Below are positions 1 through 64,000 of a stretch of DNA of 64,000 nucleotides, in pieces. Below the pieces are notes generated by a model that saw only the letters and a program-made list of their open reading frames with translations, was not told the DNA's origin and ran no database searches. Position 1 is the first letter of the stretch, and every line of letters begins with the position of its first letter. The DNA is from Candidatus Wolframiiraptor sinensis (GTDB taxonomy: Archaea > Thermoproteota > Nitrososphaeria_A > Caldarchaeales > Wolframiiraptoraceae): positions 1 through 64,000 of the forward strand of contig JALNKA010000001.1 of the NCBI GenBank assembly GCA_023261815.1, written 5' to 3'. Made by a program: the position numbers and the translations under genes.

Positions 1-214
1 GAGTCGGCTACATAATAATACTAGTCGCCATAATTCTCCAGATAATAGCATTCTTCCAGATACCGGTTGAGAAAGCTCCGCCAACTCCACCCCCAACTTG
101 AAATTGAGATAAAATCTACCTTTTTTTTATCATGGTCAAGCTCAGGATAGCTACTCCTAAAAATCGCGCAAAATTTAATCGGTACAAGATTCTGGATTTT
201 TATGTGATCCACTT

Positions 215-1742
215 ATGGAGGAATGTGTTGTAGGAATTGATATAGGGACCTCTGCTTGCAAGGTTCTAGCGATATCGCGCGACCTAGAAATCCTGAGCGA
301 AAAAAGGGGAAGTATCCGATATATGTGCCTAAGCCGGGTTGGACCGAGCAAAATCCCGAGGACTGGTGGGCGGCCGTTAGAGATCTATTGACCGGCATGT
401 CTAAAGAGCTGCGTAAAAAGGGCTATGAGATCGCTGGAATAGGGCTTACCGGCCAAATGCACGGTCTCGTTTTACTCGATGAGGATGGCAACGTTTTAAG
501 ACCATGCATAATGTGGAATGATCAGAGGAATTATAAGCAGTGCCCTTACGCAATTGAGAAGCTAGGTGGGCTCGAAAACGTTGTAAGGCTGATAAACAAC
601 GGGATAATGCCTGGATTTACTATCGGGAAGATACTATGGGTTATGGAGAACGAGCCGGAGATATTCGCCAAGTCGAAGAAGTTTCTCAACCCCAAGGATT
701 ACATAAGATTCAAGCTAACAGGCGATTATATCACCGACGTGAGTGACGCATCGGGGACGCACATGTTCGACGTCAAGAACCGCAAGTGGTGCGACGAGAT
801 ACTAGAGGCGCTGAACATCCCCAAGCATACACTACCCGACAAGGTGATGGAGTCTAGCGAGATAACGGGCTACGTTAGCGATCAGGTTTCAAGAGATGTT
901 GGGCTGAGTGGTGAGGTGGCGGTGGTGGGCGGTGGCGGCGACGCGGTCCTACAGCTTGCTGCATCGGGATCAATAGATCCAAGCAAGCTTTGCATACTGA
1001 TAGGCACATCTGGGGTTGTCGGGCTAACAGTCGATAAATATTTTGAAAACAGCGGAGGGATACTGCAGTTCTATTGCAATGTGATACGGGGAAGATGGAT
1101 GGTCTTCGGATGCACGCTCGCGGCGGGAGGATCGCTCGAATGGTTCAGGCAGGTATTCGCCGACTCGGAGGAGGCAGTGGCAAAATGGTGCAATAAATCT
1201 GTTTTCGACATACTGTCTGAGGAGGCTGAAAAGGCTCCAATAGGCTCCGGGGGCGTATTCTTCCTAATCATATCTAACGGGAGAGAGCACCGCATACTGA
1301 TCCAAATGCTAGAGGAGTTTTCATAGGACTTAACCTGATGACGAGAAAGCCCGAGGTCGTCAGAAGTGTGCTTGAGGGTGTGGCTTACAGCTTAAGAAGC
1401 GTTGGAGAGTTGTTGAAGGAAAAGTCGGGCGGAGAAATAAAGGAGGTATACCTCTCCGGTGGCGGGGCCGCGAGCAATGTCTGGAGGCAGATATTCGCGG
1501 ACATTTTCGGGGTAAAAGTGAGAACGTTGAAGCACAGTGAAAAGGGTGGCTCCTTGGGGGCAGCAATGCTAGCAGGCGTCGGAATTAAATTCTGGAAGAA
1601 ACTCGAGGATGCTGTAGAAAGCTTGGAAGTGGTTTATGAGAACGAGCATAATCCAGAAAGCCATGAAAAATATGAAAGGCTCTTCAGAATATACGAAAAG
1701 CTCTACCCAATACTGAAGCCCGCCTTCGACCTGACCTCATGA
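215..1742 (+). pseudogene. xylB: FGGY-family carbohydrate kinase (xylulokinase-like), frameshifted
   Basis: ATG215 gives MEECVVGIDIGTSACK; frame changes at the A/G run near 300 into PKPGWTEQNPEDWW and GLTGQMHG; further indels near 1265-1290 disrupt FFLxYLTGERAP; C-terminus in ORF 1338-1742 (SVLEGVAY, LSGGGA). Confidence 0.85.
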
Positions 1743-1992
1743 AGAAATCCAGCGGTAATGAGCGGCGGCAATCTCTAAAAATTATTGGAGGTTATGAGCT
1801 ATCGGACGTACCCGCGCGGGGGATCATGCTATCATGGCTGATGCCGTGTGTGGAGCATTGTTCAAGGATTAAAACATGCTGGAGCAAATCATCTTCCGGA
1901 GAACTAAGGGGATGAATCTTGGCGCCTTTCGTAGGCAGCCGAATCCTTTTAGGGCAAAATAAAGTAGCTTTATTGGAAGAGGTTGATACTCG

Positions 1993-3207
1993 ATGGGCGT
2001 TGGGCCGGTGAGGTCTAAGGCGTGGATTATACCGGCCTTGATGCTTGCTGCCCTGATATCTTTCACATTCTCCTATTCGCTCTCTCAGCCTAAAGTAATA
2101 ACTCAGACGATAACTGTAACCGGGAGTATCGAGGTTCCCTCCGTAACCCCGGATAAAGCATACGAGGAAAATGCTCGAGCACTGCTGCAGCACGTGAAGG
2201 AGTGGGTGGAGTCGCATCGAGGATTGCGCTTTAAGGAGGATGTGGGACTCGTGGTTCTCACGAGGGAGTGGGTTATGGAGCACTGGGGGGTGGGCGGGCT
2301 AAACGCCACGCAAGTCATGATCGAGGAGATCATCCTGAAGTCCCTATTCATGGTGCCGGAGAACTTCAACTTGACGGATTTCAAGGTTCGGGTAAGCGGC
2401 CACATGATCGCCGGCGCGGCCGACCACACGATATACGTCGTGAAGGAATTTTTTGATCCATCAGATAGGGTTGCATCCGGCGCGATTCTCGCGCACGAGC
2501 TGATGCACATCCTCCAAGGGGAATATTTCAGCCCGCCGGCACCCGGCCTCACGGATGAGAGAAACGCTTTAGCAGCCTTTGTCGAGGGCGAGGCGGGACT
2601 AGTCGGCTCCCAGTATCTGATAGAGCATGGGGGCAGGCCGCGGGACACCCTTCCTGAATCAATTCTCGACCCTCTTGAAGCTCTCTGGCTCTTCCCATAC
2701 ATCTACGGCGAGCCATTCGTGAGGTACTTTTATGAGTGGGGCGGCTGGAGCATGATCGACTTCCTCTATCTCGATCCACCGAGATCCACAGCCCAGATTC
2801 TTCATCCGGAGAAGTACTTGGAGGGGTGGAGTCCGATCCCAGTTGATCCGCCGCCGCATCCGGGCGATGGCTGGAGGCTCCTATACCAGGATACTATGGG
2901 CGAGTTCTTCATCCGTCAGGTTCTCAGAGCGCATCTCGATGGCTTATTCGCGAACAAGTCGGCTGAGGGCTGGCGGGGCGACATGCTCCAGCTCTATGAG
3001 AGAGATGGCGGCTACATGCTCAGGTGGAAGATTCTCTGGGAGAACGATGATGAGGCGGTGGAGTTCGCGGGCGCCTTCATGGAGCTGCTTGAGAGGGCTG
3101 GCGCCGGAAAGGTCGGCGAAAGTACATGGATCGCTGGGCATAGGCTCGTCGAGATTCGTATGGAGGATCGAGCAGTTCTGATAACCGTGATTTACGCTTC
3201 TCGGTAG
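1993..3207 (+). CDS. Secreted/surface protein with HExxH zinc-metallopeptidase motif (Hvo_1808-like surface protein)
   Basis: N-terminal hydrophobic signal; LAHELMHILQ, then AFVEGEA, FPYIYG and PPRSTAQILHPEKY. Confidence 0.65.
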   Translation: MGVGPVRSKAWIIPALMLAALISFTFSYSLSQPKVITQTITVTGSIEVPSVTPDKAYEENARALLQHVKEWVESHRGLRFKEDVGLVVLTREWVMEHWGVGGLNATQVMIEEIILKSLFMVPENFNLTDFKVRVSGHMIAGAADHTIYVVKEFFDPSDRVASGAILAHELMHILQGEYFSPPAPGLTDERNALAAFVEGEAGLVGSQYLIEHGGRPRDTLPESILDPLEALWLFPYIYGEPFVRYFYEWGGWSMIDFLYLDPPRSTAQILHPEKYLEGWSPIPVDPPPHPGDGWRLLYQDTMGEFFIRQVLRAHLDGLFANKSAEGWRGDMLQLYERDGGYMLRWKILWENDDEAVEFAGAFMELLERAGAGKVGESTWIAGHRLVEIRMEDRAVLITVIYASR

Positions 3208-3255
3208 CATGTCGCCCTGAAGGTTTAAAAGCTGGAGACCACGCGTTGGACTGGG

Positions 3256-3684
3256 ATGGGTAACGGCGAGCTTGCTGCGAGAAAGCTCAGGCTGAATAGG
3301 AAGAAGTTCAGGTGGAGTCAACGGCAGTACAGGGTTAGGATGCTGAGGCTGAAGGAGAGGGTTGACCCGCTCGAGGGCGCGCCGATGGCAAGGGGAATAG
3401 TGATCCAGAAGGTTGGGATAGAGTCTAGGCAGCCGAACTCGGCGGTCAGGAAGTGCGTGAGAGTTCAGCTGATAAAGAATGGCAAGGTCGTGACGGCCTT
3501 CTGCCCAGGTGATGGAGCCCTTAACGTGATAGATGAACATGATGAGGTGATAATCTGCGGAATAGGTGGAACCCTAGGCCGATCGATGGGCGATCTACCG
3601 GGCGTGAGATACAAGGTCGAGCTCGTAAACGGCGTCCCGCTGAAACTCCTAGTGCAGGGCAAGGTTCGGAAGCCGAAGAGGTAG
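3256..3684 (+). CDS. rps12: 30S ribosomal protein S12 (uS12)
   Basis: [19 protein letters not shown] and [10 protein letters not shown] motifs. Confidence 0.98.
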
Positions 3685-3781
3685 ATGCGCTATAGAGCAG
3701 GAAGCTCCGCGCCTCCTAAAACCCCATTACGGAATGCCCTCGTTAGTGGAGACCCGGCGGGAAGAGGCTTAATGGATCACG

Positions 3782-4150
3782 TTAAAATGCTTTTTCTCGC
3801 GCTATCTTCTCGAGCATCTCCATTATTACTCTTCTGGCGGCATTCTCATCCCTCATCAGGAGATCATAGAACTCGTCAGGCGTCAGATCCTCAGAGCCGC
3901 TGAGGACGATAAGCCTGCCGCATATTATCTTGAAGGTCACCATGGCTCCATTCTCGCCGAAAAAGGCGGCTAATGCTTTGTAAAAGTCCTTGGGCCTTTT
4001 AAGGAATGCCGCGAGCGGATCCTCGCCCAATGACCTTCTAAGATGATAGCTCAGGGCCGTGAAGCAGCTTCTTCCCAGAATCGACTCGAAAATCGCCCTG
4101 ATGATTCCCCGAACATCACTCGCTTCCCATGACGCCCCGCCATCCCGCAT
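3782..4150 (-). CDS. Small helical hypothetical protein (resembles TACK NitrOD5/DUF3227-like output domains)
   Basis: ATG4150; IFESILG..ALSYHL..RPKDFYKALAAFFGENGA pattern; the upstream ORF extension is AT-rich promoter DNA. Confidence 0.5.
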   Translation of the reverse strand: MRDGGASWEASDVRGIIRAIFESILGRSCFTALSYHLRRSLGEDPLAAFLKRPKDFYKALAAFFGENGAMVTFKIICGRLIVLSGSEDLTPDEFYDLLMRDENAARRVIMEMLEKIAREKAF

Positions 4151-4297
4151 GCACAAAAATATACAATTTTCAAATTTAATATATTTTATAGCCTTAGCCT
4201 TATATCCATTCTCAGGATATCGGTTAAATATTATACAGGTCCGACATAAGCGAACATTTTGAGGTGGTTTGGCGCTTAAGGTAAACTTTTTGTTCAT

Positions 4298-4310
4298 CAA
4301 AGTTTATATT
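4298..4310 (+). promoter_or_regulatory. BRE/TATA promoter of trp operon
   Basis: caaagTTTATATT; TATA ends about 23 nt before ATG4333, consistent with a leaderless start. Confidence 0.65.
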
Positions 4311-4332
4311 TGTGCGTTATGGCATATCTTGC

Positions 4333-4371
4333 ATGAACGGTGGCTGTCTTTGGCTCGGAATCCCATGCTGA
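4333..4371 (+). CDS. uORF MNGGCLWLGIPC overlapping the trpE 5' end (putative Trp-sensing leader / +1 frameshift cassette)
   Basis: ATG AAC GGT GGC TGT CTT TGG CTC GGA ATC CCA TGC TGA read directly; the +1 frame at CTT-TGG is the TrpE frame. Confidence 0.55.
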   Translation: MNGGCLWLGIPC

Positions 4372-5746
4372 GAGGCGGTTTAAGCTCATAAGGCTCGATC
4401 TGGAGCTTAGCCCCCTCCAAGTTTTCGGGGCCATAAAAGGAGCCTGGCGGGATGCCTTCTTCTTGGAGTCACTAACCGGCCCCAGAAAGCTCGCAGAATA
4501 CAGCTTCATAGGCTTTGATCCAAGGCTGACAATCGAGTGCTATGACGGGTTCTCGAGAGTCTATGAAGGCGGGTCCATAGTCCATGAGGAGGATGGTGAT
4601 CCCCTGGATCTTCTGAGCAGCCTGGCTCGGCCGATAGCGGGCGCATCATTATCGCCCAGGCTCATTGGCGGCCTAGTCGGCTATGTCTCCTATGAGGCCT
4701 CCTACCTCTGGGAGGATATTCAGGTACGTGAGAAGCCGGGCAACGGCTTTCCATTCATGAAGTTCGGCTTATTTGATGATGCGCTGATCTACGATCACAG
4801 GAGGAGGATCTACTACTACTCGTGCGTGGGTAATGATCGGCTGAGTGAGGTCAAGAGGGTTTTGAGGGATGTCGGGCCCCAGCTGGCCGACCGCGGCCCC
4901 AAGTACACCTGCCCGAGAAGCAACATGAGCATGCGCGAGTTCATGGACATCGTTGAGACCGGAAAAGAGTATATCGGCCGCGGCGACATCTTCCAAGTAG
5001 TCCTCTCGAGGAGGCTCGAGTTCGAGTTAGCGGGAGATCTACTTCCATTCTATCTCAGGCTTAGGGATCTTAATCCATCGCCCTACATGTACTATCTCAG
5101 GCTTGGTGATGATGAGCTTGTTGGAGCGAGCCCCGAGATGCTGATTAGGGTTGAGGGCGGAAGGATGGCGACATTCCCAATAGCTGGGACCAGGCCGAGG
5201 ATGGGCGACGCGTTGCTCGAGGAGGAGTCGGATCGCGAGCTCCTCTCCGATGAGAAGGAGAGAGCCGAGCATGTGATGCTCGTAGATCTCGCAAGGAATG
5301 ATCTCGCGAAGGTCGCCGAGCCGGGATCTGTCGAGGTGAAGGACTTTATGATTTTGGTAAAGTATAGCCACGTGAAGCACATAGTCTCGAGGGTTGAGGC
5401 TAGGCTGAGAAGCGGCGCGACGATGTATGACGCGTTTAAGGCGGTCTTCCCAGCGGGCACGGTCTCAGGGGCGCCGAAGCCCAGGGCCATGGAGATAATT
5501 GAAGAGCTTGAGCCAGTTCGGAGAGGCCCTTACGCTGGAGCTCTCGGATACTTCTCTATGAACGGTTGCTGCGACTTCGCAATCACGATAAGAACGCTGA
5601 TCAGGAGGTCGCGCACCGCCTACATACAGGCCGGCGCAGGGATAGTCTGGGACTCGATCCCTGAGCGCGAGTGGAATGAGACTCAGCACAAGATGATGGC
5701 TCTCGTGAAAGCTCTCGAGGAGGCTGGTGAGATATGCGAGTTCTAA
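4340..5746 (+). CDS. trpE: Anthranilate synthase component I
   Basis: FFLES, GDIFQVVLSRR, NPSPYMYY, GASPE, PIAGTRPR, EHVMLVDLARND, FPAGTVSGAPK; true start uncertain. Confidence 0.97.
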   Translation: MAVFGSESHAERRFKLIRLDLELSPLQVFGAIKGAWRDAFFLESLTGPRKLAEYSFIGFDPRLTIECYDGFSRVYEGGSIVHEEDGDPLDLLSSLARPIAGASLSPRLIGGLVGYVSYEASYLWEDIQVREKPGNGFPFMKFGLFDDALIYDHRRRIYYYSCVGNDRLSEVKRVLRDVGPQLADRGPKYTCPRSNMSMREFMDIVETGKEYIGRGDIFQVVLSRRLEFELAGDLLPFYLRLRDLNPSPYMYYLRLGDDELVGASPEMLIRVEGGRMATFPIAGTRPRMGDALLEEESDRELLSDEKERAEHVMLVDLARNDLAKVAEPGSVEVKDFMILVKYSHVKHIVSRVEARLRSGATMYDAFKAVFPAGTVSGAPKPRAMEIIEELEPVRRGPYAGALGYFSMNGCCDFAITIRTLIRRSRTAYIQAGAGIVWDSIPEREWNETQHKMMALVKALEEAGEICEF

Positions 5747-6318
5747 TACTCGACAACTTCGACTCATTTGTCTACATTCTCGCGGACTACGTGGGCAAGC
5801 TGGGAGCCAAGGCCATAGTGGCGCGAAGCAACAGAATCTCCCTAGATGAGGTGGAGGAGATCGATCCCCACAAAATCATAATCTCGCCCGGCCCAGGCCA
5901 CCCATCGGAGAAGCAGTACACCGGGGTCTGCGAGGATGTTATCAGGAGGTTCTCGAGGGATACGCCGATACTGGGGGTCTGCCTAGGTCATCAGCTGATA
6001 GTTCACGCCTTCGGAGGCCGGGTCATAAGAGCTAAGAGGATAGTTCACGGAAAGCCGAGCAGGATAAGCCATGATGGAAGAGGCGTGTTCAGGGGGCTTG
6101 AGAACCCGCTCATAGCCGGAAGATATCACTCGCTCGTCGCCGAGGAGGAGAGCCTGCCGAGGTGCCTCGAGATATCCGCGAGATCGATTGAGGAGAACGA
6201 GATCATGGGCGTTAGGCATCGAGGCTTGCCGATCGCGGGCCTCCAATTCCACCCCGAATCCATCCTCACCGCCAGCGGCATCAAGATTCTCAGAAACTTC
6301 TTGGAGGGTGAGGTATGA
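5734..6318 (+). CDS. trpG: Anthranilate synthase component II (glutamine amidotransferase)
   Basis: DNFDSF, ISPGPG, GVCLGHQ, RYHSL, QFHPES. Confidence 0.97.
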   Translation: MRVLILDNFDSFVYILADYVGKLGAKAIVARSNRISLDEVEEIDPHKIIISPGPGHPSEKQYTGVCEDVIRRFSRDTPILGVCLGHQLIVHAFGGRVIRAKRIVHGKPSRISHDGRGVFRGLENPLIAGRYHSLVAEEESLPRCLEISARSIEENEIMGVRHRGLPIAGLQFHPESILTASGIKILRNFLEGEV

Positions 6319-7382
6319 GCATAATGGATGCGATAAAATTGCTCGTAGAGCATGGCAGGATCGAGCCGGATCTCGCGGCGAGGTGCATGGAGGAGCTGAT
6401 GAGGGGCGAGGCGACGCAGGCTCAGGCCGCTGCCTTCCTCACGGCTCTACGCATACGCGGCGAAGACCCGGCCGTGATAGCCGCCATGTCCAGCGTCATG
6501 AGGAGATTCGCGACGCCGATACGCGTGGATCCCGGGAAGAATAGGCTCATAGATACGTGCGGGACGGGCGGCGACGCGATCAAGACGATTAACGTTAGCA
6601 CGGCGTCGGGGCTCGTGGCCGCGGCGTCGGGAGGCCGGGTTGCCAAGCACGGCAATAGGTCGTTCACGGGGTACTGTGGCAGCGCCGACTTCCTCGAGGA
6701 GCTGGGTGTGAAGATAGACTTGGACCCGGACACGGTCTCGAGGTGCATCGAATCACTCGGCTTCGGCTTCATCTACGCCCCAAGATATCATCAATCCATG
6801 AAGAACGTTATGCCCGTGAGAAGGGAGATCGGGATAAGAACGATCTTCAATATACTCGGCCCCCTGACGAATCCAGCTCCGGTGAATGCTCAGGTTCTAG
6901 GAGTCTTCTCCCGCGAGTTCATGGGCCGCGTCGCGGAGGCTCTCGGGCTTCTCGGGAGGGAGGAGGCGGCGATAATCCATGGGATCGGCGGGCTGGACGA
7001 GGTATCAATATTCTCGGAGACCGAGGTTATCTGGATAAGGAATGGTGAGGCAGAGCCGATGATCATTAGGCCTGAGAGCTTTGGCCTCGAGAAAGCGAGG
7101 GTCGAGGAGGTGATCGTGAGTAGCAGGGAGGAGTGCGTCAAGAAGACGCTGGGCGCCCTCGCGGGAGCTCTCGGAAGATCTCATCCATTAACGAGGCTTC
7201 TCCTCGCGAACTCGTCATTGTCCCTAATGGTCGCGGGCTTAGCCGATGACCTAAAGGAGGGCGCGGAGCTGGCCTGGCGCGTGATAGAGTCGGGGAAACC
7301 GATCGAGCTATTGAGCAGGCTCGTGAAGATGACCGGCGGCGATGAGAGCAGATTCGAGTCATGGATGAGGGTGATAGAATGA
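6315..7382 (+). CDS. trpD: Anthranilate phosphoribosyltransferase
   Basis: DTCGTGGD, NVST, AKHGNRS, RTIFNILGPLTNP, GLDE. Confidence 0.98.
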   Translation: MSIMDAIKLLVEHGRIEPDLAARCMEELMRGEATQAQAAAFLTALRIRGEDPAVIAAMSSVMRRFATPIRVDPGKNRLIDTCGTGGDAIKTINVSTASGLVAAASGGRVAKHGNRSFTGYCGSADFLEELGVKIDLDPDTVSRCIESLGFGFIYAPRYHQSMKNVMPVRREIGIRTIFNILGPLTNPAPVNAQVLGVFSREFMGRVAEALGLLGREEAAIIHGIGGLDEVSIFSETEVIWIRNGEAEPMIIRPESFGLEKARVEEVIVSSREECVKKTLGALAGALGRSHPLTRLLLANSSLSLMVAGLADDLKEGAELAWRVIESGKPIELLSRLVKMTGGDESRFESWMRVIE

Positions 7383-8164
7383 ACTTCCTAGAGAAAGCAT
7401 GCCTCCAGGCGAGAAGAAGGATTTCCGAGGGATACTACAACTTAGATTTCTATGAGGCCCCGGCTAGCAGGCCGAGCATGCTAGAGGCCCTGAACAAGCC
7501 GGGGGTCTCGCTGATATGCGAGCTAAAGCTCCGATCACCCGCGATGGGGGTCATAAGGGATGCGCGGAACCCGTTAAACCTCATTGAGGAGATGGAGGCC
7601 GCTGGGGCTGACGCGATCTCGATCATAACCGATCCGGACAACTTCTCTGGGTCAATACATTACCTCGCGGAGGCCTCGAAGATCACGAGGCTTCCAACGC
7701 TGATGAAGGATTTCATAGTGTCCGATGTGCAGATAGAGGCGGCTCGCAGGGCCGGCGCATCCGCGATCCTCCTAATCTACCCAGCATTCTCGAGGGGCTA
7801 CGCACTGCTCGGGCTGAGAGAAGCGATAGACCTCGCCCACAGCATGGGGCTCGAAGTCATCCTCGAATCCTACGACATGGAGGATCTCAGGGCCTCGCTC
7901 AGCTATGACGCGGATCTCCTGGGCGTGAACTCCAGGAACCTAGATACGCTCGAGCTCAGCCTTGACCGCGCATATGAGTTGATCGCATCGCTCAGTGACC
8001 CCGATGAGCGGGTAATCTTGGAGAGCGGGATCAGCTCCGCATCCCAGATAAGGCGATTCGCAGAGTTGGGGGTGAATAAATTCCTGGTCGGCACATCGAT
8101 AATGGCCTCGAATAGCATAGCGTTGAAGATAAGGGAGCTCAAGGGGGCGTTGCGTAATGGTTAG
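7379..8164 (+). CDS. trpC: Indole-3-glycerol phosphate synthase
   Basis: ICELKLRSP, LMKDFIV, GVNSRNL, ESGI, LVGTSIM; ATGA overlap with trpD. Confidence 0.95.
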   Translation: MNFLEKACLQARRRISEGYYNLDFYEAPASRPSMLEALNKPGVSLICELKLRSPAMGVIRDARNPLNLIEEMEAAGADAISIITDPDNFSGSIHYLAEASKITRLPTLMKDFIVSDVQIEAARRAGASAILLIYPAFSRGYALLGLREAIDLAHSMGLEVILESYDMEDLRASLSYDADLLGVNSRNLDTLELSLDRAYELIASLSDPDERVILESGISSASQIRRFAELGVNKFLVGTSIMASNSIALKIRELKGALRNG

Positions 8165-8771
8165 AGTGAAGATATGCGGGATAACGCGGGAGGAAGATCT
8201 CGCTGCTGCAGCAGCCCACGGCGCTGATGCAATAGGGCTTGTAGTCGGCTTCCCGAGATCCCCGAGAAACCTCTCAATCGAGAGGGCGAGAGCGCTCAGG
8301 AGGATGGCGCCGCCATTCCTCGACGTCGTCCTAGTGGTTGATGGGGCGGATCGCGATATGCTCATCAGGGCGGTCCGCGAGATAAGGCCGGACGCGGTCC
8401 AAGTATACGGCGAAGTGAACCCGAATATGCTGAGGGACCTCGGCGCCGGGTGGATAATCAAGCCTGTCCGCGTGGAGCCTGGCATCGAGTTAGATTACGA
8501 CGGCTTTGACGCAATCCTCTTGGACAGTAGCATGGGCAGGGGGCTAATGCCGGACTGGAGGCTTTGCAGGGAGATGAGGGAAAGATCCAGGCTCCCAGTG
8601 ATTCTGGCTGGAGGCCTCAACCCCCAAAACGTTCTCGATGCGATCAGAATTGTCAAGCCTTACGGCGTTGATGTCTCGAGCGGCGTCGAGCTCTCACCCG
8701 GTATAAAGGACGCGCACATGATAAGAGAGTTCATTAGGAGGGTTAGGGAGGCGGAGCTGGATGAAGTATAA
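8157..8771 (+). CDS. trpF: Phosphoribosylanthranilate isomerase
   Basis: [27 protein letters not shown]. Confidence 0.97.
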
Positions 8772-9951
8772 TCTTCCGACTAGTGATGGGAGGTTCGGTA
8801 GGTTTGGCGGCCGATATGTGCCGGAGACGCTGATGGAGGCTCTGAGCGAGCTCGAGGAAAGCTACATCAAGCTAAAGAACGACCCGGATTTCAGGCGAGA
8901 GCTCGACTACATGCTGCGCGAATACGCCGGCAGGCCGACACCGCTCTACTACGCCGAGAACCTGACTAAAATTATCGGCGGCGCGAAGATTTACCTGAAG
9001 CGCGAGGACCTGCTGCACGGAGGAGCCCATAAGATAAACAACACGCTCGGCCAGGGGCTGCTGGCAAAGCGGATGGGGAAGAAGAGGGTGATAGCTGAGA
9101 CGGGAGCCGGTCAGCATGGCGTCGCGACGGCGATGGCCTGCGCGGTCCTAGGGCTGAAATGCGAGATCTACATGGGCGAGATAGACATGGAGAGGCAGAG
9201 GATGAACGTGCAGCGCATGAGGCTCCTCGGAGCCGAGGTCCACCCGGTATCATCGGGATCTAAGACACTGAAGGACGCGATAAATGAGGCGATAAGAGAT
9301 TGGGTGACGAACGTGGAGACGACATACTATCTCCTGGGATCGTGCGTGGGCCCGCACCCATATCCAATGATAGTCAGGGACTTCCAGTCAGTGATAGGCG
9401 CCGAGGCGAGAAGCCAGATCCTCGAGAAGGAGGGAAGGCTCCCGGATTACGTCGTGGCATGCGTCGGAGGCGGAAGCAACGCGATAGGAATCTTCCACCC
9501 ATTCATCGAGGATAAGGAGGTTAAGCTGATCGGCGTTGAGGCGGGCGGAGAGGGCACCGAGCTCGGAAAGCACTCGGCATCACTCGTGAGGGGTCTCGAG
9601 GGAGTCCTGCACGGCGCGCTAACATATGTGCTCCAAGATGAGGATGGGCAGATAGCTGGGACGCACAGCATAGCGGCCGGCCTAGATTACCCTGCGGTCG
9701 GGCCGGAGCACGCCTACCTGAAGGAGACGGGGAGAGCAGAGTATACCACTGTGACGGATGATGAAGCTCTCCAAGCATTCTTAACACTCTCGAGGACTGA
9801 GGGGATCCTGCCGGCCCTCGAATCAGCTCACGCCCTGGCATACGCCATCAAACTCGCCGAGAACCTCAGCAGAGATGAGATAATAATCGTGAACCTCTCG
9901 GGCAGGGGGGACAAGGATCTCGAGACCGTTCTGAGGAGGCTTGGAAGATGA
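8761..9951 (+). CDS. trpB: Tryptophan synthase beta chain (TrpB1 type)
   Basis: [48 protein letters not shown]. Confidence 0.99.
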
Positions 9952-10754
9952 ATGGGCTCGAGGAGAGGTTTAGGCGGGCGAGGAGGAGGGGCTGCTCCCT
10001 CTTCATACCATACATCACGGGCGGCTACCCGGACATGAAGTCCTGCAGAAGGATAATCGAGGCGATGATTCAAGCCGGAGCAGAGGTGATAGAGCTCGGG
10101 ATACCATTCTCGGACCCGATAGCGGATGGGGTCACGATCCAGGAATCCACGTTCAGGGCGCTTCAAGCTGGAGCAACCCCGAAGGGGGTTTTGGAGCTTG
10201 CAGGCGAGATCTCGGCCTCACACGACATCTCCATAGCCATCCTGACATATCTCAACCCTGTTTATCGCATGGGGTTGAGGAGGTTCATGGAGGAGGCTTC
10301 GAGACGCGGCGTGGATGGAATCATAATACCGGATCTGCCGCTTGAGGAGGCCGGCCCAGTAAAGAGGATCGCCATGGAATATGGCGTCTCGCTGATACTT
10401 CTCGCAGCGCCCACGACGAGCGACGAGAGGCTCGCGAGAATACTCGATGAGACCATGGGATTCGCCTACCTCGTATCGCTCACGGGAACCACGGGCGAGA
10501 GGGATGCTCTTCCGCCAACCGCGATCCAGCTGCTTCAGAGAAGCAAGAGGCTGAACCCCGTGAAGCCCGTGGCCGTAGGCTTCGGGGTCTCGAGGCCGAG
10601 TCAAGCGGTCGAGCTCGCAAGGCTCGGAGCAGATGGAGTGATAGCCGGAAGCAGGATAATCTCGGAGATAAGGAGGAGCATGGAGAATCCGGAGAAGGCT
10701 GTCGGGAGGCTCGTGAGGGAGTTCGTGAAAGCCCTCAGCAGCCCTGGCCAATAA
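9948..10754 (+). CDS. trpA: Tryptophan synthase alpha chain
   Basis: [32 protein letters not shown]. Confidence 0.98.
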
Positions 10755-10854
10755 CCGGGCACACCTCCAGAAAGCCAGATCATGCGCCGGCTCATGGAGA
10801 GATGGGCTGGAGCAATCTTTATAGCGAGATCGGAGTCTTTAGGGTAAGGGCTTC

Positions 10855-11574
10855 GTGGCCCAAGCTCCGCATAATAGAGCTCCGGAAAAGCTTTGGAAGA
10901 TTTCCGAGGATAGGCGGAGTAGGCTCATAATCGCCCTCGATCTCCACGGCAGCCCGGATGACAAGCGATTACTCCTCGGAAGATGCTTAAGCCTACTCGA
11001 TGAGCTCCGCGATCTCATAGTCGGCGTGAAGATCGGGCTACCCCTAAGCGTCTCGATAGGCTTCGACGGCGTATCAGAGATCATAGAGCGATTCGGTGGG
11101 GAGCTCTACATGATCGCGGACTTCAAGCTCTCAGATATACCCGAGATAATCCAGGTAGCGCTCGAGGGCTTCGGGAGGATGGGGTTCGACGCGGCGATAG
11201 CCCACCTATTCCAGGGAGGGATCGGAGAAGTTAAGCGCGCGATAGACCTCTTCGGCGTCGTCGCCATGAGCCATCCACAGGCCCAGCTCCTTCAGCAAAG
11301 CTTCCATAGGCTATTGCATGAAGCGGAGGCGGCGGAGGTCGAAGGCGTAGTCATCGGCGCTACGAGGGGGGACCTAATTGCTGAGGCCAGGAGAGTTCTT
11401 CCTAGAAAGACTATCCTCTCGCCGGGGGTAATTGTTCAGGGAGCGAGCCCGGCTCATGCTCTCCGGATGGGAGGGGACTTCGAGATAGTCGGCAGGGCGA
11501 TAACGATGGCCGAGAACCCCATTGAGGCCGCTAGAATGATAGTGGAGGCTGAAAGAGATGTCCTACGCGCGTGA
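10855..11574 (+). CDS. pyrF: Orotidine 5'-phosphate decarboxylase
   Basis: LIIALD, VKIG, DFKLSDIP, SPGV..QG, IVGRAI. Confidence 0.93.
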   Translation: MAQAPHNRAPEKLWKISEDRRSRLIIALDLHGSPDDKRLLLGRCLSLLDELRDLIVGVKIGLPLSVSIGFDGVSEIIERFGGELYMIADFKLSDIPEIIQVALEGFGRMGFDAAIAHLFQGGIGEVKRAIDLFGVVAMSHPQAQLLQQSFHRLLHEAEAAEVEGVVIGATRGDLIAEARRVLPRKTILSPGVIVQGASPAHALRMGGDFEIVGRAITMAENPIEAARMIVEAERDVLRA

Positions 11575-12121
11575 GGTCGCGGAGATCCTCGGCAGAGTGG
11601 GCTGCGTGAAGATTGGAAAATTCATCCTCAGCTCGGGCCGCGAGAGCACGATCTACATAGACCTCAGAGCAGTTCCCTCTCACCCGAGGGAGTTCAGGGC
11701 TCTGGCTGAGCTATGCGCTCGGAGAATTAGTGAGTTGGACTTCGAGATTCTGGCCGGCATCGAGTCGAGCGGGATACCCCTAGCAACAGCCCTAACCCTG
11801 ATCATGGATAAGCCCATGGTATATGTTAGGAAGGAAGCGAAATCTCATGGAATGCGGAGGCTGATCGAGGGAGACTTCTCGCCTGGACTGAAGGCGCTCA
11901 TAGTAGATGACGTCGCGACGACGGGATCATCGCTCGAAAGAGCAGCCTCTGCTCTGAGATCTGAGGGCCTTGTAGTCGAGAGCGCATTCGTCATCGTTGA
12001 TCGCGAGGAGGGAGCGCGGGAGAGGCTGGAGCACCTCGGCATAAAACTGCTCTCCATGACAACCTTGAGCCAACTAACCTCAATGATGAGCGGCCTAAGG
12101 GAGGCTGGTGCCGGATGCTGA
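11558..12121 (+). CDS. pyrE: Orotate phosphoribosyltransferase
   Basis: FILSSGRES..YIDLR, RKEAKSHG, VDDVATTGSS. Confidence 0.97.
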   Translation: MSYAREVAEILGRVGCVKIGKFILSSGRESTIYIDLRAVPSHPREFRALAELCARRISELDFEILAGIESSGIPLATALTLIMDKPMVYVRKEAKSHGMRRLIEGDFSPGLKALIVDDVATTGSSLERAASALRSEGLVVESAFVIVDREEGARERLEHLGIKLLSMTTLSQLTSMMSGLREAGAGC

Positions 12122-13032
12122 GGGGAAGAGACATAATATCGGTGAATGAGCTGAGCAGGCAGGACTTCGAGCGGATATTCGATGCGGCTGATGAGATTCT
12201 CGAGGCGCCCGGGAAGTGGTCCTCCGTCCTCAGGGGCAAGATAATGGCGACGGCGTTCTTCGAGCCGAGCACGAGAACAAGGCTGAGCTTCCACACCGCC
12301 ATGCTAAGGCTTGGAGGAGAGGTGGTGGACCTTGGCGAAGTTGAGAAGAGCTCGATGGCTAAGGGCGAGAACCTCTCGGACACGATAAGAATGCTCGACT
12401 CATACTCTGACGTGATCGTGATGAGGCATAGGCTGGAGGGGGCGGCGAAGCTCGCGGCGGAGATCGCGGAGAAGCCGGTGATAAATGCCGGCGATGGGAG
12501 CAGAAATCACCCAACCCAGGCCATGATAGACCTCTACGCGATAAGAAGATTCCATGGGAGAATAGATGGATTGACGATAGGAGTTCTAGGAGACCTGAAG
12601 TACGGGAGGGCGACGAACTCATTCATAGCCGCCCTGGCGAAGTTCCGGGTGGAGAGGATCTACCTGATCTCGCCACCTCAGCTGAGGGTTAGGGATGATA
12701 CTCGCGAGCTGTTATCCGAGGCGGGCATAGAATTCAAGGAGGTCGAGAGGCTCGAGGACGTGATAGGGGAGCTCGACGTGCTATACGCGAGCAGGATCCA
12801 GAAGGAAAGATTCCCGGATCCAAGCGAATACGAACTGGTCAGGGGAAGCTATGTGATAACGGCCGAGACGCTCAAGGGAGCCAGGAGTAGCCTGACGATA
12901 CTCCACCCGCTTCCGAGAGTGGATGAGATAAGCTTCGAGGTGGACTCGACGCCGCACGCCAAGTACTTCGAGCAGGCGGCTCTCGGCGTTCCGGTGAGGA
13001 TGGCCCTGCTCAAGCTCATTCTGGTGGGGTGA
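12115..13032 (+). CDS. pyrB: Aspartate carbamoyltransferase catalytic subunit
   Basis: FFEPSTRTRLSF, HPTQ, GDLKYGR, HPLPR. Confidence 0.98.
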   Translation: MLRGRDIISVNELSRQDFERIFDAADEILEAPGKWSSVLRGKIMATAFFEPSTRTRLSFHTAMLRLGGEVVDLGEVEKSSMAKGENLSDTIRMLDSYSDVIVMRHRLEGAAKLAAEIAEKPVINAGDGSRNHPTQAMIDLYAIRRFHGRIDGLTIGVLGDLKYGRATNSFIAALAKFRVERIYLISPPQLRVRDDTRELLSEAGIEFKEVERLEDVIGELDVLYASRIQKERFPDPSEYELVRGSYVITAETLKGARSSLTILHPLPRVDEISFEVDSTPHAKYFEQAALGVPVRMALLKLILVG

Positions 13033-13038
13033 GGTGGC

Positions 13039-13518
13039 GTGGCGGAGAAGCCCCTGCTCGTGGCGAAGATAAGGAATGGGACTATCATAGATCATATTCC
13101 AGCGGGTAGAGCTCTCAGCATCCTGAAGCTAATGGGGATAACCGGGAAGGAAGGATTCACGGTCGCGCTTGTGATGAATGTGGAGAGCAGAAAGCTCGGG
13201 AGAAAGGACATAATCAAGGTCGAGGGTCTCGAGCTGAAGCCCGAGGACACGGATAAGATCGCACTCCTAGCGCCCATGGCCACGATAAACGTCGTCAAGG
13301 AATATGCTGTGGTCGAGAAGAGGAAGGCTGTCCCGCCGAGGATCGTCGAGGGATTCTTAAAGTGCAAGAACCCGAGCTGCATCACTAATCAGAGGAATGA
13401 GCCCGTGAGGCCGAGGTTCAGGACCGCGAGCTACGACCCACTCAAACTCGTCTGCGACTACTGCGGCCTCGCCCTAACATTCGAGGATATCGCGCGGCAA
13501 CTGGAGTCAAGAGCATGA
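13039..13518 (+). CDS. pyrI: Aspartate carbamoyltransferase regulatory subunit
   Basis: NGTIIDHI, KDIIKVE, CKNPSCIT and CDYC zinc site. Confidence 0.97.
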   Translation: MAEKPLLVAKIRNGTIIDHIPAGRALSILKLMGITGKEGFTVALVMNVESRKLGRKDIIKVEGLELKPEDTDKIALLAPMATINVVKEYAVVEKRKAVPPRIVEGFLKCKNPSCITNQRNEPVRPRFRTASYDPLKLVCDYCGLALTFEDIARQLESRA

Positions 13519-14270
13519 ACTACAGAATTGGTAAGATCGAGGGCATAAGAACGCTGACCAAGAGCATAAAGGAGTACGAGATAGTCTTGGATGAGCCCAT
13601 CAATCCGGAGCCAGGTCAATTCGCGATGCTCTGGATACCCGGCGTCGGCGAGATACCATTGAGCTTCGCAGACGCGGAAACTAAGCGCATCAAGTTCATA
13701 GTTGCGAGGGTTGGAAAGGTCACAGGCCACATGCACGATAAGCTCAGGGCTGGGGATAAAGTCTTCATTCGAGGCCCGTTAGGAAGAGGGTTCACTCGGA
13801 TTCGAGGTGGCCGCGCGCTGCTAGTCGCCGGAGGCTATGGCCTCGCGCCATTATACTTCCTGTCGAGAAAGCTAAGATCAATGGAATGCGGCGTGAAAGC
13901 CCTCTTGGGCTTTAAATCCGATGATGAGATCTTCTACGTGAAGGAGTTCGAGGAGCTCGTGGAGACGGAGATCTCGGTCGAACACGGCTCATCGGGACAC
14001 CGAGGAACGGTTCTCGATCTCTTCAAGGATGTGATCCGGGTTGAGCGATTCAATATGGTCTACGCGTGCGGGAGGGAGGAGCTGAACCTAGCCCTGATCA
14101 GGAAGTGCCTGAGAATGGGCGTGCCAGTCGAGGCGTCTTTCGAGAGGATCATGAGATGCGGCGCCGGAATATGTGGATCATGCTCAATAGAGCCCCTGGG
14201 GATCAGGGTCTGCAGAGATGGCCCGGTCATAGATGGAAGCATGATCGCGCCGATGCTGGAGGCTCCATGA
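13515..14270 (+). CDS. pyrK: Dihydroorotate dehydrogenase electron-transfer subunit
   Basis: PGQFAMLW, RGPLGRGF, AGGYGLAP, MRCGAGICGSC...VCRDGPV 2Fe-2S motif. Confidence 0.95.
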   Translation: MNYRIGKIEGIRTLTKSIKEYEIVLDEPINPEPGQFAMLWIPGVGEIPLSFADAETKRIKFIVARVGKVTGHMHDKLRAGDKVFIRGPLGRGFTRIRGGRALLVAGGYGLAPLYFLSRKLRSMECGVKALLGFKSDDEIFYVKEFEELVETEISVEHGSSGHRGTVLDLFKDVIRVERFNMVYACGREELNLALIRKCLRMGVPVEASFERIMRCGAGICGSCSIEPLGIRVCRDGPVIDGSMIAPMLEAP

Positions 14271-14273
14271 ACC

Positions 14274-15563
14274 TTGAGAGCGGACCTAGTAATTGAGGGA
14301 AGAGCTTACGTGGATGGCAGGCTGATCGAGGCGGCGATAGCGATAGATGACGGCGTGATAGCATCGGTCTCGAGCCCAGCTCTAGCGCCCAGCGCCGATG
14401 AAAGGCTCGTGCTCGGGCCGGGCCAGATCATGCTACCAGGGATGGTGGACATGCACGTTCACCTGAGAGACTTCAATCAAGCATACAAGGAGGATTGGTA
14501 TACCGGCACGCTCGCGGCCCTGAGAGGAGGCGTAACGCTGGTTGCTGATATGCCGAATAACGATCCGCCGGTAAACTCTCTGGCGAGGCTGAGGGAGAAG
14601 CTCGAGATCGCTGGGAGCAGAGCGCTCGTGGACTTCGCCCTCTACTGCGGAGCGCCGATGGATCCCGGCGAGATATCCGAGATCAGGAAGATCGCATGCG
14701 GGTTCAAGATCTATCCCGAGGACTACAGTAGGCTGCCCAGTCTCCTAGACCAGCTTGAAGAAAGCCTTGTCGTGATCCATCCAGAGGATCCAGAGACGAT
14801 AATGCTTGAGAGGAGCAGGATCATAAGTCCGAGGATCGAGGATCATGGGAGGATCAGGCCGAAGCTGGCTGAGATAAGGGCCGTGGATAGGGTTCTCGAG
14901 ATTGCCGGGAGCAGGCGATTAAGATTGCACTTCACGCACTTGACGACCGGCGACTCGATACTGAGAGTGATCTCCTCGAAACTCCGCGGAGGAGGCATCT
15001 CATGCGATGCGACGCTTCATCATGCTCTTCTATCATCGGATGCTGTGAAGGTGCTCGGCGGCATAGCTAAGGTGAATCCGCCACTCAGGAGCAGGGAGGA
15101 CTCCGAGGCGGTGCTGAGCGCGATGAGATCCGGGCTAGTGGACGCGATAACATCGGATCACGCGCCGCATCTTCTCGAGGAGAAGCTACGCGACGACTAT
15201 GATGAGGTTCCGCCCGGCTTCCCAGGCCTGGAAATCTACCTGCCGATAATTCTGACAGAGGTGCTGGAGGGCCGCGTGCCGCTTAGAGTCTTGGATCTTT
15301 ACTCACGCAAGCCGGCTGAGATCCTCGGCGCTCGGAAGGGCTCGCTGACTCCGGGAATGGATGGCGACGTGGTGGTAGTCGAGCTAGGAAGGAAGCGGGT
15401 GATAAGCCCATCAGACTTCGCGTCCAAGGCTAAGTATACGCCGTTCGAGGGCTGGAAGATTAAGGCCGAGGTGAGGATGGTGTTTCTGCGGGGAACTTTG
15501 GCGCTGAGAGATGGCGAGTCCTGCGTGAGAATGGGGTTTGGGAGGCATGTCGCCGGATCTTGA
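14274..15563 (+). CDS. pyrC: Dihydroorotase
   Basis: PGMVDMHVHLRD, DMPNN, KVNPPLR, SDHAPH, TPFEG. Confidence 0.95.
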   Translation: MRADLVIEGRAYVDGRLIEAAIAIDDGVIASVSSPALAPSADERLVLGPGQIMLPGMVDMHVHLRDFNQAYKEDWYTGTLAALRGGVTLVADMPNNDPPVNSLARLREKLEIAGSRALVDFALYCGAPMDPGEISEIRKIACGFKIYPEDYSRLPSLLDQLEESLVVIHPEDPETIMLERSRIISPRIEDHGRIRPKLAEIRAVDRVLEIAGSRRLRLHFTHLTTGDSILRVISSKLRGGGISCDATLHHALLSSDAVKVLGGIAKVNPPLRSREDSEAVLSAMRSGLVDAITSDHAPHLLEEKLRDDYDEVPPGFPGLEIYLPIILTEVLEGRVPLRVLDLYSRKPAEILGARKGSLTPGMDGDVVVVELGRKRVISPSDFASKAKYTPFEGWKIKAEVRMVFLRGTLALRDGESCVRMGFGRHVAGS

Positions 15564-16464
15564 GGTCGAGCTTGCTGGCCTCCGGCTGAGAAACCCGACG
15601 ATCCTGGCATCGGGGATACTCGGATCCTTCTACGGCCTGATGAAGCGGGTTGAGGATGCTGGCGCCGGCGCGATAACCACCAAGACCGTTACTCGAGAGC
15701 CGAGGGAGGGATACCCGAATCCCGTCTTCGTGGATCTCGGATTCGGCTACCTCAACGCTATGGGGCTTCCGAACCCCGGGATAAGAGAATTTAGCGTGGA
15801 GCTGAGGAGAGCAGCGCGCGAGATCAGAATACCGTTGATCGCTAGCATAGGCGGGAGAAATGAGGAAGAGTTCATGGATGTCGCGGGGCGGGCTCTGGAC
15901 GCCGGATGTAGCGGCATAGAGCTCAACCTCTCATGCCCCCACGTCAGCGGATATGGCCTAGAAATAGGATCCGACCTCCAGCTAGCATGCAGCATAATCA
16001 AGGCCGTCAAGAGCATATCATCCAAGCCCGTCTTCACGAAAATCTCGATCCATCAGGCCAGGCCCGATATCGTATCCCGTTATCTGGGTTCGGGCGCTGA
16101 TGGCGTGACGGCGATAAACACGATCCGCGCGGCGGCGATATGCGTAGAATCAATGACCCCAATATTATCAAATATCATCGGGGGGCTCTCAGGGCCGTGC
16201 ATCAGGCCGATAGCAGTCGCCGCGATCTACGAGATTAGGAGGGAGCTTCCTGGCGTGCCGATAATAGGCGTCGGAGGAGTGGATGGCTGGAGAGCTGCCT
16301 TGGAGCTAATCCTAGCTGGAGCCAACGCCGTTGGAGTGGGCTCGGCTATAGCTAGGAAAGATCTCCAGATATTCGGGGAGATCATCGAGGGATTAAGGAG
16401 ATTCCTCGCCGAGAGAGGCTTCAAATCAATCAAGGAGCTGGTGGGATATGCGCACAGATCATGA
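15547..16464 (+). CDS. pyrD: Dihydroorotate dehydrogenase (family 1B) catalytic subunit
   Basis: NAMGLPNPG, ELNLSCPH, AINT, GGLSG, IGVGG. Confidence 0.97.
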   Translation: MSPDLEVELAGLRLRNPTILASGILGSFYGLMKRVEDAGAGAITTKTVTREPREGYPNPVFVDLGFGYLNAMGLPNPGIREFSVELRRAAREIRIPLIASIGGRNEEEFMDVAGRALDAGCSGIELNLSCPHVSGYGLEIGSDLQLACSIIKAVKSISSKPVFTKISIHQARPDIVSRYLGSGADGVTAINTIRAAAICVESMTPILSNIIGGLSGPCIRPIAVAAIYEIRRELPGVPIIGVGGVDGWRAALELILAGANAVGVGSAIARKDLQIFGEIIEGLRRFLAERGFKSIKELVGYAHRS

Positions 16465-16500
16465 GAGGTTTCCATGCCGCGCGAAGGGGGCGATCGCGCG

Positions 16501-18171
16501 ATGAATGAGTCGAACACGAGGTTCATCTTCGTCACGGGCGGGGTTTTAAGCGGCCTCGGAAAAGGCGTCGTAGCCGCTTCGATAGGAAAGCTCCTCCAGT
16601 TCAGGGGCTACACCGTTGATGCCGTGAAAATAGACCCATACCTGAACGTTGATCCGGGGACACTCAACCCCGTGGAGCATGGCGAGGTCTTCGTATGCGA
16701 GGATGTCTGGGAGTTCGAGGCGGCGCCGGGCTACAGGTTCAGGATAGCCGAGATAGATCAGGATTTCGGGACGTATGAGCGCTTCCTCGAGATCAACATG
16801 CACCCCTCGAATAACATAACCTCTGGCCAGATCTACCTGAGCGTGATCCTGAAGGAGAGGGTTGGAGAATTCCTGGGCAAAACGATTCAAGTCATACCGC
16901 ACATAACTGACGAGATAAAGCGGAGGATCCTGAGGGCATCGCAGAGGCTTGGGCCGGATATCCTGCTCGTCGAGATCGGCGGAACTGTCGGAGACATCGA
17001 GGTCATGCCATTCCTCGAGGCGCTGAGGCAGCTCATCCTCGAGCTCGGGAAGGAGAGGATAATCCTCGTCCACGTGACCCTCATACCATTCCTCGAAACA
17101 GTTGGGCAGCTCAAGACGAAGCCGACTCAGCATAGCGTGAAGCTCCTCCAGAGCATGGGCCTCCAGCCTGACATCATAATAGGCAGGAGCAAGGTCGAGC
17201 TCCCTGATGACGTAAAGGAGAAGATAAGCCTATTCTGCAACGTGCCGGGGCGCGCGGTGATCTCCGACCCGGATCTCGAGACGCCCTATGAGCTCCCCAT
17301 GATATTCGAGCGGCAGGGGCTCGGAGACTTGATATGCGATCTCCTGAGGCTTCCGCGTAGGAGGCTGGATGATCGGAGGGTGAGCGAGTGGAGTGAGCTT
17401 GTTAGGAGGTTTAAGGAGCCCGCGGATTGCGTCAGGATAGCGATGCCCGGGAAATACTGCATGATCTCTGATAGCTATATTAGCATAATCGAGGCACTCA
17501 GAGCTTCGGCCGCATACCTCGGCCTAAGAGCGGAGCCCATCCTCATAGAGACCGAGGAGTTCGAGCGCGATCCCGGAAATCTGAAGATCCTGGACAACGT
17601 TGATGGAATACTCCTTACTCCTGGATTCGGCGCGAGGGGCGTCGAGGGGATGATAATGGCCGCGGAGCACGCGATAAGAAAGAGGATGCCGCTTCTCGGG
17701 ATATGCTTCGGCGCCCAGTTGCTCTTCGTCGCGTTCTCGAGGCTCGTGCTGGGATTGAGAGGCGCGAACTCAACCGAGGTCGATCCGAATACACCGCACC
17801 CGGTCGTGGATCTTCTGAGCGAGCAGCGGGAGGTGAATCTCAAGGGAGGAACGATGAAGCTCGGCGGGAGGCCCGTGAGAATAATCAGGGGAACGAAGCT
17901 CCATGAGGCGTACAGATCCGAGAGGGTCATCGAGAGGTTCAGGCACAGGTATCACATAAGCCCGAGATACGCTGAGCTCGCGGCCGAAAAGGGGCTCGTC
18001 ATCTCGGCATACGATGAGCTCGATGAAACGATATGCGGAATAGAGCTCGAGGGCTCTTGGATAGTCGGAGTCCAGTTTCACCCGGAGTTCAAGAGCAGGC
18101 CGAGAACGCCATCACCAATCTTCCTAGAATTCGTGAGGAAATCATATGAGAATCGGAAAAAGAGGGGGTAA
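16501..18171 (+). CDS. pyrG: CTP synthase
   Basis: [44 protein letters not shown]. Confidence 0.98.
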
Positions 18172-18182
18172 GTGGGCTCGGA

Positions 18183-19403
18183 TCATCTTTCCCCAGGGCG
18201 GTTCTCGGATTTGCCTGGCGGGATTATCGGCGGCCTCGCCTCCTCCTTGCCTTTCGGCGGAGCTATCGGCGCTTTCGCCTCTCCCATCTTCCTAGCCGCT
18301 TTCTCGATCAGGTTCTCGGCGCGCTTGATCAACCCTTTGGCCGAGGCGGCTGCGCCAGCCAGCTCGCTTAGGCTCCAGTTGCCCGAGGCAATCTTCTCCC
18401 TCAGCATCTCGAGGCCCACAATTTCCTCATCTAGCTCCCTCGCTAGATCCGTTAGATTCAGCTCTCTCGCCTTATCCCTAAGCTCCTGTAGTCTGCCGAG
18501 ATACTCCTCGATAGTCTCATTAAGCTTCTCGGCCTTCTCCCTCAGGATTGATCTGAGCTCCTCTCTAGCCCTCTCACGCGTGGCGTTTCCGGGCGGATAT
18601 CCTGCGGACAGTCTTTCCATCAGCTGCTTCAAGACCTCTCTCGCCGTGGCTATCCTCTCCATCGCGTGCTCCACGGCCTCAATGGCGTTCTCGGATGCAT
18701 TGACCTCCATGAGTCTCTCCCTAACCCTCTCGAGAACCGCGAGGACCTTGCTCGACGCGTTCAAAGCGTTCATCAAGCCGAATAGCGCCCCGGACCTCGC
18801 CGCCCTCTCCGTATAGTTCATGGCCTCCTCGGAGATCCTCGCGGCCCACATGTGCCTCAGCATTTCCCTAATTATTTTCATGAGGTGGGCGACATCCCCG
18901 ACCGTCAGGTTCTCGCCAGCCCTCTCCCTTATCCACTCCCTAATCCTCTCCCTCACCTGCTCCGCCTCGCCCGCGGTCAGGTTCATCTTTGCGAGGGTTA
19001 GGTTAAGCCTCTCCCTAACCCTCTCGAGAATCCTCATGGCGACGCGATCCTGGCTCAGAGTAGCATTGCGCGCCAAGCATCCCCTGATCTCCGCCAGAAG
19101 CGCCTCGGCCCTAGCAATGAATTCTCTGAGCTCATCCTCGGAGAGCGCCGAGATGTTAATGGATACTAGGGCCTCTACATCGCTTCTCAGGGCATCAGAG
19201 GTGTTTGCGGCATTAGCCGCCCTCTCCAGCATCTTCTGCAATATGAAGGCGCGCAGCCTCAGCTTCTGAAGCTCCTTGCTTGAGGCCTGATCAGTGTAGC
19301 CGGCAGCCTGACCATATGCCGCCATGATCGGTGATACCGCTAGCAGGAGGAGAAGCACGACGGCGATCGCCTGAAAGCTAAGTCTCGCTCCCATGCCGCG
19401 CAT
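18183..19403 (-). CDS. Secreted, highly alpha-helical/coiled-coil hypothetical protein
   Basis: Signal peptide (IAVVLLLLLAVSPIMA), E/R/A-rich heptads, several N-x-S/T sequons, Pro/Lys-rich tail. Confidence 0.7.
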   Translation of the reverse strand: MRGMGARLSFQAIAVVLLLLLAVSPIMAAYGQAAGYTDQASSKELQKLRLRAFILQKMLERAANAANTSDALRSDVEALVSINISALSEDELREFIARAEALLAEIRGCLARNATLSQDRVAMRILERVRERLNLTLAKMNLTAGEAEQVRERIREWIRERAGENLTVGDVAHLMKIIREMLRHMWAARISEEAMNYTERAARSGALFGLMNALNASSKVLAVLERVRERLMEVNASENAIEAVEHAMERIATAREVLKQLMERLSAGYPPGNATRERAREELRSILREKAEKLNETIEEYLGRLQELRDKARELNLTDLARELDEEIVGLEMLREKIASGNWSLSELAGAAASAKGLIKRAENLIEKAARKMGEAKAPIAPPKGKEEARPPIIPPGKSENRPGER

Positions 19404-19439
19404 TCACCGAACATTATGAGATGATGGTGCTGATATTAG

Positions 19440-19473
19440 GGAATCTTAGGAATCCGGGTTTCAAATGGTTTCA
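19440..19473 (-). promoter_or_regulatory. Four tandem GA(A/T)(A/T)CC direct repeats, putative operator
   Basis: Minus strand tGAAACCatttGAAACCcgGATTCCtaaGATTCC upstream of the 19403 gene. Confidence 0.4.
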
Positions 19474-19495
19474 GGGCTAGGAACCCGGCGAAACC

Positions 19496-20407
19496 TCAGC
19501 TCGGCCTCCTGACGAGTATGAGCCTATTCAGAGACCCCTCCTTCACGATCTCCAAATATCCGAGCTTCCCGAGCTTCCTGACATGCCTCCACAGCGTGGT
19601 CTTCGGCAATCCCAGGGCCGCCTGAAGATCTCCCTGGAGAATCGAGCCGCCCGCATTCTCGATGGCCTCCAAGATCATTCTATCGAGCTTGGTCAGGCTC
19701 CAGTCCTCGGCGAAGCCCTCCCTCCTCCTAGACCTTGAGTAAATTATGGCGGCCAAGACAGCGATGGCTGGCAGCGCGATGGCGCCGATGATTATCGCTT
19801 GATCAATGAGCTGGGCTCCAGGCCTCTCGGCTACCTCGAATGTCTGCGTGCCGGTTGCTTGAGTAGTAGTCCTGAGGAGCGTCTCCGCACCCGTGGTAGT
19901 GGTCGCTTCCTCGGTGGTCAAAGTGGCCGTGATGGTGGGTCTCGCGATCGCTCCAGTTTTCACAGCATACTCTATCACCTCAGGGCCGTAGAACTCTATC
20001 ACTAGATCGCCCTCAGCATACTCCATTCTCTCGATATTCCTCGGAACTGCTAGCAGGACTATCTGCGGCGGCACCCTCAACCTCGTCAAATTCTCATAGA
20101 CTATGCTGAAGCTGAAGATGCTATCCCTCGCCGACACGTTGACGAGATATGTGATCTCCGCCTCACCCGCGATCGGCGAGAAAAAGTAGATGGATTGATT
20201 CTCGTAAATCGCGACCGCGTATTCTCCTCTAACCTTGACCTCAATTGTCTCCGGAATCGGCTCGGCCGGAAGCCTTACCTCATTCAGCCCCTCAACCACA
20301 TTTAATCTCAAATGAGCCTCGACGACCCCGCTGGAATCTATCGTGATGAGCACGGTGGCGGGCTGAGAAGCCAGTAGCAGGATCGCGAGCATCATGAAGG
20401 TCTTCAA
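19496..20407 (-). CDS. Membrane-anchored protein with C-terminal winged HTH (COG2512-like regulator)
   Basis: Signal peptide, beta-rich ectodomain, Thr-rich linker, TM helix, then ILQGDLQAALGLPKTTLWRHVRKLGKLGYL. Confidence 0.8.
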   Translation of the reverse strand: MKTFMMLAILLLASQPATVLITIDSSGVVEAHLRLNVVEGLNEVRLPAEPIPETIEVKVRGEYAVAIYENQSIYFFSPIAGEAEITYLVNVSARDSIFSFSIVYENLTRLRVPPQIVLLAVPRNIERMEYAEGDLVIEFYGPEVIEYAVKTGAIARPTITATLTTEEATTTTGAETLLRTTTQATGTQTFEVAERPGAQLIDQAIIIGAIALPAIAVLAAIIYSRSRRREGFAEDWSLTKLDRMILEAIENAGGSILQGDLQAALGLPKTTLWRHVRKLGKLGYLEIVKEGSLNRLILVRRPS

Positions 20408-20507
20408 AGCAACTTTCAGAAAGTTGCCGAGCGCCCGCAGGTATTAAGCTTAATGCTCCTCGAGTCGGGGAAATGCTCATTAAGCTTGTTCACGCAGATT
20501 GCATCGA

Positions 20508-21434
20508 ATGCAGGTTGCCTGCCCGAGCTGCGGCGCATTCACGGCGATAGAGAAGGCCTTTTGCATCAGATGCGGCGAGAGGATAGTCCCGCTAACCAGA
20601 TATGATCTCGGGGCGGCCGACTTCATCTATCCGCCTGACCGCGATGCGATGGAGAGTTTGAGGGGTTTCGAGGCCCTCTCCCCCATACTTGACGAGCTGG
20701 TGGTTAAGCGCTATATCCGGTCGGCCTTATCCAGGCTGGAGAAGAGCTCGAGGCACATTGACTTCTCATCTATGCTCGGCTCCATGGTGAGGGAGTGCGG
20801 GATAATGCTCGGCCTCCAGAGGCTTCCAAAGATTTACCTGCTGGAAGAAGACTTGCCGACGGCGTTCACTTTCGGTACGAGGAGCCGGCAATTCCTCGTA
20901 TTGAGCTCCGGGCTTCTCGAGATCCTCGATGATGATGAGGTTAAAGCGGTGATAGGCCATGAGTGCGGCCACATCAAATGCCATCACATAAAATATCACA
21001 CGCTAGCCGAGATGCTCGTCATGGGCGCTGAGCTCTCCCTCGAGCTCGTTGGAGGAATATTAAATATGGTCTCGCCGCTTCTCCGGCTAATGCTTCTATC
21101 ATGGCACAGGGAGTCTGAGATCTCGGCCGATAGGGCTGCGCTAATAGTCTCGGGAGATCCCGCGAAGCCGGTAAGCCTGCTCAAGAAGCTTGCGAGAATA
21201 GCCCCCATATCGGAGGATAGGGCCGTGGAACCGCTCAGCACTCACCCAACGCATGAGGAGCGGATTAATCGCCTGATAGAGTATTATCGGAGCCAGGAAT
21301 ACGCGGCTGTTAGGAGGAAGGTCGAGTGGAGGCTAGAGATCTCGAAAGCCCTCACACCATCCTGCAGATTCTGCGGCGGGGCTAAGCCCATCGTGAGCCT
21401 CTTCTGCCCCCGCTGCGGCAAAAGCCAGATTTGA
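20508..21434 (+). CDS. M48/HtpX-family zinc metalloprotease with N- and C-terminal zinc ribbons
   Basis: IGHECGHI, EISADRAA, STHP; CPSC..CIRC and CRFC..CPRC. Confidence 0.88.
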   Translation: MQVACPSCGAFTAIEKAFCIRCGERIVPLTRYDLGAADFIYPPDRDAMESLRGFEALSPILDELVVKRYIRSALSRLEKSSRHIDFSSMLGSMVRECGIMLGLQRLPKIYLLEEDLPTAFTFGTRSRQFLVLSSGLLEILDDDEVKAVIGHECGHIKCHHIKYHTLAEMLVMGAELSLELVGGILNMVSPLLRLMLLSWHRESEISADRAALIVSGDPAKPVSLLKKLARIAPISEDRAVEPLSTHPTHEERINRLIEYYRSQEYAAVRRKVEWRLEISKALTPSCRFCGGAKPIVSLFCPRCGKSQI

Positions 21435-21486
21435 TTTAGAATGATAAAAATTGCAGCCTTGATCTGATAGTCTTTCGGAGAGATGG

Positions 21487-23193
21487 ATGAGGTACGTGGT
21501 GGTCGCTGAAAAGCCGAGCGTTGCGAGAAGGATAAGAGAGGCCTTGGGGAGGAGCGATGTAATCGTTACCTCAGTGAGAGGGCATATACTTGACTCCGAG
21601 TTTCCGGAGGGATTCGGTTGGGGAAGATGCGACCCGCTCAAGCTCTTCGACATCCGCGAGTTCAGGGATGAGGTGAGGGATGCCAAGGCGATCAGGGAGC
21701 TCAAGAGGATCTTCAGGCAGGCCGATGTGCTCGTAATAGCGACCGACAACGACTCCGAGGGCGAGTTGATAGGCGCTGAGATACTGAAGATCTGGAGAAG
21801 TGTTAGGGGCGATGCGCCATATAAACGGATGAGATTCAATAGCACGGATCTAGGCGAGCTTCGAAGAGCATGGCGGAGTCTCGAGGATGATCTTAGATGG
21901 AGCTGGGTTATGAAAGCCCTATTCAGGCAGAGGTTCGACCTAATCGCCGGAGCAGCCTTCACCAGGCTACTAACCTCATCTGCTAGGAGATATTATAGGA
22001 ATGTGAGGCTGATAAGCTGGGGAAGCTGCCAGGCGCCGACGCTCTGGTTCATAGTCAAGCGCGAGCTCGAGCGGATGAGCTTCAAGCCCAAGCTCTTCTG
22101 GACGATTAGGGCGACGCTGGAGACTGGTCTTGGGGAGAGGCTCGAGGCCGAGAGCGACAGGTTCTGGGATCGCGCAGAGGCCCAGAGAGCATATGAAAAG
22201 GCATCATCGGCGGGATACGCGGTGGTTGATAAGTTCGATGAGAGGCTTGCCGAGATCTCGAGACCGACTCCGATACGGACGGATGACATGCTCAGAGACT
22301 TGTCGAGGATAACCGGCCAGCCGGCTGCCAAGATACTCCAAGTAGCCGAGAGCCTCTATGCCGAGGGATATATCTCATACCCGCGGACGGATACCAACAA
22401 GTATAGGCCTGAATTCGACTTTGATCAGCCTCTCCGCGCTGCGGCTCAAGGATTGGGCATAAAGCCTCCGCAGGCTCGGCCAAACCCGAGGCAGGGAAGG
22501 CTCGATGATGGCGCTCACACGCCAATCTACCCGATCGCGCCTTACGTCGGATCAGGTCTCGGCCTAGAGATCTGGAGATACATCGCGAGAAGATTTCTCG
22601 CCAACGCATTTTACGCCGACGCCGTGAAGAGGCTGAGATCCGCCGAGCTGAGCATCGCCGGCATAAAGCTAAGATCCTCCGGATCCGAGCTCATTGATCC
22701 GGGCTTCTTCGAGGTGTACAGGTATTTCAAGCCCGAGGACAGCCCAATGCCCGAGCTGGTGGCCGGCGAGAAGCTGAGAATAGTATCATTGAGGCTTCAT
22801 GAGGGTAGGACAAAGCCTCCCGATAGGCTGACGGAGGCCGAGCTCCTAAAGCTGATGGAGGAGCACGGTATAGGGACGGATGCGACGAGAGCGGGCTTCC
22901 CGCAGCTCATCAGGGAAAGGGGATACGCGGTCAAGGAGAAGGGCGCATTTAAGCCAACACCGCTTGGGATGAAGCTGATAGAGGTTCTCGAGTCCATAGA
23001 CCCGAAGCTCGTGACGCCGGAGACCAGGAAGAGGGTTGAGGAGCTGATGAACGGGATCGAGAGGGGCGAGATAACTTATGAGGAGGCCCTCGAGAAGGCG
23101 GCCATCGAGTATAAGGGATTATTCAAGAAGCTCGTTGAGAGGATAGATGAGAAGGCCGCGGAGCTGGCTTCAGCGATAGCATCCCCCTCATGA
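21487..23193 (+). CDS. topA: Type IA DNA topoisomerase (topo III-like, no C-terminal zinc fingers)
   Basis: VAEKPSVA, ATDNDSEGE, GYISYPRTD, GIGTDATR. Confidence 0.95.
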   Translation: MRYVVVAEKPSVARRIREALGRSDVIVTSVRGHILDSEFPEGFGWGRCDPLKLFDIREFRDEVRDAKAIRELKRIFRQADVLVIATDNDSEGELIGAEILKIWRSVRGDAPYKRMRFNSTDLGELRRAWRSLEDDLRWSWVMKALFRQRFDLIAGAAFTRLLTSSARRYYRNVRLISWGSCQAPTLWFIVKRELERMSFKPKLFWTIRATLETGLGERLEAESDRFWDRAEAQRAYEKASSAGYAVVDKFDERLAEISRPTPIRTDDMLRDLSRITGQPAAKILQVAESLYAEGYISYPRTDTNKYRPEFDFDQPLRAAAQGLGIKPPQARPNPRQGRLDDGAHTPIYPIAPYVGSGLGLEIWRYIARRFLANAFYADAVKRLRSAELSIAGIKLRSSGSELIDPGFFEVYRYFKPEDSPMPELVAGEKLRIVSLRLHEGRTKPPDRLTEAELLKLMEEHGIGTDATRAGFPQLIRERGYAVKEKGAFKPTPLGMKLIEVLESIDPKLVTPETRKRVEELMNGIERGEITYEEALEKAAIEYKGLFKKLVERIDEKAAELASAIASPS

Positions 23194-23245
23194 AAGGCGT
23201 GCGGGAAAGAGGATATATCCGCCTCGAGCATCCTGATTCGCCGGA

Positions 23246-24325
23246 ATGTCGGAGCTGGACGAGCTGAGGAGAATGATAGATGAGATTGATGCGGAGATAC
23301 TCCGCCTCATCGCGAGGAGGGTTGAGCTGGCTCGGAGAATAGGAGGGCTAAAATGGGCTAGCGGGTTACCCGTGGCGGATCTCGAGCGCGAGGAGGAGGT
23401 GCTGAAGCGCGGTAGAGAGCTCGCTGACAGCCTTAAAATAGATAGGGAGCTGACGCTAATCGCGCTCAGAGCCCTTATCGGCATATGCAGGAGAGCGCAG
23501 AGCCCTGGAAGAGCATCGTATCTCGGTCCCAGGGGGTCATTTAGTGAGGAAGCTGCTCTCAAGGCTCTATTGAGTAGGGGATTTGAGCCGTATCCTATGC
23601 CGACGATAAGGGATGTATTCAGGGCGGTGGAGTCCGGCGACGCGGAGTATGGCGTGGTACCGGTCGAGAACTCGATCGAGGGCGGCGTGAGGGAGACCCT
23701 AGACCTCCTGCTCGAGACGCCGCTGAGGGTCTGCGGCGAGGTTCAGGTGCGGATAAGCCTGAACCTGATAGCTAGGCCCGGCACAAAGCTCGAGGATGTG
23801 AAGCTGGTCCTAAGCCATCCCACGGCGCTCGCTCAATGCAGGGAGTTCCTTGGCAGGGCTTTGAAGAATGTTAGGATCGAGGATTGCCCGAGCACTGCCG
23901 ATGCTGTGAGAAGGGCTTTGGAGCTCGATGGGGCGGCGGCGATAGCCTCCAAGATGGCGGCCGCTATATACGGTGGCGAGATCCTGGCGAGCGACATACA
24001 GGATGTGAAGGATGATATGACGAGGTTTTTCGTGATCGGGCGGAGGAAGCTAGCGGGCTCGGGCAGGCGGAAGACATCCATAATCTTCAGGCTCCAGCAT
24101 AGGCCCGGGTCGCTCCATGAGGCTCTCTCGATCTTCGCATCGAAGAGGATAAACTTGACGAGGATAGAGTCGAGGCCCGTTAAGGAGAGGCCGTGGGAAT
24201 ATCTCTTCCACGCGGACTTCGAGGGTGATGGGGAGGAGGATGAGGTGTGCATCGAGGCGCTGAAGGAGCTGGGGGAGAAGGCTCTCTTCCTCAAGATCCT
24301 TGGATCATATGAGGAGCTCGGGTGA
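23246..24325 (+). CDS. pheA: Chorismate mutase / prephenate dehydratase with ACT domain
   Basis: LRRMIDEID CM domain; YLGPRGSFS, VPVENSIEG, TRFFVI, NLTRIESRP. Confidence 0.96.
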   Translation: MSELDELRRMIDEIDAEILRLIARRVELARRIGGLKWASGLPVADLEREEEVLKRGRELADSLKIDRELTLIALRALIGICRRAQSPGRASYLGPRGSFSEEAALKALLSRGFEPYPMPTIRDVFRAVESGDAEYGVVPVENSIEGGVRETLDLLLETPLRVCGEVQVRISLNLIARPGTKLEDVKLVLSHPTALAQCREFLGRALKNVRIEDCPSTADAVRRALELDGAAAIASKMAAAIYGGEILASDIQDVKDDMTRFFVIGRRKLAGSGRRKTSIIFRLQHRPGSLHEALSIFASKRINLTRIESRPVKERPWEYLFHADFEGDGEEDEVCIEALKELGEKALFLKILGSYEELG

Positions 24326-25139
24326 GATCTTGGAGAAGCTCGCAGATCTGAGGCTCGCGATAGTTGGAGCTGGCGGGATGGCGAGAGTCCTAGCTAGGAT
24401 ATTCAGGGGTAGGATCTCGGAGATCGCGATAATATCTAGGAGCCCCGAGAAGGCTAGAAGGCTTTCGAGGATGCTGGGGGTAAGCTACTCGACAATGGAG
24501 TCCATCGGAGAATATGATGCCGTTATCTTGACCACGCCATCCCAATATCTTGCCGAGGCTGTTGAGAGGATCGCACCGCACCTCAGGGAGGGCGCGCTGC
24601 TCATGGACATATCATCCGTCAAGCTCGGGGTAGTCGAGAAGGTTCTGAGCCTCATTCCGAGCGGCGTGGATTATCTGAGCATTCACCCGCTCTTCGGGCC
24701 GGCGGCCAGGAAGCTCGCGGGCAACCGTGTGATACTTATACCCGTGAGAGGCTCATCCCGCATCGAGACCATTAAGATGATATTCGAGGATGCCGGACTG
24801 AGGGTCGTATTCTCGACGCCGGAGAAGCACGATGAGATCATGGCATACGTGCAGGTCGCCCATCACCTCTCATATCTCGCTCTAGCCCTCACGCTTTACG
24901 GCGCCGGGCCCGATATCTTGGAAGACTATGCGACTAGGTCTCTTAGAAAAACCATGAGCATGCTAAAGATGCTCCATGGAAACCTGAGAGTGATAAGGGA
25001 GATAGCGGAGTCGAATCGCTATGCCGGGAGGGCTGCCGAGGCGCTGAAAACATCGATAGACGAGCTCGCTCGAGGTGGAGACGATGTTTGGCGCAGGGTC
25101 GAGGAGGCGCTGAGAATCCTGCCAGCGAAGGCGACTTAA
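24300..25139 (+). CDS. tyrA: Prephenate/arogenate dehydrogenase
   Basis: IVGAGGM, DISSVK, HPLFGP, HDEIMAYVQ. Confidence 0.9.
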   Translation: MDHMRSSGEILEKLADLRLAIVGAGGMARVLARIFRGRISEIAIISRSPEKARRLSRMLGVSYSTMESIGEYDAVILTTPSQYLAEAVERIAPHLREGALLMDISSVKLGVVEKVLSLIPSGVDYLSIHPLFGPAARKLAGNRVILIPVRGSSRIETIKMIFEDAGLRVVFSTPEKHDEIMAYVQVAHHLSYLALALTLYGAGPDILEDYATRSLRKTMSMLKMLHGNLRVIREIAESNRYAGRAAEALKTSIDELARGGDDVWRRVEEALRILPAKAT

Positions 25140-26245
25140 TTTCTCTGCCTCGTAAGGACGGGTGGAATTAATCCTGCTCGCATCGCGTGATCCGCCAATA
25201 CTATCGCCATCATGGCCTCCACCACCACGACGGCTCTGGGAACTATGCATGGATCATGCCTACCCCGAATCCTCAGCCTCGCCTCCTTGAGATCCCTGAG
25301 ATCAACGGTCTTCTGCTCGAGCGCTATCGAGCTCGGCGGCTTGAAGGCGACCCTGATAACTATGGGCATCCCGGTCGAGATCCCGCCGATAACGCCGCCA
25401 GCATCATTCTTCTCCGAGATTATTCTCCCATCCCTGATGATCAGCGGATCGTTGTGCTGTGAGCCGGTCATCCTAGCGGCCGCGAAGCCCGCCCCGAACT
25501 CAACCCCCCTGGCGCCGGGAATAGCCATCATCGCCTTCGCTAAGTCGGCGTCAAGCGCGTCGAATACGGGCTCCCCGAGGCCTATCGGGACATTCACCGC
25601 GATGCACTCCACCACTCCGCCAACGCTATCTCCCCTCTCCCTAGCTTCCATTATCCTCTCCCTCATCCTCTCAGCGGCCTCCGGAGTCGGAGCCCTGACA
25701 TCATTCCCGTACCTGTTTCTCTCAGCATCATCTAGAGTAAAGTCTTCAGCTCTCACGCCGCCGATCTCGAGCGAGTAGCCGATGATCTTGATCCCGAGCG
25801 CTTCTCGCAGAAGCTTCTTCGCGACCGCTCCCGCCATGACGAATCCCGCCGTTATTCTTCCGGAAAACCTCCCGCCGCCGCGATAATCGTTGAACCCCCC
25901 ATACTTGACGTGGGCGTAGTAATCGGCGTGGCCCGGTCTCGGCATATACCTGATCTCAGCGTAATCCTCGCTCCTCACATCCTTATTCCAGGCGAGCATG
26001 CATATCGGTGCGCCGGTCGTATATCCCTCGAAGACGCCCGAGAGTATCTCGACCACATCCTCCTCCCTCCTCTCAGTCGAGATGATCGCGTTCGAGGGCC
26101 TACGGAGATCGAGCTCGCGCTGAATATCCTCTTCCCGGAGGCTTAGCCCGGCGGGGCAGCCATCCACCACGGCTCCGACGCATCTTCCATGGCTCTCGCC
26201 GAAGCTCAAGACCATGAATCTCTCGCCGATGATATTGCCCCTCAG
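25136..26245 (-). CDS. aroC: Chorismate synthase (probable CTG start)
   Basis: GNIIG..FGESHG, RPGHAD, GGGRFSGR, FKPPSSI, GRHDPCI; CTG at 26245 overlaps the aroA stop. Confidence 0.96.
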   Translation of the reverse strand: MRGNIIGERFMVLSFGESHGRCVGAVVDGCPAGLSLREEDIQRELDLRRPSNAIISTERREEDVVEILSGVFEGYTTGAPICMLAWNKDVRSEDYAEIRYMPRPGHADYYAHVKYGGFNDYRGGGRFSGRITAGFVMAGAVAKKLLREALGIKIIGYSLEIGGVRAEDFTLDDAERNRYGNDVRAPTPEAAERMRERIMEARERGDSVGGVVECIAVNVPIGLGEPVFDALDADLAKAMMAIPGARGVEFGAGFAAARMTGSQHNDPLIIRDGRIISEKNDAGGVIGGISTGMPIVIRVAFKPPSSIALEQKTVDLRDLKEARLRIRGRHDPCIVPRAVVVVEAMMAIVLADHAMRAGLIPPVLTRQRN

Positions 26246-27534
26246 CCTTTCATCACCTCCGCATTCAGCCCTAGGCTCCTCGCGTGCTCGAGGAACTGCG
26301 GGTAAGATACCTCGGCGACCTCCGGGTCCATTATTGCGCATCCTTTTTCCGTGGAGGCAGCGAGCATCGCCAGCGCCATGAATATCCTGTGATCGCCGTG
26401 GGGGTCGAGAATGCATCCGCCCTCAATCCTGCTCCTACCGCGGATTCTCAGGCCATCTGGAAGCGGCTCCACATCGACGCCGAGCTTGGCGAGCTCGCGG
26501 GCCATAACAGTGATCCTATCGCTCTCCTTGAACCTTGCATGCGCCACGCCCTTCAAAACCACCTCCTCGGAGCACTTGGCGCCCATGCAGGCCATTACCG
26601 GGAGGAGATCCGGCGAGTCCCTCAAATCGAATTCTCCGCCGCATATTCCTCCGCCATCAACTCTGACCGCGTCCTCCGAGATCTCGACGCGGCATCCAAG
26701 CTCTCTCAGGAAGGCGATTATCGCGGCATCAGCCTGAGGCAAATCCAGGCTCAGATTCCTCACGATTATGCTTCCGCCGGTCAAGCATGCTCCGGCCATG
26801 AGGAAGGCTGCTGAGCCGAAGTCTCCCGGAACCTTGAACTCGCATGGCCTGCCGCGCTGCCCCCCCTCGACCTCGAAAAGGCGATAATCCTCCCGCTCAA
26901 CCCTAAACCCGAACCTCGCGAGAACCTCTAGGCTCGCGTCAATATATGGCCTCGACACGGGCTCGCCCTCAACCATTATCCTCGCGCCCCTCCTAGATCT
27001 CGTAGATGCGTAGATTAAGGCTGAGATGAACTGGGATGAGACCTCGCCCATTATCCTCGCCTCGCCTCCCTCCATCCCGCCGCCCCTAACTATAATCGGA
27101 GCCGTTCCATCGAGCTTGCTCGACCAGCACTCGACGCCGAGCATCCTAAGCGCCCTCAAAAGAGGCTCCATAGGCCTCCTTCTAATCGAGTCGTCTCCCG
27201 TCAGTATCGTGTAGCCCGCGGGAGCATGGGCCGAGATCGCCGTGAAAAGCCGGAGAGTCGTCCCGGAGTTCTCGACATCGATGACGTTATCCGGGGTCCT
27301 GAATGCTCCGCCCTTGACCGAGACCTGGCCTTCACGTTCCTCGATCTCCGCGCCTAGGAGAATGCAGGCCCTCTTAGTCGCGTTCGTGTCGCGGGACTCG
27401 AGGGGGTTGATTATCCTGCTCGCGCCATCTGAGAGGAGGGCGGCCGCGTAGGCCCTATGAGTATATGGCTTGCTCGGAGGGGCCTCGACCTCGCCTCTAA
27501 GCATCGATGGCCTCACAAGAATAATTCTGCTCAT
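26242..27534 (-). CDS. aroA: EPSP synthase
   Basis: PPSKPYTHRA, NSGTTLR, SSQFISAL, KESDRI, DHRI, SYPQF. Confidence 0.97.
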   Translation of the reverse strand: MSRIILVRPSMLRGEVEAPPSKPYTHRAYAAALLSDGASRIINPLESRDTNATKRACILLGAEIEEREGQVSVKGGAFRTPDNVIDVENSGTTLRLFTAISAHAPAGYTILTGDDSIRRRPMEPLLRALRMLGVECWSSKLDGTAPIIVRGGGMEGGEARIMGEVSSQFISALIYASTRSRRGARIMVEGEPVSRPYIDASLEVLARFGFRVEREDYRLFEVEGGQRGRPCEFKVPGDFGSAAFLMAGACLTGGSIIVRNLSLDLPQADAAIIAFLRELGCRVEISEDAVRVDGGGICGGEFDLRDSPDLLPVMACMGAKCSEEVVLKGVAHARFKESDRITVMARELAKLGVDVEPLPDGLRIRGRSRIEGGCILDPHGDHRIFMALAMLAASTEKGCAIMDPEVAEVSYPQFLEHARSLGLNAEVMKG

Positions 27535-28394
27535 TCGAGCGCCTCCCAGCCCGCCTCAGAATTATTAACCCCGCATACAAGAATATCCCCATAATCCCTC
27601 AAAGCATTTCGAACGCTCTCGGCTCTCCCTGGCCTAGTGATCGCGGCGATCGCGGGTCCGGTTCCGGATACCCCGGCAGCGAGGGCTCCAGCTCTAACAG
27701 CATCGAGGATCGGCGATGGATCAAGATCTAGGGCGGAAGCTATTGCCAGCCCATTCACGATCATCGCGTCCCAGAATTTTTCCTGAAGCGCGAGCTTGGC
27801 CGCCTTGAGGCAGACATCCTTGACAGCGCGGAGTTTCTCAACATCCACGGACCCGGTGTAGATCTTCCTCTCCGGCACAGCGATTAACACCATCACATCC
27901 TCCGGGGCCATCTTTCTCAGTAGAACTTTCTTGGAGGCGTTATCCGTGATATTTATCCCGCCGAAAAAGCATGTGTAAGCATCATCATATGCGCCCGTGA
28001 TCGTTACGCCGGCCCTGATCGAGGCCTCGACGGCGAGCCGCACAACTTCATCGCCATCGCAATCCAATCCAAGAAGCCTCGCGACCGCCAGGGCCACGGC
28101 ATCCGACGCGGCGCTCGAGCTCTTAAGCCCCCGGCCTATCGGAATATTTGACCTAGTCCTTACCCGGAGGCCGATATCGCTTCTTCCAGCTTTCTGGAGA
28201 ACTGTTCTCGCGGTCTCTATTACCAGCCTTGGATCCTCCCCGCCCGGTATCTCCGCCTCAATTCTCCCGGGCTCATCACTGATCAGCGCCTCGGCCTCGG
28301 TCCATAGATCTACTCCGATAGCACCGCCGATCCATGTTGGGATGGCATTCAGGATGCTCACCGCGCCGTGAACTATGGCTCTAGCGCCCCTCAT
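27531..28394 (-). CDS. aroK: Archaeal GHMP-family shikimate kinase
   Basis: IPIGRGLKSSSA, TITGAYDDA, GVSGTGP. Confidence 0.96.
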   Translation of the reverse strand: MRGARAIVHGAVSILNAIPTWIGGAIGVDLWTEAEALISDEPGRIEAEIPGGEDPRLVIETARTVLQKAGRSDIGLRVRTRSNIPIGRGLKSSSAASDAVALAVARLLGLDCDGDEVVRLAVEASIRAGVTITGAYDDAYTCFFGGINITDNASKKVLLRKMAPEDVMVLIAVPERKIYTGSVDVEKLRAVKDVCLKAAKLALQEKFWDAMIVNGLAIASALDLDPSPILDAVRAGALAAGVSGTGPAIAAITRPGRAESVRNALRDYGDILVCGVNNSEAGWEALE

Positions 28395-29244
28395 CCTCCA
28401 CGTATCCCTCCAGCGCCTCGATAGCCGCCCTCCTCATCACCTCGATCGGCGGATCTACTCCGGTCCATAGCCTGAACGCCTCAGCCCCCTGATAAACTAG
28501 GACATCAACCCCGGATACGATAATCGCTCCAGCTCTCTCCGCCTCTTCGAGAAGCCTAGTCTTAGGGGGATTATACACGAGGTCCAAGACTATCGTGCCC
28601 CTGCGCATCTCCTCCGATGTAAGCGGCGTGGCGCCCGTATCTGGATGCATGCCAATTGACGTCGCGTTTATTATGATGCCGCATTCAACTGCCTTACACC
28701 TACCCTCCTCGAGACTTATAGCATCCGCCGATACCCCGAGCGGGCGAGCCCAATCCGCCAAGGCCATGCCCCTCTCGAGAGTCCTATTCGCTATCAGGAT
28801 TCTCCTGAAACCCAGGTCCATGAGCGCGGCAACCGCGGCTCTAGCCGCACCTCCGGCGCCGATCACGAGAGCAGGCTTATTGATGGGGAGTTCCCGGCCC
28901 CCCAACGCCCGCCTAATACCATAAACGTCCGTGTTGTAACCCCTTAGAAGGCCGCGATCATTAACGACGGTATTGACGGCGCCCGCCCTCTCAGCCGAAT
29001 GATCAAGCTCATCGAGCAGTTTCATGACAGCAACCTTGTGGGGTATCGTAACATTGAAGCCCGCGGCGCCGAGAGCCCTAAGCCCCGAAACAGCTTCATC
29101 AAGCTTCTCCGGAGGGACATCGAACGCGACGTAGACGTAGTTTAGGCCCAGGGCTCTGAAAGCGGCATTATGCATCTGCGGCGAGACAGAGTGTCCGATC
29201 GGGTGGCCTATGAGGCAGCAGAGCCTAGTCAAGGCGTTGATCAA
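28381..29244 (-). CDS. aroE: Shikimate dehydrogenase
   Basis: IGHPIGHSVSPQMHN, NVTIPHK, GAVNT, NTD, GAGGAARA; TTG start overlaps the aroD stop. Confidence 0.97.
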   Translation of the reverse strand: MINALTRLCCLIGHPIGHSVSPQMHNAAFRALGLNYVYVAFDVPPEKLDEAVSGLRALGAAGFNVTIPHKVAVMKLLDELDHSAERAGAVNTVVNDRGLLRGYNTDVYGIRRALGGRELPINKPALVIGAGGAARAAVAALMDLGFRRILIANRTLERGMALADWARPLGVSADAISLEEGRCKAVECGIIINATSIGMHPDTGATPLTSEEMRRGTIVLDLVYNPPKTRLLEEAERAGAIIVSGVDVLVYQGAEAFRLWTGVDPPIEVMRRAAIEALEGYVEDEGR

Positions 29245-29936
29245 CGCGGCATCACCAGATCTAAGATCCGCTTGAAGTGCGTAATGTTCAGCTGGCCCGG
29301 AGCAACCTCCTCCCCGGGAAGGCACGCGTAGGCTATCGGCGATCCCAGCATCGGCGCGAGTATTCTCGTAACCGCGCCAGCCTCACCCATGGCAAACGCT
29401 ATTAGCCTTTCGGCGGGCAGATCTCCTCTCCGATAAAGCCCGAGTATCCTGAGATTATCATCTATGCTTCGCGACGTTGGCACGATCTTCACCAGATCGC
29501 CGTATCTCAGGGATTCGAGAGCTCTCGAGGTGAGCTCATCCTCGCTTGGAGTTCCGGAGAAATCGTGAGATGATATTATCAGCTTTGAGCGCCTCCTGAG
29601 CTCGGCGGAGACTTCCACGATGCTCCCGGTTCTGAGCTCGAGATCCACGTATGCGGGCCTCGACTCGGATAACCTTCTCAGGATCTCGATCCTGCGCTGC
29701 TCGCCTCCTCCATATCTGCCCCCCTCCCAACTGGGCCTAAGAGTTATAACGATCCTGTCGGCGAAGCTCGAGATGAGATCCTCTAGGCGGCTCGCATTAA
29801 GCTCGCGCAGGAAGTCGAGCCTAAGCTCGACCAAATCTCCCCCTAGGCTAAGCGCCCGCTCAATCTTTTCCTCGAGCTCAGCCTCATCCCTACCCATTAC
29901 GCTGACGCATATCAGCGGCTTCAATGACCCCGTCAC
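29241..29936 (-). CDS. aroD: Type I 3-dehydroquinate dehydratase
   Basis: VELRLD, TLRPSWEGG, SSHDF, MGEAG, APGQ. Confidence 0.96.
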   Translation of the reverse strand: MTGSLKPLICVSVMGRDEAELEEKIERALSLGGDLVELRLDFLRELNASRLEDLISSFADRIVITLRPSWEGGRYGGGEQRRIEILRRLSESRPAYVDLELRTGSIVEVSAELRRRSKLIISSHDFSGTPSEDELTSRALESLRYGDLVKIVPTSRSIDDNLRILGLYRRGDLPAERLIAFAMGEAGAVTRILAPMLGSPIAYACLPGEEVAPGQLNITHFKRILDLVMPR

Positions 29937-30967
29937 CTCTCGATTATGAACTCGTCCACGGCTCTCCCAAAGTGCCTTGCCCTAGCCCTGGGCACGTGCG
30001 CGAGGATCCTATCACCCGGCTTGATCTCGGTCACCGAGATCGGCGCCTCATCGGGAGAGAGAAGAGCTATGGTCTCCGCGTTCTGGACTATCACGGAGCC
30101 CTCGATATCATTAAGCCTGATCCTCACGAGGCGTAATGGCCTCCTCTCTATCTTCACCCTGCCTATCGACGCGATCCTAACGCCCCTCTTCGAGACTACT
30201 AGGACCCTGTCGCCGGCCCTCAGCTCCGAGAGGTATCTCGTGGAGCCGTCGGGCGCGAGAGTGTATGAGTGGATAGCGCCTGCATTAACCCTGAAAGGCC
30301 TCGGCGCGGTGAGAGCAGACCCGAGGCTCTCATTATGGATGAGGGTGAGCAGGCTCGATGTGCTTCCAACAAGCATTCCCTCGCCGACGCTGAGAATCGA
30401 CGTCGTGTCTATGCAGGCTCTCTCGCCAAGCCCGATGTCCCTCACCTCGACTACCTCAGCTTCATCGAGCTCGAGCCTGCTGGGAGCCGAGACCTGATCT
30501 ATGACTAGGTCGACCTCATCCGGGCTGCTGACCGCGACGAGGAGGCCATCAACGCCCTTCTCCAAGATTCCTGAGAGCGTTTCGACCTCATGGGGCGATG
30601 CAGCGGCTATGATCCTCGTTCCATATGGCGCTAGGTCGGCTATCAGGTTCTCGAGCGCTATTATCTTCAAGTCCTCAGCCCTCACTATGATGCTTCTCAC
30701 ACCCATCCTCGCCGCGGCGATCATCCTCTCATAGTCCTCCGGCCCCCTCAGCACCATCTCCGGAATCGTTTTCTCAGAGATGCTCGATGGATCCCTGACG
30801 ATCCTCCAGTCCGCAGACTCAGACTCGTGATAAATCTCGATCTTGCCTCGAAGCTTCTCCGGGAGCTTCTCGGGATCGATGTAGAACGCTCTAATGCCCC
30901 TCGCGACCGCCCTCTCGAGTATCCTCTCATCCGGCTTGATCGGCGCGATGATTATCTCCTTCCTCAT
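29933..30967 (-). CDS. aroB': 3-dehydroquinate synthase II (archaeal AroB')
   Basis: IIALENLIA, ACIDT, RPFRVNAGAIHSY, GRVKIERRPL, QNAETI, RHFG. Confidence 0.95.
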   Translation of the reverse strand: MRKEIIIAPIKPDERILERAVARGIRAFYIDPEKLPEKLRGKIEIYHESESADWRIVRDPSSISEKTIPEMVLRGPEDYERMIAAARMGVRSIIVRAEDLKIIALENLIADLAPYGTRIIAAASPHEVETLSGILEKGVDGLLVAVSSPDEVDLVIDQVSAPSRLELDEAEVVEVRDIGLGERACIDTTSILSVGEGMLVGSTSSLLTLIHNESLGSALTAPRPFRVNAGAIHSYTLAPDGSTRYLSELRAGDRVLVVSKRGVRIASIGRVKIERRPLRLVRIRLNDIEGSVIVQNAETIALLSPDEAPISVTEIKPGDRILAHVPRARARHFGRAVDEFIIER

Positions 30968-31758
30968 CGATTCTCCCTCAATATCCTCATCGCTTCCTCG
31001 ATGCTTCTGCCCTCGATCACGACGGCTCTAAGAGCTCTCGCGATCGCATCGGGCTTCTCATGCTGGAAGACGTTTCTCCCAAATGTGACACCAGCCCCGC
31101 CGGCCTCCACAACTGCCTTCGCGAGCTCCAAGACCTTCCGATCATCATCCATCTTCGGCCCTCCCGCGGCGACAACCGGAACCGGACAGCTCTCTGTTAT
31201 CACCCGTATATCATCTGGGTTGAAGGATGGCATCGGGACCTTTACTATGTCTGCGCCGAGCTCCGCGCCAACCCTCGCGACATGAGCAATAACCTGCGGG
31301 TCATTCGGGTCCTTGATGTTCTCGCCGCGCGGATACATCATCGCTATCAATGGAACTCCCCACGCATCGCACTCATCAGCTATCGCGCCGAGCTTCCTTA
31401 ACATATCCTGCTCATCCTTGTTCCCGATGTTTATGTGGACGGAGACGGCGTCGGCTCCAAGCCTTATGGCCTCCTCGACCGAGGCAACCCAGACCTTCCA
31501 GTTCGGCGAAGTGGAGAGGCTGGTGCTGGCCGAGGCATGCATTATCAGCCCTGTTCTCGGAGGCTTATCCAAGCTCTTGATGATCCCCTTATGAACCAGT
31601 ATGGCCGTCACGCCAGCGGACTCCAGCCTCATTATCGTCTCCCGTATCCTGTCAATGCCCTTCATCGGCCCGGAGCTAACCCCATGATCCATCGGCACGC
31701 ACAGCATTCTACCGGACTCCATCATCCTGCTCAACCTAACCTGCTTACCCCAAACCAT
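30964..31758 (-). CDS. aroA': 2-amino-3,7-dideoxy-D-threo-hept-6-ulosonate synthase (AroA', class I aldolase family)
   Basis: VPMDHG, HKG, GADAVSVH, MMYPRG, ELGADIVK, AGGPK, GRNVFQH; GGAGGTGA SD before ATG31758. Confidence 0.93.
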   Translation of the reverse strand: MVWGKQVRLSRMMESGRMLCVPMDHGVSSGPMKGIDRIRETIMRLESAGVTAILVHKGIIKSLDKPPRTGLIMHASASTSLSTSPNWKVWVASVEEAIRLGADAVSVHINIGNKDEQDMLRKLGAIADECDAWGVPLIAMMYPRGENIKDPNDPQVIAHVARVGAELGADIVKVPMPSFNPDDIRVITESCPVPVVAAGGPKMDDDRKVLELAKAVVEAGGAGVTFGRNVFQHEKPDAIARALRAVVIEGRSIEEAMRILRENR

Positions 31759-31857
31759 GCCCATCACCTCCCAAACCATACACTATGGACGCGTCAAGCC
31801 CAGGCCAATACTTCGGGAAATCTAGAGAATGGACCCCCAACATGCAAAACACCCTCC

Positions 31858-31900
31858 AAAGAAGAGAAATCTTGCGCGGGGCCCTGGCTCATGCCAGGGC
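31858..31900 (-). terminator. Hairpin plus U-rich tract between the leader peptide and aroA'
   Basis: GCCCUGGC-AUGA-GCCAGGGC perfect 8-bp stem with the leader stop in the loop; AUUUCUCUUCUUU 10 nt downstream. Confidence 0.55.
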
Positions 31901-31978
31901 AAAATAGCAAAAGCCAAAATACCAGTAGCTCCAGAGGCCGCCGAAGCCGCTTAAGCGAGCACGTCCACCGCCGTTCAT
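31889..31978 (-). CDS. Aromatic-rich leader peptide of the aro operon, MNGGGRARLSGFGGLWSYWYFGFCYFALA
   Basis: 29 codons read directly, 9 aromatic (4F, 3Y, 2W); SD-like GAGGCG upstream; below the ORF track cutoff. Confidence 0.75.
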   Translation of the reverse strand: MNGGGRARLSGFGGLWSYWYFGFCYFALA

Positions 31979-32020
31979 CACGATCGCCTCTGGAGCGCTT
32001 GGATAATCGTCTCGCGGACT

Positions 32021-32036
32021 GTATATAAGATTTGCT
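32021..32036 (-). promoter_or_regulatory. BRE/TATA promoter of the aro leader/operon
   Basis: Minus strand gcaaatcTTATATAc; predicted TSS near 31997-32000. Confidence 0.6.
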
Positions 32037-32095
32037 CTAAATGCTCCCGGGCATGCTAAGCTTATTTTTCGGCTTCCACCTAATGTTGAAAGGCT

Positions 32096-34639
32096 ATGAG
32101 GCTCAGCGCGATCACGATCACCTTATGTCTCCTGATAGTGGTCTCTTCTCTCTCAGCTCTCCAGCTCATGATAACTTCCTCAAGCGCTCAGCCAACATGG
32201 AGCTTCTCGATCACGCTTTTCCCGGCGGAGCTTTACATGGGCGAGTGGGGGAGGCTGAAGGCGAACATAACGAACACGGACTGCTCCGCGAGGCTGCCTA
32301 AACCCTATGAGGCGAAGTTCGACGACATCCCGGAGCGAACTCTCAAATCAATCCTAGCGAGAGCGAGAGATGAATGAGAGCGGCTGGATAACGGATTACG
32401 ATCTCAGGATAGAGGGTGCGCACGGCTTCGGGGGCCAAGTTTACTTCGACGCGAAGCTGAAGATAATTGGAGCCTGCTCTGGGAAATCCATAAAGCTGTA
32501 TTATGCTCAGCTCTGGTTTCCGTGGAAGAAGTATCCCGGGAGAGACTGGGCTTTCAGGGCAGACGCTAACGTGGAGCTCAAGGCGTTCAACCCTATAGAC
32601 TACATCCTTAAGGGGTTTAGCCCCGGATCATCGATAGTGCTCGAGTTCGAGCTCTTCATCCCGCCCGACATATACCCGGAGGAGCGCTTTCTCAAGCCCT
32701 TCATGGACTTGAGGGTCCACTACCCGGGATGGATAGATTACACTCTCGAGGCTTATCCAACTCGTGGGCCCTTCGAGATCCAGCCTTACAGGAGCTTCAA
32801 CCTCACCGTGACGGATTATGATGGTATGAACCCCCCATCGCCGGCGCGAGAGTCGTGATCAGGAGGCTCATCCACCGTTATGATGTCCGCGAGTACGTCA
32901 CGCCGGAAAATGGAACGATAAGAATACACAGGCTTAAGGAGGATGATTACGAGGTGAGAGTATACTGGAATAACAGCATCTTCCTGCAGGAGTCGCCGCT
33001 CGTGCACATGGAGCATCACACCGCCTACGATCTCGCGTCCGAGGGCATCAGGACTCTTCTCTTCAACGTCGAGGTTAGGGCGCTGGATCTGAAAGAGAGG
33101 GCTCTAAATGGCGCGAGAATCGCTTTGGACGGCGTCGAGGTCATCGCGGAGAACGGCTACGCGCTATACCAGCTCGTCCCAAACGGCAATCACTCCCTCC
33201 AAGCATACTGGATGGGAATCAAGCTGCTGGATGAGTGGGTGTGGATCGGATATCATCCGACAATCCCCCCTGAGATCAAGGAACCGAAGCTAGTGCTAAA
33301 AACTTCCTGTGGATGATCTGCTGGTTCAGGCGATTGATAGCGGCGGAATGCCGCTCGCTGCTAACTTCACGGTATCAGATCCCCAGGGAGTGCTGCCGGA
33401 TCTACTATACTGTAGCTCAGGCCTCCTGAACATAACCCAGCTGGTTGTGGGCGATTATCGGGTGCGAGCATTAAACTGCTCTCAAGCCTTCAAGACGTGC
33501 GCGGAGGCATCGGGCATCTTCCAGCCCGGCCAGCTCATGAAGCTTCAGCTACCGCTTCACTCGATAACCCTCCACCTCTACTCTAGGGGCGGCGTGGAGC
33601 TCGGAAACGCCTTGGTGATATTGGGCGGCGTCGAGGCGAGAGCTGACCAGTGGGGATACGCGATCTTCCCGGGGATCCCGGAGGGAGAGTACGAGGTCAG
33701 GATACTGTGGAATAACGTCGAGGTATATGATGGCCGAATAATGGTTTCGGAATCGGGCTCATGGGATATCATCGCGGACGTGTACGATGTCGGGCTGGAG
33801 CTCAGGACGACTGATGGAAGGCCCTTCTCAGCCTACTGGATCCTCGTGGACCCATCAGGTCATAGGCATGAGATGAGGCGCCCATCTAGCATAATCTCAG
33901 CCAGGCTTATCCCACGCGGCCCATGCAATCTCACGGTTATCGACGAGCGGAACCTGACGCTGATCTCCTCGGTCATGAGCGTTGAGGAGCTCGCGAGCAT
34001 GCGAGAGCTCAAGCTACCAATAGGAGACATGGTGATCAGGGTGCTCTGGAGCGATGATGCGCCCATTGCTAATGCTAGGATCGTGCTAGTGGGCCCGCAA
34101 GCCTGAGGAGCGAGGGACTCACTGATGCTCAGGGCATGATATCCCTGGGCCTAGCCCCATTAGCTAATTACAGCCTGAGAGTCTATTATCCGAGAACATC
34201 GCTCGTCTTATTCGCTGGAAATGTGACGTTCGTGGGCGACGTGGTCGAGGTCAGGGCTGGGCGGACGGGCATCATGGTCAAGGTCGTTGATGCGCTCGGG
34301 AACCCGCTTCCAGGCGCGGCGGTAAGGCTCCATGTCTCGGACATCATTTTGGGTGAGGAGAGATCCGGCTTGGATGGGGTTGTGGCCTTCTCGGGGATAC
34401 CACATCTCGGCGCATATCAGCTCGAGGTCAAGCATGGGCCGCTGATCGTCAATAGGATAATCCGCCCAGGAGAGAACGCGATCATAGAGCTGGAGGCCAT
34501 AAACCTACTCGGGCTGACCATGTACATTCAAGATCTCATGGCGCTTCTGCCGGCCATAGCCGTGGTGATAGCGATCACGATAATTATAATTGTCTTGAGG
34601 AGAAGGTTCAGAGCCTCCGCGAGGGCGGAGATCCGCTAG
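32096..34639 (+). pseudogene. Large secreted/membrane-anchored beta-sandwich repeat protein (carboxypeptidase-regulatory-like repeats), split into five ORFs
   Basis: Signal peptide in the first ORF; repeated motifs (VVDALGNPLPGAAVRL, YEVRVYWN, YEVRILWN); C-terminal TM plus RRR; breaks near 32370, 32835, 33300, 34105. Confidence 0.75.
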
Positions 34640-35738
34640 CCTCAGCGGCTTCTATTATCTCTATCCCGAGACTTCTCGCGAACTCCATCTCGGTGGCGGT
34701 AGGCTTATCGCTCGTCACGAGCATCACCCTGCTAAGCTTAAGGTCGCTTCTCGCGACGCCGAGCCTAACCAAGACCTGAGTTAACGGCTCGCCGAAGGAT
34801 GATGTTATCGCTATTATCTCATCCCCCTTCTTGGCGGCGGCGTCGAACCTGTGGATGACGCCGGACTCGCCGACCAGGCTTGCCGGCCTCTCGACCTCAT
34901 ATCCACGTTGCCTCAAGATCTCTATCTCCCTATTGACAGCGCTGATCACTTTTTCATACTCGGCAAGCATTTCTTTCGACGACTCGATTCTCTTGAACGG
35001 CTTAATTTCCATGGTCTGCTCATCGTAGAGGGAGCCGCATGACCCGCACTTGAACGCGATGTTCGGTTCCTCGAACTCCGTGCCGCAGTCCGGGCACCTA
35101 TACCTCCTGTGGTAAACCTCTATGTTCTCCGATCCCCCGCATCGGGGGCAAGCTAGCCCAAGCGCCGTTCTGAAGCTCGACTCCGCACCGATATATCCGC
35201 ATGTATGCCTATAATATCTCGTCTCCTTAACCCTAAAGGAGCCGCAATTCCTGCATGACGTTAATGCTACTTGGATGCATGATCCGCAGATTGGGCAGGC
35301 GACCGCGGAGAACTCCCTCTCAGTCTCTAAGATGAGCCTCTTATCAATGAGCCTCCTGAGCACGCGCTGAGCATCCTTCTCCGAGACGCCCGCGAATTCC
35401 GGATAATAGCCCCCCTCCTTGCTTCCCGGCATCATAAGGGGCCTAAGAGCCCCCTTAATCATCAATGATTCTATGACTCTCGCCTCAAGCTTCGCTAGCT
35501 CCTCATCAGAAAGCTCTCCCACGCCTTTTTCCGGAGGCGCCAGCCTCCCTTCCTCAGTGGCTTCCTCAAGCTCTGAGATCACCCTTATTGAATCCAGCTC
35601 CTCCTTCGAGATATTCCCGGCCTTCCTTCTCTTCTCCCTCTTCCTCAGAGCCAGTATGAAGGCCGCCGCGATACAAGCAGCTATTATCGCCAGGACCTCG
35701 AGCCTTTGCAGGATCTGGAGTATATCGGCTGGGCTCAT
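34608..35738 (-). CDS. Membrane-anchored TackOD1-like multi-zinc-ribbon protein with C-terminal restriction-endonuclease-like fold
   Basis: TM helix; CPICGS, CRNCGS, HTCGY, CPRC, CPDC, CGSCG; GESGVIHRFDA motif. Confidence 0.7.
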   Translation of the reverse strand: MSPADILQILQRLEVLAIIAACIAAAFILALRKREKRRKAGNISKEELDSIRVISELEEATEEGRLAPPEKGVGELSDEELAKLEARVIESLMIKGALRPLMMPGSKEGGYYPEFAGVSEKDAQRVLRRLIDKRLILETEREFSAVACPICGSCIQVALTSCRNCGSFRVKETRYYRHTCGYIGAESSFRTALGLACPRCGGSENIEVYHRRYRCPDCGTEFEEPNIAFKCGSCGSLYDEQTMEIKPFKRIESSKEMLAEYEKVISAVNREIEILRQRGYEVERPASLVGESGVIHRFDAAAKKGDEIIAITSSFGEPLTQVLVRLGVARSDLKLSRVMLVTSDKPTATEMEFARSLGIEIIEAAEASGSPPSRRL

Positions 35739-35751
35739 CCTCTTCTACAGC

Positions 35752-37149
35752 TCACCAATAGGGCTCTAGAGCTAAGTATATCAACGTAGCGGCGATCACG
35801 CCGACCCCAGCCCTCCAAGTGCTGGCCACAGTGTGATCGCAGAGCTTCGAGACCGCTAGCCCGAGGATCAGGGAGAGGATGATGCTTATCGGGAGTAGGA
35901 GCGCTCCAACCCCCTCGAGGGTGACCCCGCCGAAGAGGGGGGCCGGCTGAATGAGCATCCCACCTCCAGCCATCGAGGTGGCATATCTCGCTGAGAACTC
36001 CTTGAGGGGCCTGGTTATCGCGAAGCTCATTATCAGGATCAGGGAGCCGGCTGTGATGCTGATTACCTCGTAGAACCTGAGCCTGCTTCTGAGATCCCGG
36101 TAAGCGTGATAGAGCCTTTGAGCAGTCCTGGCCACAATCTCGAGGGCTTTCCCGCCTGCGCCGCTCTCCCTCACGACCTTGATCGTCGAGAGGACGAGGT
36201 GGAGCTGCCTGCTCCTTGGATTCGCCTCGATCCCCAGCGAGACCCTCCTAACCTGCTCCACGACCCTACCATCCCTAACGAGCTGGAATGATCTCTCGAC
36301 GGGGTAGCCGAGCTGGAGCTTCGTGGCCAGGCCCTGGGCCAATAGGTGCCCGCCCTCCATCTCCGAGATCGCCTTCCTAACCTCGTGGCTCGCCGGGATC
36401 GAGAGAGCTACCAGCCCAGCTCCTATGCCCAAGTATATCATCGGATTGGCGAGCGAGAACCCCCTCACCGGGATCGAGATGGCGATTGCAGCGGCTATCA
36501 GTGCGAGCTGTGCTGGAAGTATTCGCATAACCCTAGGCGAGAGGATTACTATCGGGACCCCCTGAAGCGCCACTGATGCTGTGTATGTTGTGATCGAAGA
36601 TAGTAGGGCTATGGGGAAGATGAGCTCCAGGCTGCCTCCGAAGAATGCTGTGAACGAGATAAAGAGGGGGATAAGTATCATGATCATTAGGCTTGCCTCC
36701 GCCAGGTTCTCAGCGCTCTCAGCCTTCTTCCTAGCGCGCTCGGCGGCATATTCCTCCTCATCCCAGAGGAGGACCTGGACCCTCGTGGCTGGGTCGAAGC
36801 CCGTGAAAGCCTCCTCGCCGATAGACCTGAGCACGCTCGTAACCCTCGCGCTCGGAGTCCTATAATCGAGCAGTGCCCCCGATAGATCGCCCCTCCTCTC
36901 AGCCTCCCTAATTATTCTCCCGGCTTCCTGGTGGAATGCTGGCATGAGCGCTTTCTCGGCCGCAGCGGCCTCGAGGGCCTTCCTTAAGCTCCATCCGGCC
37001 TCAAGCCTCGCATAAAGATAGCTCAGGAATATCGGTAGCTCCTCCTCGAGCCTAGCAGCCCTCTCCTTTCTCAGCGCTACCGGGAGCAGGGCCAGGAGAA
37101 CTATCAGCGCTATTATCATCAGCGTGTTTATGTTGAGGAGGAAGCTCAC
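35752..37149 (-). CDS. Type IV pilus platform membrane protein (TadC/FlaJ-like)
   Basis: LEEELPIFLSYLYARLEAGWSLRKALE; duplicated T2SSF domains with multiple TMs; follows the ATPase. Confidence 0.85.
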   Translation of the reverse strand: MSFLLNINTLMIIALIVLLALLPVALRKERAARLEEELPIFLSYLYARLEAGWSLRKALEAAAAEKALMPAFHQEAGRIIREAERRGDLSGALLDYRTPSARVTSVLRSIGEEAFTGFDPATRVQVLLWDEEEYAAERARKKAESAENLAEASLMIMILIPLFISFTAFFGGSLELIFPIALLSSITTYTASVALQGVPIVILSPRVMRILPAQLALIAAAIAISIPVRGFSLANPMIYLGIGAGLVALSIPASHEVRKAISEMEGGHLLAQGLATKLQLGYPVERSFQLVRDGRVVEQVRRVSLGIEANPRSRQLHLVLSTIKVVRESGAGGKALEIVARTAQRLYHAYRDLRSRLRFYEVISITAGSLILIMSFAITRPLKEFSARYATSMAGGGMLIQPAPLFGGVTLEGVGALLLPISIILSLILGLAVSKLCDHTVASTWRAGVGVIAATLIYLALEPYW

Positions 37150-37156
37150 GAGCTGA

Positions 37157-38494
37157 TCAAGCAGTGGCCACCACCTCCTCCCTCCTAGCCTGAGCTCTCA
37201 ACTGCTCAGCCCTCCTCCTGACCTCGAGAGCAGCCAGCTCGTAGGGCTCAAGGCCGCGGTAGGATATGGCGAGCTTCTGGCCGATCTTCTCAGGAAGCTT
37301 AAACTTCCCGCTCTCATAATCATAGATGAGCTCCCACTTTCCCGAGATGTTCTCGTAGACCTCCTTTACCCGCCGCCTGCCATCCGGCATTCTGACTATG
37401 AAGACGGCATAATCTATCAAGGCAACCTGATCTTGTCTCAGGTTCATTGGATGGCTCGTGAGCCTCTTCACCATGTGATCTAGGTCGTCCGTGTGCAGCG
37501 TCGTAGCGGTCCCATGTCCGACCGATGCCGCCGTTATCATATCCTGAACCTCCTCCGCCCTAGCCTCCCCCACCGCGATTATCGTGGGCCTATGCCTCAG
37601 CGCGGCCTTAAGGAGCTGGGTCAAGGGTATGGCGGTCTGCCTCGCGGCCGGGCTCGTTGGAAGCCTGGCGTAGAGGGGCAACCATCCCGGGTGATCCTTG
37701 AGATTTATCTCCGGATGCTCTTCGATTGTCACGATCTTGTAGTTTTTAGGAAGCTGGAGTAGGAGGGAGTTGAGGAGAGTGGTCTTGCCGCTTCCAGTCA
37801 GCCCAGCGATGATTACGTTGCACTTGAGTTCCACGGCGAGCCAGAGCGCCGCCGCAACCTCGGACCTCAGGGTCCCAAGCTTAACCAGCCTCGCGAGGCT
37901 ATAGGGGCTCCTCGGAAACTTCCTAACAGTTATGCTCGAGTGGAGGGAGACCTCCCCCCTCAAAACTCCCGCAACTCGATCGAAGCTCGGCGTGAGTATC
38001 TCGACGACGGGGCTCGCGGGCGTTATAGATCCACCAGATCTCTCGATCACAAGCTTGACCAGCTTATCGAGCTCTTCATCCGACTCCACGACGACGTTGC
38101 TCTCGATCCACTCATAGTGAGGCGCGAGTCTATGAATCAGCCTGACGGGGCCCGGCATCGTTATCGTGAAATCCTCTATCTGATCATCGTACATGAAGAC
38201 TTGAAGCTTCGAGAATCCCCTAAGCTCCCTGAGAAGATAATATCGGAGGGCAACGACCTCGGAGGAGCTGAGCCTCCTCGAATACTTCTTGACAAGCTCT
38301 TCGGGATTGGTTCCCCTCTTCACGTACTCGTCCATGGCCTGGTCGAGAGACTTTTTGACGCCATCCGTCAGGGCGGGCTCCTCAACCTCGTAGAGCAGGC
38401 CATTATCCCGCTGCCTGAGCCTAACAACAGCATCCCCAACATGATATTCCGCGAAGATTCTTGAGACACCTTTCTCGCCCCTCAACTCAGCCAT
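37157..38494 (-). CDS. Type IV pilus assembly ATPase (VirB11/TadA/FlaI family)
   Basis: TVRKF, GLTGSGKTT, VTIEE, ALRHRP..IAVGEAR, GH..TTLH. Confidence 0.93.
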   Translation of the reverse strand: MAELRGEKGVSRIFAEYHVGDAVVRLRQRDNGLLYEVEEPALTDGVKKSLDQAMDEYVKRGTNPEELVKKYSRRLSSSEVVALRYYLLRELRGFSKLQVFMYDDQIEDFTITMPGPVRLIHRLAPHYEWIESNVVVESDEELDKLVKLVIERSGGSITPASPVVEILTPSFDRVAGVLRGEVSLHSSITVRKFPRSPYSLARLVKLGTLRSEVAAALWLAVELKCNVIIAGLTGSGKTTLLNSLLLQLPKNYKIVTIEEHPEINLKDHPGWLPLYARLPTSPAARQTAIPLTQLLKAALRHRPTIIAVGEARAEEVQDMITAASVGHGTATTLHTDDLDHMVKRLTSHPMNLRQDQVALIDYAVFIVRMPDGRRRVKEVYENISGKWELIYDYESGKFKLPEKIGQKLAISYRGLEPYELAALEVRRRAEQLRAQARREEVVATA

Positions 38495-38590
38495 TCAAGA
38501 CACCTCCTAGGGAAAAGTAAGATAAGAAAGCGCGTATAATTGAGTAATGGGCATACAGCAGCTCCAATATACCCGCAAATTCCCCAGATA

Positions 38591-39004
38591 TCAACCAAGC
38601 CTTACCTCCATCCAAGCACCAGTATCAAATCTCAGTAGAATGGACTGCGCCGATCCGGAAACCCTTACAACCTCGTAGGTTCTCGGTTCTATCCTGCATT
38701 CAGGGTCCTTCTGCCCATTTTCGTTGAAGCAGCTGCATCCAGCTCCATCGGGGCATTTAAGGTGATTTCCTCCGACCCAGGCCTCGAGCACGATTATGTG
38801 ATCCGAGTGAGGATTGTAGAGGTATATCTCGGCAGTGCCGGAGCTGCTAAACGCGGCTATTAACGTCGGCCTCAACCATGGTCTAACGCTGGGCGGCGAT
38901 ACTACCGGAAGATAATACACCATGATGAACGCCACGGCGACAGATATGCTAAGAAGGATGAGTGCCGAGAGAAGTTCACTTAAGCCGCAGCGACCCCGCC
39001 TCAC
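38591..39004 (-). CDS. Archaeal type IV pilin (class III signal peptide)
   Basis: MRRGRCG/LSELLSALILLSISVAVAFI PibD-type cleavage site and hydrophobic helix. Confidence 0.8.
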   Translation of the reverse strand: MRRGRCGLSELLSALILLSISVAVAFIMVYYLPVVSPPSVRPWLRPTLIAAFSSSGTAEIYLYNPHSDHIIVLEAWVGGNHLKCPDGAGCSCFNENGQKDPECRIEPRTYEVVRVSGSAQSILLRFDTGAWMEVRLG

Positions 39005-39153
39005 ACCAACCCTGAGAATATCTCTCTCTACTTATTGTTATTTAACTCATCGCTGAGCCATCCCAAGATGATCCATGCCCACATTCCGGCGCATGAGGAA
39101 GGTTCTTAGAAGGGTTACGAGCTTATAGGGGTGGCATTCCGGTGATCGGGAGC

Positions 39154-39591
39154 ATGGGCGCCTATAGCGTCGGAGTGCATGGGAGGGGCGATGTAAGCCT
39201 GGAGGAGATTCTGAGGAGAGTTAGGGAAAACCCGGAGCTGAGCGAGGCGGGAGCGATCGCCTGCTTCATAGGGATAGTCAGGGGCAGGAGCTCGAGAGGC
39301 GAGGCCGTCAGAAAGCTGGTCCTCGAGGCATATAGGGAGGAGGCCGAGAGAAGCCTTGAAAAGATCGCGAAAGAGCTGCTAGAAAGGCCCGGAATCGTGG
39401 ACGTCAGAATACACCACATAGTAGGCGAGCTTGAGGTTGGGGAGGACATAGTATACATAATCGTGGCGGGAGATCACAGGGAAGAGGTCTTCAGGGCACT
39501 AAAAGATGCCGTCGAGAGAATGAAAAAAGAGGCAGCGATCTGGAAGAAGGAGATAACGGATCGAGGGGAATACTGGGTTTCCGGGAAATAG
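39154..39591 (+). CDS. moaE: Molybdopterin synthase catalytic subunit
   Basis: GAIACFIGIVR, LEAY, HIVGEL, HREE, IWKKE. Confidence 0.95.
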   Translation: MGAYSVGVHGRGDVSLEEILRRVRENPELSEAGAIACFIGIVRGRSSRGEAVRKLVLEAYREEAERSLEKIAKELLERPGIVDVRIHHIVGELEVGEDIVYIIVAGDHREEVFRALKDAVERMKKEAAIWKKEITDRGEYWVSGK

Positions 39592-39593
39592 CT

Positions 39594-39878
39594 TTAGCCG
39601 CCTCCAACGGGTGGAAGAATTGCCACCACATCGCCATCCTTGAGCTCCTGGTCTAGCCTAGCCCTATCACCATTCACGATGACGATGTAGCTCGCCTCCT
39701 CGCCCTTCATGAACTGCATCACCTTATCCCTCCAAGCATCGGCGGCATGCGCATGTCTATCCGGAATATGGTTGAGCAGCAGATCAGTGAGCTTAACCCC
39801 CCTTTCAACCTCATACTCCTCCTCGCTAACCCCGAAAAGCTCCCTGATCGAAGCGAAATACCTAACCTTAACCCTCAT
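39594..39878 (-). CDS. moaD: MoaD/SAMP ubiquitin-like sulfur carrier
   Basis: VKVRYFASIRE...LKDGDVVAILPPVGGG with C-terminal GG. Confidence 0.93.
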   Translation of the reverse strand: MRVKVRYFASIRELFGVSEEEYEVERGVKLTDLLLNHIPDRHAHAADAWRDKVMQFMKGEEASYIVIVNGDRARLDQELKDGDVVAILPPVGGG

Positions 39879-39911
39879 CCGTATTGAAACCTTCAGCTCG
39901 AAGTATTAAAT

Positions 39912-40505
39912 TTAACTAGCTGGCGCAAGATCCCCAAGCGTTCTACCGAGCTCCCTCCAATCCTCGATTAGCTTATCCCTAAGCCCGGGATTCCTGAGGG
40001 CTGAGGCGGGATGATACATGGGAACTATGCGAAGGCTCAGCATCAGGCTCGAGACATCATAGGCCCTGCCATGAATCTTCTCCATGGGCTCGCACCTCAA
40101 GCCGAACTTTCCAAGCAGATAGCATGCCGCAATATTCCCTAAAGCGATTATGAGCTTAGGCCGAATGACTTCGATCTGTTGATCTAAGTAGGGGGTGCAT
40201 GCCTTAACATGCTCCTCAGTCGCCCTATTCCCGGGCAGAAAGCACTTAATAACATTCGTTATGTAAATGCGGTCCCTGCTCAAGCCGGCCTCGGAGAGAA
40301 GCTGGTCCAAGAACTTGCCGGCGGCGCCGACGAAGGGTCTTCCCTGAAGATCCTCCTGCCTCCCAGGGCCCAGTCCAACAATCATCACTTCCGCGTCAGC
40401 AGGCCCCTCACCGAACACGATCCTATTCCTAGTCCTCCATAGATCACACTTCCTGCATCCTTCAACCTTCTTCCTCAAGTCCTCGAGAATAGCCTCTCTA
40501 GACAA
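39912..40505 (-). CDS. udg: Family 4 uracil-DNA glycosylase (Fe-S)
   Basis: CRKCDL, VFGEG, GRPFVGAAG, ITNVIKC, YHPA; likely TTG start at 40505. Confidence 0.93.
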   Translation of the reverse strand: MSREAILEDLRKKVEGCRKCDLWRTRNRIVFGEGPADAEVMIVGLGPGRQEDLQGRPFVGAAGKFLDQLLSEAGLSRDRIYITNVIKCFLPGNRATEEHVKACTPYLDQQIEVIRPKLIIALGNIAACYLLGKFGLRCEPMEKIHGRAYDVSSLMLSLRIVPMYHPASALRNPGLRDKLIEDWRELGRTLGDLAPAS

Positions 40506-40575
40506 GCAACACGCCGTATCTTGACAGGCTGAAGGAGTAAAATATTTTTCCAGCTTCTCCATTTAGTGCGTGCCC

Positions 40576-41265
40576 ATGAACAAAAGCACATGGTCTGTTA
40601 AGCGGGTTGCAAGAGCGATAGATCACACGATGCTACATGCTTATGCGAGGGAAGATGATATTCGGAGACTATGCATGGAGGCTGTCGAATACGGGTTTGC
40701 GGCCGTATGCATTAACCCCATCTATGTTCCGCTAGCTTACGAGCTCCTAAGAAACACGGATGTCAAGGTATGCGCGGCGATAGGCTTTCCGCTTGGCTCG
40801 ACGTTTAAGGAGGTTAAGGTGGAGGAGGCGAGGCGGGCTATAGAAAGAGGCGCGGCCGAGCTGGACATGGTGATAAACTTGCCGATGCTGAAGTCGGGGA
40901 AATACGATTACGTGGAGGAAGAGATAAGGGAGGTTAAACGATCTACAGGCGATGGAATCCTGAAGGTGATTATAGAATGTTGCTACCTAACTGACGAAGA
41001 GAAGGTAATAGCAGCTAAGATCGCGGAGAGAGCCGGGGCAGATTACGTTAAAACCTCAACGGGATTCGGCCCATCTGGAGCGAAGATAGAAGATGTAAAG
41101 CTTCTAAGAAGCGTCTTATCACCCCATGTCAAGATAAAGGCGGCCGGAGGGATAAGGACCGGAGAGCAGGTCATCGGCTTCCTAGAGGCTGGAGCGGATA
41201 GACTTGGAACGAGTTCCGGCGTGCGGATAATCAAGGAACTGAAGAAAATGTTGCCGGAAGAGTAG
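40576..41265 (+). CDS. deoC: Deoxyribose-phosphate aldolase
   Basis: IDHTML, IGFPLG, ELDMVIN, KVIIE, VKTSTGF, KAAGGIR, RLGTSS. Confidence 0.97.
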   Translation: MNKSTWSVKRVARAIDHTMLHAYAREDDIRRLCMEAVEYGFAAVCINPIYVPLAYELLRNTDVKVCAAIGFPLGSTFKEVKVEEARRAIERGAAELDMVINLPMLKSGKYDYVEEEIREVKRSTGDGILKVIIECCYLTDEEKVIAAKIAERAGADYVKTSTGFGPSGAKIEDVKLLRSVLSPHVKIKAAGGIRTGEQVIGFLEAGADRLGTSSGVRIIKELKKMLPEE

Positions 41266-41314
41266 GAGAGCGAGATGTATTTAAGCGAGGCGAAGTCCGG
41301 TATTTTGATCGAGC

Positions 41315-41695
41315 ATGCCCTACCTAGTTACACTAGAATTTGAGAGCGGTGTAAAGGTGATCTGTGAGCTTATGGAGCACCCTGAGCTGGAAAAGCTTCT
41401 CGCGCATTCTCCATTCAGCTCGGAAGTGGAACGATGGGGCGACGAGGTATACTTCGAGCTACCGGTAAGGCTTGAATTTGACGGCGAGAGAATGCTCATG
41501 GAGGTAGGGGAGGTTGCATATTGGCCCGAAGGAAACTCCATCTGCATATTCTTTGGGCCAACCCCGGTAAGCAGGGATGAGAAGCCCGTCGCCTACAGCA
41601 AGGTAAAGCCTCTGGGCAGAGTCATCAAGGGAATGGAACATCTCAGAAAAGTGAAGAACGGTGAGTATGTTGAGGTCAGGATAGAGAAAAAGTAA
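41315..41695 (+). CDS. Cyclophilin-like fold protein (DUF369/TM1367 family)
   Basis: WGDEVYF, GEVAYWPEGNSICIFFGPTP. Confidence 0.9.
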   Translation: MPYLVTLEFESGVKVICELMEHPELEKLLAHSPFSSEVERWGDEVYFELPVRLEFDGERMLMEVGEVAYWPEGNSICIFFGPTPVSRDEKPVAYSKVKPLGRVIKGMEHLRKVKNGEYVEVRIEKK

Positions 41696-41822
41696 ATGAT
41701 CATTCACACGTGCTTGGAACACTTTATAGCATCAAATCATGTTGTGAAATCTCCGCAAAGATAACCGTTGAAATAACATTTTTAAATAGGTGCTCAATTG
41801 AGGGGAGCAGGGTGAATCGGGA

Positions 41823-42845
41823 CTGAAAAAGGTTAGAGTTTGTATTGCTGGAGCGGGAAGAACTGGTCAAGTGCATGGAACCAATTTGGCCTTCAGAATT
41901 CCTATGGCAGAGGTCGTGGCCGTAGTCGATTCGAATGTGGAGGCCGCGAGAAATCTCGCAAGCCTTCTAGGCGGCGCAGGCTACTATGAAAGTCTCACCG
42001 AGGCTATAAGGAAGGTGGATTTTGATGCCGTTTTCATAACTACTCCGACCTTCACGCATCATCCCCTAACAGTTGAGGCCGCTGAGGCGGGGAAACATGT
42101 TTTCTGCGAAAAGCCCATGGCCCTAACATTAAGAGAGGCCGATGACATGATCTCGGTCGCCAGAAGAAATAACGTGAAGCTTCAAATAGGCTTCATGAGA
42201 AGATTTGACCCGGAATTCAGGAAAGCCAAATCATTAATAGATGAGGGGGCGATAGGCAAGCCCGTTTTGGTAAAGTCTGTCGGAAGAGGCCCTGGGCTGC
42301 CGCCGAGGTGGGCACTCGATCCAAAAACTGGTTTGGGCATGGTTGCGGAAGTCAATAGCCATGATTTCGACACGTTGAGGTGGTTCATGAACGATGAGTT
42401 CAAGACAATCTACGCTGATGCTGCAGCGCTATTAAGGCCCGATGTGGCGGAAGAGTTTCCTGGATTCCATGATGTCGTCGTGGTCGCGGTTAGATTCCAG
42501 AAAGGTGGTCTTGGGTTGATCGACGGCGGTTGCCCAGTCAATTATGCTTATGATGCCAGGGTCGAAGTACTTGGAACAGAAGGCTTACTCACGGTAGGAG
42601 AAATTCAGGGAACAAGCTTGATTATCTGCCATAAAGATCAGAAGATGACGACCGAGCCATTTCATAGCTGGAGGGATAGATTTAGAGAAGCCTACATCGC
42701 TGAGGCTGAAAGCTTCATAAGATCGATAATAGAGGATCGAGAACCTGAGGTTACCGGAGAAGATGGAAGAAAAGCCTTAGAAGCAACGCTCGCCGCAATA
42801 AGATCCATAAAAGAGCATGAACCGGTAAACCTACCCGTAAAATGA
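41823..42845 (+). CDS. Gfo/Idh/MocA oxidoreductase (inositol 2-dehydrogenase-like), probable CTG start
   Basis: KKVRVCIAGAGRTG, HVFCEKP, GFMRRFD, HDFD; Rossmann strand lies upstream of the ORF-track start. Confidence 0.9.
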   Translation: MKKVRVCIAGAGRTGQVHGTNLAFRIPMAEVVAVVDSNVEAARNLASLLGGAGYYESLTEAIRKVDFDAVFITTPTFTHHPLTVEAAEAGKHVFCEKPMALTLREADDMISVARRNNVKLQIGFMRRFDPEFRKAKSLIDEGAIGKPVLVKSVGRGPGLPPRWALDPKTGLGMVAEVNSHDFDTLRWFMNDEFKTIYADAAALLRPDVAEEFPGFHDVVVVAVRFQKGGLGLIDGGCPVNYAYDARVEVLGTEGLLTVGEIQGTSLIICHKDQKMTTEPFHSWRDRFREAYIAEAESFIRSIIEDREPEVTGEDGRKALEATLAAIRSIKEHEPVNLPVK

Positions 42846-42990
42846 GATCTCCGATCTCTCGGCAAGCTTCATCTATCACATGATCAAGATCAACTCTTCA
42901 ATTTTTAGGATTATTTCTAGTAAAAACCTGCTTAAGTTAAGCAGTTGCGATGAAAGTCATAAAGCAAAGATTTAAGTTATTCCATCTCGC

Positions 42991-43764
42991 ATGTTGGGAA
43001 ATATGAGGCTGAAGGATAAAGTTGCCATAGTGACTGGCGGAGCGAGCGGCATAGGTTTCGCGATAGCCGCGAAGTTTGCTAGCGAAGGGGCCAAGGTAGT
43101 GATAATAGATATTACTGGTGACAAGGCAGAAGAAGCGGCTGAAAGGATTCGGAAAAGCGGGGGAGAGGCTATAGCATTTCAGGGAGATGTATCCTCACGA
43201 GGAAGGGTCGAGGAAATAATCTCCGAGGTTCTCAGGAGATATGGGAAAATAGATATCTTAGTGAATAATGTGGGAATCTACCGTGGAAAATCTTTTTGGG
43301 AGGAGCCATTAGAGTTTTGGGAGCTCCTCTTCAAGGTCAATGTTCTCGGCATCGTGATTCCATCACAAGTAGTTGTAAAACATATGATGGAGAGGAGAAG
43401 CGGCGTTATAATAAACATCTCATCCAAGGCGGCTGTAGTGGGTGAGCCTGGTCACGCAGCCTATAGTGCCTCTAAAGGTGCTGTTCTATCCCTTACAAGG
43501 GCGATGGCCGTTGAGCTGGCACCATACAACATTAGGGTGAACGCGATATGCCCCGGGCCGACAGAGACACCGCTCCTATTCGCCGTAACAGATGAGGATG
43601 AGCGTAAGAGGATGGCATCAAGATGTATTCTTGGAAGGCTTGCAAAGCCCGAGGACATAGCCGGCGCGGCCCTTTACCTAGCAAGCGATGAAGCAAGCTA
43701 CGTCACTGGACAGGCATTGATCGTTGACGGAGGAATGACTATAACCGCTGTCGAGAGATTCTGA
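42991..43764 (+). CDS. Short-chain dehydrogenase/reductase (FabG-like)
   Basis: TGGASGIG, NNVG, YSASK, VNAICPG, VDGG. Confidence 0.95.
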   Translation: MLGNMRLKDKVAIVTGGASGIGFAIAAKFASEGAKVVIIDITGDKAEEAAERIRKSGGEAIAFQGDVSSRGRVEEIISEVLRRYGKIDILVNNVGIYRGKSFWEEPLEFWELLFKVNVLGIVIPSQVVVKHMMERRSGVIINISSKAAVVGEPGHAAYSASKGAVLSLTRAMAVELAPYNIRVNAICPGPTETPLLFAVTDEDERKRMASRCILGRLAKPEDIAGAALYLASDEASYVTGQALIVDGGMTITAVERF

Positions 43765-43871
43765 AAACCTTGCAACGCCTTAGTAGTGGTTCTCCCCTAA
43801 ATTTTTCTCTGATGCTGGGAATTTCAGCGAACTAGTAGAGTAGCTTGTGCTGAGCGGTCTAGATTAAGGCT

Positions 43872-44894
43872 TTACATTATCTCGATCTTCTTGGCAATTG
43901 CTTCCGTCATCTCCATCGTGGAGGCGCTTCCTCCCAGATCATAGGTTACATGCCTGCCCTCGGCCACGACCTCCTCGACAGCTCTGAATATCGCATTCAT
44001 CTTATCTTTCTCTCCGAGATATCCTATCATCCACGCGTATGAGAGTATGGTGGCGGTCGGGTTTACCTTGTTCATTCCCTTGTATTTCGGCGCGCTGCCA
44101 TGCGCTGGCTCGAACATGGCGTAGTCGTCGCCCATGTTTGCGGAGTAAACCATTCCTATGCTCGCGACGAGCGCCGCTGCTGCCTCGCTTATTATGTCCA
44201 TGAAGAGATTTGTCCCGAGGATCACCGTCTGATTGAATCTTTCATGGTTCTTGATCAGCTGTTGAGCCATGTTATCGATGAAGTACTCTTCCCAGCTTAT
44301 TTCCGGATAATTTTTTGCGACCTCTTGAATGGCCTCAATAAAGAGTCCATCGGTCTCCTTCAAGATGTTTCTCTTCGTAACTACAACAACCTTCTTCCAG
44401 CCATTCTCTCTCGCTATCTCAAATGCTTTTCTGGCGACTCTCGTAGACTGCCTCCTGCTTATCTTTCTGATTGCTATGGCCGTGTCCGGCGTCAGCCTCA
44501 CATCGATCCCGCTGTAAAGGCCCTCGGTCGCCTCTCGGACGCATATCAGGTCGACTGGGCCGAGCCTGCCCCTGATCCCGCCGATCGTCTTGATGGGCCT
44601 GATGTTGGCGTATAAGTCGAATCTCTGCCTTATGCTTACCGCCACGCTCCTCAAATGCTTTATCTCTGGAGGGGTCGTGGTCGGGCACTTAAGAACAGCG
44701 TTAGTTTGCTCGAGGATCTCCCAGGTTTCCTTCGGGATCATCGAGTCCCCCCCATGCTTTAACCACCACTCGTAACCGGCCTCCACGGGTATAATCTCGA
44801 TCTTGCTGCCGACGGCTTCATGAATTCTCATGACTGCATCGGCCAGCTCAGGTCCAACGCCATCTCCGCGGATCAGGGCTGCCCTCTTGACCAT
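43872..44894 (-). CDS. Isocitrate/isopropylmalate dehydrogenase family enzyme
   Basis: GDGVGPE, DLYANIRP, REATEGLY, NLFMDIIS, FEPAHGSAPKY, TYDLGG. Confidence 0.93.
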   Translation of the reverse strand: MVKRAALIRGDGVGPELADAVMRIHEAVGSKIEIIPVEAGYEWWLKHGGDSMIPKETWEILEQTNAVLKCPTTTPPEIKHLRSVAVSIRQRFDLYANIRPIKTIGGIRGRLGPVDLICVREATEGLYSGIDVRLTPDTAIAIRKISRRQSTRVARKAFEIARENGWKKVVVVTKRNILKETDGLFIEAIQEVAKNYPEISWEEYFIDNMAQQLIKNHERFNQTVILGTNLFMDIISEAAAALVASIGMVYSANMGDDYAMFEPAHGSAPKYKGMNKVNPTATILSYAWMIGYLGEKDKMNAIFRAVEEVVAEGRHVTYDLGGSASTMEMTEAIAKKIEIM

Positions 44895-44944
44895 AAGCGA
44901 TCACCGAATCGGGCTTATGCGCCCAATTTTAACCTTAATCCTCA

Positions 44945-46282
44945 TTATACCTCGAATCCTGCCCTCTTCGCGAATAGCTTAAACTCCTGCTCTCCTATCG
45001 GGTATCTCCTCTCCCGCATTGAGAACTCGTTGGTTATCATCTCGACTAGGTTCATGAGCCTGGGATCATCTTCATCCACCTTTACTCCTAGGATTTCCTC
45101 GAGCTTGAGCTTTATTCCATGCTTCCCGGATCTTCTCCCGATGACTATGGATCTTCTCTGACCCACCAGCTCCGGCGGGAACGGCTCATATGTCAGGGGC
45201 AACTTCGAGATTCCATGGAGGTGTATGCCGGATTCATGGGCGAATACTCCGTCTCCGACTATAGCCTTGTTTATCGGGAGATGATATCCGAGCGACGAGG
45301 CTATGTAGATTGCGAGCTCCCTGAGGGGCTTTAGATTCCATTTTCTTACGTCATAGTGCATGTAACAGTTCATTATCACCTTCTCGGTCTCGGCGTTTCC
45401 AGCCCTATCCCCCAGCCCAAGGAAGGTCGTGCTGACATACACCTTATCGTAGAGCCCATCAGCCGCTCTGATCGTCGCCATGGTATTCTCAACAGCATTC
45501 CCAAGATCATCATGCGCGTGTATCTCGATGTATGGTATCTTCGTCTCCGCTCTAATCCTCCTAACCTTCTCAGGTATACCTTTCGGCAGGGGCGCCCGCG
45601 GATCCGAGAGCCCACATCCGATGGTATCGCAGATCCTATAAACCTCGGCGCCAGCCTCTGCCACAGCATTTATGAAGATTTTCTCGAACCTCCAGTCAGC
45701 CCTAGTGCTATCCTCGCCGTGGACGAAAACCCTAAGGCCGTGCTCCCTCGCGTAGGCGACGGCGTCAACAACCCTGTTCACCAGATCCTCCAGCGAGAGG
45801 TTGGGCCACTTGCTGAAGTGTATGTAGGAGACCGGATGCGAGATTCCTACCTGCTGGAGATCGAGCTCTAATGCCACGTCTATATCGGCTTTATTCGCCC
45901 TGCACCATCCCGCGAGGAGGGGGGTGAGCCCCTCATCCTTCATGAGCTTGATCGCCTCCCTATCTGTCTTGGTGTACATCATCACCTCAAGCCTCTCTAT
46001 CCCGATCTCCCTCAGCATCATCGCTATCCTCAGATACTCCTCGGGCCTCGGGTTCAATAGGCTGGCCATCTGAAAGCCCTCCCTCAGCGTTGTATCATCC
46101 ACGATCACGTCCACTTTCAGCGGCAGGGGCTCATAAACGAACCTCTTAAGCTCCTCCCACTTATCTGGGTCAAACGCATTGACCATCGAGAGAGACATTA
46201 TCTTCTCCAAGATCCTCCTTCTCTCCTCGTCGAGGGCTTTTAGCTCCTCTCTCCACATGTTCCAGCTGGAATACGCGGGCAT
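44945..46282 (-). CDS. DRE-TIM acyltransferase (Re-citrate/homocitrate synthase-like)
   Basis: DTTLREGFQ, EDSTRAD, ICDTIG, HAHDDLG, GDRAGNA, FAHESGIH; no LeuA regulatory domain. Confidence 0.85.
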   Translation of the reverse strand: MPAYSSWNMWREELKALDEERRRILEKIMSLSMVNAFDPDKWEELKRFVYEPLPLKVDVIVDDTTLREGFQMASLLNPRPEEYLRIAMMLREIGIERLEVMMYTKTDREAIKLMKDEGLTPLLAGWCRANKADIDVALELDLQQVGISHPVSYIHFSKWPNLSLEDLVNRVVDAVAYAREHGLRVFVHGEDSTRADWRFEKIFINAVAEAGAEVYRICDTIGCGLSDPRAPLPKGIPEKVRRIRAETKIPYIEIHAHDDLGNAVENTMATIRAADGLYDKVYVSTTFLGLGDRAGNAETEKVIMNCYMHYDVRKWNLKPLRELAIYIASSLGYHLPINKAIVGDGVFAHESGIHLHGISKLPLTYEPFPPELVGQRRSIVIGRRSGKHGIKLKLEEILGVKVDEDDPRLMNLVEMITNEFSMRERRYPIGEQEFKLFAKRAGFEV

Positions 46283-46348
46283 CCTAATTAATGTTTTAAC
46301 GAAAACCGCAAAAAGCCGAGCACTTTCGCGAGGCGCCATAAGGGGGAT

Positions 46349-49117
46349 TTAGGCCGCCTTATTGAGATCGCCGTGAGCGAGTTGAACGCTACCAGCCCAT
46401 CGAACCCTCCTAGGCACTATGAATACCTTTACCGCCTCGCGTATGATAAATGTCGAGATGCAGATGAGTAATATCATCGCGATATCTTGCGGCGTTGGAA
46501 GGACTATTTGAAGGGCCTCGCGCGTGGCGGGAATAAGCATTAGAACAGTTATCAGCAATGTTTCCCAGAGCACCGCGAGCACTAGCAGTTTATGGGGAGG
46601 AGCCTTGAGCGTCGTGAACCTAAGCGATCTACAGTTCACAGCGACGAAGAGCTCCAAGAAAACAAACGTCAAGAAAACAATGCTCATGGCCCTCACGTGA
46701 CCCGCGACCAAATACTCGAAGAAGTAGATCGCGAGGAGTATTGGCGTATTTATAAGTGGTATCATTATCAGAAACGGCATGACTTCCCCGCTAAAGATTG
46801 ATTCTTTCGGATCTCTTGGAGGCCTCCTCATCACATCCGGATCCGGCGGAGCTAACCCTAGTGCGAGCGCCGGCAGCCCATCCGTCGCCAGATTTATATA
46901 CAGTATGTGAACCGGGAGAAGCGGTAACAAGAGTTCCCCAAACATGTACGTGCCCACTATAGCTGCGATCGTAAGCATAGCTATCTCGACTATATTACTC
47001 TCTAGAAGATAGACGAGGTATTTTTTGACATTATCATATATCCATCTACCCATCTCTATCGCCTTTATTATTGTGGCGAAGTTGTCATCGAGCAGAATCA
47101 TGTCGGAGGCTTCCTTGGTCACCTCCGTCCCCGTTATGCCCATGGCGATGCCTATGTCGGCCTGCTTCACCGCCGGCGCATCGTTCACGCCATCACCCGT
47201 CATCGCGACTATCTCTCCCCTCCTCTTCCAAGCCCTGACTATCTTGAGCTTATGCATCGGAGAGACCCTAGCATAGACCGTGACCCTGTCAACGATCTTA
47301 TCGAGCTCCTCCTCGCTCATCTTCTCGAGCTCCTCGCCGGTCAAGACCAGGTCTCCATCCTCATAGATCCCCATCTCGCGGGCTATCGCGATTGCCGTGA
47401 GCTTGTGATCGCCCGTAATCATCACGGGCTTTATCCCGACTTTCTTGCAGATCTTCACGGCTTCTATCGCCTCCTCCCTCGGCGGATCGATCATCCCCAT
47501 GATCCCGAGGAAAACCATATCCCGCTCCACATCATCGGGCGAGCTCGAGACCGATCCATCGAGACGCTTATAGGCGAAGGCCAGATTCCTCAGGGCACTC
47601 GAGGCAAGCTCCTCATTGATCCTCAGAATCCTCCTTTTCATCTCATCATCGAGATCTCTTACTTCATCACCCATTTGAACATGCTTGCATCTTTCGAGAA
47701 CGATCTCGACTGCGCCCTTCATGAATGCGACCCGCCCCAGATCCCCCAGCTCGTGAATGGTCGTCATCCTCTTGCGCTCCGAGCTGAATGGAATCTCATC
47801 CATCTTGGGATACTTGGATCGGATCTCATCGTACTTGAAGCCGGCTTTCTCGGCCACGACGAGTAGAGCCGCCTCCGTTGGATCGCCCTCCACGCTCCAC
47901 CCGCCTTCACCTTTAACAAGCCTGGCATCATTGCATAGAATCGCGCCGAGCACGAGGAGCTCGAAAGCCCTGCTCCTTGGATCGCCCACAATCTCCCCCT
48001 TCGGCTCATAGCCAGCTCCAGTCACATCGTAGATCGCGTCATCGACGTAGATCTTCTTGACGGTCATCTCGCCCTTCGTGAGCGTCCCAGTTTTATCGGA
48101 GCAGATCACGGTTACGCAGCCGAGGGTCTCGACCGCCGGCATTCTTCGAACTAGCGCATTCCTCTTCGCCATCTCCCTCATTCCTATCGCCAGGGTTCCG
48201 GTTACTATCGCGGGCAGGGCCTCCGGGATCACAGCAACGGCCAGCGCGATCGAGAATAGCATCACCTCGATTATGGTTCCAGGGGATATCTGGCCAGCAA
48301 CCAGTAGGTCTTCGAGGAGAAGGGCTAAGGCGATCGCGACGCAGATCGCTATCACGAGCTTGCCCAGTACGCTCCCCAGCTCCCTCATTCTCCTCTCAAG
48401 CGGTGTTTCGGATGCTTCGATGACGGCGACCTCGCCCGCGATCTTGCCGAGCTCGGTCCTCATGCCCGTGGCGACCACGATAGCCTTGCCCTTCCCATAG
48501 GTTACGGTGGTTCCAGCGTAGAGCATGTTAACTCGATCTGGTAGTGATGCATCTCTCGGGACGGGCTCGACGCGCTTGGAAACGGGGGTTGATTCGCCGG
48601 TGAGGGGGGCCTCATCGACCTGCAAATCATGGCACTCAACGATCCTACAGTCTGCGACGATTCTATCTCCCGCTGAGATGACCAGCAGATCTCCCGGAAC
48701 AACCTCCCTCGCGGGAATGGTCTTCTCCACGCCGTCCCTGATGACCCTGGCCATGGGTATCAGCATTTTCCTGAGCGCTTCTATCGCTCTTTCAGCCCTA
48801 TACTCTTGGATGAAGCCGAGGGTCGAGGCTGCGATCACTATCGCGAATATCAATATACTATCAACAGGAAACTCCCCTTCAATCACGGAGATCACGTAGG
48901 AGATCGCGGTCGCGGCGATGAGTATCAAGATGAGGGGGCTCTTAAATTGCTTCAACCAGATGGATAAAGCAGAGACGCGTTTCTCGACTGTCAGCTCGTT
49001 ATAACCATAGATCTCGAGCCTCCTTCGAGCCTCCTCCTCGCTCAGGCCATTAGGCCCCGTCGCAAGCCTCCTGTAAACCTCCTCCGCTGGAAGCACGTGA
49101 AAATCATTAAACTCCAA
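46349..49117 (-). CDS. P-type ATPase, type II (Ca2+/cation transporting)
   Basis: TGES, IPEALP, DKTGTLT, KGA, DPPR, TGDGVNDAP, 10-TM layout. Confidence 0.97.
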   Translation of the reverse strand: MEFNDFHVLPAEEVYRRLATGPNGLSEEEARRRLEIYGYNELTVEKRVSALSIWLKQFKSPLILILIAATAISYVISVIEGEFPVDSILIFAIVIAASTLGFIQEYRAERAIEALRKMLIPMARVIRDGVEKTIPAREVVPGDLLVISAGDRIVADCRIVECHDLQVDEAPLTGESTPVSKRVEPVPRDASLPDRVNMLYAGTTVTYGKGKAIVVATGMRTELGKIAGEVAVIEASETPLERRMRELGSVLGKLVIAICVAIALALLLEDLLVAGQISPGTIIEVMLFSIALAVAVIPEALPAIVTGTLAIGMREMAKRNALVRRMPAVETLGCVTVICSDKTGTLTKGEMTVKKIYVDDAIYDVTGAGYEPKGEIVGDPRSRAFELLVLGAILCNDARLVKGEGGWSVEGDPTEAALLVVAEKAGFKYDEIRSKYPKMDEIPFSSERKRMTTIHELGDLGRVAFMKGAVEIVLERCKHVQMGDEVRDLDDEMKRRILRINEELASSALRNLAFAYKRLDGSVSSSPDDVERDMVFLGIMGMIDPPREEAIEAVKICKKVGIKPVMITGDHKLTAIAIAREMGIYEDGDLVLTGEELEKMSEEELDKIVDRVTVYARVSPMHKLKIVRAWKRRGEIVAMTGDGVNDAPAVKQADIGIAMGITGTEVTKEASDMILLDDNFATIIKAIEMGRWIYDNVKKYLVYLLESNIVEIAMLTIAAIVGTYMFGELLLPLLPVHILYINLATDGLPALALGLAPPDPDVMRRPPRDPKESIFSGEVMPFLIMIPLINTPILLAIYFFEYLVAGHVRAMSIVFLTFVFLELFVAVNCRSLRFTTLKAPPHKLLVLAVLWETLLITVLMLIPATREALQIVLPTPQDIAMILLICISTFIIREAVKVFIVPRRVRWAGSVQLAHGDLNKAA

Positions 49118-49227
49118 GATGCCCTCATCTCGGATGAGCCAGCAACCTTAAAACCTTAAACTTAGGAGCAGAAAAATCAGAAAAATAATGGATAAGAGGA
49201 CATGCGGGTTTAAAGATGAAAGGCTTG

Positions 49228-50259
49228 TTAGCTTTCCCTGAAAACGTTGACGTATTCGAAGAGCTCCTCGGGAACGTATCTGGTCTGTCCGACAACTTCC
49301 TCGAGTTTAACCGGAACAATCTCGGTTCCCCTGAGGACGACGGCGTAGCCGAACTTCCTCTCCTTTACCAAGTCAACCGCCTTGTAGCCGAGCCTCACCC
49401 CAAGAACCCTATCAAAAGCATTCGGAGAACCGCCCCTCTGAATGTATCCTAGAATCGTCGATCTAACCTCTCTCCCGGTCCTTCTCTTAATCTCCTCCTC
49501 CAGGAACTTGGCTATTCCGCCGAGCCTCGCGTGGCCGAACTCATCCTTCTCGGCGGCCGCGATCGCCAACTCGCCGGTCTCAGGAATCTTAACACCCTCA
49601 GCTACAGCTATCAAGGTATAGCCCTCGCCCCTCTCATCCCTTTCCTTAATGATCCTGCAGACTTCATCTATGTCGAGGGGTTTCTCGGGTATCAGTATTA
49701 CATGCGCGCCTCCGGCGAGCCCGCCCATGAGTGTGAGCCAGCCCGCATACCTGCCCATGATCTCCGCTATGATCACCCGCTTATGGGACTTGGCGGTCGT
49801 ATGAAGTTTCTCCAGCGCGTCTGCGATGGTTTCGACGGCGGTCCAGAAGCCTATCGAGTAATCCGTCGCCGAGAGATCATTGTCTATGGTCTTTGGCACG
49901 CCGACTACCGGGAGACCCCGCTGATAAAGCTTGAGAGCAGCCCCTAAAGTATCATCGCCGCCAATCGCTAGCAAGGCATCGATTCCGAGCTTTTTCACAT
50001 TCTCCATAACCTTCTTCATATCTTCCTCGGACTTCGCCGGATTCTTCCTCGAGGATCCCAGAATTGTGCCGCCGACAAAATGTATCCCCTTCACATCCTC
50101 CTTCTTCAGCGGCCTAGCCCTTCCCTCAATTAACCCCTTATAGCCATCCTCAATCCCCCAGACCTCGAACCCGTAATAAGCTGCTCTGAGAACTATTGAC
50201 TGAATAACGGAGTTAAGCCCGGGGCAATCTCCTCCACCAGTCAGAACGCCTACCTTCAA
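49228..50259 (-). CDS. pfkA: PfkA-family phosphofructokinase, probably PPi-dependent
   Basis: TGGGDCPGLN, GGDDT, PKTIDND, EIMGR, GYIQRGG. Confidence 0.93.
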   Translation of the reverse strand: MKVGVLTGGGDCPGLNSVIQSIVLRAAYYGFEVWGIEDGYKGLIEGRARPLKKEDVKGIHFVGGTILGSSRKNPAKSEEDMKKVMENVKKLGIDALLAIGGDDTLGAALKLYQRGLPVVGVPKTIDNDLSATDYSIGFWTAVETIADALEKLHTTAKSHKRVIIAEIMGRYAGWLTLMGGLAGGAHVILIPEKPLDIDEVCRIIKERDERGEGYTLIAVAEGVKIPETGELAIAAAEKDEFGHARLGGIAKFLEEEIKRRTGREVRSTILGYIQRGGSPNAFDRVLGVRLGYKAVDLVKERKFGYAVVLRGTEIVPVKLEEVVGQTRYVPEELFEYVNVFRES

Positions 50260-50480
50260 AAAAACCTCCCCAATCCTAAAATTCGATAGATGTGACTATA
50301 TATACGTTAAGCTTTTATAATCCTAAGACTTCCATATTGGCTCGTAATGTATCAGACAAGTAACTAAGGGGTTATAATTGCATGAGTGCATGTTAAAGTA
50401 TTAAAGTCCTTGTAGACGAGCTTTATTATACTTGACGTTTATATATAACCTTATCCAAGAAGATTTGAGGGGGCTGATTA

Positions 50481-51591
50481 TTAGCTGGCGTAAGGGTTAT
50501 TGGGTTGCGCAAGAAATTTGACAAAACTGTTGCTGTGGATAATGTTAGCTTTGAGGTGAAAGATGGCGAGTTCGTGATTTTGCTGGGCCCATCGGGTTGC
50601 GGGAAGACGACGACTCTCAGATGCATCGCGGGGCTTGAGACCCCTGATGAAGGTGAGATATACATCGGGGATAAGCTTGTGAAGGATCTTCCTCCGAAGG
50701 ATAGAGATGTGACCATGGTATTCCAGAGCTACGCCCTCTACCCGCACATGAGCGTGTACGATAACCTGGCTTTCCCGCTTAAAATGAGAAAGTATCCGAA
50801 GGATGAAATAGATAAGCGGGTTAGGGAGGTTGACAGGCTCCTCAGGATCGAAGATCTATTGGATAGGAGACCGCGGCAGCTCAGCGGCGGCCAGCAGCAG
50901 CGAGTAGCACTGGGAAGAGCTCTCGTGAGGAATCCTCAGGTATAATCCTCAGGTATGGTTGATGGATGAGCCTCTCAGTAACTTGGATGCCAAGCTGAGA
51001 GTCTATATGAGGGCCGAGCTCAAGAAGCTCCAGAAAGATCTGGGGATCACCACGATATACGTGACGCATGATCAGGCTGAGGCGATGGCCATGGGAGATA
51101 GGATCGCCGTAATGGATAAGGGGAAGATACTCCAGTACGATGAGCCTCATGCGGTCTACGACAACCCCGCGAACATATTCGTTGCAGGATTCCTTGGAAG
51201 CCCACCAATGAACTTCATTGATGCAACGGTTATCGAGAGGGACGCACGGATGGTGCTTGATGCCGGAATATTCCAGTATCAGTTACCGGATGATCTGGCA
51301 AAGCTTCTGAGGGAAAGGCTGACGGGAGATAAGGTCGTGATAGGATTTAGGCCGGAGCACATGATATTATCAATCGAGAGGACGCCGGAATCCGTGTTCC
51401 AGGCCGATGTATACGTGGTTGAGCCCATGGGCTCTAGCTACGTCGTTGACTTGAAAGCGGGAGACTACCTTCTCAAGGCAATCTCGCCAATAACCGTAAA
51501 GCTTCCACCGATCGGGGAGAAAGTCTGGGTAGGATTCCCACCCGAGAAGATGCATCTCTTCGACGCGAAGACCGAGAAGACCGTATTCTGA
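50481..51591 (+). pseudogene. MalK-type sugar ABC transporter ATPase, interrupted
   Basis: [35 protein letters not shown] tail; 13-bp duplication creates a stop at 50945; start codon appears as TTA. Confidence 0.88.
50931..50956 (+). repeat. Perfect 13-bp tandem duplication AATCCTCAGGTAT x2
   Basis: 50931-50943 equals 50944-50956. Confidence 0.95.
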
Positions 51592-51688
51592 GGTATTAAA
51601 TTACCTCATACTTTTATCCTTTCTAACTTCGGTTGCGGCGAGCAAACAGCTATTATTAGCTTTTATATTAGCTTTTAAATGCTACATA

Positions 51689-52420
51689 ATGAGCTTGAGC
51701 CGTAATGCCTCCTACATCCCTCCCCCAAAAATAGTCCCATCAATCCTCTCCGCCGATTTCAGGAGGCTTGAAGAGGAGGTGAGGGAAGCTGAGAAAGCTG
51801 GAGCGGATATGCTGCACTTCGATATAATGGATGGGCGCTTTGTCCCCAACATAAGCTTCGGCCCAATGGTGATAAGCGCTCTAAGACGCGTGTCAAGCCT
51901 ACCCTTTATCGCGCACCTAATGGTCGAGAAGCCTGAAAGCTTCATCGATCCTGTAATCAGCGCGGGCGGAGATCTTATAATATTCCACGTGGAGGCGTGC
52001 CCTCACCCATTTCGGCTAATTGATTCCATCAAGGATAGGGGCGTTAAGGTTGGCGTGGCATTAAACCCCGCGACGCCTCTCTCCGCCATAAAATACGTTG
52101 TGAAGCGCGTGGACATGATTTTGTTGATGACCGTGGAGCCCGGATTCGGGGGCCAGGAATTCATCCCCGAGATAATGGAGAAGATTAGGAAGCTGAGAAG
52201 AATCATGGCTATGGCCGAGTTGCGGAAAGATATAGCCGTTGATGGTGGGGTGGATTTCGCGAATGCCTCCTCCATAATACGCGCCGGTGCGAATGTGCTC
52301 ATCGCTGGGACGAGCATCTTCGGCCAGAGTAGCATTGAAGAATCCATTAAAAAGTTGAAGAGAATCGCTTTGGAGACCTATAATGAGCTCTGCAAATCGG
52401 GTTCTAATCAGCGGTCATGA
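51689..52420 (+). CDS. rpe: Ribulose-phosphate 3-epimerase
   Basis: PSILSADF, HFDIMDGRFVPN, AHLMV, MTVEPGFGGQ, VDGG. Confidence 0.97.
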   Translation: MSLSRNASYIPPPKIVPSILSADFRRLEEEVREAEKAGADMLHFDIMDGRFVPNISFGPMVISALRRVSSLPFIAHLMVEKPESFIDPVISAGGDLIIFHVEACPHPFRLIDSIKDRGVKVGVALNPATPLSAIKYVVKRVDMILLMTVEPGFGGQEFIPEIMEKIRKLRRIMAMAELRKDIAVDGGVDFANASSIIRAGANVLIAGTSIFGQSSIEESIKKLKRIALETYNELCKSGSNQRS

Positions 52421-52486
52421 CCCTCTCTCCAAATAAATAGCATCACTAAAAATTTATTTAAGCCACGCCTTACAAAGATGCTTTTG

Positions 52487-53888
52487 ATGAAGGTTGTTAA
52501 GCTCGGCTTTGTTCCGCTTCATAGATATCCTTTTGACGAGAAGTGTGGTGTCGAGGTAAGGAGGCGGGTTATAGAAAGCGTCTCGAAGATTCCGGGTATC
52601 CAGCTTATCTATCCCGGCGAGGATCTGACTAATCTAGGCCTCGTTTTGGAATGATGAGGATGCTGAGAAAGTGATAGACCTCTTCAAGCGCGAGAAAGTT
52701 GATGGATTACTCTTAGGCACCATGACTTTCGGGGACGAGCTCGCTGGAGCCAGAGTGGCTGAGGAGTTTAAGGGCTTCCCAATCGCGGTCTTCGGGACGA
52801 AGGAGCCCGAACTGCTTCCGGGAGGCTTCAGGAGATCGGACTCATTTTGCGGGACCCTATCCCTAGCATCCGGCCTTTATCGAAGAGAGATACCTTTCAC
52901 ATTTCTAGGACTATTCTTTCCAGAAGAGGATGCTTTCAGGAGGAGGGTGGAGAGCTTCGCTAGGACTGTCGCGATAATGAACAGGTTTATAGGGGCTAGG
53001 ATAGGATTGATAGGTCCGAGACCCGAGAGATTTGAGACCGTCACTTTTAATGAGGCGGAGATGGTTAGGAGGTTTAAGCAGAGGGTTATTCACGAGCCGC
53101 TTCTGTCAGTTGTTGAGGAAGCGAGAGCGCTGAGCGACAATGATCCCGAGGTAAGAAGAATAGTTGAGGAGATGAAGCTCATGATAGATGTTTCTCAGGT
53201 CTCAGCCGAAGCCTTGCTCAAGATGGCGAAGCTCGAGCTGATTTTAAGGAGATTGGCCGAGAAGAAGAGGCTCTCGGCAATGGGCATCAGATGCTGGACG
53301 GAGATTCAGAGATATTATGGAATAAGCCCGTGCTTCGTAATGGGTAGGCTCACGCAATCCGGCATACCGTGCTCGTGCGAGGTCGACATATATGGCGCGC
53401 TGACGATGCTAATGCAGTATGAGGCATCCTTGGAAACCGTTCCGCCCCACTTCATAGACTGGACCATACAGCATCCCAAGGACCCGAACGTTTTCCTGGC
53501 ATGGCATTGTGGAAATGCTCCCCCGAGCCTAGTATGCCCCGGGTGCACGGCAGCCTTAAGATATCATAGTATAATATACAGGGATGTTGGGGTTGAGAGA
53601 TCTTACGGGACTGCGGAGTTTAGGCTCAAGCCGGGGCCAGCAACGATCTGCAGGCTTGTCGAGTATCGGGGAGAGTTCAAGATGCTCATAACTCGTGGAG
53701 AAGTCCTCGAAGAAGAGGCGGAGTTCAGGGGGAGCTGGGCCTGGGTGAGAGTGAAGGATCTCGAAAAGCTTTATAGAACTCTCGTCGAGGAGGGCTTCGT
53801 CCATCACGCGAGCCTGATCCATGGAGACTACGTCGAGCCGATAGCCGAGGCCTGCAGACTGCTCAACATAAGAACCGTGATCGTGTAG
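52487..53888 (+). pseudogene. L-fucose/L-arabinose isomerase-family protein, one frameshift near 52645
   Basis: ATG52487 MKVVKLGFVP; an extra T in GTTTTGG shifts the frame; DSFCG, CWTEIQ, CEVDIYGA, WHCG, HH motifs. Confidence 0.8.
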
Positions 53889-54008
53889 CTTGAGAGCCTA
53901 CATAACACCCTCCCCATTTTTATCACGTACGAGCGGTACGCTCGGGTTGTAGCGGCCCTGTATGGAGCGATTTATTACGTGCTTCTTAGATGATATTACG
54001 CGGGGAGT

Positions 54009-55322
54009 ATGAGAATTTACAGGGCGGCTTGGGCGGCCTGCTTAGCTGCTCTCTTAGCCGCGCTCATCATGGCATCATGTGCTCAAGGCTTCTCGGCAGT
54101 CGAGAATGACTTAGAGTATAGGCTCGACTACCCGGTCGAGATCAAGACAGGCACCTGCTCGGCGATAAACTTTTGGATGAAGGTCTCGAAAACTCTAACC
54201 GACGTTACGGTCTCGCTTTCCGTGTTCTATCATCGGGACTCGAGGGTTGATACGCTATACAGTGAAGCGATCTTGAGTGAGAGCACGCTGGCCGCGGGCT
54301 CGACGAGGTCGAAATCCATATCGATCTGCGTTCCGAGAGGAGTTCCGGCAGACCCATACCTAAGAGCCAAGATTCAGTTCTATTACAATGGGAGCGAGAA
54401 GCTTTCACAAGAATGGTATATGTCGATCGTGAGAGATGAAACTTACGATGAACTCAGGAGTGAGGTGAATAAGTTAAGAGGCACAGTATCCAGCTTAGAA
54501 AATGAGCTCAAGAAAAGAGATGAGAAGCTCAGTCAGCTCCAAGACGATTATAATACCCTGCTCGCCAGCTACATATCCCTCAAGGAGTCCTACCGGAAAT
54601 TGAAGGAGGATCTCGCGAAACTGGAGGATGATTACCGGAATCTGCAGAAAGATTACTCGAGTTTGCAGAATAGCTACGAGTCTTTGAGGGACAGGCATCA
54701 ATCAACTCTGCTGAACCTTGAGAGGATTAATGCGCTTTACGAGTCGCTCTCAAGGCAGTTCGAGAGCTTGGAGGAGAAGTACAGGTCCTTGCTCACGGAT
54801 TACAAGTCCACATTAGCCGAGCTCCGAACCTACAAAAGCATGTACGAGGACCTCAAGTTAAGGCACGATGATCTCAGATCCAGGCATGATGCGCTGATCG
54901 CCGAAGCGGCCCAGTTAAGGCAGAGGCTCGCGGAGCTGGAGAGCGACTACAGCTACCTCAACAGGATTTATGAGGCGACGCTCGGCGAAAGCTCGCTAAC
55001 AAAGAACATCCTCTTCGCTCAGACTGCGGCGGTCGCGACGGGCCTAGGAATCTATGCTGTGCTATCGAGAAGGATCGCCAGGAAGCCTAGAACGCCGGAA
55101 ACGGCTGAGGAGGGTAATGGTGAGAAGAAGGTGCAGAAGATACTATCCGGGAGGAGGATTACTATACCCAGCGAGGCGGCTGCAAAGCTGGGGCTCAAGG
55201 AAGGCGACTTAGTAGAGGTGGATTATGGTAATGGCTCAATAATCATAAGGCCTGCCGATAGGGAGAAGCCCAAGCAGAAGCCAGAAGAATCGGAAAAGGC
55301 AGAGAATAACAGCGGTGCGTGA
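54009..55322 (+). CDS. Secreted beta domain + long coiled coil + TM + cytoplasmic AbrB/SpoVT-like domain
   Basis: Signal peptide; ~190-aa heptad repeat; AAVATGLGIYAVL TM; GRRITIPSEAAAKLGLKEGDLVEV..IIIRP. Confidence 0.75.
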   Translation: MRIYRAAWAACLAALLAALIMASCAQGFSAVENDLEYRLDYPVEIKTGTCSAINFWMKVSKTLTDVTVSLSVFYHRDSRVDTLYSEAILSESTLAAGSTRSKSISICVPRGVPADPYLRAKIQFYYNGSEKLSQEWYMSIVRDETYDELRSEVNKLRGTVSSLENELKKRDEKLSQLQDDYNTLLASYISLKESYRKLKEDLAKLEDDYRNLQKDYSSLQNSYESLRDRHQSTLLNLERINALYESLSRQFESLEEKYRSLLTDYKSTLAELRTYKSMYEDLKLRHDDLRSRHDALIAEAAQLRQRLAELESDYSYLNRIYEATLGESSLTKNILFAQTAAVATGLGIYAVLSRRIARKPRTPETAEEGNGEKKVQKILSGRRITIPSEAAAKLGLKEGDLVEVDYGNGSIIIRPADREKPKQKPEESEKAENNSGA

Positions 55323-55411
55323 TAATTGGCGTGGCGCGACCGGAGTAGCGGAGGCGGCTTCCAGTAAGCTTAGCTCAACCCCCCTCAGCATAAATAATGA
55401 TTTTTCGCGTG

Positions 55412-56404
55412 CTAACTCATGCCTATGCGCGGGCAATATGGATCAGGCCCATCAAAAGTTCCATATGCGAGATATGATCTCGCATAGCATCCGCCCATGC
55501 ATATCTCCACCAGCTTGCAGGACTTGCACGGCTCCCTAAGCCTCGGGCTCATTACCTTCTTTACCTCACGGCTTTTCAAATACTCGCTGAGAGCATTCCT
55601 AAACCCCTTCTTCACGTTGCTGAGTCTTATGTCGAGGATGTCGCAGAGGAGCAGGTTTCCGGCGGGATCTATGTCTAAAACCTTGCACCTTCTACAATCC
55701 GACCATGTTGAGATGAACTTAGGATCTATCACGAGCTTGCCTGGGACATAGCACCAGACGGCAATCCAGTACCCGAGATTTTTCGCGGCAGATTCGGCGG
55801 CTCTCAAGGCTGAGATCAGCTGATCAGGGCTTGGGGCGATATCTGGGCCTGCCCTGCCAACGGGCATCGTCGGAATCATGCACGCGCAATCAGCCCCGGA
55901 TTTCTCGGCGAGCTCCGTGTATCCAGCAGCATCCATGTAGTTCAGCTTATTTACCGCCATGACGGTCGAGAGCTCGAGCCCAGTTCTCCTAGCGATCTCC
56001 AGCCCCCTCAAGAGCCTATCCCAGCTTCCCGGCCCCCTTATCAGCTCATATGTTCTCCTGCAGGCTCCATCCAAGCTCACAAACAGGTGGACATCATGCT
56101 TGCCGATAATCCTGGCCTTCTCCTCATCCAGCAGCTGCGCATTCGTGTTGATGCTGCACTCGATGCCATGTTCCCGTATTCTCTCGAGACAGGGCTCGAG
56201 ATCCCTATTGATAAGCGGCTCGCCTCCGGTTATCCCAATATAGGATACACCGCACTCGGCGAGCTCGTCTATGAGCTTGAGCTTCTCTCCGAGCGGCAGC
56301 TCCTTAACCTCAATAAATCTGCTAGCATAGCAGTGTACGCACTTCAGATTGCATGTTCCATTCATTATCCATATAACAGCTTGTGGGATTATATCATTAC
56401 TCAA
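55412..56404 (-). CDS. Radical SAM protein with SPASM-type auxiliary cluster domain
   Basis: CNLKCVHC, TGGEPL, VSLDG, CKSC..ICMGGC..DPYC. Confidence 0.93.
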   Translation of the reverse strand: MSNDIIPQAVIWIMNGTCNLKCVHCYASRFIEVKELPLGEKLKLIDELAECGVSYIGITGGEPLINRDLEPCLERIREHGIECSINTNAQLLDEEKARIIGKHDVHLFVSLDGACRRTYELIRGPGSWDRLLRGLEIARRTGLELSTVMAVNKLNYMDAAGYTELAEKSGADCACMIPTMPVGRAGPDIAPSPDQLISALRAAESAAKNLGYWIAVWCYVPGKLVIDPKFISTWSDCRRCKVLDIDPAGNLLLCDILDIRLSNVKKGFRNALSEYLKSREVKKVMSPRLREPCKSCKLVEICMGGCYARSYLAYGTFDGPDPYCPRIGMS

Positions 56405-56542
56405 GATCCCACCGCTAGCGCGTGGAGACGGAGATTCTGACGACCTTATTCGTCTAGGATTATTTATACTTAAAGCATGAGGGGCGATAAAAGCTATGGC
56501 TCACCTATTTAGCTAGATTTGTTCAGGGATTTTCCCACATTG

Positions 56543-57445
56543 ATGCGCGGAAATGCGGGAACGCGCGTGATAAAGCCGTTCGATCCTTGGAGAGGTAGGC
56601 TTTGTACTTGCCCGCGGAAGTTCTCCTTCGATCCTTATACAGGCTGCGAACATGGGTGCTTATATTGCTACGCGTCATTCTATATCAGGAGGTTTCATGA
56701 GTGCAGGCCTAAGAAGAATCTTCTAGAGCTTGTTGAAGGCGATGTTCTCCGCCTGCCCGAGAATGCTCTCATCTCGATGTCCAATAGCTCCGACCCATAT
56801 CCTCCCATGGAATACGGGCTGGAGCTCACGAGGCGATGCTTAAATGAGTTTCGGAGGAGGAACTTGAGAATTCTGGTTATAACGAAAAGCGACCTCGTTC
56901 TCAGGGATCTAGATATCCTCAGAGCGCTTAGGTGCGCGGTGACATTGACGATAACTACTCTTGATGATCAGCTTGCGGGCAGGCTTGAGCCCGGCGCGCC
57001 GCCACCCTCGAGGAGGCTACACGCCGTTGAGAGACTCAGCTCCGAGGGAATAAGGGTAGGTGTGAGGGTCGACCCGATAATCCCCTACATCAATGATGAG
57101 GGCATTGATGATCTTCTGAGGGAGGTGAGAGATGCCGGCGCGATCCACGTCACATCCAGCACGTTTAAGCCCAGGCCGGATTCGTGGGCCAGGATCGAGG
57201 CGGCATTCCCTGATGTCGCCGAGAAGCTGAGACCTCTCTACTTCGAGGAGGGCGAGCGGATCGCGAGAAGCCGTTACCTCCCAAAGCCCATGAGATTCAA
57301 GCTGATGAAGATGATCGCGGATGGGTGCCGGAAGCTCGGCCTAACATTCGCATGCTGCAGGGAGGGGTTTATCGAGCTCAACACGGGGGCTAGCTGTGAT
57401 GGAAGCCACCTTATACCATCGAGGCCATACTCACCCGAGGATTGA
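56543..57445 (+). CDS. Radical SAM protein, SplB-like (COG1533) family
   Basis: DPYTGCEHGCLYCY, SDPYPP, ITKS..VLRD, LEPGAPPPSRRL. Confidence 0.9.
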   Translation: MRGNAGTRVIKPFDPWRGRLCTCPRKFSFDPYTGCEHGCLYCYASFYIRRFHECRPKKNLLELVEGDVLRLPENALISMSNSSDPYPPMEYGLELTRRCLNEFRRRNLRILVITKSDLVLRDLDILRALRCAVTLTITTLDDQLAGRLEPGAPPPSRRLHAVERLSSEGIRVGVRVDPIIPYINDEGIDDLLREVRDAGAIHVTSSTFKPRPDSWARIEAAFPDVAEKLRPLYFEEGERIARSRYLPKPMRFKLMKMIADGCRKLGLTFACCREGFIELNTGASCDGSHLIPSRPYSPED

Positions 57446-58366
57446 GAGTAGAACCGCCTTCGCCGTGTGAAGCCTATTCTCCGCCTGATCCCATACGGCT
57501 GATCTATCCCCATCTATTACCTCGGCTGATACCTCCTCGCCCCTCTTGGCCGGAAGCGGGTGCATGAAGATAGCGCTTGGCTTTGCGAGCTCCATGAGCC
57601 TCCCGGTAACCTGGTATCTTGGCAGGAAATCTCGCAGCCTCTTCTCCCTCTCGGCCTCCATGCCCATGCTCACGAAGACGTCGGTCATCAAGACATCAGC
57701 GCCCCTCGCAGCCCTCTCCGGGTCCTCGGTAACCTCGATCATTGAACCACTGACCTTCGCATTTTCCTGAGCCCACTCGAGGTATCTTCTATCGGGCTCA
57801 TAACCTCTCGGGCATGCTATCGCGATGTGGGCGCCGAGCTTGGTCGCTCCTATCAGCGTCGAGTTGCAGACATTATTTCCATCGCCGATCCACGCTATCT
57901 TGATTCCCCTTATCTTGCCAAACCTCTCCCATATCGTGAGGAGATCCGCGAGCGTTTGGAGCGGGTGATCTAGGTCGGATAAGGCGTTCACGACCGGCTT
58001 ATCGGCCCACTCCGCCAGCTCGGCGAGATCCGCGTGCCTCCTAACCCTGGCGGTTATGAGATCCACATATCTTGACAGCACCCTAGCCGTATCGGCTATA
58101 GTCTCCCCCCTCCCAAGCTGCAGCTCATCGAATCTCAGATAGATCGGTTTTCCGCCGAGCTCGCTCACGGCGACATCGAGCGAGACCCTAGTCCTCGTCG
58201 AGGGCTTCTCGAATATCATGGCGATATTTCTGCCCGAGAGCCTTCCGGAGAAAAGCCTTCTATCGCGCTTGAGCTCCGCCGAGAGCTTTATGAGCCCCAT
58301 TATCTCCTCAGATGTCAGATCTTGGAGTGTTAGAAGATCTCTCCCACGAAGAGATTCAACGATCAT
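57431..58366 (-). CDS. argF: Ornithine carbamoyltransferase
   Basis: FEKPSTRTRVS, HPLQ, GDGNNV, SMG, HPLPAKRGEEV, QAENRLH. Confidence 0.96.
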   Translation of the reverse strand: MIVESLRGRDLLTLQDLTSEEIMGLIKLSAELKRDRRLFSGRLSGRNIAMIFEKPSTRTRVSLDVAVSELGGKPIYLRFDELQLGRGETIADTARVLSRYVDLITARVRRHADLAELAEWADKPVVNALSDLDHPLQTLADLLTIWERFGKIRGIKIAWIGDGNNVCNSTLIGATKLGAHIAIACPRGYEPDRRYLEWAQENAKVSGSMIEVTEDPERAARGADVLMTDVFVSMGMEAEREKRLRDFLPRYQVTGRLMELAKPSAIFMHPLPAKRGEEVSAEVIDGDRSAVWDQAENRLHTAKAVLLSILG

Positions 58367-58418
58367 CTCAATCGCAGATTAGCCAGCTAATATATCTCAC
58401 GCTCGCCGAGAATAAGCA

Positions 58419-59630
58419 CTACCTCCTTCTCATAGGTCTTCTGGGCTTTTTGGGCCTCTCGGGCTTCTCTCTCGGCATTGGCTTCTTCGCCGGCGGCGCC
58501 TTATACTTCTCCCTTATCTCCTGAAGTCTCTTCTCGAGCTTTTCACGGAGCTCCGCGCCCCTATCCTCCCTCGTGAAGTAATCGATCTTCGCGGCGATCG
58601 CTATGGCGGCCGCGAGGGCTCTCGCGATCTTCCCCCTAAGATGCTTTGGGGAGCCGTGGATCAGGGGGCTCTGGAAGATTATGCCGTGCTTCGGCGCACC
58701 CCTTCCGGTCCTGAAGAACCTGAAAAGGGCCTTCTCCGCGCCGAGAACCTGGATAGTGCTGGCCGGAAGCCTCGCGAGCTTCTCGAGACCGCCGGCCATC
58801 GAGATGAGCTTCGCGCCGAGTATTGGGCCAGCGACCGCGGAGAGGTTTGGGGCCTCAGCCGACATGAGCTCCTCGATATACCTCTCCTGCTCCTTTCTGA
58901 GCTGTATCAGCCTAAGCCCCTCCCTCGCCACATCCTTCACCATCTCCTCATCCTCCGGGCTCAGATCCGCTCCAACAGAGCTTCTAGTCCTCTCAATTAT
59001 CTCATCGGCGAGCTTCGAGCCGACGATTCTTCCAAGCTTTCCCTCATCGAAGTTTCTCCTCGCGCCCATCTCAGCGACTATCTTCATGTAGTCCTCTAAG
59101 TCGTCCACGACTTCTGCGAGCTCGGGGAAGTGGAGGCCATACCACTCCCTGCACCTAGTATAGATCATGTTTATCTGCTTATCCAGGTCCTCCAGCACGT
59201 GGATCGCGTGAACGATCATCATGTCTCTTCTCGCGACGGCCTCTTTCAGCTCCTCCTCCACCAGCCTGTCTAGAACCCTCTTCACCTCCACCCTATACTC
59301 TTCGATGCTATCGACGACTCCGCTCCTGACGAGCACTTTCTCGAGGTCCACGGGTCTATCGAGCTCGCCGAGCTCGAGGCCTGCGAACTCCCTGGCGAGC
59401 GCTATCAGAAGGCTTGATGGGGAGACTAGAATCCTCTTATAACCGTTTGATGCGAGCTCGGAGACTACCTCCCTAACCTCGCTTATCACCTCTCCCCTCT
59501 TCACACTCATGAAGGCTTTGACCCTCGCCTCGAGATCATCGGGATAAGGCCTCGCAACCAGCACCTCATCATCTGATAAGCCGACCGCGGCAAGAGGGCC
59601 CGCAATTAAGATAGCTGATTTCGCGCTCAT
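58419..59630 (-). CDS. nop5: C/D box sRNP protein Nop5 (Nop56/58)
   Basis: REWYGLHFPEL, APNLSAVAG, PASTIQVLGAEKALF, PKHGIIF, RGKIARALA. Confidence 0.96.
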   Translation of the reverse strand: MSAKSAILIAGPLAAVGLSDDEVLVARPYPDDLEARVKAFMSVKRGEVISEVREVVSELASNGYKRILVSPSSLLIALAREFAGLELGELDRPVDLEKVLVRSGVVDSIEEYRVEVKRVLDRLVEEELKEAVARRDMMIVHAIHVLEDLDKQINMIYTRCREWYGLHFPELAEVVDDLEDYMKIVAEMGARRNFDEGKLGRIVGSKLADEIIERTRSSVGADLSPEDEEMVKDVAREGLRLIQLRKEQERYIEELMSAEAPNLSAVAGPILGAKLISMAGGLEKLARLPASTIQVLGAEKALFRFFRTGRGAPKHGIIFQSPLIHGSPKHLRGKIARALAAAIAIAAKIDYFTREDRGAELREKLEKRLQEIREKYKAPPAKKPMPREKPERPKKPRRPMRRR

Positions 59631-59815
59631 TGACGTTATTTGAGTGCATTCTGACCTAATTAGAGTTTCGCTGGGCTCTGAGCCGATGCCGAAGAATGCG
59701 AAACCGGCCATCGCATAACTCTCCCGATGATCTCCATTCATCGCTGTGACACATCTTAGTCCTCTCTAAGAGTCATGAGTAATCTTAATCAAGGTGATCG
59801 AAAATACTGCGTGCC

Positions 59816-60319
59816 ATGGCGTCATGCGCTCAGAAACTTCTAGAGATAATCTACAATCGGAGGAGCATAAGGAAATATCATAGGAAGCCAATACCTGATG
59901 ATGTTCTCAAGGCGATTCTCGAGGCTGGAAGGCAAGCGCCAAGCGCTCGAAACCTTCAGCCATACTGTTTCATAATCGTCCGAGATCAGGAGCTGAAGAA
60001 AAGGCTCATCTTCTCGGAGTGGAATAGATTCATCGAAGAAGCTCCAGTCGTGATTGTAGGGTGCGGCGACTCACGGGCGAAGTGGGCGGTCGTGGACGTC
60101 GCAATAGCCCTTCAGAACATGGTGATAGCCGCCGAGGCTCTCGGCCTTGGAACATGCTGGATAGGCCACTTCATCGAGGAAGAGGTGAAGAAGCTCCTTA
60201 GAATACCGGAGCACATAAAGGTCGTGGCCATGATAACCCTCGGATACCCAGCTGAGAAGCCGGGCCCGCGGCCAAAGAAGAGCCTCGAGGAGCTGATACG
60301 ATACGAGACATACGAGTAA
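59816..60319 (+). CDS. Nitroreductase family protein
   Basis: RRSIRKY, APSARNLQP, AEALGLGTCWIG, LGYP. Confidence 0.95.
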   Translation: MASCAQKLLEIIYNRRSIRKYHRKPIPDDVLKAILEAGRQAPSARNLQPYCFIIVRDQELKKRLIFSEWNRFIEEAPVVIVGCGDSRAKWAVVDVAIALQNMVIAAEALGLGTCWIGHFIEEEVKKLLRIPEHIKVVAMITLGYPAEKPGPRPKKSLEELIRYETYE

Positions 60320-60431
60320 CCAGCATGCTTGGAGTAAATAACATTAAGCAGAAAGCAAGGAAAATCATCTCCTAAAGGGATGAGGAGGAAGTGTCGAAGA
60401 GGCTGCTAGAAATTTTGAAGACTTATAATGA

Positions 60432-60622
60432 GGACGGCCCCTCAAGGATTGGTAGCCGCCCTACGATGAGGCCGCTAGGAGGGTGGAGGAGCAGGATAAA
60501 AGCCCTGATGAAACCTGTGATCCTGCATTTGATGCTCCCGTAGAGGAGTGGTTTAAACCTTGATGCAGGCGAAGGGCTGTCCAAATGCCCCTCCCCCCGA
60601 CACCACTCTCTTTTCCCCTTTT
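60432..60622 (+). ncRNA. Candidate structured non-coding RNA with pyrimidine terminator
   Basis: Several complementary segments (60432-40/60574-82, 60456-62/60480-86, 60491-97/60520-26), GAUGA elements, then CTCTCTTTTCCCCTTTT. Confidence 0.4.
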
Positions 60623-60926
60623 AGACGGTGTTAAGGTTTAAGCTGGACTGGCGAGCCGCTTAATCTCTCGGGGCTTTTCCGGAGCTCGGCTCCACGGGCT
60701 TGCTCTCAGCGGAAAAGCATTCCTCATAGTCAAGTCGAGAAAAGACCTAGTGATAGAGTATCCATGCGAGGTTAGGATGGAGGATGGTACCATAATAGTG
60801 ATTGACAGGGAGAGGGCTGAAAGAGTGGCTGAGGAGAAATGATGCTAAGCGATCTAATATTATTGCTGGTTGGGAAGATCGAGGCTGATCTAGTGGATTG
60901 ACGTTCTGTTGAAAAATGTTTAAATG

Positions 60927-61060
60927 TTATAGTGTTAGGAGGGCTTTCACGCCTATTATTCTGCCCTCGGAGTCCCTGACCGCCGATGATGGGCTTGTGT
61001 CAGGCGCCAGTATGTCCGGGCGGGATACTCCGGTAAATACATTCGACGAAGACCAATAAC
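60927..61060 (-). pseudogene. 3' remnant of a small hypothetical protein gene (RPDILAPDT..AVRDSEGRIIGV)
   Basis: The C-terminal motif resembles a small virus/plasmid-type protein family from memory; N-terminus absent. Confidence 0.4.
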
Positions 61061-61136
61061 AATAAAGCCGAAGCCGCACGGCAAAACATGTTAAAAATAT
61101 ATTTAAATGCAGGGCTCTCAAAGGTTCTCAGCGGAC

Positions 61137-61289
61137 ATGCCGAGCCACGGCTCGATCACGAAGGCGGGTAAGGTCAGGTCCCAGACGCCGAAGATAGAGG
61201 CTAAGCCGAAGAGGAGCTTGGTGCCGAGAATCAGGAATCGCTTCAACTTCGAGAAGAGGCTCGTGGCCGTCAGCCAGCAGACGGTCTAA
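61137..61289 (+). CDS. rps30e: 30S ribosomal protein S30e
   Basis: [19 protein letters not shown]. Confidence 0.97.
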
Positions 61290-61378
61290 GCTCTCACGGG
61301 ATACTTAAATAGACGGAGCGGCACGAGGCATCAAGACCTTGATGAGCCGCGGGCAAGCGCTGTATCGGGTGATCTCTC

Positions 61379-61753
61379 ATGGCTAGAAGATCTTATCAGC
61401 CGAGGAAGCAGAGGAAGCTACTCTTCAACGCGCCGATGCATAGGCTTCCAAAGCTCATGTCAGCCCACCTCTCCCCAGAGCTCAGGGAGAAGTATAATCG
61501 CAGATCCTTCCCGATAAGAGTTGGGGATAAGGTGAGGATATTGAGGGGCGAGTTCAAGGGAATTGAGGGCAAGGTAACGAGCGTTGATAGGGAGAGGCAA
61601 GTGATTTACGTGGAGAACGTGACGATCAAGAAGGCTGATGGAACATCCGTCTCGAGGCCGATACACATATCGAATGTCATGATAACTGAGCTTAACCTCG
61701 ATGATGAGTATCGCAAGAAGGCGCTGGCTAGGGGAAAGGAGGTTGAGGCCTAA
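61379..61753 (+). CDS. rpl24: 50S ribosomal protein L24 (uL24)
   Basis: [35 protein letters not shown]. Confidence 0.97.
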
Positions 61754-62472
61754 TGGGGCATCTCAAGAGGCTCGCAGCCCCACCGCATCTCAAGATCTCG
61801 GTTAAGGAGGCAGTCTTCACAGTCTGCCCATCCCCGGGCCCGCATCCGAAATACGAGTGTATACCGCTACTCTTGATAGTCAGAGATTACCTGAAGTATG
61901 CAGAAAGATATGAGGAGGCTAGGAAGATAATACGCGCCGGCAAGATTCTCGTGGACGGGAAACCGGTTAAGGATCACAAGTTCCCGGTGGGCTTGATGGA
62001 CGTGCTCTCGATACCTGAAACCGGCGAGAACTATAGAGTGCTGCCGATCTATAGGCGGGGCCTGGATCTCGTCGAGATAACGCGGGAGGAGTCGGGCTTC
62101 AAGCTCGGGAAGATAATTAGGAAGATGCACGTCCCCAGAGGCCACCTGCAGATAACGCTTCATGACGGCAGGAACATAAGATTCAAGGATGTGACCAACG
62201 AGATAAGGCAATACAGCACAAGGGATACCCTGAAGATAACGGTTCCGAGCCAGGTCATCGCGGGATACCTGAGGCTTGAGGAAGGCAAATACGGCCTGCT
62301 AGTCAAGGGGCCGAAGCAGGGCCTACATGGCGAGATAATCGAGATTAGGCGGGATGTAACTTACCCGGCCAAGCCGATCGTAAAGCTAAAATCGGGCATG
62401 GGCGAGGTGAGCTCGCTGCTCGACTACGTTATGGTTGTCGGGGAGGAGGAGCCATGGATCAAGCTGCCGTGA
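61753..62472 (+). CDS. rps4e: 30S ribosomal protein S4e
   Basis: HLKRLAAP, PSPGPH, FPVGLMDV, LHDGRN. Confidence 0.97.
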   Translation: MGHLKRLAAPPHLKISVKEAVFTVCPSPGPHPKYECIPLLLIVRDYLKYAERYEEARKIIRAGKILVDGKPVKDHKFPVGLMDVLSIPETGENYRVLPIYRRGLDLVEITREESGFKLGKIIRKMHVPRGHLQITLHDGRNIRFKDVTNEIRQYSTRDTLKITVPSQVIAGYLRLEEGKYGLLVKGPKQGLHGEIIEIRRDVTYPAKPIVKLKSGMGEVSSLLDYVMVVGEEEPWIKLP

Positions 62473-63005
62473 TCGAGGCGCGCCCGAAGAAGGAGAACCC
62501 CATGAGGAGGATCAGGATCGAAAAGGTCGTCGTGAACTCTTGCATAGGCTCGAGCGCGCCGAGGCTCGAGAAGGCCGCGAAGATAATCGAGATGCTGACG
62601 GGTCAGAGGCCGGAGCTCCGGAAGGCGAGGAAGACGATCAAGGGCTTCGGGATTTACAAGGGGCAGCCGATAGCCGTTAGAGTAACCTTGAGGAAGCAGA
62701 GGGCGGTCGAGTTTCTCAGGAAGGCGCTTCAAGCCGTGAACAACACTCTGAAAGCCTCCAGCTTTGATGAGCAAGGCGGCTTCTCATTCGGAATTAAGGA
62801 GCACTTGGACATCCCGGGCACGAAATACGACCCAGAGCTCGGGATAATCGGCATGGATGTCTGCGTCCACCTCTCCAGGCCCGGGCTGCGAATCTCCCTC
62901 AGGAGAAGGGCTAGAAGAAGGATACCTAGAGGCCATAGGGTTACAAAGGAAGAGGCCATGGAGTTCATGAGAAGCGAATTCGGCGTGAGAATAATCGAGG
63001 AGTAA
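62469..63005 (+). CDS. rpl5: 50S ribosomal protein L5 (uL5)
   Basis: NPMRRIRIEKVVVN, VTLR, FSFGIKEH, YDPELGIIG. Confidence 0.97.
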   Translation: MIEARPKKENPMRRIRIEKVVVNSCIGSSAPRLEKAAKIIEMLTGQRPELRKARKTIKGFGIYKGQPIAVRVTLRKQRAVEFLRKALQAVNNTLKASSFDEQGGFSFGIKEHLDIPGTKYDPELGIIGMDVCVHLSRPGLRISLRRRARRRIPRGHRVTKEEAMEFMRSEFGVRIIEE

Positions 63006-63063
63006 TAGCGCTCTTAAACAATCTTAAAATTATCCCGCGGAGAAGTGCGCTCCGAGGAATGGG

Positions 63064-63228
63064 ATGGCGAAGCAGAAGCCGCCGAAGGAGAGGAAGTTCG
63101 GGAAGGGCGTGGTCAAGTGCAGGAGATGTGGGACCACGGATGGCGTCATCAGGAAGTACAAGCTATACATTTGCAGAAGATGCATTAACGAGGTCGCCCC
63201 CCTCTTAGGGTTCAAGGTGTACGAGTAG
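63064..63228 (+). CDS. rps14: 30S ribosomal protein S14 (uS14, zinc-binding)
   Basis: Translated by hand: FGKGVVKCRRCG...IRKYKLYICRRCINE..LGFKVYE; missing from ORF track. Confidence 0.96.
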   Translation: MAKQKPPKERKFGKGVVKCRRCGTTDGVIRKYKLYICRRCINEVAPLLGFKVYE

Positions 63229-63282
63229 CCGCCGGCGAAAACACTTATTAACGGATTATCCCAACCCGCTTCGCCGGAGGAG

Positions 63283-63669
63283 ATGAGCAGGGATCTGGTC
63301 TCAGGCCTTTTCACGACGCTCCAGAACAACGAGATGGTCAGGAATAGGGAGTGTGTTTACTACGCCTCAAAGCTGATAGGCGAGATACTGAAGACGCTTC
63401 AGAGGCACGGCTACATCGGCGCGATAGAGTATATCGAGGATGGAAGAGGGGGGAAGTTTAGGATACAGCTTCTCGGCAGGATCAATAGGGCGGCTCCCAT
63501 AAGGCCGAGATTCAGCGTGAAGAAGAATGAATACGAGAAGTGGGAGAGACTATATTTGCCCAGCAAGGATATCGGGATACTCATAGTCACCACGAGCCAG
63601 GGGGTAATGTCCCACAAAGAGGCGAAGGCGAAGAACCTCGGAGGAAAGCTACTGGGATACGTTTGCTGA
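63283..63669 (+). CDS. rps8: 30S ribosomal protein S8 (uS8)
   Basis: DGRGGKFRIQLLGRIN, TTSQGVMSH, GGKLLGYV. Confidence 0.97.
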   Translation: MSRDLVSGLFTTLQNNEMVRNRECVYYASKLIGEILKTLQRHGYIGAIEYIEDGRGGKFRIQLLGRINRAAPIRPRFSVKKNEYEKWERLYLPSKDIGILIVTTSQGVMSHKEAKAKNLGGKLLGYVC

Positions 63670-63947
63670 AGAAGTGGCCTTTCATGGCACTCAAGTTGCT
63701 CGAGGCCAACATCTCCTCCAGAGCCTACACCTATCATCTTGCTAACTCTGATGCTCTGAGCTGCTAGAGTTTTCTAGGTAGGAAGGATGATGTAGAGGCC
63801 CTAAGTGTATTAGGAGGGGATGGGCGACCATTTTCCGCGCTTTTCGAGTGCAAAATACTTTAAATAGCGATATGGCGGCGGGTGAGTCGGATCTACGGAA
63901 GATCGGGGTTAAAGGACATGATACTCGTGGCGGGTGAGTGGGGGGCC

Positions 63948-64000
63948 ATGCCCCTGCAGGAGTATGTCGAGGAGATAGAGGTTCCGGAGGGCGTCGAGGT
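63948..64000 (+). CDS. rpl6: 50S ribosomal protein L6, 5' partial
   Basis: MPLQEYVEEIEVPEGVEV following rps8. Confidence 0.8.
   Translation, partial: MPLQEYVEEIEVPEGVE

What the first reader, a model, noticed from the sequence alone, without database searches (positions are those of the whole stretch)
4333..4371. prfB-like +1 frameshift cassette on a Trp codon gating trpE
Seen in sequence: the ATG at the predicted leaderless start (about 23 nt after TTTATATT) opens MNGGCLWLGIPC*, not TrpE. Inside it is GGU GGC UGU CUU UGG C. A +1 slip of the P-site tRNA from CUU to UUU puts GGC in the A site, which is the TrpE frame (..ttt ggc tcg gaa..). Established: the bacterial prfB site is AGG GGG UAU CUU UGA C (SD-like element, 3-nt spacer, CUU-U slip, slow A-site codon). 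Here the slow codon would be UGG. Inference: TrpE (MNGGCL-GSESHAERRFK..) is made when Trp-tRNA is scarce, a hungry-codon switch I do not know from archaeal trp operons. The alternative GTG4340 start has no SD.
Basis: partly seen in the sequence, partly recalled or inferred. Interest (0 to 1): 0.92.

Follow-up and report, generated by a model that had tools for sequence, protein, structure and literature searches.

The report
Tryptophan-codon frameshift switch before archaeal trpE
The first gene of the tryptophan operon in this hot-spring archaeon, and in most of its relatives, seems to be read only after the ribosome slips one base forward at a tryptophan codon, which would make that slip a built-in sensor of tryptophan supply.

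Summary
ATG4333 opens a 12-codon ORF holding GGT GGC TGT CTT TGG C, and TrpE lies in the +1 frame.

It is neither chance nor a sequencing error. The same layout heads trpE in 74 of 103 Thermoproteota genomes examined: a start codon, 2-7 codons, then NTT TGG, with TrpE's frame starting at TTT GG.
- All 37 genomes of the window's own order have it.
- All 12 sampled genera of a Nitrosopumilaceae-like family have it.
- 24 of 28 other mostly Bathyarchaeia-like genomes have it.
- Only 1 of 26 genomes from the remaining families has it.
- None of 72 bacterial or other archaeal trpE loci has it.

In 36 of the 74, the TrpE frame has no ATG, GTG or TTG before TTT. In 13 of them a TAG sits directly before TTT. 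Promoter or Shine-Dalgarno signals point at the out-of-frame ATG. A G-rich Shine-Dalgarno-like element lies 3-4 nt before the slip codon.

Best reading: a conserved programmed +1 frameshift, prfB-like but with the sense codon UGG in the A site, that makes TrpE when Trp-tRNA is scarce. The recoding is strongly supported by comparison. Dependence on tryptophan is inferred. Nine full-text literature searches found no prior report.

The parts
4303..4310 (+). TATA box TTTATATT of the trp operon promoter
   Evidence: Read. A TATA-like 8-mer ending exactly 22 nt before the leader ATG is found in 19 loci: 9 of genera g1 and g2 of the window's family and 10 of the 12 sampled from family f5. That this spacing puts the transcript start on the A of ATG is recalled archaeal promoter geometry, not measured here.
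4311..4332 (+). 22-nt spacer between the TATA box and ATG, holding a partly palindromic conserved box (consensus about GCAYTAATGCC in relatives). It is a candidate operator for a transcription factor.
   Evidence: Conserved in the promoter alignments of genus relatives. It is also present before the in-frame second trpE-like copy L021. The function is inferred only.
4333..4371 (+). Leader ORF in the 0 frame, MNGGCLWLGIPC*, starting at the predicted 5' end of a leaderless mRNA
   Evidence: An out-of-frame start codon precedes the shift site in 74 of 74 motif loci (ATG in 64, TTG in 9, GTG in 1). The part after TGG is not conserved: the 0-frame stop comes 0-45 codons later, median 5.
4334..4336 (+). 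TGA that closes the TrpE frame just upstream, overlapping the leader ATG
4339..4343 (+). GGTGG, an internal Shine-Dalgarno-like element 4 nt before the slip codon. It also creates the GTG (4340-4342) that gene callers take as the trpE start.
   Evidence: The 16S 3' end of this genome reads GGATCACCTCCT. Across 45 genera the consensus is RGKGR, with one G invariant in 45 of 45. The predicted duplex with the anti-SD averages -8.6 kcal/mol, against -2.3 for windows inside trpE. Public gene calls start at GTG, giving 468 aa.
4345..4347 (+). TGT, the codon that would sit in the E site at the shift. It follows a pyrimidine-purine-pyrimidine pattern.
   Evidence: Position weights over 45 genera: Y at 38 of 45, R at 37 of 45, Y at 37 of 45.
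4348..4354 (+). Shift heptamer CTT TGG C. tRNA-Leu in the P site moves from CUU to UUU, and GGC (Gly) replaces UGG (Trp) in the A site.
   Evidence: NTT TGG has TrpE's frame on TTT GG in 74 of 103 genomes. The shift window is bounded by 13 loci with TAG directly before TTT in the TrpE frame and 3 loci with a 0-frame stop directly after TGG. tRNA-Leu(GAG) and tRNA-Trp(CCA) are both present.
4352..5746 (+). trpE (anthranilate synthase component I) as decoded after the shift
   Evidence: Pfam PF04715 and PF00425. NCBIfam TIGR01820 TrpE-arch covers residues 25-460 with 488 bits, below its 512 cut-off.
5734..10754 (+). trpG, trpD, trpC, trpF, trpB and trpA, each overlapping its neighbour by 4-22 nt. 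Together with trpE they form one trpEGDCFBA operon.
   Evidence: ORF coordinates. Pfam hits GATase, Glycos_transf_3, IGPS, PRAI, PALP and Trp_syntA.

Best explanation
The trp operon mRNA starts at or next to ATG4333. Ribosomes start there and read M-N-G-G-C-L. With CUU in the P site and the Trp codon UGG in the A site there are two outcomes.

1. If charged tRNA-Trp is plentiful, UGG is read and the ribosome ends at TGA4369 after a useless 12-residue peptide.
2. If charged tRNA-Trp is scarce, the A site stays empty. The P-site tRNA-Leu(GAG) re-pairs one base forward on UUU, helped by pairing between the upstream GGUGG and the 3' end of 16S rRNA. GGC is then read as Gly and the ribosome continues into TrpE. 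The downstream genes, which overlap one another, probably follow by coupling.

The operon would thus be switched on at the level of the reading frame by lack of its own end product.

Shown by sequence comparison: the two-frame layout, the N UUU GG core, the SD-like element, and start signals that serve the out-of-frame ATG. All are conserved across the window's order and in Nitrosopumilaceae-like and Bathyarchaeia-like lineages.

Inferred: that the shift happens on the ribosome, its efficiency, its dependence on Trp-tRNA, and coupling to trpGDCFBA.
For: 1. Layout in the window.

2. Conservation: 74 of 103 genomes, 45 of 72 genera and 19 of 29 families. This breaks down as 37 of 37 in the window's order, 12 of 12 sampled genera of family f5, 24 of 28 other genomes fetched, and 1 of 26 from the families. 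Six further named loci also have it: five Bathyarchaeia and one Nitrosopumilaceae.

3. The shift is obligatory in many. 36 of 74 have no ATG, GTG or TTG in the TrpE frame between the upstream stop and TTT. In 25 of those 36 the next in-frame start is more than 21 codons downstream, inside the conserved core, or absent from the stretch held. 13 have TAG directly before TTT.

4. L005 loses the GTG through GGC GGT, a change that is synonymous in the ATG frame.

5. Start signals serve the out-of-frame start. There are two groups: TATA plus 22 nt to the ATG with no SD, or a 36-50 nt spacing with GGAG about 10 nt before the ATG.

6. Natural in-frame versions use the same ATG. L126 and L130 share promoter, SD and ATG, and differ by a net 4 nt.

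7. The pattern fits P-site slippage. N varies (CTT 40, GTT 26, ATT 5, TTT 3) while UUU stays fixed.

8. The SD-like element, the 16S 3' end and tRNA-Leu(GAG) are present.

9. Controls: 0 of 72 other trpE loci have the layout, and no other convincing case was found in the genome.

10. It is not an assembly error.
Against: - There is no direct evidence for a trans-frame protein, for the transcript start or for any response to tryptophan.
- The one RNA contig laid begins at 4573 and does not reach the site.
- In 38 of 74 loci, the window included, an in-frame GTG, ATG or TTG lies before TTT, so a frameshift is not strictly needed there.
- GUU and AUU in the P site (31 of 74) re-pair on UUU with a first-position mismatch.
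- Nine loci depend on a TTG leader start that sits 4-5 nt from the predicted transcript start.
- No conserved downstream RNA structure was found.
- The anti-SD sequence was read only in the window's own genome.
- The duplex statistic treats related genera as independent.
- The genome's own spacing between TATA boxes and ATGs gave no peak and cannot confirm a leaderless start.
- Because the motif was defined by TTTGG, its invariance among motif loci is partly circular. The non-circular point is that every locus lacking an in-frame start has it.
Confidence: 0.68

Rival explanations
1. A real programmed +1 frameshift that is constitutive. It sets a fixed, low output of TrpE, or has some other role, and does not respond to tryptophan supply.
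For: All the comparative evidence for recoding fits this reading equally well. No tool result bears on regulation.
Against: The A-site codon is the Trp codon in every locus that needs the shift, and the device sits at the head of the Trp operon. The base after UGG varies (C 41, A 18, G 8, T 7), and the residues after the shift are not conserved. UGG is therefore kept for what it is in the 0 frame. No comparable device was found before any other gene of this genome.
Confidence: 0.17
2. No frameshift takes place. TrpE starts in its own frame (GTG4340 here), and the short out-of-frame ORF is an overlapping upstream ORF that competes with or tunes that start.
For: The window and 37 other loci have a canonical start in the TrpE frame before TTT, mostly GTG three codons upstream. 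Public gene calls use it.
Against: 36 of 74 loci have no such start, and 13 have TAG directly before TTT. The GTG is a by-product of GGT GGN or GGT GAN, and L005 loses it through a change that is synonymous in the leader frame. Promoter spacing and SD position serve the leader ATG. In L126 that same ATG is directly in frame with TrpE. A ribosome paused on UGG would cover the GTG, which gives the wrong regulatory sign.
Confidence: 0.08
3. The frame is corrected in the RNA, by polymerase slippage or editing at the T run, and not on the ribosome.
For: A +1 change at TTT in the transcript would give the same protein frame. The RNA contig laid does not cover the site, so this was not tested.
Against: The T run is only three bases, four where the P-site codon is TTT. 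From recall, known transcriptional slippage sites are much longer homopolymers. This reading does not explain the conserved SD-like element, the Trp codon or the YRY codon.
Confidence: 0.04
4. Assembly or sequencing error, or a decaying pseudogene.
For: None was found. Two relatives (G003, G040) have only partial trpE matches and may hold remnants.
Against: The sequence is identical in contigs of independent runs. The exact protein is seen on 24 contigs. The layout recurs in 74 genomes, single-contig assemblies among them. The full trpEGDCFBA operon is intact.
Confidence: 0.01

Closest known systems
Bacterial prfB (release factor 2) programmed +1 frameshift
   Same: A short initiating frame and a long +1 frame. 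A CTTT slip, in which P-site tRNA-Leu moves from CUU to UUU. [quoted passage not shown] A slowly filled A site. Feedback from the supply of the factor that reads the A-site codon. The motif definition comes from passages of PMC12421855.
   Different: The A-site codon is the sense codon UGG, not the stop UGA. The sensed molecule would be charged tRNA-Trp, not the gene's own protein product. The P-site codon may be CUU, GUU, AUU or UUU. The site lies at codons 3-8 rather than codon 26. The organisms are archaea, and many of the mRNAs are apparently leaderless. The gene is unrelated.
Yeast Ty1 +1 frameshift at CUU AGG C, and starvation-induced 'hungry codon' frameshifting in E. coli (both recalled; hungry-codon frameshifting is mentioned in PMC5009743)
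   Same: A P-site CUU slip opposite a sense codon whose tRNA is limiting. The heptamer has the same form.
   Different: In Ty1 the limiting tRNA is permanently rare and the shift is not a metabolic switch. Hungry-codon shifts in E. coli are described as errors under starvation, not as a conserved control of a biosynthetic operon. The 2016 review says their natural use is unclear.
Bacterial trp leader-peptide attenuation (trpL; recalled)
   Same: A short leader ORF with a Trp codon ahead of trpE uses the translating ribosome to gauge charged tRNA-Trp.
   Different: The output there is a choice between terminator and antiterminator hairpins in the transcript. Here no conserved RNA structure follows the site, the leader overlaps trpE, and the output would be the reading frame itself.
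Antizyme +1 frameshift sensing polyamines (passages of PMC5009743; details recalled)
   Same: A metabolic feedback loop closed by the efficiency of a +1 frameshift.
   Different: It is eukaryotic, has a stop codon in the A site, is stimulated by excess end product and makes an inhibitor. Here lack of end product would make the biosynthetic enzyme.
Known archaeal recoding: -1 frameshift or slippage in magnesium chelatase, a Sulfolobus candidate, and haloarchaeal virus tail genes (PMC5009743 and PMC3711429)
   Same: Recoding in archaea.
   Different: Those are -1 or poly-A events, or viral. Neither paper mentions trpE, anthranilate synthase or a Trp-codon shift (0 occurrences of 'anthranilate' and 'trpE' in both).

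Membership tests
prfB-type programmed +1 ribosomal frameshift site | A short initiating ORF, with the main ORF in the +1 frame overlapping it | tested here: met
   Conserved in 74 of 103 genomes.
prfB-type programmed +1 ribosomal frameshift site | CTTT slippery run: a P-site codon whose tRNA can re-pair one base forward | tested here: met
   CTT T at 4348-4351. tRNA-Leu(GAG) is present in the genome. Across loci the run is NTTT, with N = C 40, G 26, A 5, T 3.
prfB-type programmed +1 ribosomal frameshift site | An in-frame stop codon (TGA) in the A site, read by the gene's own product | tested here: not met
   The A-site codon is TGG, a sense codon, in all 74 loci, and the gene encodes TrpE, not a release factor. 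It is therefore not a member of the prfB family, although it appears to work like one.
prfB-type programmed +1 ribosomal frameshift site | An internal Shine-Dalgarno-like element about 3 nt upstream that pairs with the 16S 3' end | tested here: met
   GGTGG at 4339-4343, 4 nt before CTT. The 16S 3' end reads GGATCACCTCCT. Consensus RGKGR across 45 genera. The duplex averages -8.6 against -2.3 kcal/mol. Pairing during elongation was not tested.
prfB-type programmed +1 ribosomal frameshift site | A trans-frame protein product demonstrated | not testable with these tools
   No proteomic or ribosome-profiling data were available. The RNA contig does not reach the site.
Hungry-codon (aminoacyl-tRNA-limited) +1 frameshift | A sense codon in the A site whose decoding becomes slow when its charged tRNA is scarce | not testable with these tools
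   The codon is UGG. One intron-bearing tRNA-Trp(CCA) gene was found. Kinetics and starvation response cannot be computed.
Leader-peptide transcription attenuation (trpL type) | A leader ORF with codons for the regulating amino acid ahead of the first structural gene | tested here: met
   A 12-codon leader with one Trp codon.
Leader-peptide transcription attenuation (trpL type) | Alternative terminator and antiterminator hairpins after the leader | tested here: not met
   The 50 nt after the site show no excess folding in 45 genera (mean z 0.08; 1 of 45 below -2). The leader overlaps trpE itself.
Anthranilate synthase component I (TrpE) | Anth_synt_I_N plus chorismate-binding domains, and operon context | tested here: met
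   PF04715 at 80 bits and PF00425 at 310 bits, both above cut-off. TIGR01820 scores 488 bits, below its 512 cut-off. Followed by trpGDCFBA.

The most novel reading that the evidence does not exclude
An ancient 'frameshift attenuator', conserved across Caldarchaeales, Nitrosopumilaceae-like and Bathyarchaeia-like archaea. The trp operon is gated by a +1 ribosomal slip at N UUU GG whose rate is set by the supply of charged tRNA-Trp. It would be the first natural amino-acid-sensing programmed frameshift controlling a biosynthetic operon. It would also be the first widely conserved chromosomal +1 frameshift in Archaea. It has been hidden because gene callers pick an incidental GTG or a truncated start.
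Probability: 0.6. Interest if true: 0.95.

Novelty: new variant of a known kind. Interest (0 to 1): 0.9.

Why it matters
- **Regulation.** How archaea match tryptophan synthesis to supply at the level of translation is largely unknown, and bacterial-style attenuation has not been found in them. This would be a compact answer: about 20 nt that turn the ribosome into a sensor of charged tRNA-Trp.
- **Recoding.** It would extend regulatory frameshifting from release factor and polyamine sensing to amino-acid sensing. It would show that the prfB design (SD-like element, CUU-U slip, slow A site) arose or persisted in Archaea with a sense codon.
- **Testability.** The device occurs in ammonia-oxidising archaea, some of which are in culture.
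- **Annotation.** trpE starts are probably wrong in many archaeal genomes. Here public gene calls start a 468-aa protein at the incidental GTG.
- **Engineering.** The element is small enough to serve as an amino-acid-responsive switch.

Tried and rejected
**Downstream RNA structure as a stimulator.** I folded the 50 nt after the site in one locus from each of 45 genera, against shuffles. Mean z was 0.08, so nothing was found.

**Leaderless geometry from the genome itself.** A histogram of spacing from TATA-like 8-mers to ATGs that open long ORFs gave only 130 8-mers and no peak, so it is uninformative.

**Similar devices before other genes of this genome.**
- The scan specific to TGG gave 3 hits. 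One is trpE, one has an ordinary in-frame ATG, and one is a doubtful 178-codon frame.
- A scan for any NTTT slip after ATG gave 13 hits, none convincing. Examples are an argininosuccinate-synthase-like ORF with its own GTG and an SD-plus-ATG gene.

**RNA evidence.** Only Logan contigs were on offer. The one metatranscriptome contig laid starts at 4573, so neither the transcript start nor RNA-level slippage could be examined.

**Class-level search.** It returned the same 76 genomes as the order.

**Literature.** Nine full-text searches found no report of a frameshift in trpE or anthranilate synthase, or of a Trp-codon frameshift switch in archaea. I read only search listings and abstract beginnings, plus passages found by term in three papers:
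- PMC5009743, of which only the first 300,000 characters are held;
- PMC3711429;
- PMC12421855.

Supplements were closed. The cluster tables of PMC3711429 could hold a relevant cluster that I could not see. Subscription journals are not in the library.

**Rows left out of the 103-genome table:**
- L009 and L016, which are cut at the 5' end;
- L021, L188 and L189, which are second trpE-like copies;
- L187, a partial match;
- L041 and L042, which show the same 5' sequences as L002 and L005;
- the named loci L043-L120, which I treated separately.

The unpublished genome G421 was not fetched.

Full report
**What is in the window.**
Positions 4333-4371 read ATG AAC GGT GGC TGT CTT TGG CTC GGA ATC CCA TGC TGA. 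The long ORF that follows is anthranilate synthase component I. It has Pfam Anth_synt_I_N and Chorismate_bind, and its best NCBIfam model is TIGR01820 TrpE-arch, covering residues 25-460 with 488 bits, just under the 512 cut-off.

- TrpE lies in the +1 frame relative to ATG4333.
- That frame is closed by TGA 4334-4336, and its first canonical start is GTG 4340.
- TTTATATT sits at 4303-4310, exactly 22 nt before the ATG.
- trpE is followed by trpG, trpD, trpC, trpF, trpB and trpA, each overlapping the next by 4-22 nt.

**Not an error.**
Logan contigs from three hot-spring runs cover 4333-4371 without any inserted or missing base. One run may be the source of this DNA; the other two come from other studies. 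One of them differs by point changes at 4298, 4324 and 4330 and by an inserted T after 4286, so it is a different strain that keeps the site intact. The GTG-started 468-aa protein is on record letter for letter on 24 contigs. NCBI names it an anthranilate synthase component I family protein, which shows that gene callers take the GTG.

**Relatives in the same order.**
The closest named genome is Candidatus Wolframiiraptor allenii, at 82% protein identity (lineage). Of the 76 genomes of the order, 37 have trpE (the class holds the same 76). I read the 5' end in 37 genomes, and all 37 have NTT TGG with TrpE's frame beginning on TTT GG. The variants are telling.

- One species of the same genus (L005) has ATG AAC GGC GGT TAT CTT TGG. 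This removes the GTG but keeps Gly-Gly in the ATG frame, and leaves no canonical start in the TrpE frame.
- One genus (g3, 7 genomes) has only ATG TGY CTT TGG, again with no TrpE-frame start.
- The genera g6, g14 and g15 have ..TTA GTT TGG C, which puts a TAG in the TrpE frame directly before TTT.
- Three genomes have a 0-frame stop directly after TGG.

Together these bound the place where the frame must change to the heptamer itself.

**The wider phylum.**
In an even sample of 401 Thermoproteota genomes, 230 have trpE (this tally includes the unpublished G421, which I did not fetch).

I fetched 40 5' ends, mostly one per genus (17 families, 36 genera). I also took the best trpE locus from each of 26 genomes of eleven families that mostly gave weaker matches (29 loci from 27 genomes; L187-L189 set aside).

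| Group | Genomes with the layout |
|---|---|
| Window's order (Caldarchaeales) | 37 of 37 |
| Family f5 (12 genera sampled) | 12 of 12 |
| Other genomes | 24 of 28 |
| Families | 1 of 26 |
| Whole table | 74 of 103 (45 of 72 genera, 19 of 29 families) |

By best hit to named loci, f5 corresponds to Nitrosopumilaceae and f14 and f31 to Bathyarchaeia. Among the named loci, five of five Bathyarchaeia and one Nitrosopumilaceae locus have the layout.

**Controls.**
The other 72 loci are bacteria, methanogens, a Thermoplasmata, a Nitrosopumilus sp. and one locus labelled Micrarchaeota. All have ordinary in-frame starts. Two have an in-frame TTTGG near the start, but without an out-of-frame leader. 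That gives 0 of 72.

In the window's own 1.18-Mb genome, a scan for a start, 1-6 codons, NTTTGG, a +1 ORF of at least 150 codons and a short 0 frame gave three hits. trpE was the only convincing one.

**The shift is obligatory in about half.**
- In 36 of the 74 loci there is no ATG, GTG or TTG in the TrpE frame between the nearest upstream stop and TTT.
- In 25 of those 36, the next canonical in-frame start is more than 21 codons downstream or absent from the stretch held. That is beyond the point where the TrpE family profile begins.
- In the other 38 loci the in-frame start is mostly a GTG three codons before TTT. It is created by the leader's GGT GGN or GGT GAN codons.

**Start signals serve the leader.**
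There are two groups.
- In genera g1 and g2 of the window's family and in f5, a TATA-like 8-mer ends 21-23 nt before the leader ATG (exactly 22 nt in 19 loci), and in most there is no SD. By recalled archaeal promoter geometry this puts the transcript start on the A of ATG, making the mRNA leaderless.
- In the Bathyarchaeia-like families the spacing is 36-50 nt, and GGAG lies about 10 nt before the same ATG.

A natural experiment agrees. L126 and L130 share promoter, SD and ATG. In L126 a net 4-nt difference after the ATG puts TrpE directly in frame with it. Other lineages that lost the device also have ordinary starts (L133, L140, L144, L051).

**Anatomy of the site.**
Aligned on the P-site codon, one locus per genus (45), the consensus is ATG RGK GRT YRY NTT TGG.
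- The three Ts and two Gs are invariant by definition of the motif.
- Independently of that definition, one G of the upstream element is invariant in 45 of 45, and its neighbours are R in 45 of 45, K in 44 of 45, G in 35 of 45 and R in 44 of 45.
- The codon before the slip codon is pyrimidine-purine-pyrimidine (38, 37 and 37 of 45).
- The predicted duplex between the 14 nt before the slip codon and the 3' end of this genome's 16S rRNA averages -8.6 kcal/mol. For 225 windows inside trpE it averages -2.3. The Mann-Whitney p is 5e-24, but related genera are not independent, so this overstates the case.
- The P-site codon is CTT in 40, GTT in 26, ATT in 5 and TTT in 3 loci. N varies and UUU is fixed. 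This is what P-site slippage predicts, because all NUU-reading tRNAs with G34 and A35 can keep two of three pairs on UUU.
- The genome encodes tRNA-Leu(GAG) and one intron-bearing tRNA-Trp(CCA).
- The start lies 4 codons before the slip codon in 39 loci, 5 in 22, 2 in 7, 6 in 5 and 7 in 1.
- The 0-frame stop follows TGG after 0-45 codons, median 5, and the base after TGG varies.
- No conserved structure follows the site.

**Mechanism, and what is shown.**
Comparison shows that TrpE's frame is entered from a short out-of-frame leader at N UUU GG, and that this has been kept through deep divergence. That the frame change is a ribosomal +1 slip of the P-site tRNA, helped by the SD-like element, is inferred from the likeness to prfB. 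The prfB motif is AGGGGG, 3 nt, CTTT, TGA, then C, taken from passages of PMC12421855.

That the switch senses tryptophan is inferred from the codon. In every locus that needs the shift, the codon that must stay unread is the Trp codon, at the head of the Trp operon. Neither the following base nor the following residues are conserved. The sign of the regulation also makes sense: scarcity of charged tRNA-Trp would turn the operon on.

**Rivals.**
- A constitutive frameshift cannot be excluded by computation.
- In-frame GTG initiation with a regulatory upstream ORF fails for the 36 loci without a start, and for L005 within the genus.
- Correction at the RNA level is unlikely with a three-base T run, but it was not tested, because the only RNA contig starts at 4573.
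- Error or pseudogene is excluded.

**Comparison with what is known.**
The site works like prfB but is not a member of that family. The defining in-frame stop read by the gene's own product is replaced by a sense codon, and the gene is unrelated.

It resembles the Ty1 heptamer and hungry-codon shifts (recalled). It shares the sensing logic, but not the output, of bacterial trp attenuation.

The 2016 review of frameshifting lists archaeal cases (magnesium chelatase, a Sulfolobus candidate, haloarchaeal viruses). It says the natural use of hungry-codon shifting is unclear. 'Anthranilate' and 'trpE' occur 0 times in the part held. The 2013 genome-wide screen likewise has 0 occurrences.

Nine full-text searches found no report. 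The library lacks most subscription journals, and supplements were closed, so an earlier report cannot be ruled out.

**Limits.**
All evidence is comparative. The leader start was chosen by rule: the nearest ATG in the 0 frame within 12 codons, else the nearest GTG or TTG. The nine TTG-started leaders are the weakest cases. The anti-SD sequence was read only in this genome.

Noticed in passing
window 3782-4150 (- strand): A small ORF of about 120 aa is transcribed divergently from the trp promoter. It has no Pfam or NCBIfam match. It is conserved next to trpE in six other genomes of the same genus (42-72% identity). It could be a regulator of the operon; divergent regulators beside archaeal trp operons are recalled, not tested.
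   Followed up: partly
window 4311-4332; same place in L002-L008, L020-L022: A partly palindromic box (about GCAYTAATGCC) lies between the TATA box and the leader ATG and is conserved in the genus. It is also present before the in-frame second trpE-like copy L021. It looks like an operator, which would add transcription-level control to the frameshift.
   Followed up: no
L043-L046, L048 and L123-L147 (Bathyarchaeia-like trpE promoters): An inverted repeat of the form TGTACA-N5-TGTACA, or half of it, abuts the upstream side of the TATA box in many of these promoters. It is also present in L048 and L126, which have no frameshift.
   Followed up: no
L051 (Nitrosopumilus sp.), L126, L133, L140, L144: These lineages sit inside motif-bearing groups but have lost the device. 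L051 keeps a TATA-plus-22 ATG that opens only five codons, and has a second ATG 4 nt later that is in frame with TrpE. L126 uses the ancestral ATG directly in frame. They could serve as natural controls for experiments.
   Followed up: partly
L020 (G003) and L019 (G040): Only the first roughly 50 residues (G003), or residues 14-260 with an internal TAA (G040), of TrpE match in these genomes, yet the leader and shift site are intact. These may be decaying copies or assembly breaks.
   Followed up: no
L021 (G013, contig C41): This is a second, divergent trpE-like gene (43% identity) in one species of the genus. It has the same TATA-plus-22 geometry and the same box, but an ordinary in-frame ATG. 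It may be a paralogue such as an aminodeoxychorismate synthase under the same promoter logic.
   Followed up: no
window 10855-13032: Directly after trpA lie genes for orotidine-5'-phosphate decarboxylase, a phosphoribosyltransferase and aspartate/ornithine carbamoyltransferase (pyrimidine synthesis), on the same strand.
   Followed up: no

What the first reader, a model, noticed from the sequence alone, without database searches (positions are those of the whole stretch)
31858..32000. Trp/Tyr/Phe-rich leader peptide with attenuator-like architecture upstream of the archaeal shikimate operon
Seen in sequence: between the TATA box and aroA' lies a 29-codon ORF in which 8 of residues 16-26 (WSYWYFGFCYF) are aromatic, covering all three end products of the pathway. 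Its stop sits in the loop of a perfect 8-bp GC stem, followed by AUUUCUCUUCUUU. Established: this is the layout of bacterial trpL/pheL attenuators, and archaea couple transcription to translation and terminate at U-rich tracts. Inference: ribosome stalling on aromatic codons controls read-through into the seven-gene aro operon. Leader-peptide attenuation is poorly documented in archaea.
Basis: partly seen in the sequence, partly recalled or inferred. Interest (0 to 1): 0.93.

Follow-up and report, generated by a model that had tools for sequence, protein, structure and literature searches.

The report
Aromatic leader peptide, archaeal shikimate operon
A tiny gene made almost entirely of Phe, Tyr and Trp codons, flanked by two conserved RNA hairpins, sits in front of the aromatic amino-acid pathway genes in a group of hot-spring archaea and looks like a ribosome-based sensor of a kind so far described only in bacteria.

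Summary
On the minus strand a 29-codon ORF (31978-31889) has 8 aromatic residues in 11, and its TGA lies in the loop of a perfect 8-bp GC stem. The U-rich run comes only after a 10-nt spacer. The seven-gene aro operon follows.

It is not chance: only 2 of 52,244 six-frame open frames in this genome are as aromatic. The ORF recurs before the aro operon in 21 Wolframiiraptoraceae genomes of three genera, and in another sequence form in Calditenuaceae.

- All 21 keep an SD, an in-frame start, 23-32 codons and a stop (TAA/TAG/TGA) at loop position 2.
- Two helices are conserved: the SD arm with the Trp-Ser codons, and the stop hairpin, which shows compensatory changes.
- The unpaired linker between them is 113/136 aromatic codons.
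- Tyr-Phe always abuts the stop hairpin.

Best reading: a cis-acting, ribosome-sensed leader peptide. The output step is unresolved. I found no antiterminator pairing, no bacterial-type terminator and no consistent SD-unmasking switch. My literature searches turned up no archaeal precedent.

Verdict: a new variant of a known kind, high interest, needs experiment.

The parts
32022..32028 (-). TATA-like box TTATATA. The transcription start is predicted, not measured, about 24 nt downstream near 31998, so helix 1 would sit at the very 5' end of the mRNA.
   Evidence: Sequence. TTTATATA/TTTAATTA is conserved at the same place in the 9 and 21 aligned genomes.
31986..31996 (-). Helix 1, 5' arm GCUCCAGAGGC. 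It contains the Shine-Dalgarno-like GAGG of the leader ORF.
   Evidence: RNAalifold on 21 sequences predicts it. A start codon lies 2-9 nt after the arm in 21/21.
31889..31978 (-). Leader ORF (ORF1), 29 codons plus TGA: MNGGGRARLSGFGGLWSYWYFGFCYFALA.
   Evidence: A homologous ORF of 23-32 codons occurs in 21/21 Wolframiiraptoraceae leaders. The N-terminus varies; the C-terminus is aromatic.
31928..31938 (-). Helix 1, 3' arm GCCUCUGGAGC (codons Gly-Leu-Trp-Ser 14-17).
   Evidence: 11 pairs, 96.5% of cells paired, mostly G-U wobble changes and 1 pair with a two-sided change.
31901..31927 (-). Unpaired aromatic linker, YWYFGFCYF. It ends in the invariant Tyr(UAU)-Phe(UUU) pair that abuts helix 2.
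   Evidence: 113 of 136 linker codons are aromatic across the 21 leaders. TATTT is invariant and the next T and G are near-invariant.
31881..31900 (-). Helix 2: GCCCUGGC, loop AUGA, GCCAGGGC. The 5' arm is the Ala-Leu-Ala codons and the stop codon is at loop position 2.
   Evidence: 8 pairs, 99.4% of cells paired, 2 pairs with compensatory changes (U-A to C-G twice, G-C to A-U twice); 12 different loops, each with an in-frame stop (TAA 13, TAG 4, TGA 4).
31858..31880 (-). Spacer CCCGCGCAAG followed by the pyrimidine/U-rich tract AUUUCUCUUCUUU. This is a candidate pause or termination tract; its function is not shown.
   Evidence: The sequence varies but stays U/C-rich in the 21 aligned leaders. 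Not flagged as a bacterial-type terminator.
31851..31857 (-). SD2 (GGAGGGU), conserved, 7 nt before ATG2.
   Evidence: It aligns with the SD of aspartokinase in genera g2 and g5.
31745..31843 (-). ORF2, 32 codons. It starts where aspartokinase starts in sister genera and ends at a TAA inside aroA' codons 4-5. Probably a remnant initiation region translationally coupled to aroA'.
   Evidence: open in 11/11 Wolframiiraptor genomes (29-44 codons). The ATG2-to-aroA' distance is 1 mod 3 in 8 of 9, over 5 different lengths.
25136..31758 (-). aro operon: aroA' (ADH synthase, conserved start 31758), aroB', aroD, aroE, aroK (archaeal type), aroA, aroC.
   Evidence: NCBIfam hits. The start comes from the alignment.

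Best explanation
ORF1 is a translated, cis-acting leader peptide. It lets the ribosome report the supply of charged aromatic tRNAs, above all Tyr and Phe, to the aro operon.

Shown:
- The ORF, its SD, its start and its stop are conserved as a reading frame across three genera, and in a second sequence form in another family.
- The codons outside the two helices are almost purely aromatic.
- Two helices are conserved. Helix 1 pairs the leader's SD arm with the Trp-Ser codons. Helix 2 holds the stop codon in its loop.
- The last Tyr-Phe codons directly abut helix 2.

Inferred mechanism:
1. One pioneer ribosome loads on the nascent RNA before helix 1 can close.
2. If aromatic aminoacyl-tRNAs are short, the ribosome dwells on the linker. 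In the short leaders, helix arm plus 12-nt linker plus helix arm span 31 nt, about one footprint. This keeps helix 2 (and helix 1) open, so RNA polymerase passes the pyrimidine/U-rich tract and ribosomes load at SD2.
3. If supply is good, the ribosome reaches the stop and leaves. Both helices snap shut. Helix 2 plus the U-rich tract ends or stalls transcription before SD2, and helix 1 blocks further leader translation.

The sensing half is well supported. The output half (premature termination) is my preferred guess only.
For: Rarity: 2 of 52,244 frames are this aromatic.

Synteny: the ORF precedes aroA' in 9/9 Wolframiiraptor loci with upstream sequence, plus 2 more genomes. In genera g2 and g5 it precedes aspartokinase-asd-aroA'. 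In Calditenuaceae it precedes asd-aroA'. It therefore tracks the operon's first gene, whichever gene that is.

Specificity: the motif was found once per genome in 19 of 76 Caldarchaeales genomes, all in one family. The reversed-pattern control gave 2 hits.

Reading-frame evidence: 21/21 have a start 2-9 nt after the SD arm. Lengths are 23-32 codons, so they differ by whole codons. All three stop codons are used, always at loop position 2, across 12 different loops.

Composition: 113/136 aromatic in the linker, 43/105 just upstream of helix 1, 6/150 in the N-terminal part. The proteome is at 7.7%.

Codon choice: TAT-TTT abuts helix 2 in 20/21 and TAT-TTC in 1. TTT is only 18% of Phe codons in this genome's long ORFs.

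Structure: RNAalifold finds exactly the two helices. 97.7% of cells are paired, against 29-57% when the partner is slid. Helix 2 has 2 compensatory pairs.

Independent replicate: 12 Calditenuaceae leaders have different sequence but the same logic. The leader's initiation region pairs with the Tyr-codon segment, aromatic codons abut a hairpin around the stop, and 12 of 23 predicted pairs show two-sided changes.

RNA: one metatranscriptome contig of a 97.6%-identical strain runs unbroken from 31974 through ORF1, ORF2 and aroA' into aroB'. That strain carries C24Y, one more aromatic residue.

Passages of the review PMC13675443: archaeal RNA polymerase terminates at oligo-T, and a hairpin can enhance termination.
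Against: There is no direct evidence of translation, of a 3' end at the U-rich tract, or of regulation.

No conserved alternative (antiterminator) pairing exists. The only other complementarities are 5-7 bp and G-U rich.

The hairpin is about 10 nt from the U-rich run here, with a variable tract in the other genomes, and is not a bacterial-type terminator. The U-run is weak in several genomes and missing in Calditenuaceae g6 and one g9 subgroup.

Genes of this genome show no T-run excess at their 3' ends in a crude test: T5 11%, A5 11%.

Geometry: a ribosome stalled at the earlier aromatic codons, including every Trp codon, would not reach helix 2. The hairpin would then form and, on this model, would terminate. 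That is the wrong direction for starvation.

Some residues are constrained by RNA pairing and not only by coding: the Trp-Ser and Ala-Leu-Ala codons here, and the Tyr codons of the Terraquivivens variant, which lie in a palindromic hairpin.

The RNA contig cannot show ends or levels, and DNA may be present in that library.
Confidence: 0.5

Rival explanations
1. Same sensor, translational output. The anti-SD-like 3' arm of helix 1 (CCUCUGG), or the 3' arm of helix 2, can pair with SD2. Ribosome position on the leader would then decide whether SD2 is free, as in the mycobacterial polycysteine sORFs.
For: The helix-1 3' arm is complementary to SD2 in 91% of cells (7 bp).

In one Terraquivivens leader the minimum-energy fold pairs that arm with SD2 instead of the SD1 arm.

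SD2 and its start were kept as ORF2 even after aspartokinase and asd were lost from the operon.

Calditenuaceae leaders carry several SD-like and anti-SD-like segments and lack a U-run in g6.

Precedent: stalled ribosomes block RBS-sequestering structures (10.1101/834739, abstract).
Against: Folding with ribosome masks gave no consistent change in SD2 accessibility over the 21 leaders: means 0.28, 0.21 and 0.23-0.31 at 37 C.

In g2 and g5, masking the helix-2 5' arm lowers SD2 accessibility at 70 C in 9 of 10. That is the wrong direction.

Helix 1 (10-11 bp) should outcompete a 7-bp G-U-rich long-range pairing at hot-spring temperatures.
Confidence: 0.17
2. The region is a structured 5'-UTR RNA: a protein- or ligand-binding element, a 5'-end stabiliser or a roadblock against 5'-to-3' decay. 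The ORF is not translated, or its translation is irrelevant.
For: The two helices are the most conserved features.

Parts of the 'peptide' are dictated by helix arms.

AGAGGCG recurs 25-35 nt after a TATA box in distant Nitrososphaeria aro leaders, as an operator or RNA motif might.

The Terraquivivens Tyr codons sit in a palindrome.
Against: An RNA-only model does not predict any of the following:
- an in-frame start at SD distance in 21/21;
- length changes in whole codons only;
- a stop kept through TAA/TAG/TGA switches in 12 different loops;
- 83% aromatic codons in the unpaired linker with almost no Leu or Ile, which a merely U-rich linker read in random frames would give.

There is no Rfam match: best E 0.42, 18 bits against a threshold of 47.
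Confidence: 0.12
3. ORF1 encodes a functional small hydrophobic peptide that acts in trans, for example a membrane peptide, and is merely co-transcribed with the aro genes.
For: The aromatic, hydrophobic C-terminus is conserved. Leader peptides with trans roles exist in bacteria (peTrpL; abstracts listed).
Against: The N-terminus varies freely in length and sequence.

The hydrophobic stretch is about 15 residues in this window, which is short for a membrane span.

The Calditenuaceae version ends in FWEG or FFGP and is interrupted by Thr and Ala.

The only constant partner is the aro operon's first gene.

There is no Pfam hit.
Confidence: 0.05
4. A chance ORF in a long intergenic region.
For: Short ORFs abound: 162 ORFs of 20 aa or more lie in 12 kb.
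Against: See: rarity, conservation in at least 33 leaders of two families, and frame maintenance.
Confidence: 0.01

Closest known systems
Bacterial ribosome-mediated transcription attenuators (E. coli trpL, pheL, hisL; described from my own knowledge and from the abstracts of PMC1183508 and PMC3082878 listed)
   Same: A short SD-led ORF lies in the 5' leader of a biosynthetic operon, with a dense cluster of codons for the pathway's end products. A GC-rich hairpin and a U-rich stretch stand before the first gene. The leader's initiation site is sequestered by pairing; this detail for trpL is recalled, not checked.
   Different: - Archaeal host.
- Three amino acids are sensed at once, for the common pathway.
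- No antiterminator alternative.
- The regulatory-codon segment pairs upstream with the leader's own SD, not downstream.
- The stop codon lies in the hairpin loop.
- The U-run is offset by about 10 nt in this window.
- A second, coupled short ORF follows.
E. coli pyrBI leader
   Same: The leader ORF runs into the attenuator hairpin, so a ribosome close behind the polymerase physically prevents the hairpin. No antiterminator is needed.
   Different: There the signal is UTP-dependent polymerase pausing, not hungry codons. On that geometry a lagging ribosome means termination, which here would be the wrong direction for starvation. This is the main unresolved point.
Polycysteine leaderless sORFs of mycobacteria (10.1101/834739; abstract and outline read)
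   Same: An sORF rich in one class of codon stands as first cistron of the cognate pathway operon, and the ribosome acts as sensor. The Calditenuaceae g6 leader ATG lies about 25 nt after its TATA box, so it may also be leaderless.
   Different: There, stalled ribosomes block a structure that sequesters the next gene's RBS. I found no such consistent pairing here.
TnaC-type arrest peptides (recalled)
   Same: A short leader peptide with key aromatic residues, with the decision taken at or near its stop codon.
   Different: TnaC senses free Trp and induces a catabolic operon through Rho. No arrest motif is shared between the two archaeal families beyond aromatic richness.

Membership tests
Leader-peptide (ribosome-mediated) attenuator, broad sense | A short ORF with its own initiation signals in the 5' leader of the regulated operon | tested here: met
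   SD-like GAGG and a start 2-9 nt after the arm in 21/21. The ORF lies between the TATA box and the first gene in three operon layouts.
Leader-peptide (ribosome-mediated) attenuator, broad sense | A cluster of codons cognate to the pathway's end products, beyond chance | tested here: met
   8/11 in this window. 2 of 52,244 frames genome-wide. 113/136 in the linker against 7.7% in the proteome.
Leader-peptide (ribosome-mediated) attenuator, broad sense | The ORF is conserved as a reading frame, not merely as sequence | tested here: met
   Whole-codon length changes, variable N-termini, and a stop kept through TAA/TAG/TGA changes.
Leader-peptide (ribosome-mediated) attenuator, broad sense | The leader is translated, and expression responds to the amino acid | not testable with these tools
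   The only data are an RNA contig that covers the leader and aroA'.
Classical trpL/pheL-type transcription attenuator | An intrinsic terminator (GC hairpin immediately followed by a U-run) between the leader and the first gene | tested here: not met
   A 10-nt spacer lies between helix 2 and the U-rich tract. Not flagged by the scan. No U-run in Calditenuaceae g6.
Classical trpL/pheL-type transcription attenuator | Mutually exclusive antiterminator and terminator pairings (1:2, 2:3, 3:4) | tested here: not met
   RNAalifold gives only two independent helices. The conserved-complementarity scan finds only 5-7 bp G-U-rich alternatives.
Translational attenuation (erm/cat/polycysteine type) | The downstream RBS is sequestered by a structure that a stalled ribosome opens | tested here: inconclusive
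   The helix-1 3' arm can pair with SD2 and does so in one Terraquivivens fold. Masked folding shows no consistent opening.
Known Rfam cis-regulatory RNA | A match at the family's gathering score | tested here: not met
   best hits are 14-22 bits against thresholds of 35-72.

The most novel reading that the evidence does not exclude
Caldarchaeales, and perhaps wider Nitrososphaeria, possess a genuine ribosome-mediated attenuation system. It would be the first in Archaea, older than the split between Wolframiiraptoraceae and Calditenuaceae, and built differently from every bacterial attenuator. There is no antiterminator. The sensor codons pair with the leader's own ribosome-binding site, which would make it a single-round sensor. 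The stop codon sits in a hairpin that the paused ribosome holds open. The output then goes through archaeal termination or coupling machinery, not a bacterial intrinsic terminator.
Probability: 0.5. Interest if true: 0.9.

Novelty: new variant of a known kind. Interest (0 to 1): 0.82.

Why it matters
Leader-peptide attenuation is a textbook result of coupled transcription and translation, but it is documented only in Bacteria. Five full-text searches found no archaeal case. A 2026 review of termination signals across the domains contains neither 'attenuat' nor 'leader peptide'.

Here is a concrete locus, conserved across many genomes and carrying covariation support, in a lineage with a cultivated member (Wolframiiraptor gerlachensis; PMC9246946, abstract seen).

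It makes three open questions directly testable:
- Do archaeal ribosomes regulate RNA polymerase or FttA-type termination in cis?
- Can RNA hairpins modulate archaeal termination in vivo?
- How are archaeal amino-acid pathways feedback-controlled without bacterial-type terminators?

It also shows that such leaders can be found by a simple composition-plus-synteny scan.

Tried and rejected
Rfam scan of 31000-33000 at E up to 10: only sub-threshold noise.

SD2-unmasking model: folding 21 leaders at 37, 70 and 75 C, with ribosome masks at the initiation site, at several codons and at the stop, gave no consistent switch.

Antiterminator search: an all-against-all scan for conserved complementarity found only short G-U-rich alternatives.

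Bacterial-type terminator scan of 24000-40000: 8 sites against 9.2 expected, and helix 2 was not among them.

Genome-wide terminator signature: no T-run excess in 418 crude gene 3' flanks. I therefore could not define what a terminator looks like in this organism.

Other leader peptides in the genome: a crude scan for single-residue-rich short ORFs with an SD found nothing convincing.
- The trp operon (window 4340-10754) starts about 29 nt after its TATA box, with no leader.
- pheA-tyrA (23246-25139) has none.
- The separate aspartokinase-asd pair on contig C28 has none.

80 loci were returned and none of them is a leader homologue. The single scan was wasted on too loose a pattern.

BLAST of the Calditenuis leader within its family: 6 of 7 g9 genomes and 0 of 8 g6 genomes matched. 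g6 does carry the leader, so a BLAST negative there means nothing.

RNA runs: X22 and X23 gave nothing. In X12 nothing is laid from 31975 to 32236, and this proves nothing.

Caldarchaeaceae loci: the 13 rows looked at show no leader ORF before asd (by eye; some rows are the same genome from two collections).

Antisense ORF 31435-32028 (+) and the divergent small ORFs at 32041-33316: no Pfam family.

Supplementary files of papers were not consulted.

Full report
WHAT IS THERE

On the minus strand, between a TATA-like TTATATA (32028-32022) and the aro genes, lies ORF1: ATG 31978 to TGA 31891-31889, MNGGGRARLSGFGGLWSYWYFGFCYFALA. Residues 16-26 hold 8 aromatics of 11. The last three codons, GCC CUG GC-, form the 5' arm of a perfect 8-bp stem (31900-31893 with 31888-31881), and the stop sits in the 4-nt loop. 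A 10-nt spacer follows, and only then AUUUCUCUUCUUU (31870-31858).

Downstream are seven genes that NCBIfam names ADH synthase (aroA'), dehydroquinate synthase II, aroD, aroE, archaeal shikimate kinase, EPSP synthase and chorismate synthase. The closest named relative of aroA' is Candidatus Wolframiiraptor gerlachensis at 92%. The window therefore comes from a Wolframiiraptor (Caldarchaeales, Nitrososphaeria) genome of 1.18 Mb and 54% GC.

IS IT MORE THAN CHANCE?

In all six frames of the genome, 2 of 52,244 open frames of 11 aa or more reach 8 aromatics in 11. One of the two is ORF1. Long ORFs carry 7.7% F+Y+W.

CONSERVATION

aroA' was found in 35 of 41 related genomes.

- Wolframiiraptor: all 9 loci with upstream sequence carry a homologous short ORF at the same place. 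N-termini vary and C-termini read ...LWS(Y/F)...F(Y)YFALA.
- Motif search: a pattern for 'TGGAGC ... hairpin' occurs exactly once per genome in 19 of 76 Caldarchaeales genomes, all in one family. By genus: Wolframiiraptor 8/13 besides the window, plus 2 variants seen by the aroA' route; g2 3/3; g5 7/8; g3 0/7; g4 0/3; other families 0/41. The reversed pattern gave 2 hits.
- Genera g2 and g5 (Benthortus and Geocrenenecus are among the named records): the leader lies about 2.3 kb upstream of aroA', in front of aspartokinase-asd-aroA'.
- Calditenuaceae: a leader of different sequence (MGR..FGFTAYTYFYFWEG..W.TTYAYFFGP..) precedes asd-aroA'.
- Caldarchaeaceae: none of the 13 loci inspected has one.

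The element follows the operon's first gene, whichever gene that is.

READING-FRAME EVIDENCE (21 leaders)

- Every leader has a start (20 ATG, 1 TTG) 2-9 nt after the GAGG-containing arm.
- Lengths are 23-32 codons.
- The stop is TAA 13 times, TAG 4 times and TGA 4 times, always at loop position 2, across 12 different loop sequences of 3-5 nt.
- Aromatic codons make up 113/136 of the unpaired linker between the two helices, 43/105 of the five codons before helix 1, and 6/150 of the N-terminal remainder.
- The two codons that abut helix 2 are Tyr-Phe in 21/21: TAT in all 21, TTT in 20. TTT is only 18% of Phe codons in this genome.
- A related strain seen in an RNA library carries C24Y.

RNA STRUCTURE

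RNAalifold on the 21 leaders predicts exactly two helices and nothing else.

- Helix 1: GCUCCAGAGG(C), which holds the leader's SD and sits at the predicted 5' end of the mRNA, pairs with (G)CCUCUGGAGC, the Gly/Phe-Leu/Phe-Trp-Ser codons.
- Helix 2: the stop hairpin.

On my stated structure, 97.7% of cells pair, against 29-57% when the partner is slid by 1-3 columns. Helix 2 has two pairs with two-sided changes (U-A to C-G, G-C to A-U). Helix 1 changes mostly by wobble. These genomes are related, so the shuffle figures are only indicative: 10 of 500 shuffles reach the covariation score, and 0 of 500 reach the count of cells changed on both sides.

Twelve Calditenuaceae leaders fold differently in detail but by the same logic. 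The SD1 region pairs with a C-rich segment after the leader. The start region pairs with the Thr/Tyr-codon segment. Aromatic codons abut a hairpin around the stop. 12 of 23 predicted pairs have two-sided changes.

A SECOND SHORT ORF

After the U-rich tract come a conserved SD (GGAGGGU, 31857-31851) and ATG 31843. These align with the SD and start of aspartokinase in g2 and g5.

In Wolframiiraptor, aspartokinase and asd are gone from this locus. A distant aspartokinase (30% identity) and an asd (54%) sit on contig C28 without a leader. What remains is ORF2. It is open in 11/11 genomes (29-44 codons) and ends inside aroA' codons 4-8, or at a TGA 5 nt before the aroA' ATG in G002. The distance from ATG2 to the aroA' ATG is 1 mod 3 in 8 of 9, over five different lengths. 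Leader, hairpin, spacer and second initiation site were therefore kept as one module.

EXPRESSION

One metatranscriptome contig (1771 nt, 38 differences in 1575 nt) covers 31974 down to beyond 30400. That joins ORF1, ORF2, aroA' and aroB'. Contigs cannot show ends, strand or level, and DNA may be present in that library, so this is a weak hint of co-transcription.

MECHANISM

The sensing half, a ribosome slowed on Tyr/Phe/Trp codons, follows from the anatomy. The output half is open.

- I found no conserved antiterminator.
- The hairpin is not a bacterial-type terminator.
- The U-run is weak or absent in some lineages.
- This genome shows no T-run signature after genes.
- Masked folding gives no consistent SD2 switch.

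What the two families share is this: (i) the leader's own initiation region is closed by pairing with the sensor codons; (ii) the aromatic run ends exactly at the 5' arm of a hairpin that holds the stop.

Feature (i) implies roughly one round of leader translation per transcript. That favours a co-transcriptional decision. Feature (ii) implies that a ribosome dwelling on the last Tyr-Phe codons holds helix 2 open.

I therefore favour occlusion-type attenuation. Passages of a 2026 review record that archaeal RNA polymerase terminates at oligo-T and that a hairpin can enhance this (PMC13675443).

The weak point is geometry. Stalls at the earlier aromatic codons, including all Trp codons, would leave helix 2 free. 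On this model that would increase termination.

Rivals are translational control through competition of SD1 and SD2 for the anti-SD-like arm (precedent 10.1101/834739, abstract), a stability effect, a purely RNA-level element, and a trans-acting peptide.

COMPARISON AND NOVELTY

The element works like a bacterial leader-peptide attenuator in its sensor, but it fails two defining features of the trpL/pheL class: an adjacent intrinsic terminator and an antiterminator alternative. I file it as a new variant of a known kind.

Searches of the held library found no archaeal leader-peptide attenuator. A Haloferax small-proteome paper only remarks that 5'-UTR sORFs are 'reminiscent' of leader peptides (PMC10117724, passage). 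Subscription-only literature and supplementary files were not visible to me.

Noticed in passing
window 31745-31843 (-): ORF2 is a conserved short ORF with its own SD. It starts where aspartokinase starts in sister genera and ends inside the first codons of aroA'. It looks like the remnant of a lost aspartokinase 5' end, kept as a translational coupling device.
   Followed up: yes
L049, L061, L063, L068, L106 (first 250 nt of each); L055, L058, L060 near position 120: Distant Nitrososphaeria also carry AGAGGCG 25-35 nt after a TATA box in front of aspartokinase-asd-aroA'. It is followed by an open frame (EAI-FI...) that runs to, or into, the aspartokinase start and has aromatic residues near its end (e.g. 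..CFFFNFYY*, ..SYFLNFAY*, ..PFWVLPFLYMEG*). These genomes are AT-rich, so chance is harder to exclude. Several of the frames lack a canonical start codon.
   Followed up: partly
L055, L058, L060 (Terraquivivens), about 115-270: A variant leader, (V)RDCLFLTTGYSYYRYSETGASL. The AGAGAGGCG arm pairs with CGCCUCUCU at the ORF's 3' end next to the stop. The Tyr codons lie in a GCUAUAGC palindrome. In one of three folds the C/U-rich arm pairs with SD2 instead.
   Followed up: partly
L019, L021, L022, L023, L025, L047 (Calditenuaceae g6): The leader ATG lies about 25 nt after the TATA box, so the leader peptide may be translated from a leaderless mRNA. The leader also carries a run of Thr codons (TTTYAYFF) that pair with the start region.
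   Followed up: partly
window 4303-10754 (+): The complete trp operon (trpE at 4340 to trpA ending at 10754) starts about 29 nt after its TATA box and has no leader ORF. A divergent 122-aa ORF (4150-3782, minus strand) has no significant Pfam family (NitrOD2, E 0.04).
   Followed up: partly
window 23246-25139 (+): Chorismate mutase/prephenate dehydratase with an ACT domain, then prephenate dehydrogenase. They converge on the end of the aro operon, with 3' ends overlapping by 4 nt (25136-25139), and have no leader of their own.
   Followed up: partly
G000 contig C28 18748-21349 (+): A second aspartokinase-asd pair (30% and 54% identical to the operon-linked ones of genus g2), with an ordinary SD and promoter and no leader.
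   Followed up: partly
window 31908 and 31910: In the metatranscriptome contig of a related strain, Phe23 is TTC instead of TTT and Cys24 becomes Tyr. This brings the leader to the FYYF consensus of its congeners.
   Followed up: yes
G000 contig C10 46804-46866 (-): A short SD-led ORF, MISGQKLANRHYYYGYPFRA, turned up in the scan for residue-rich short ORFs. Its downstream gene was not identified.
   Followed up: no
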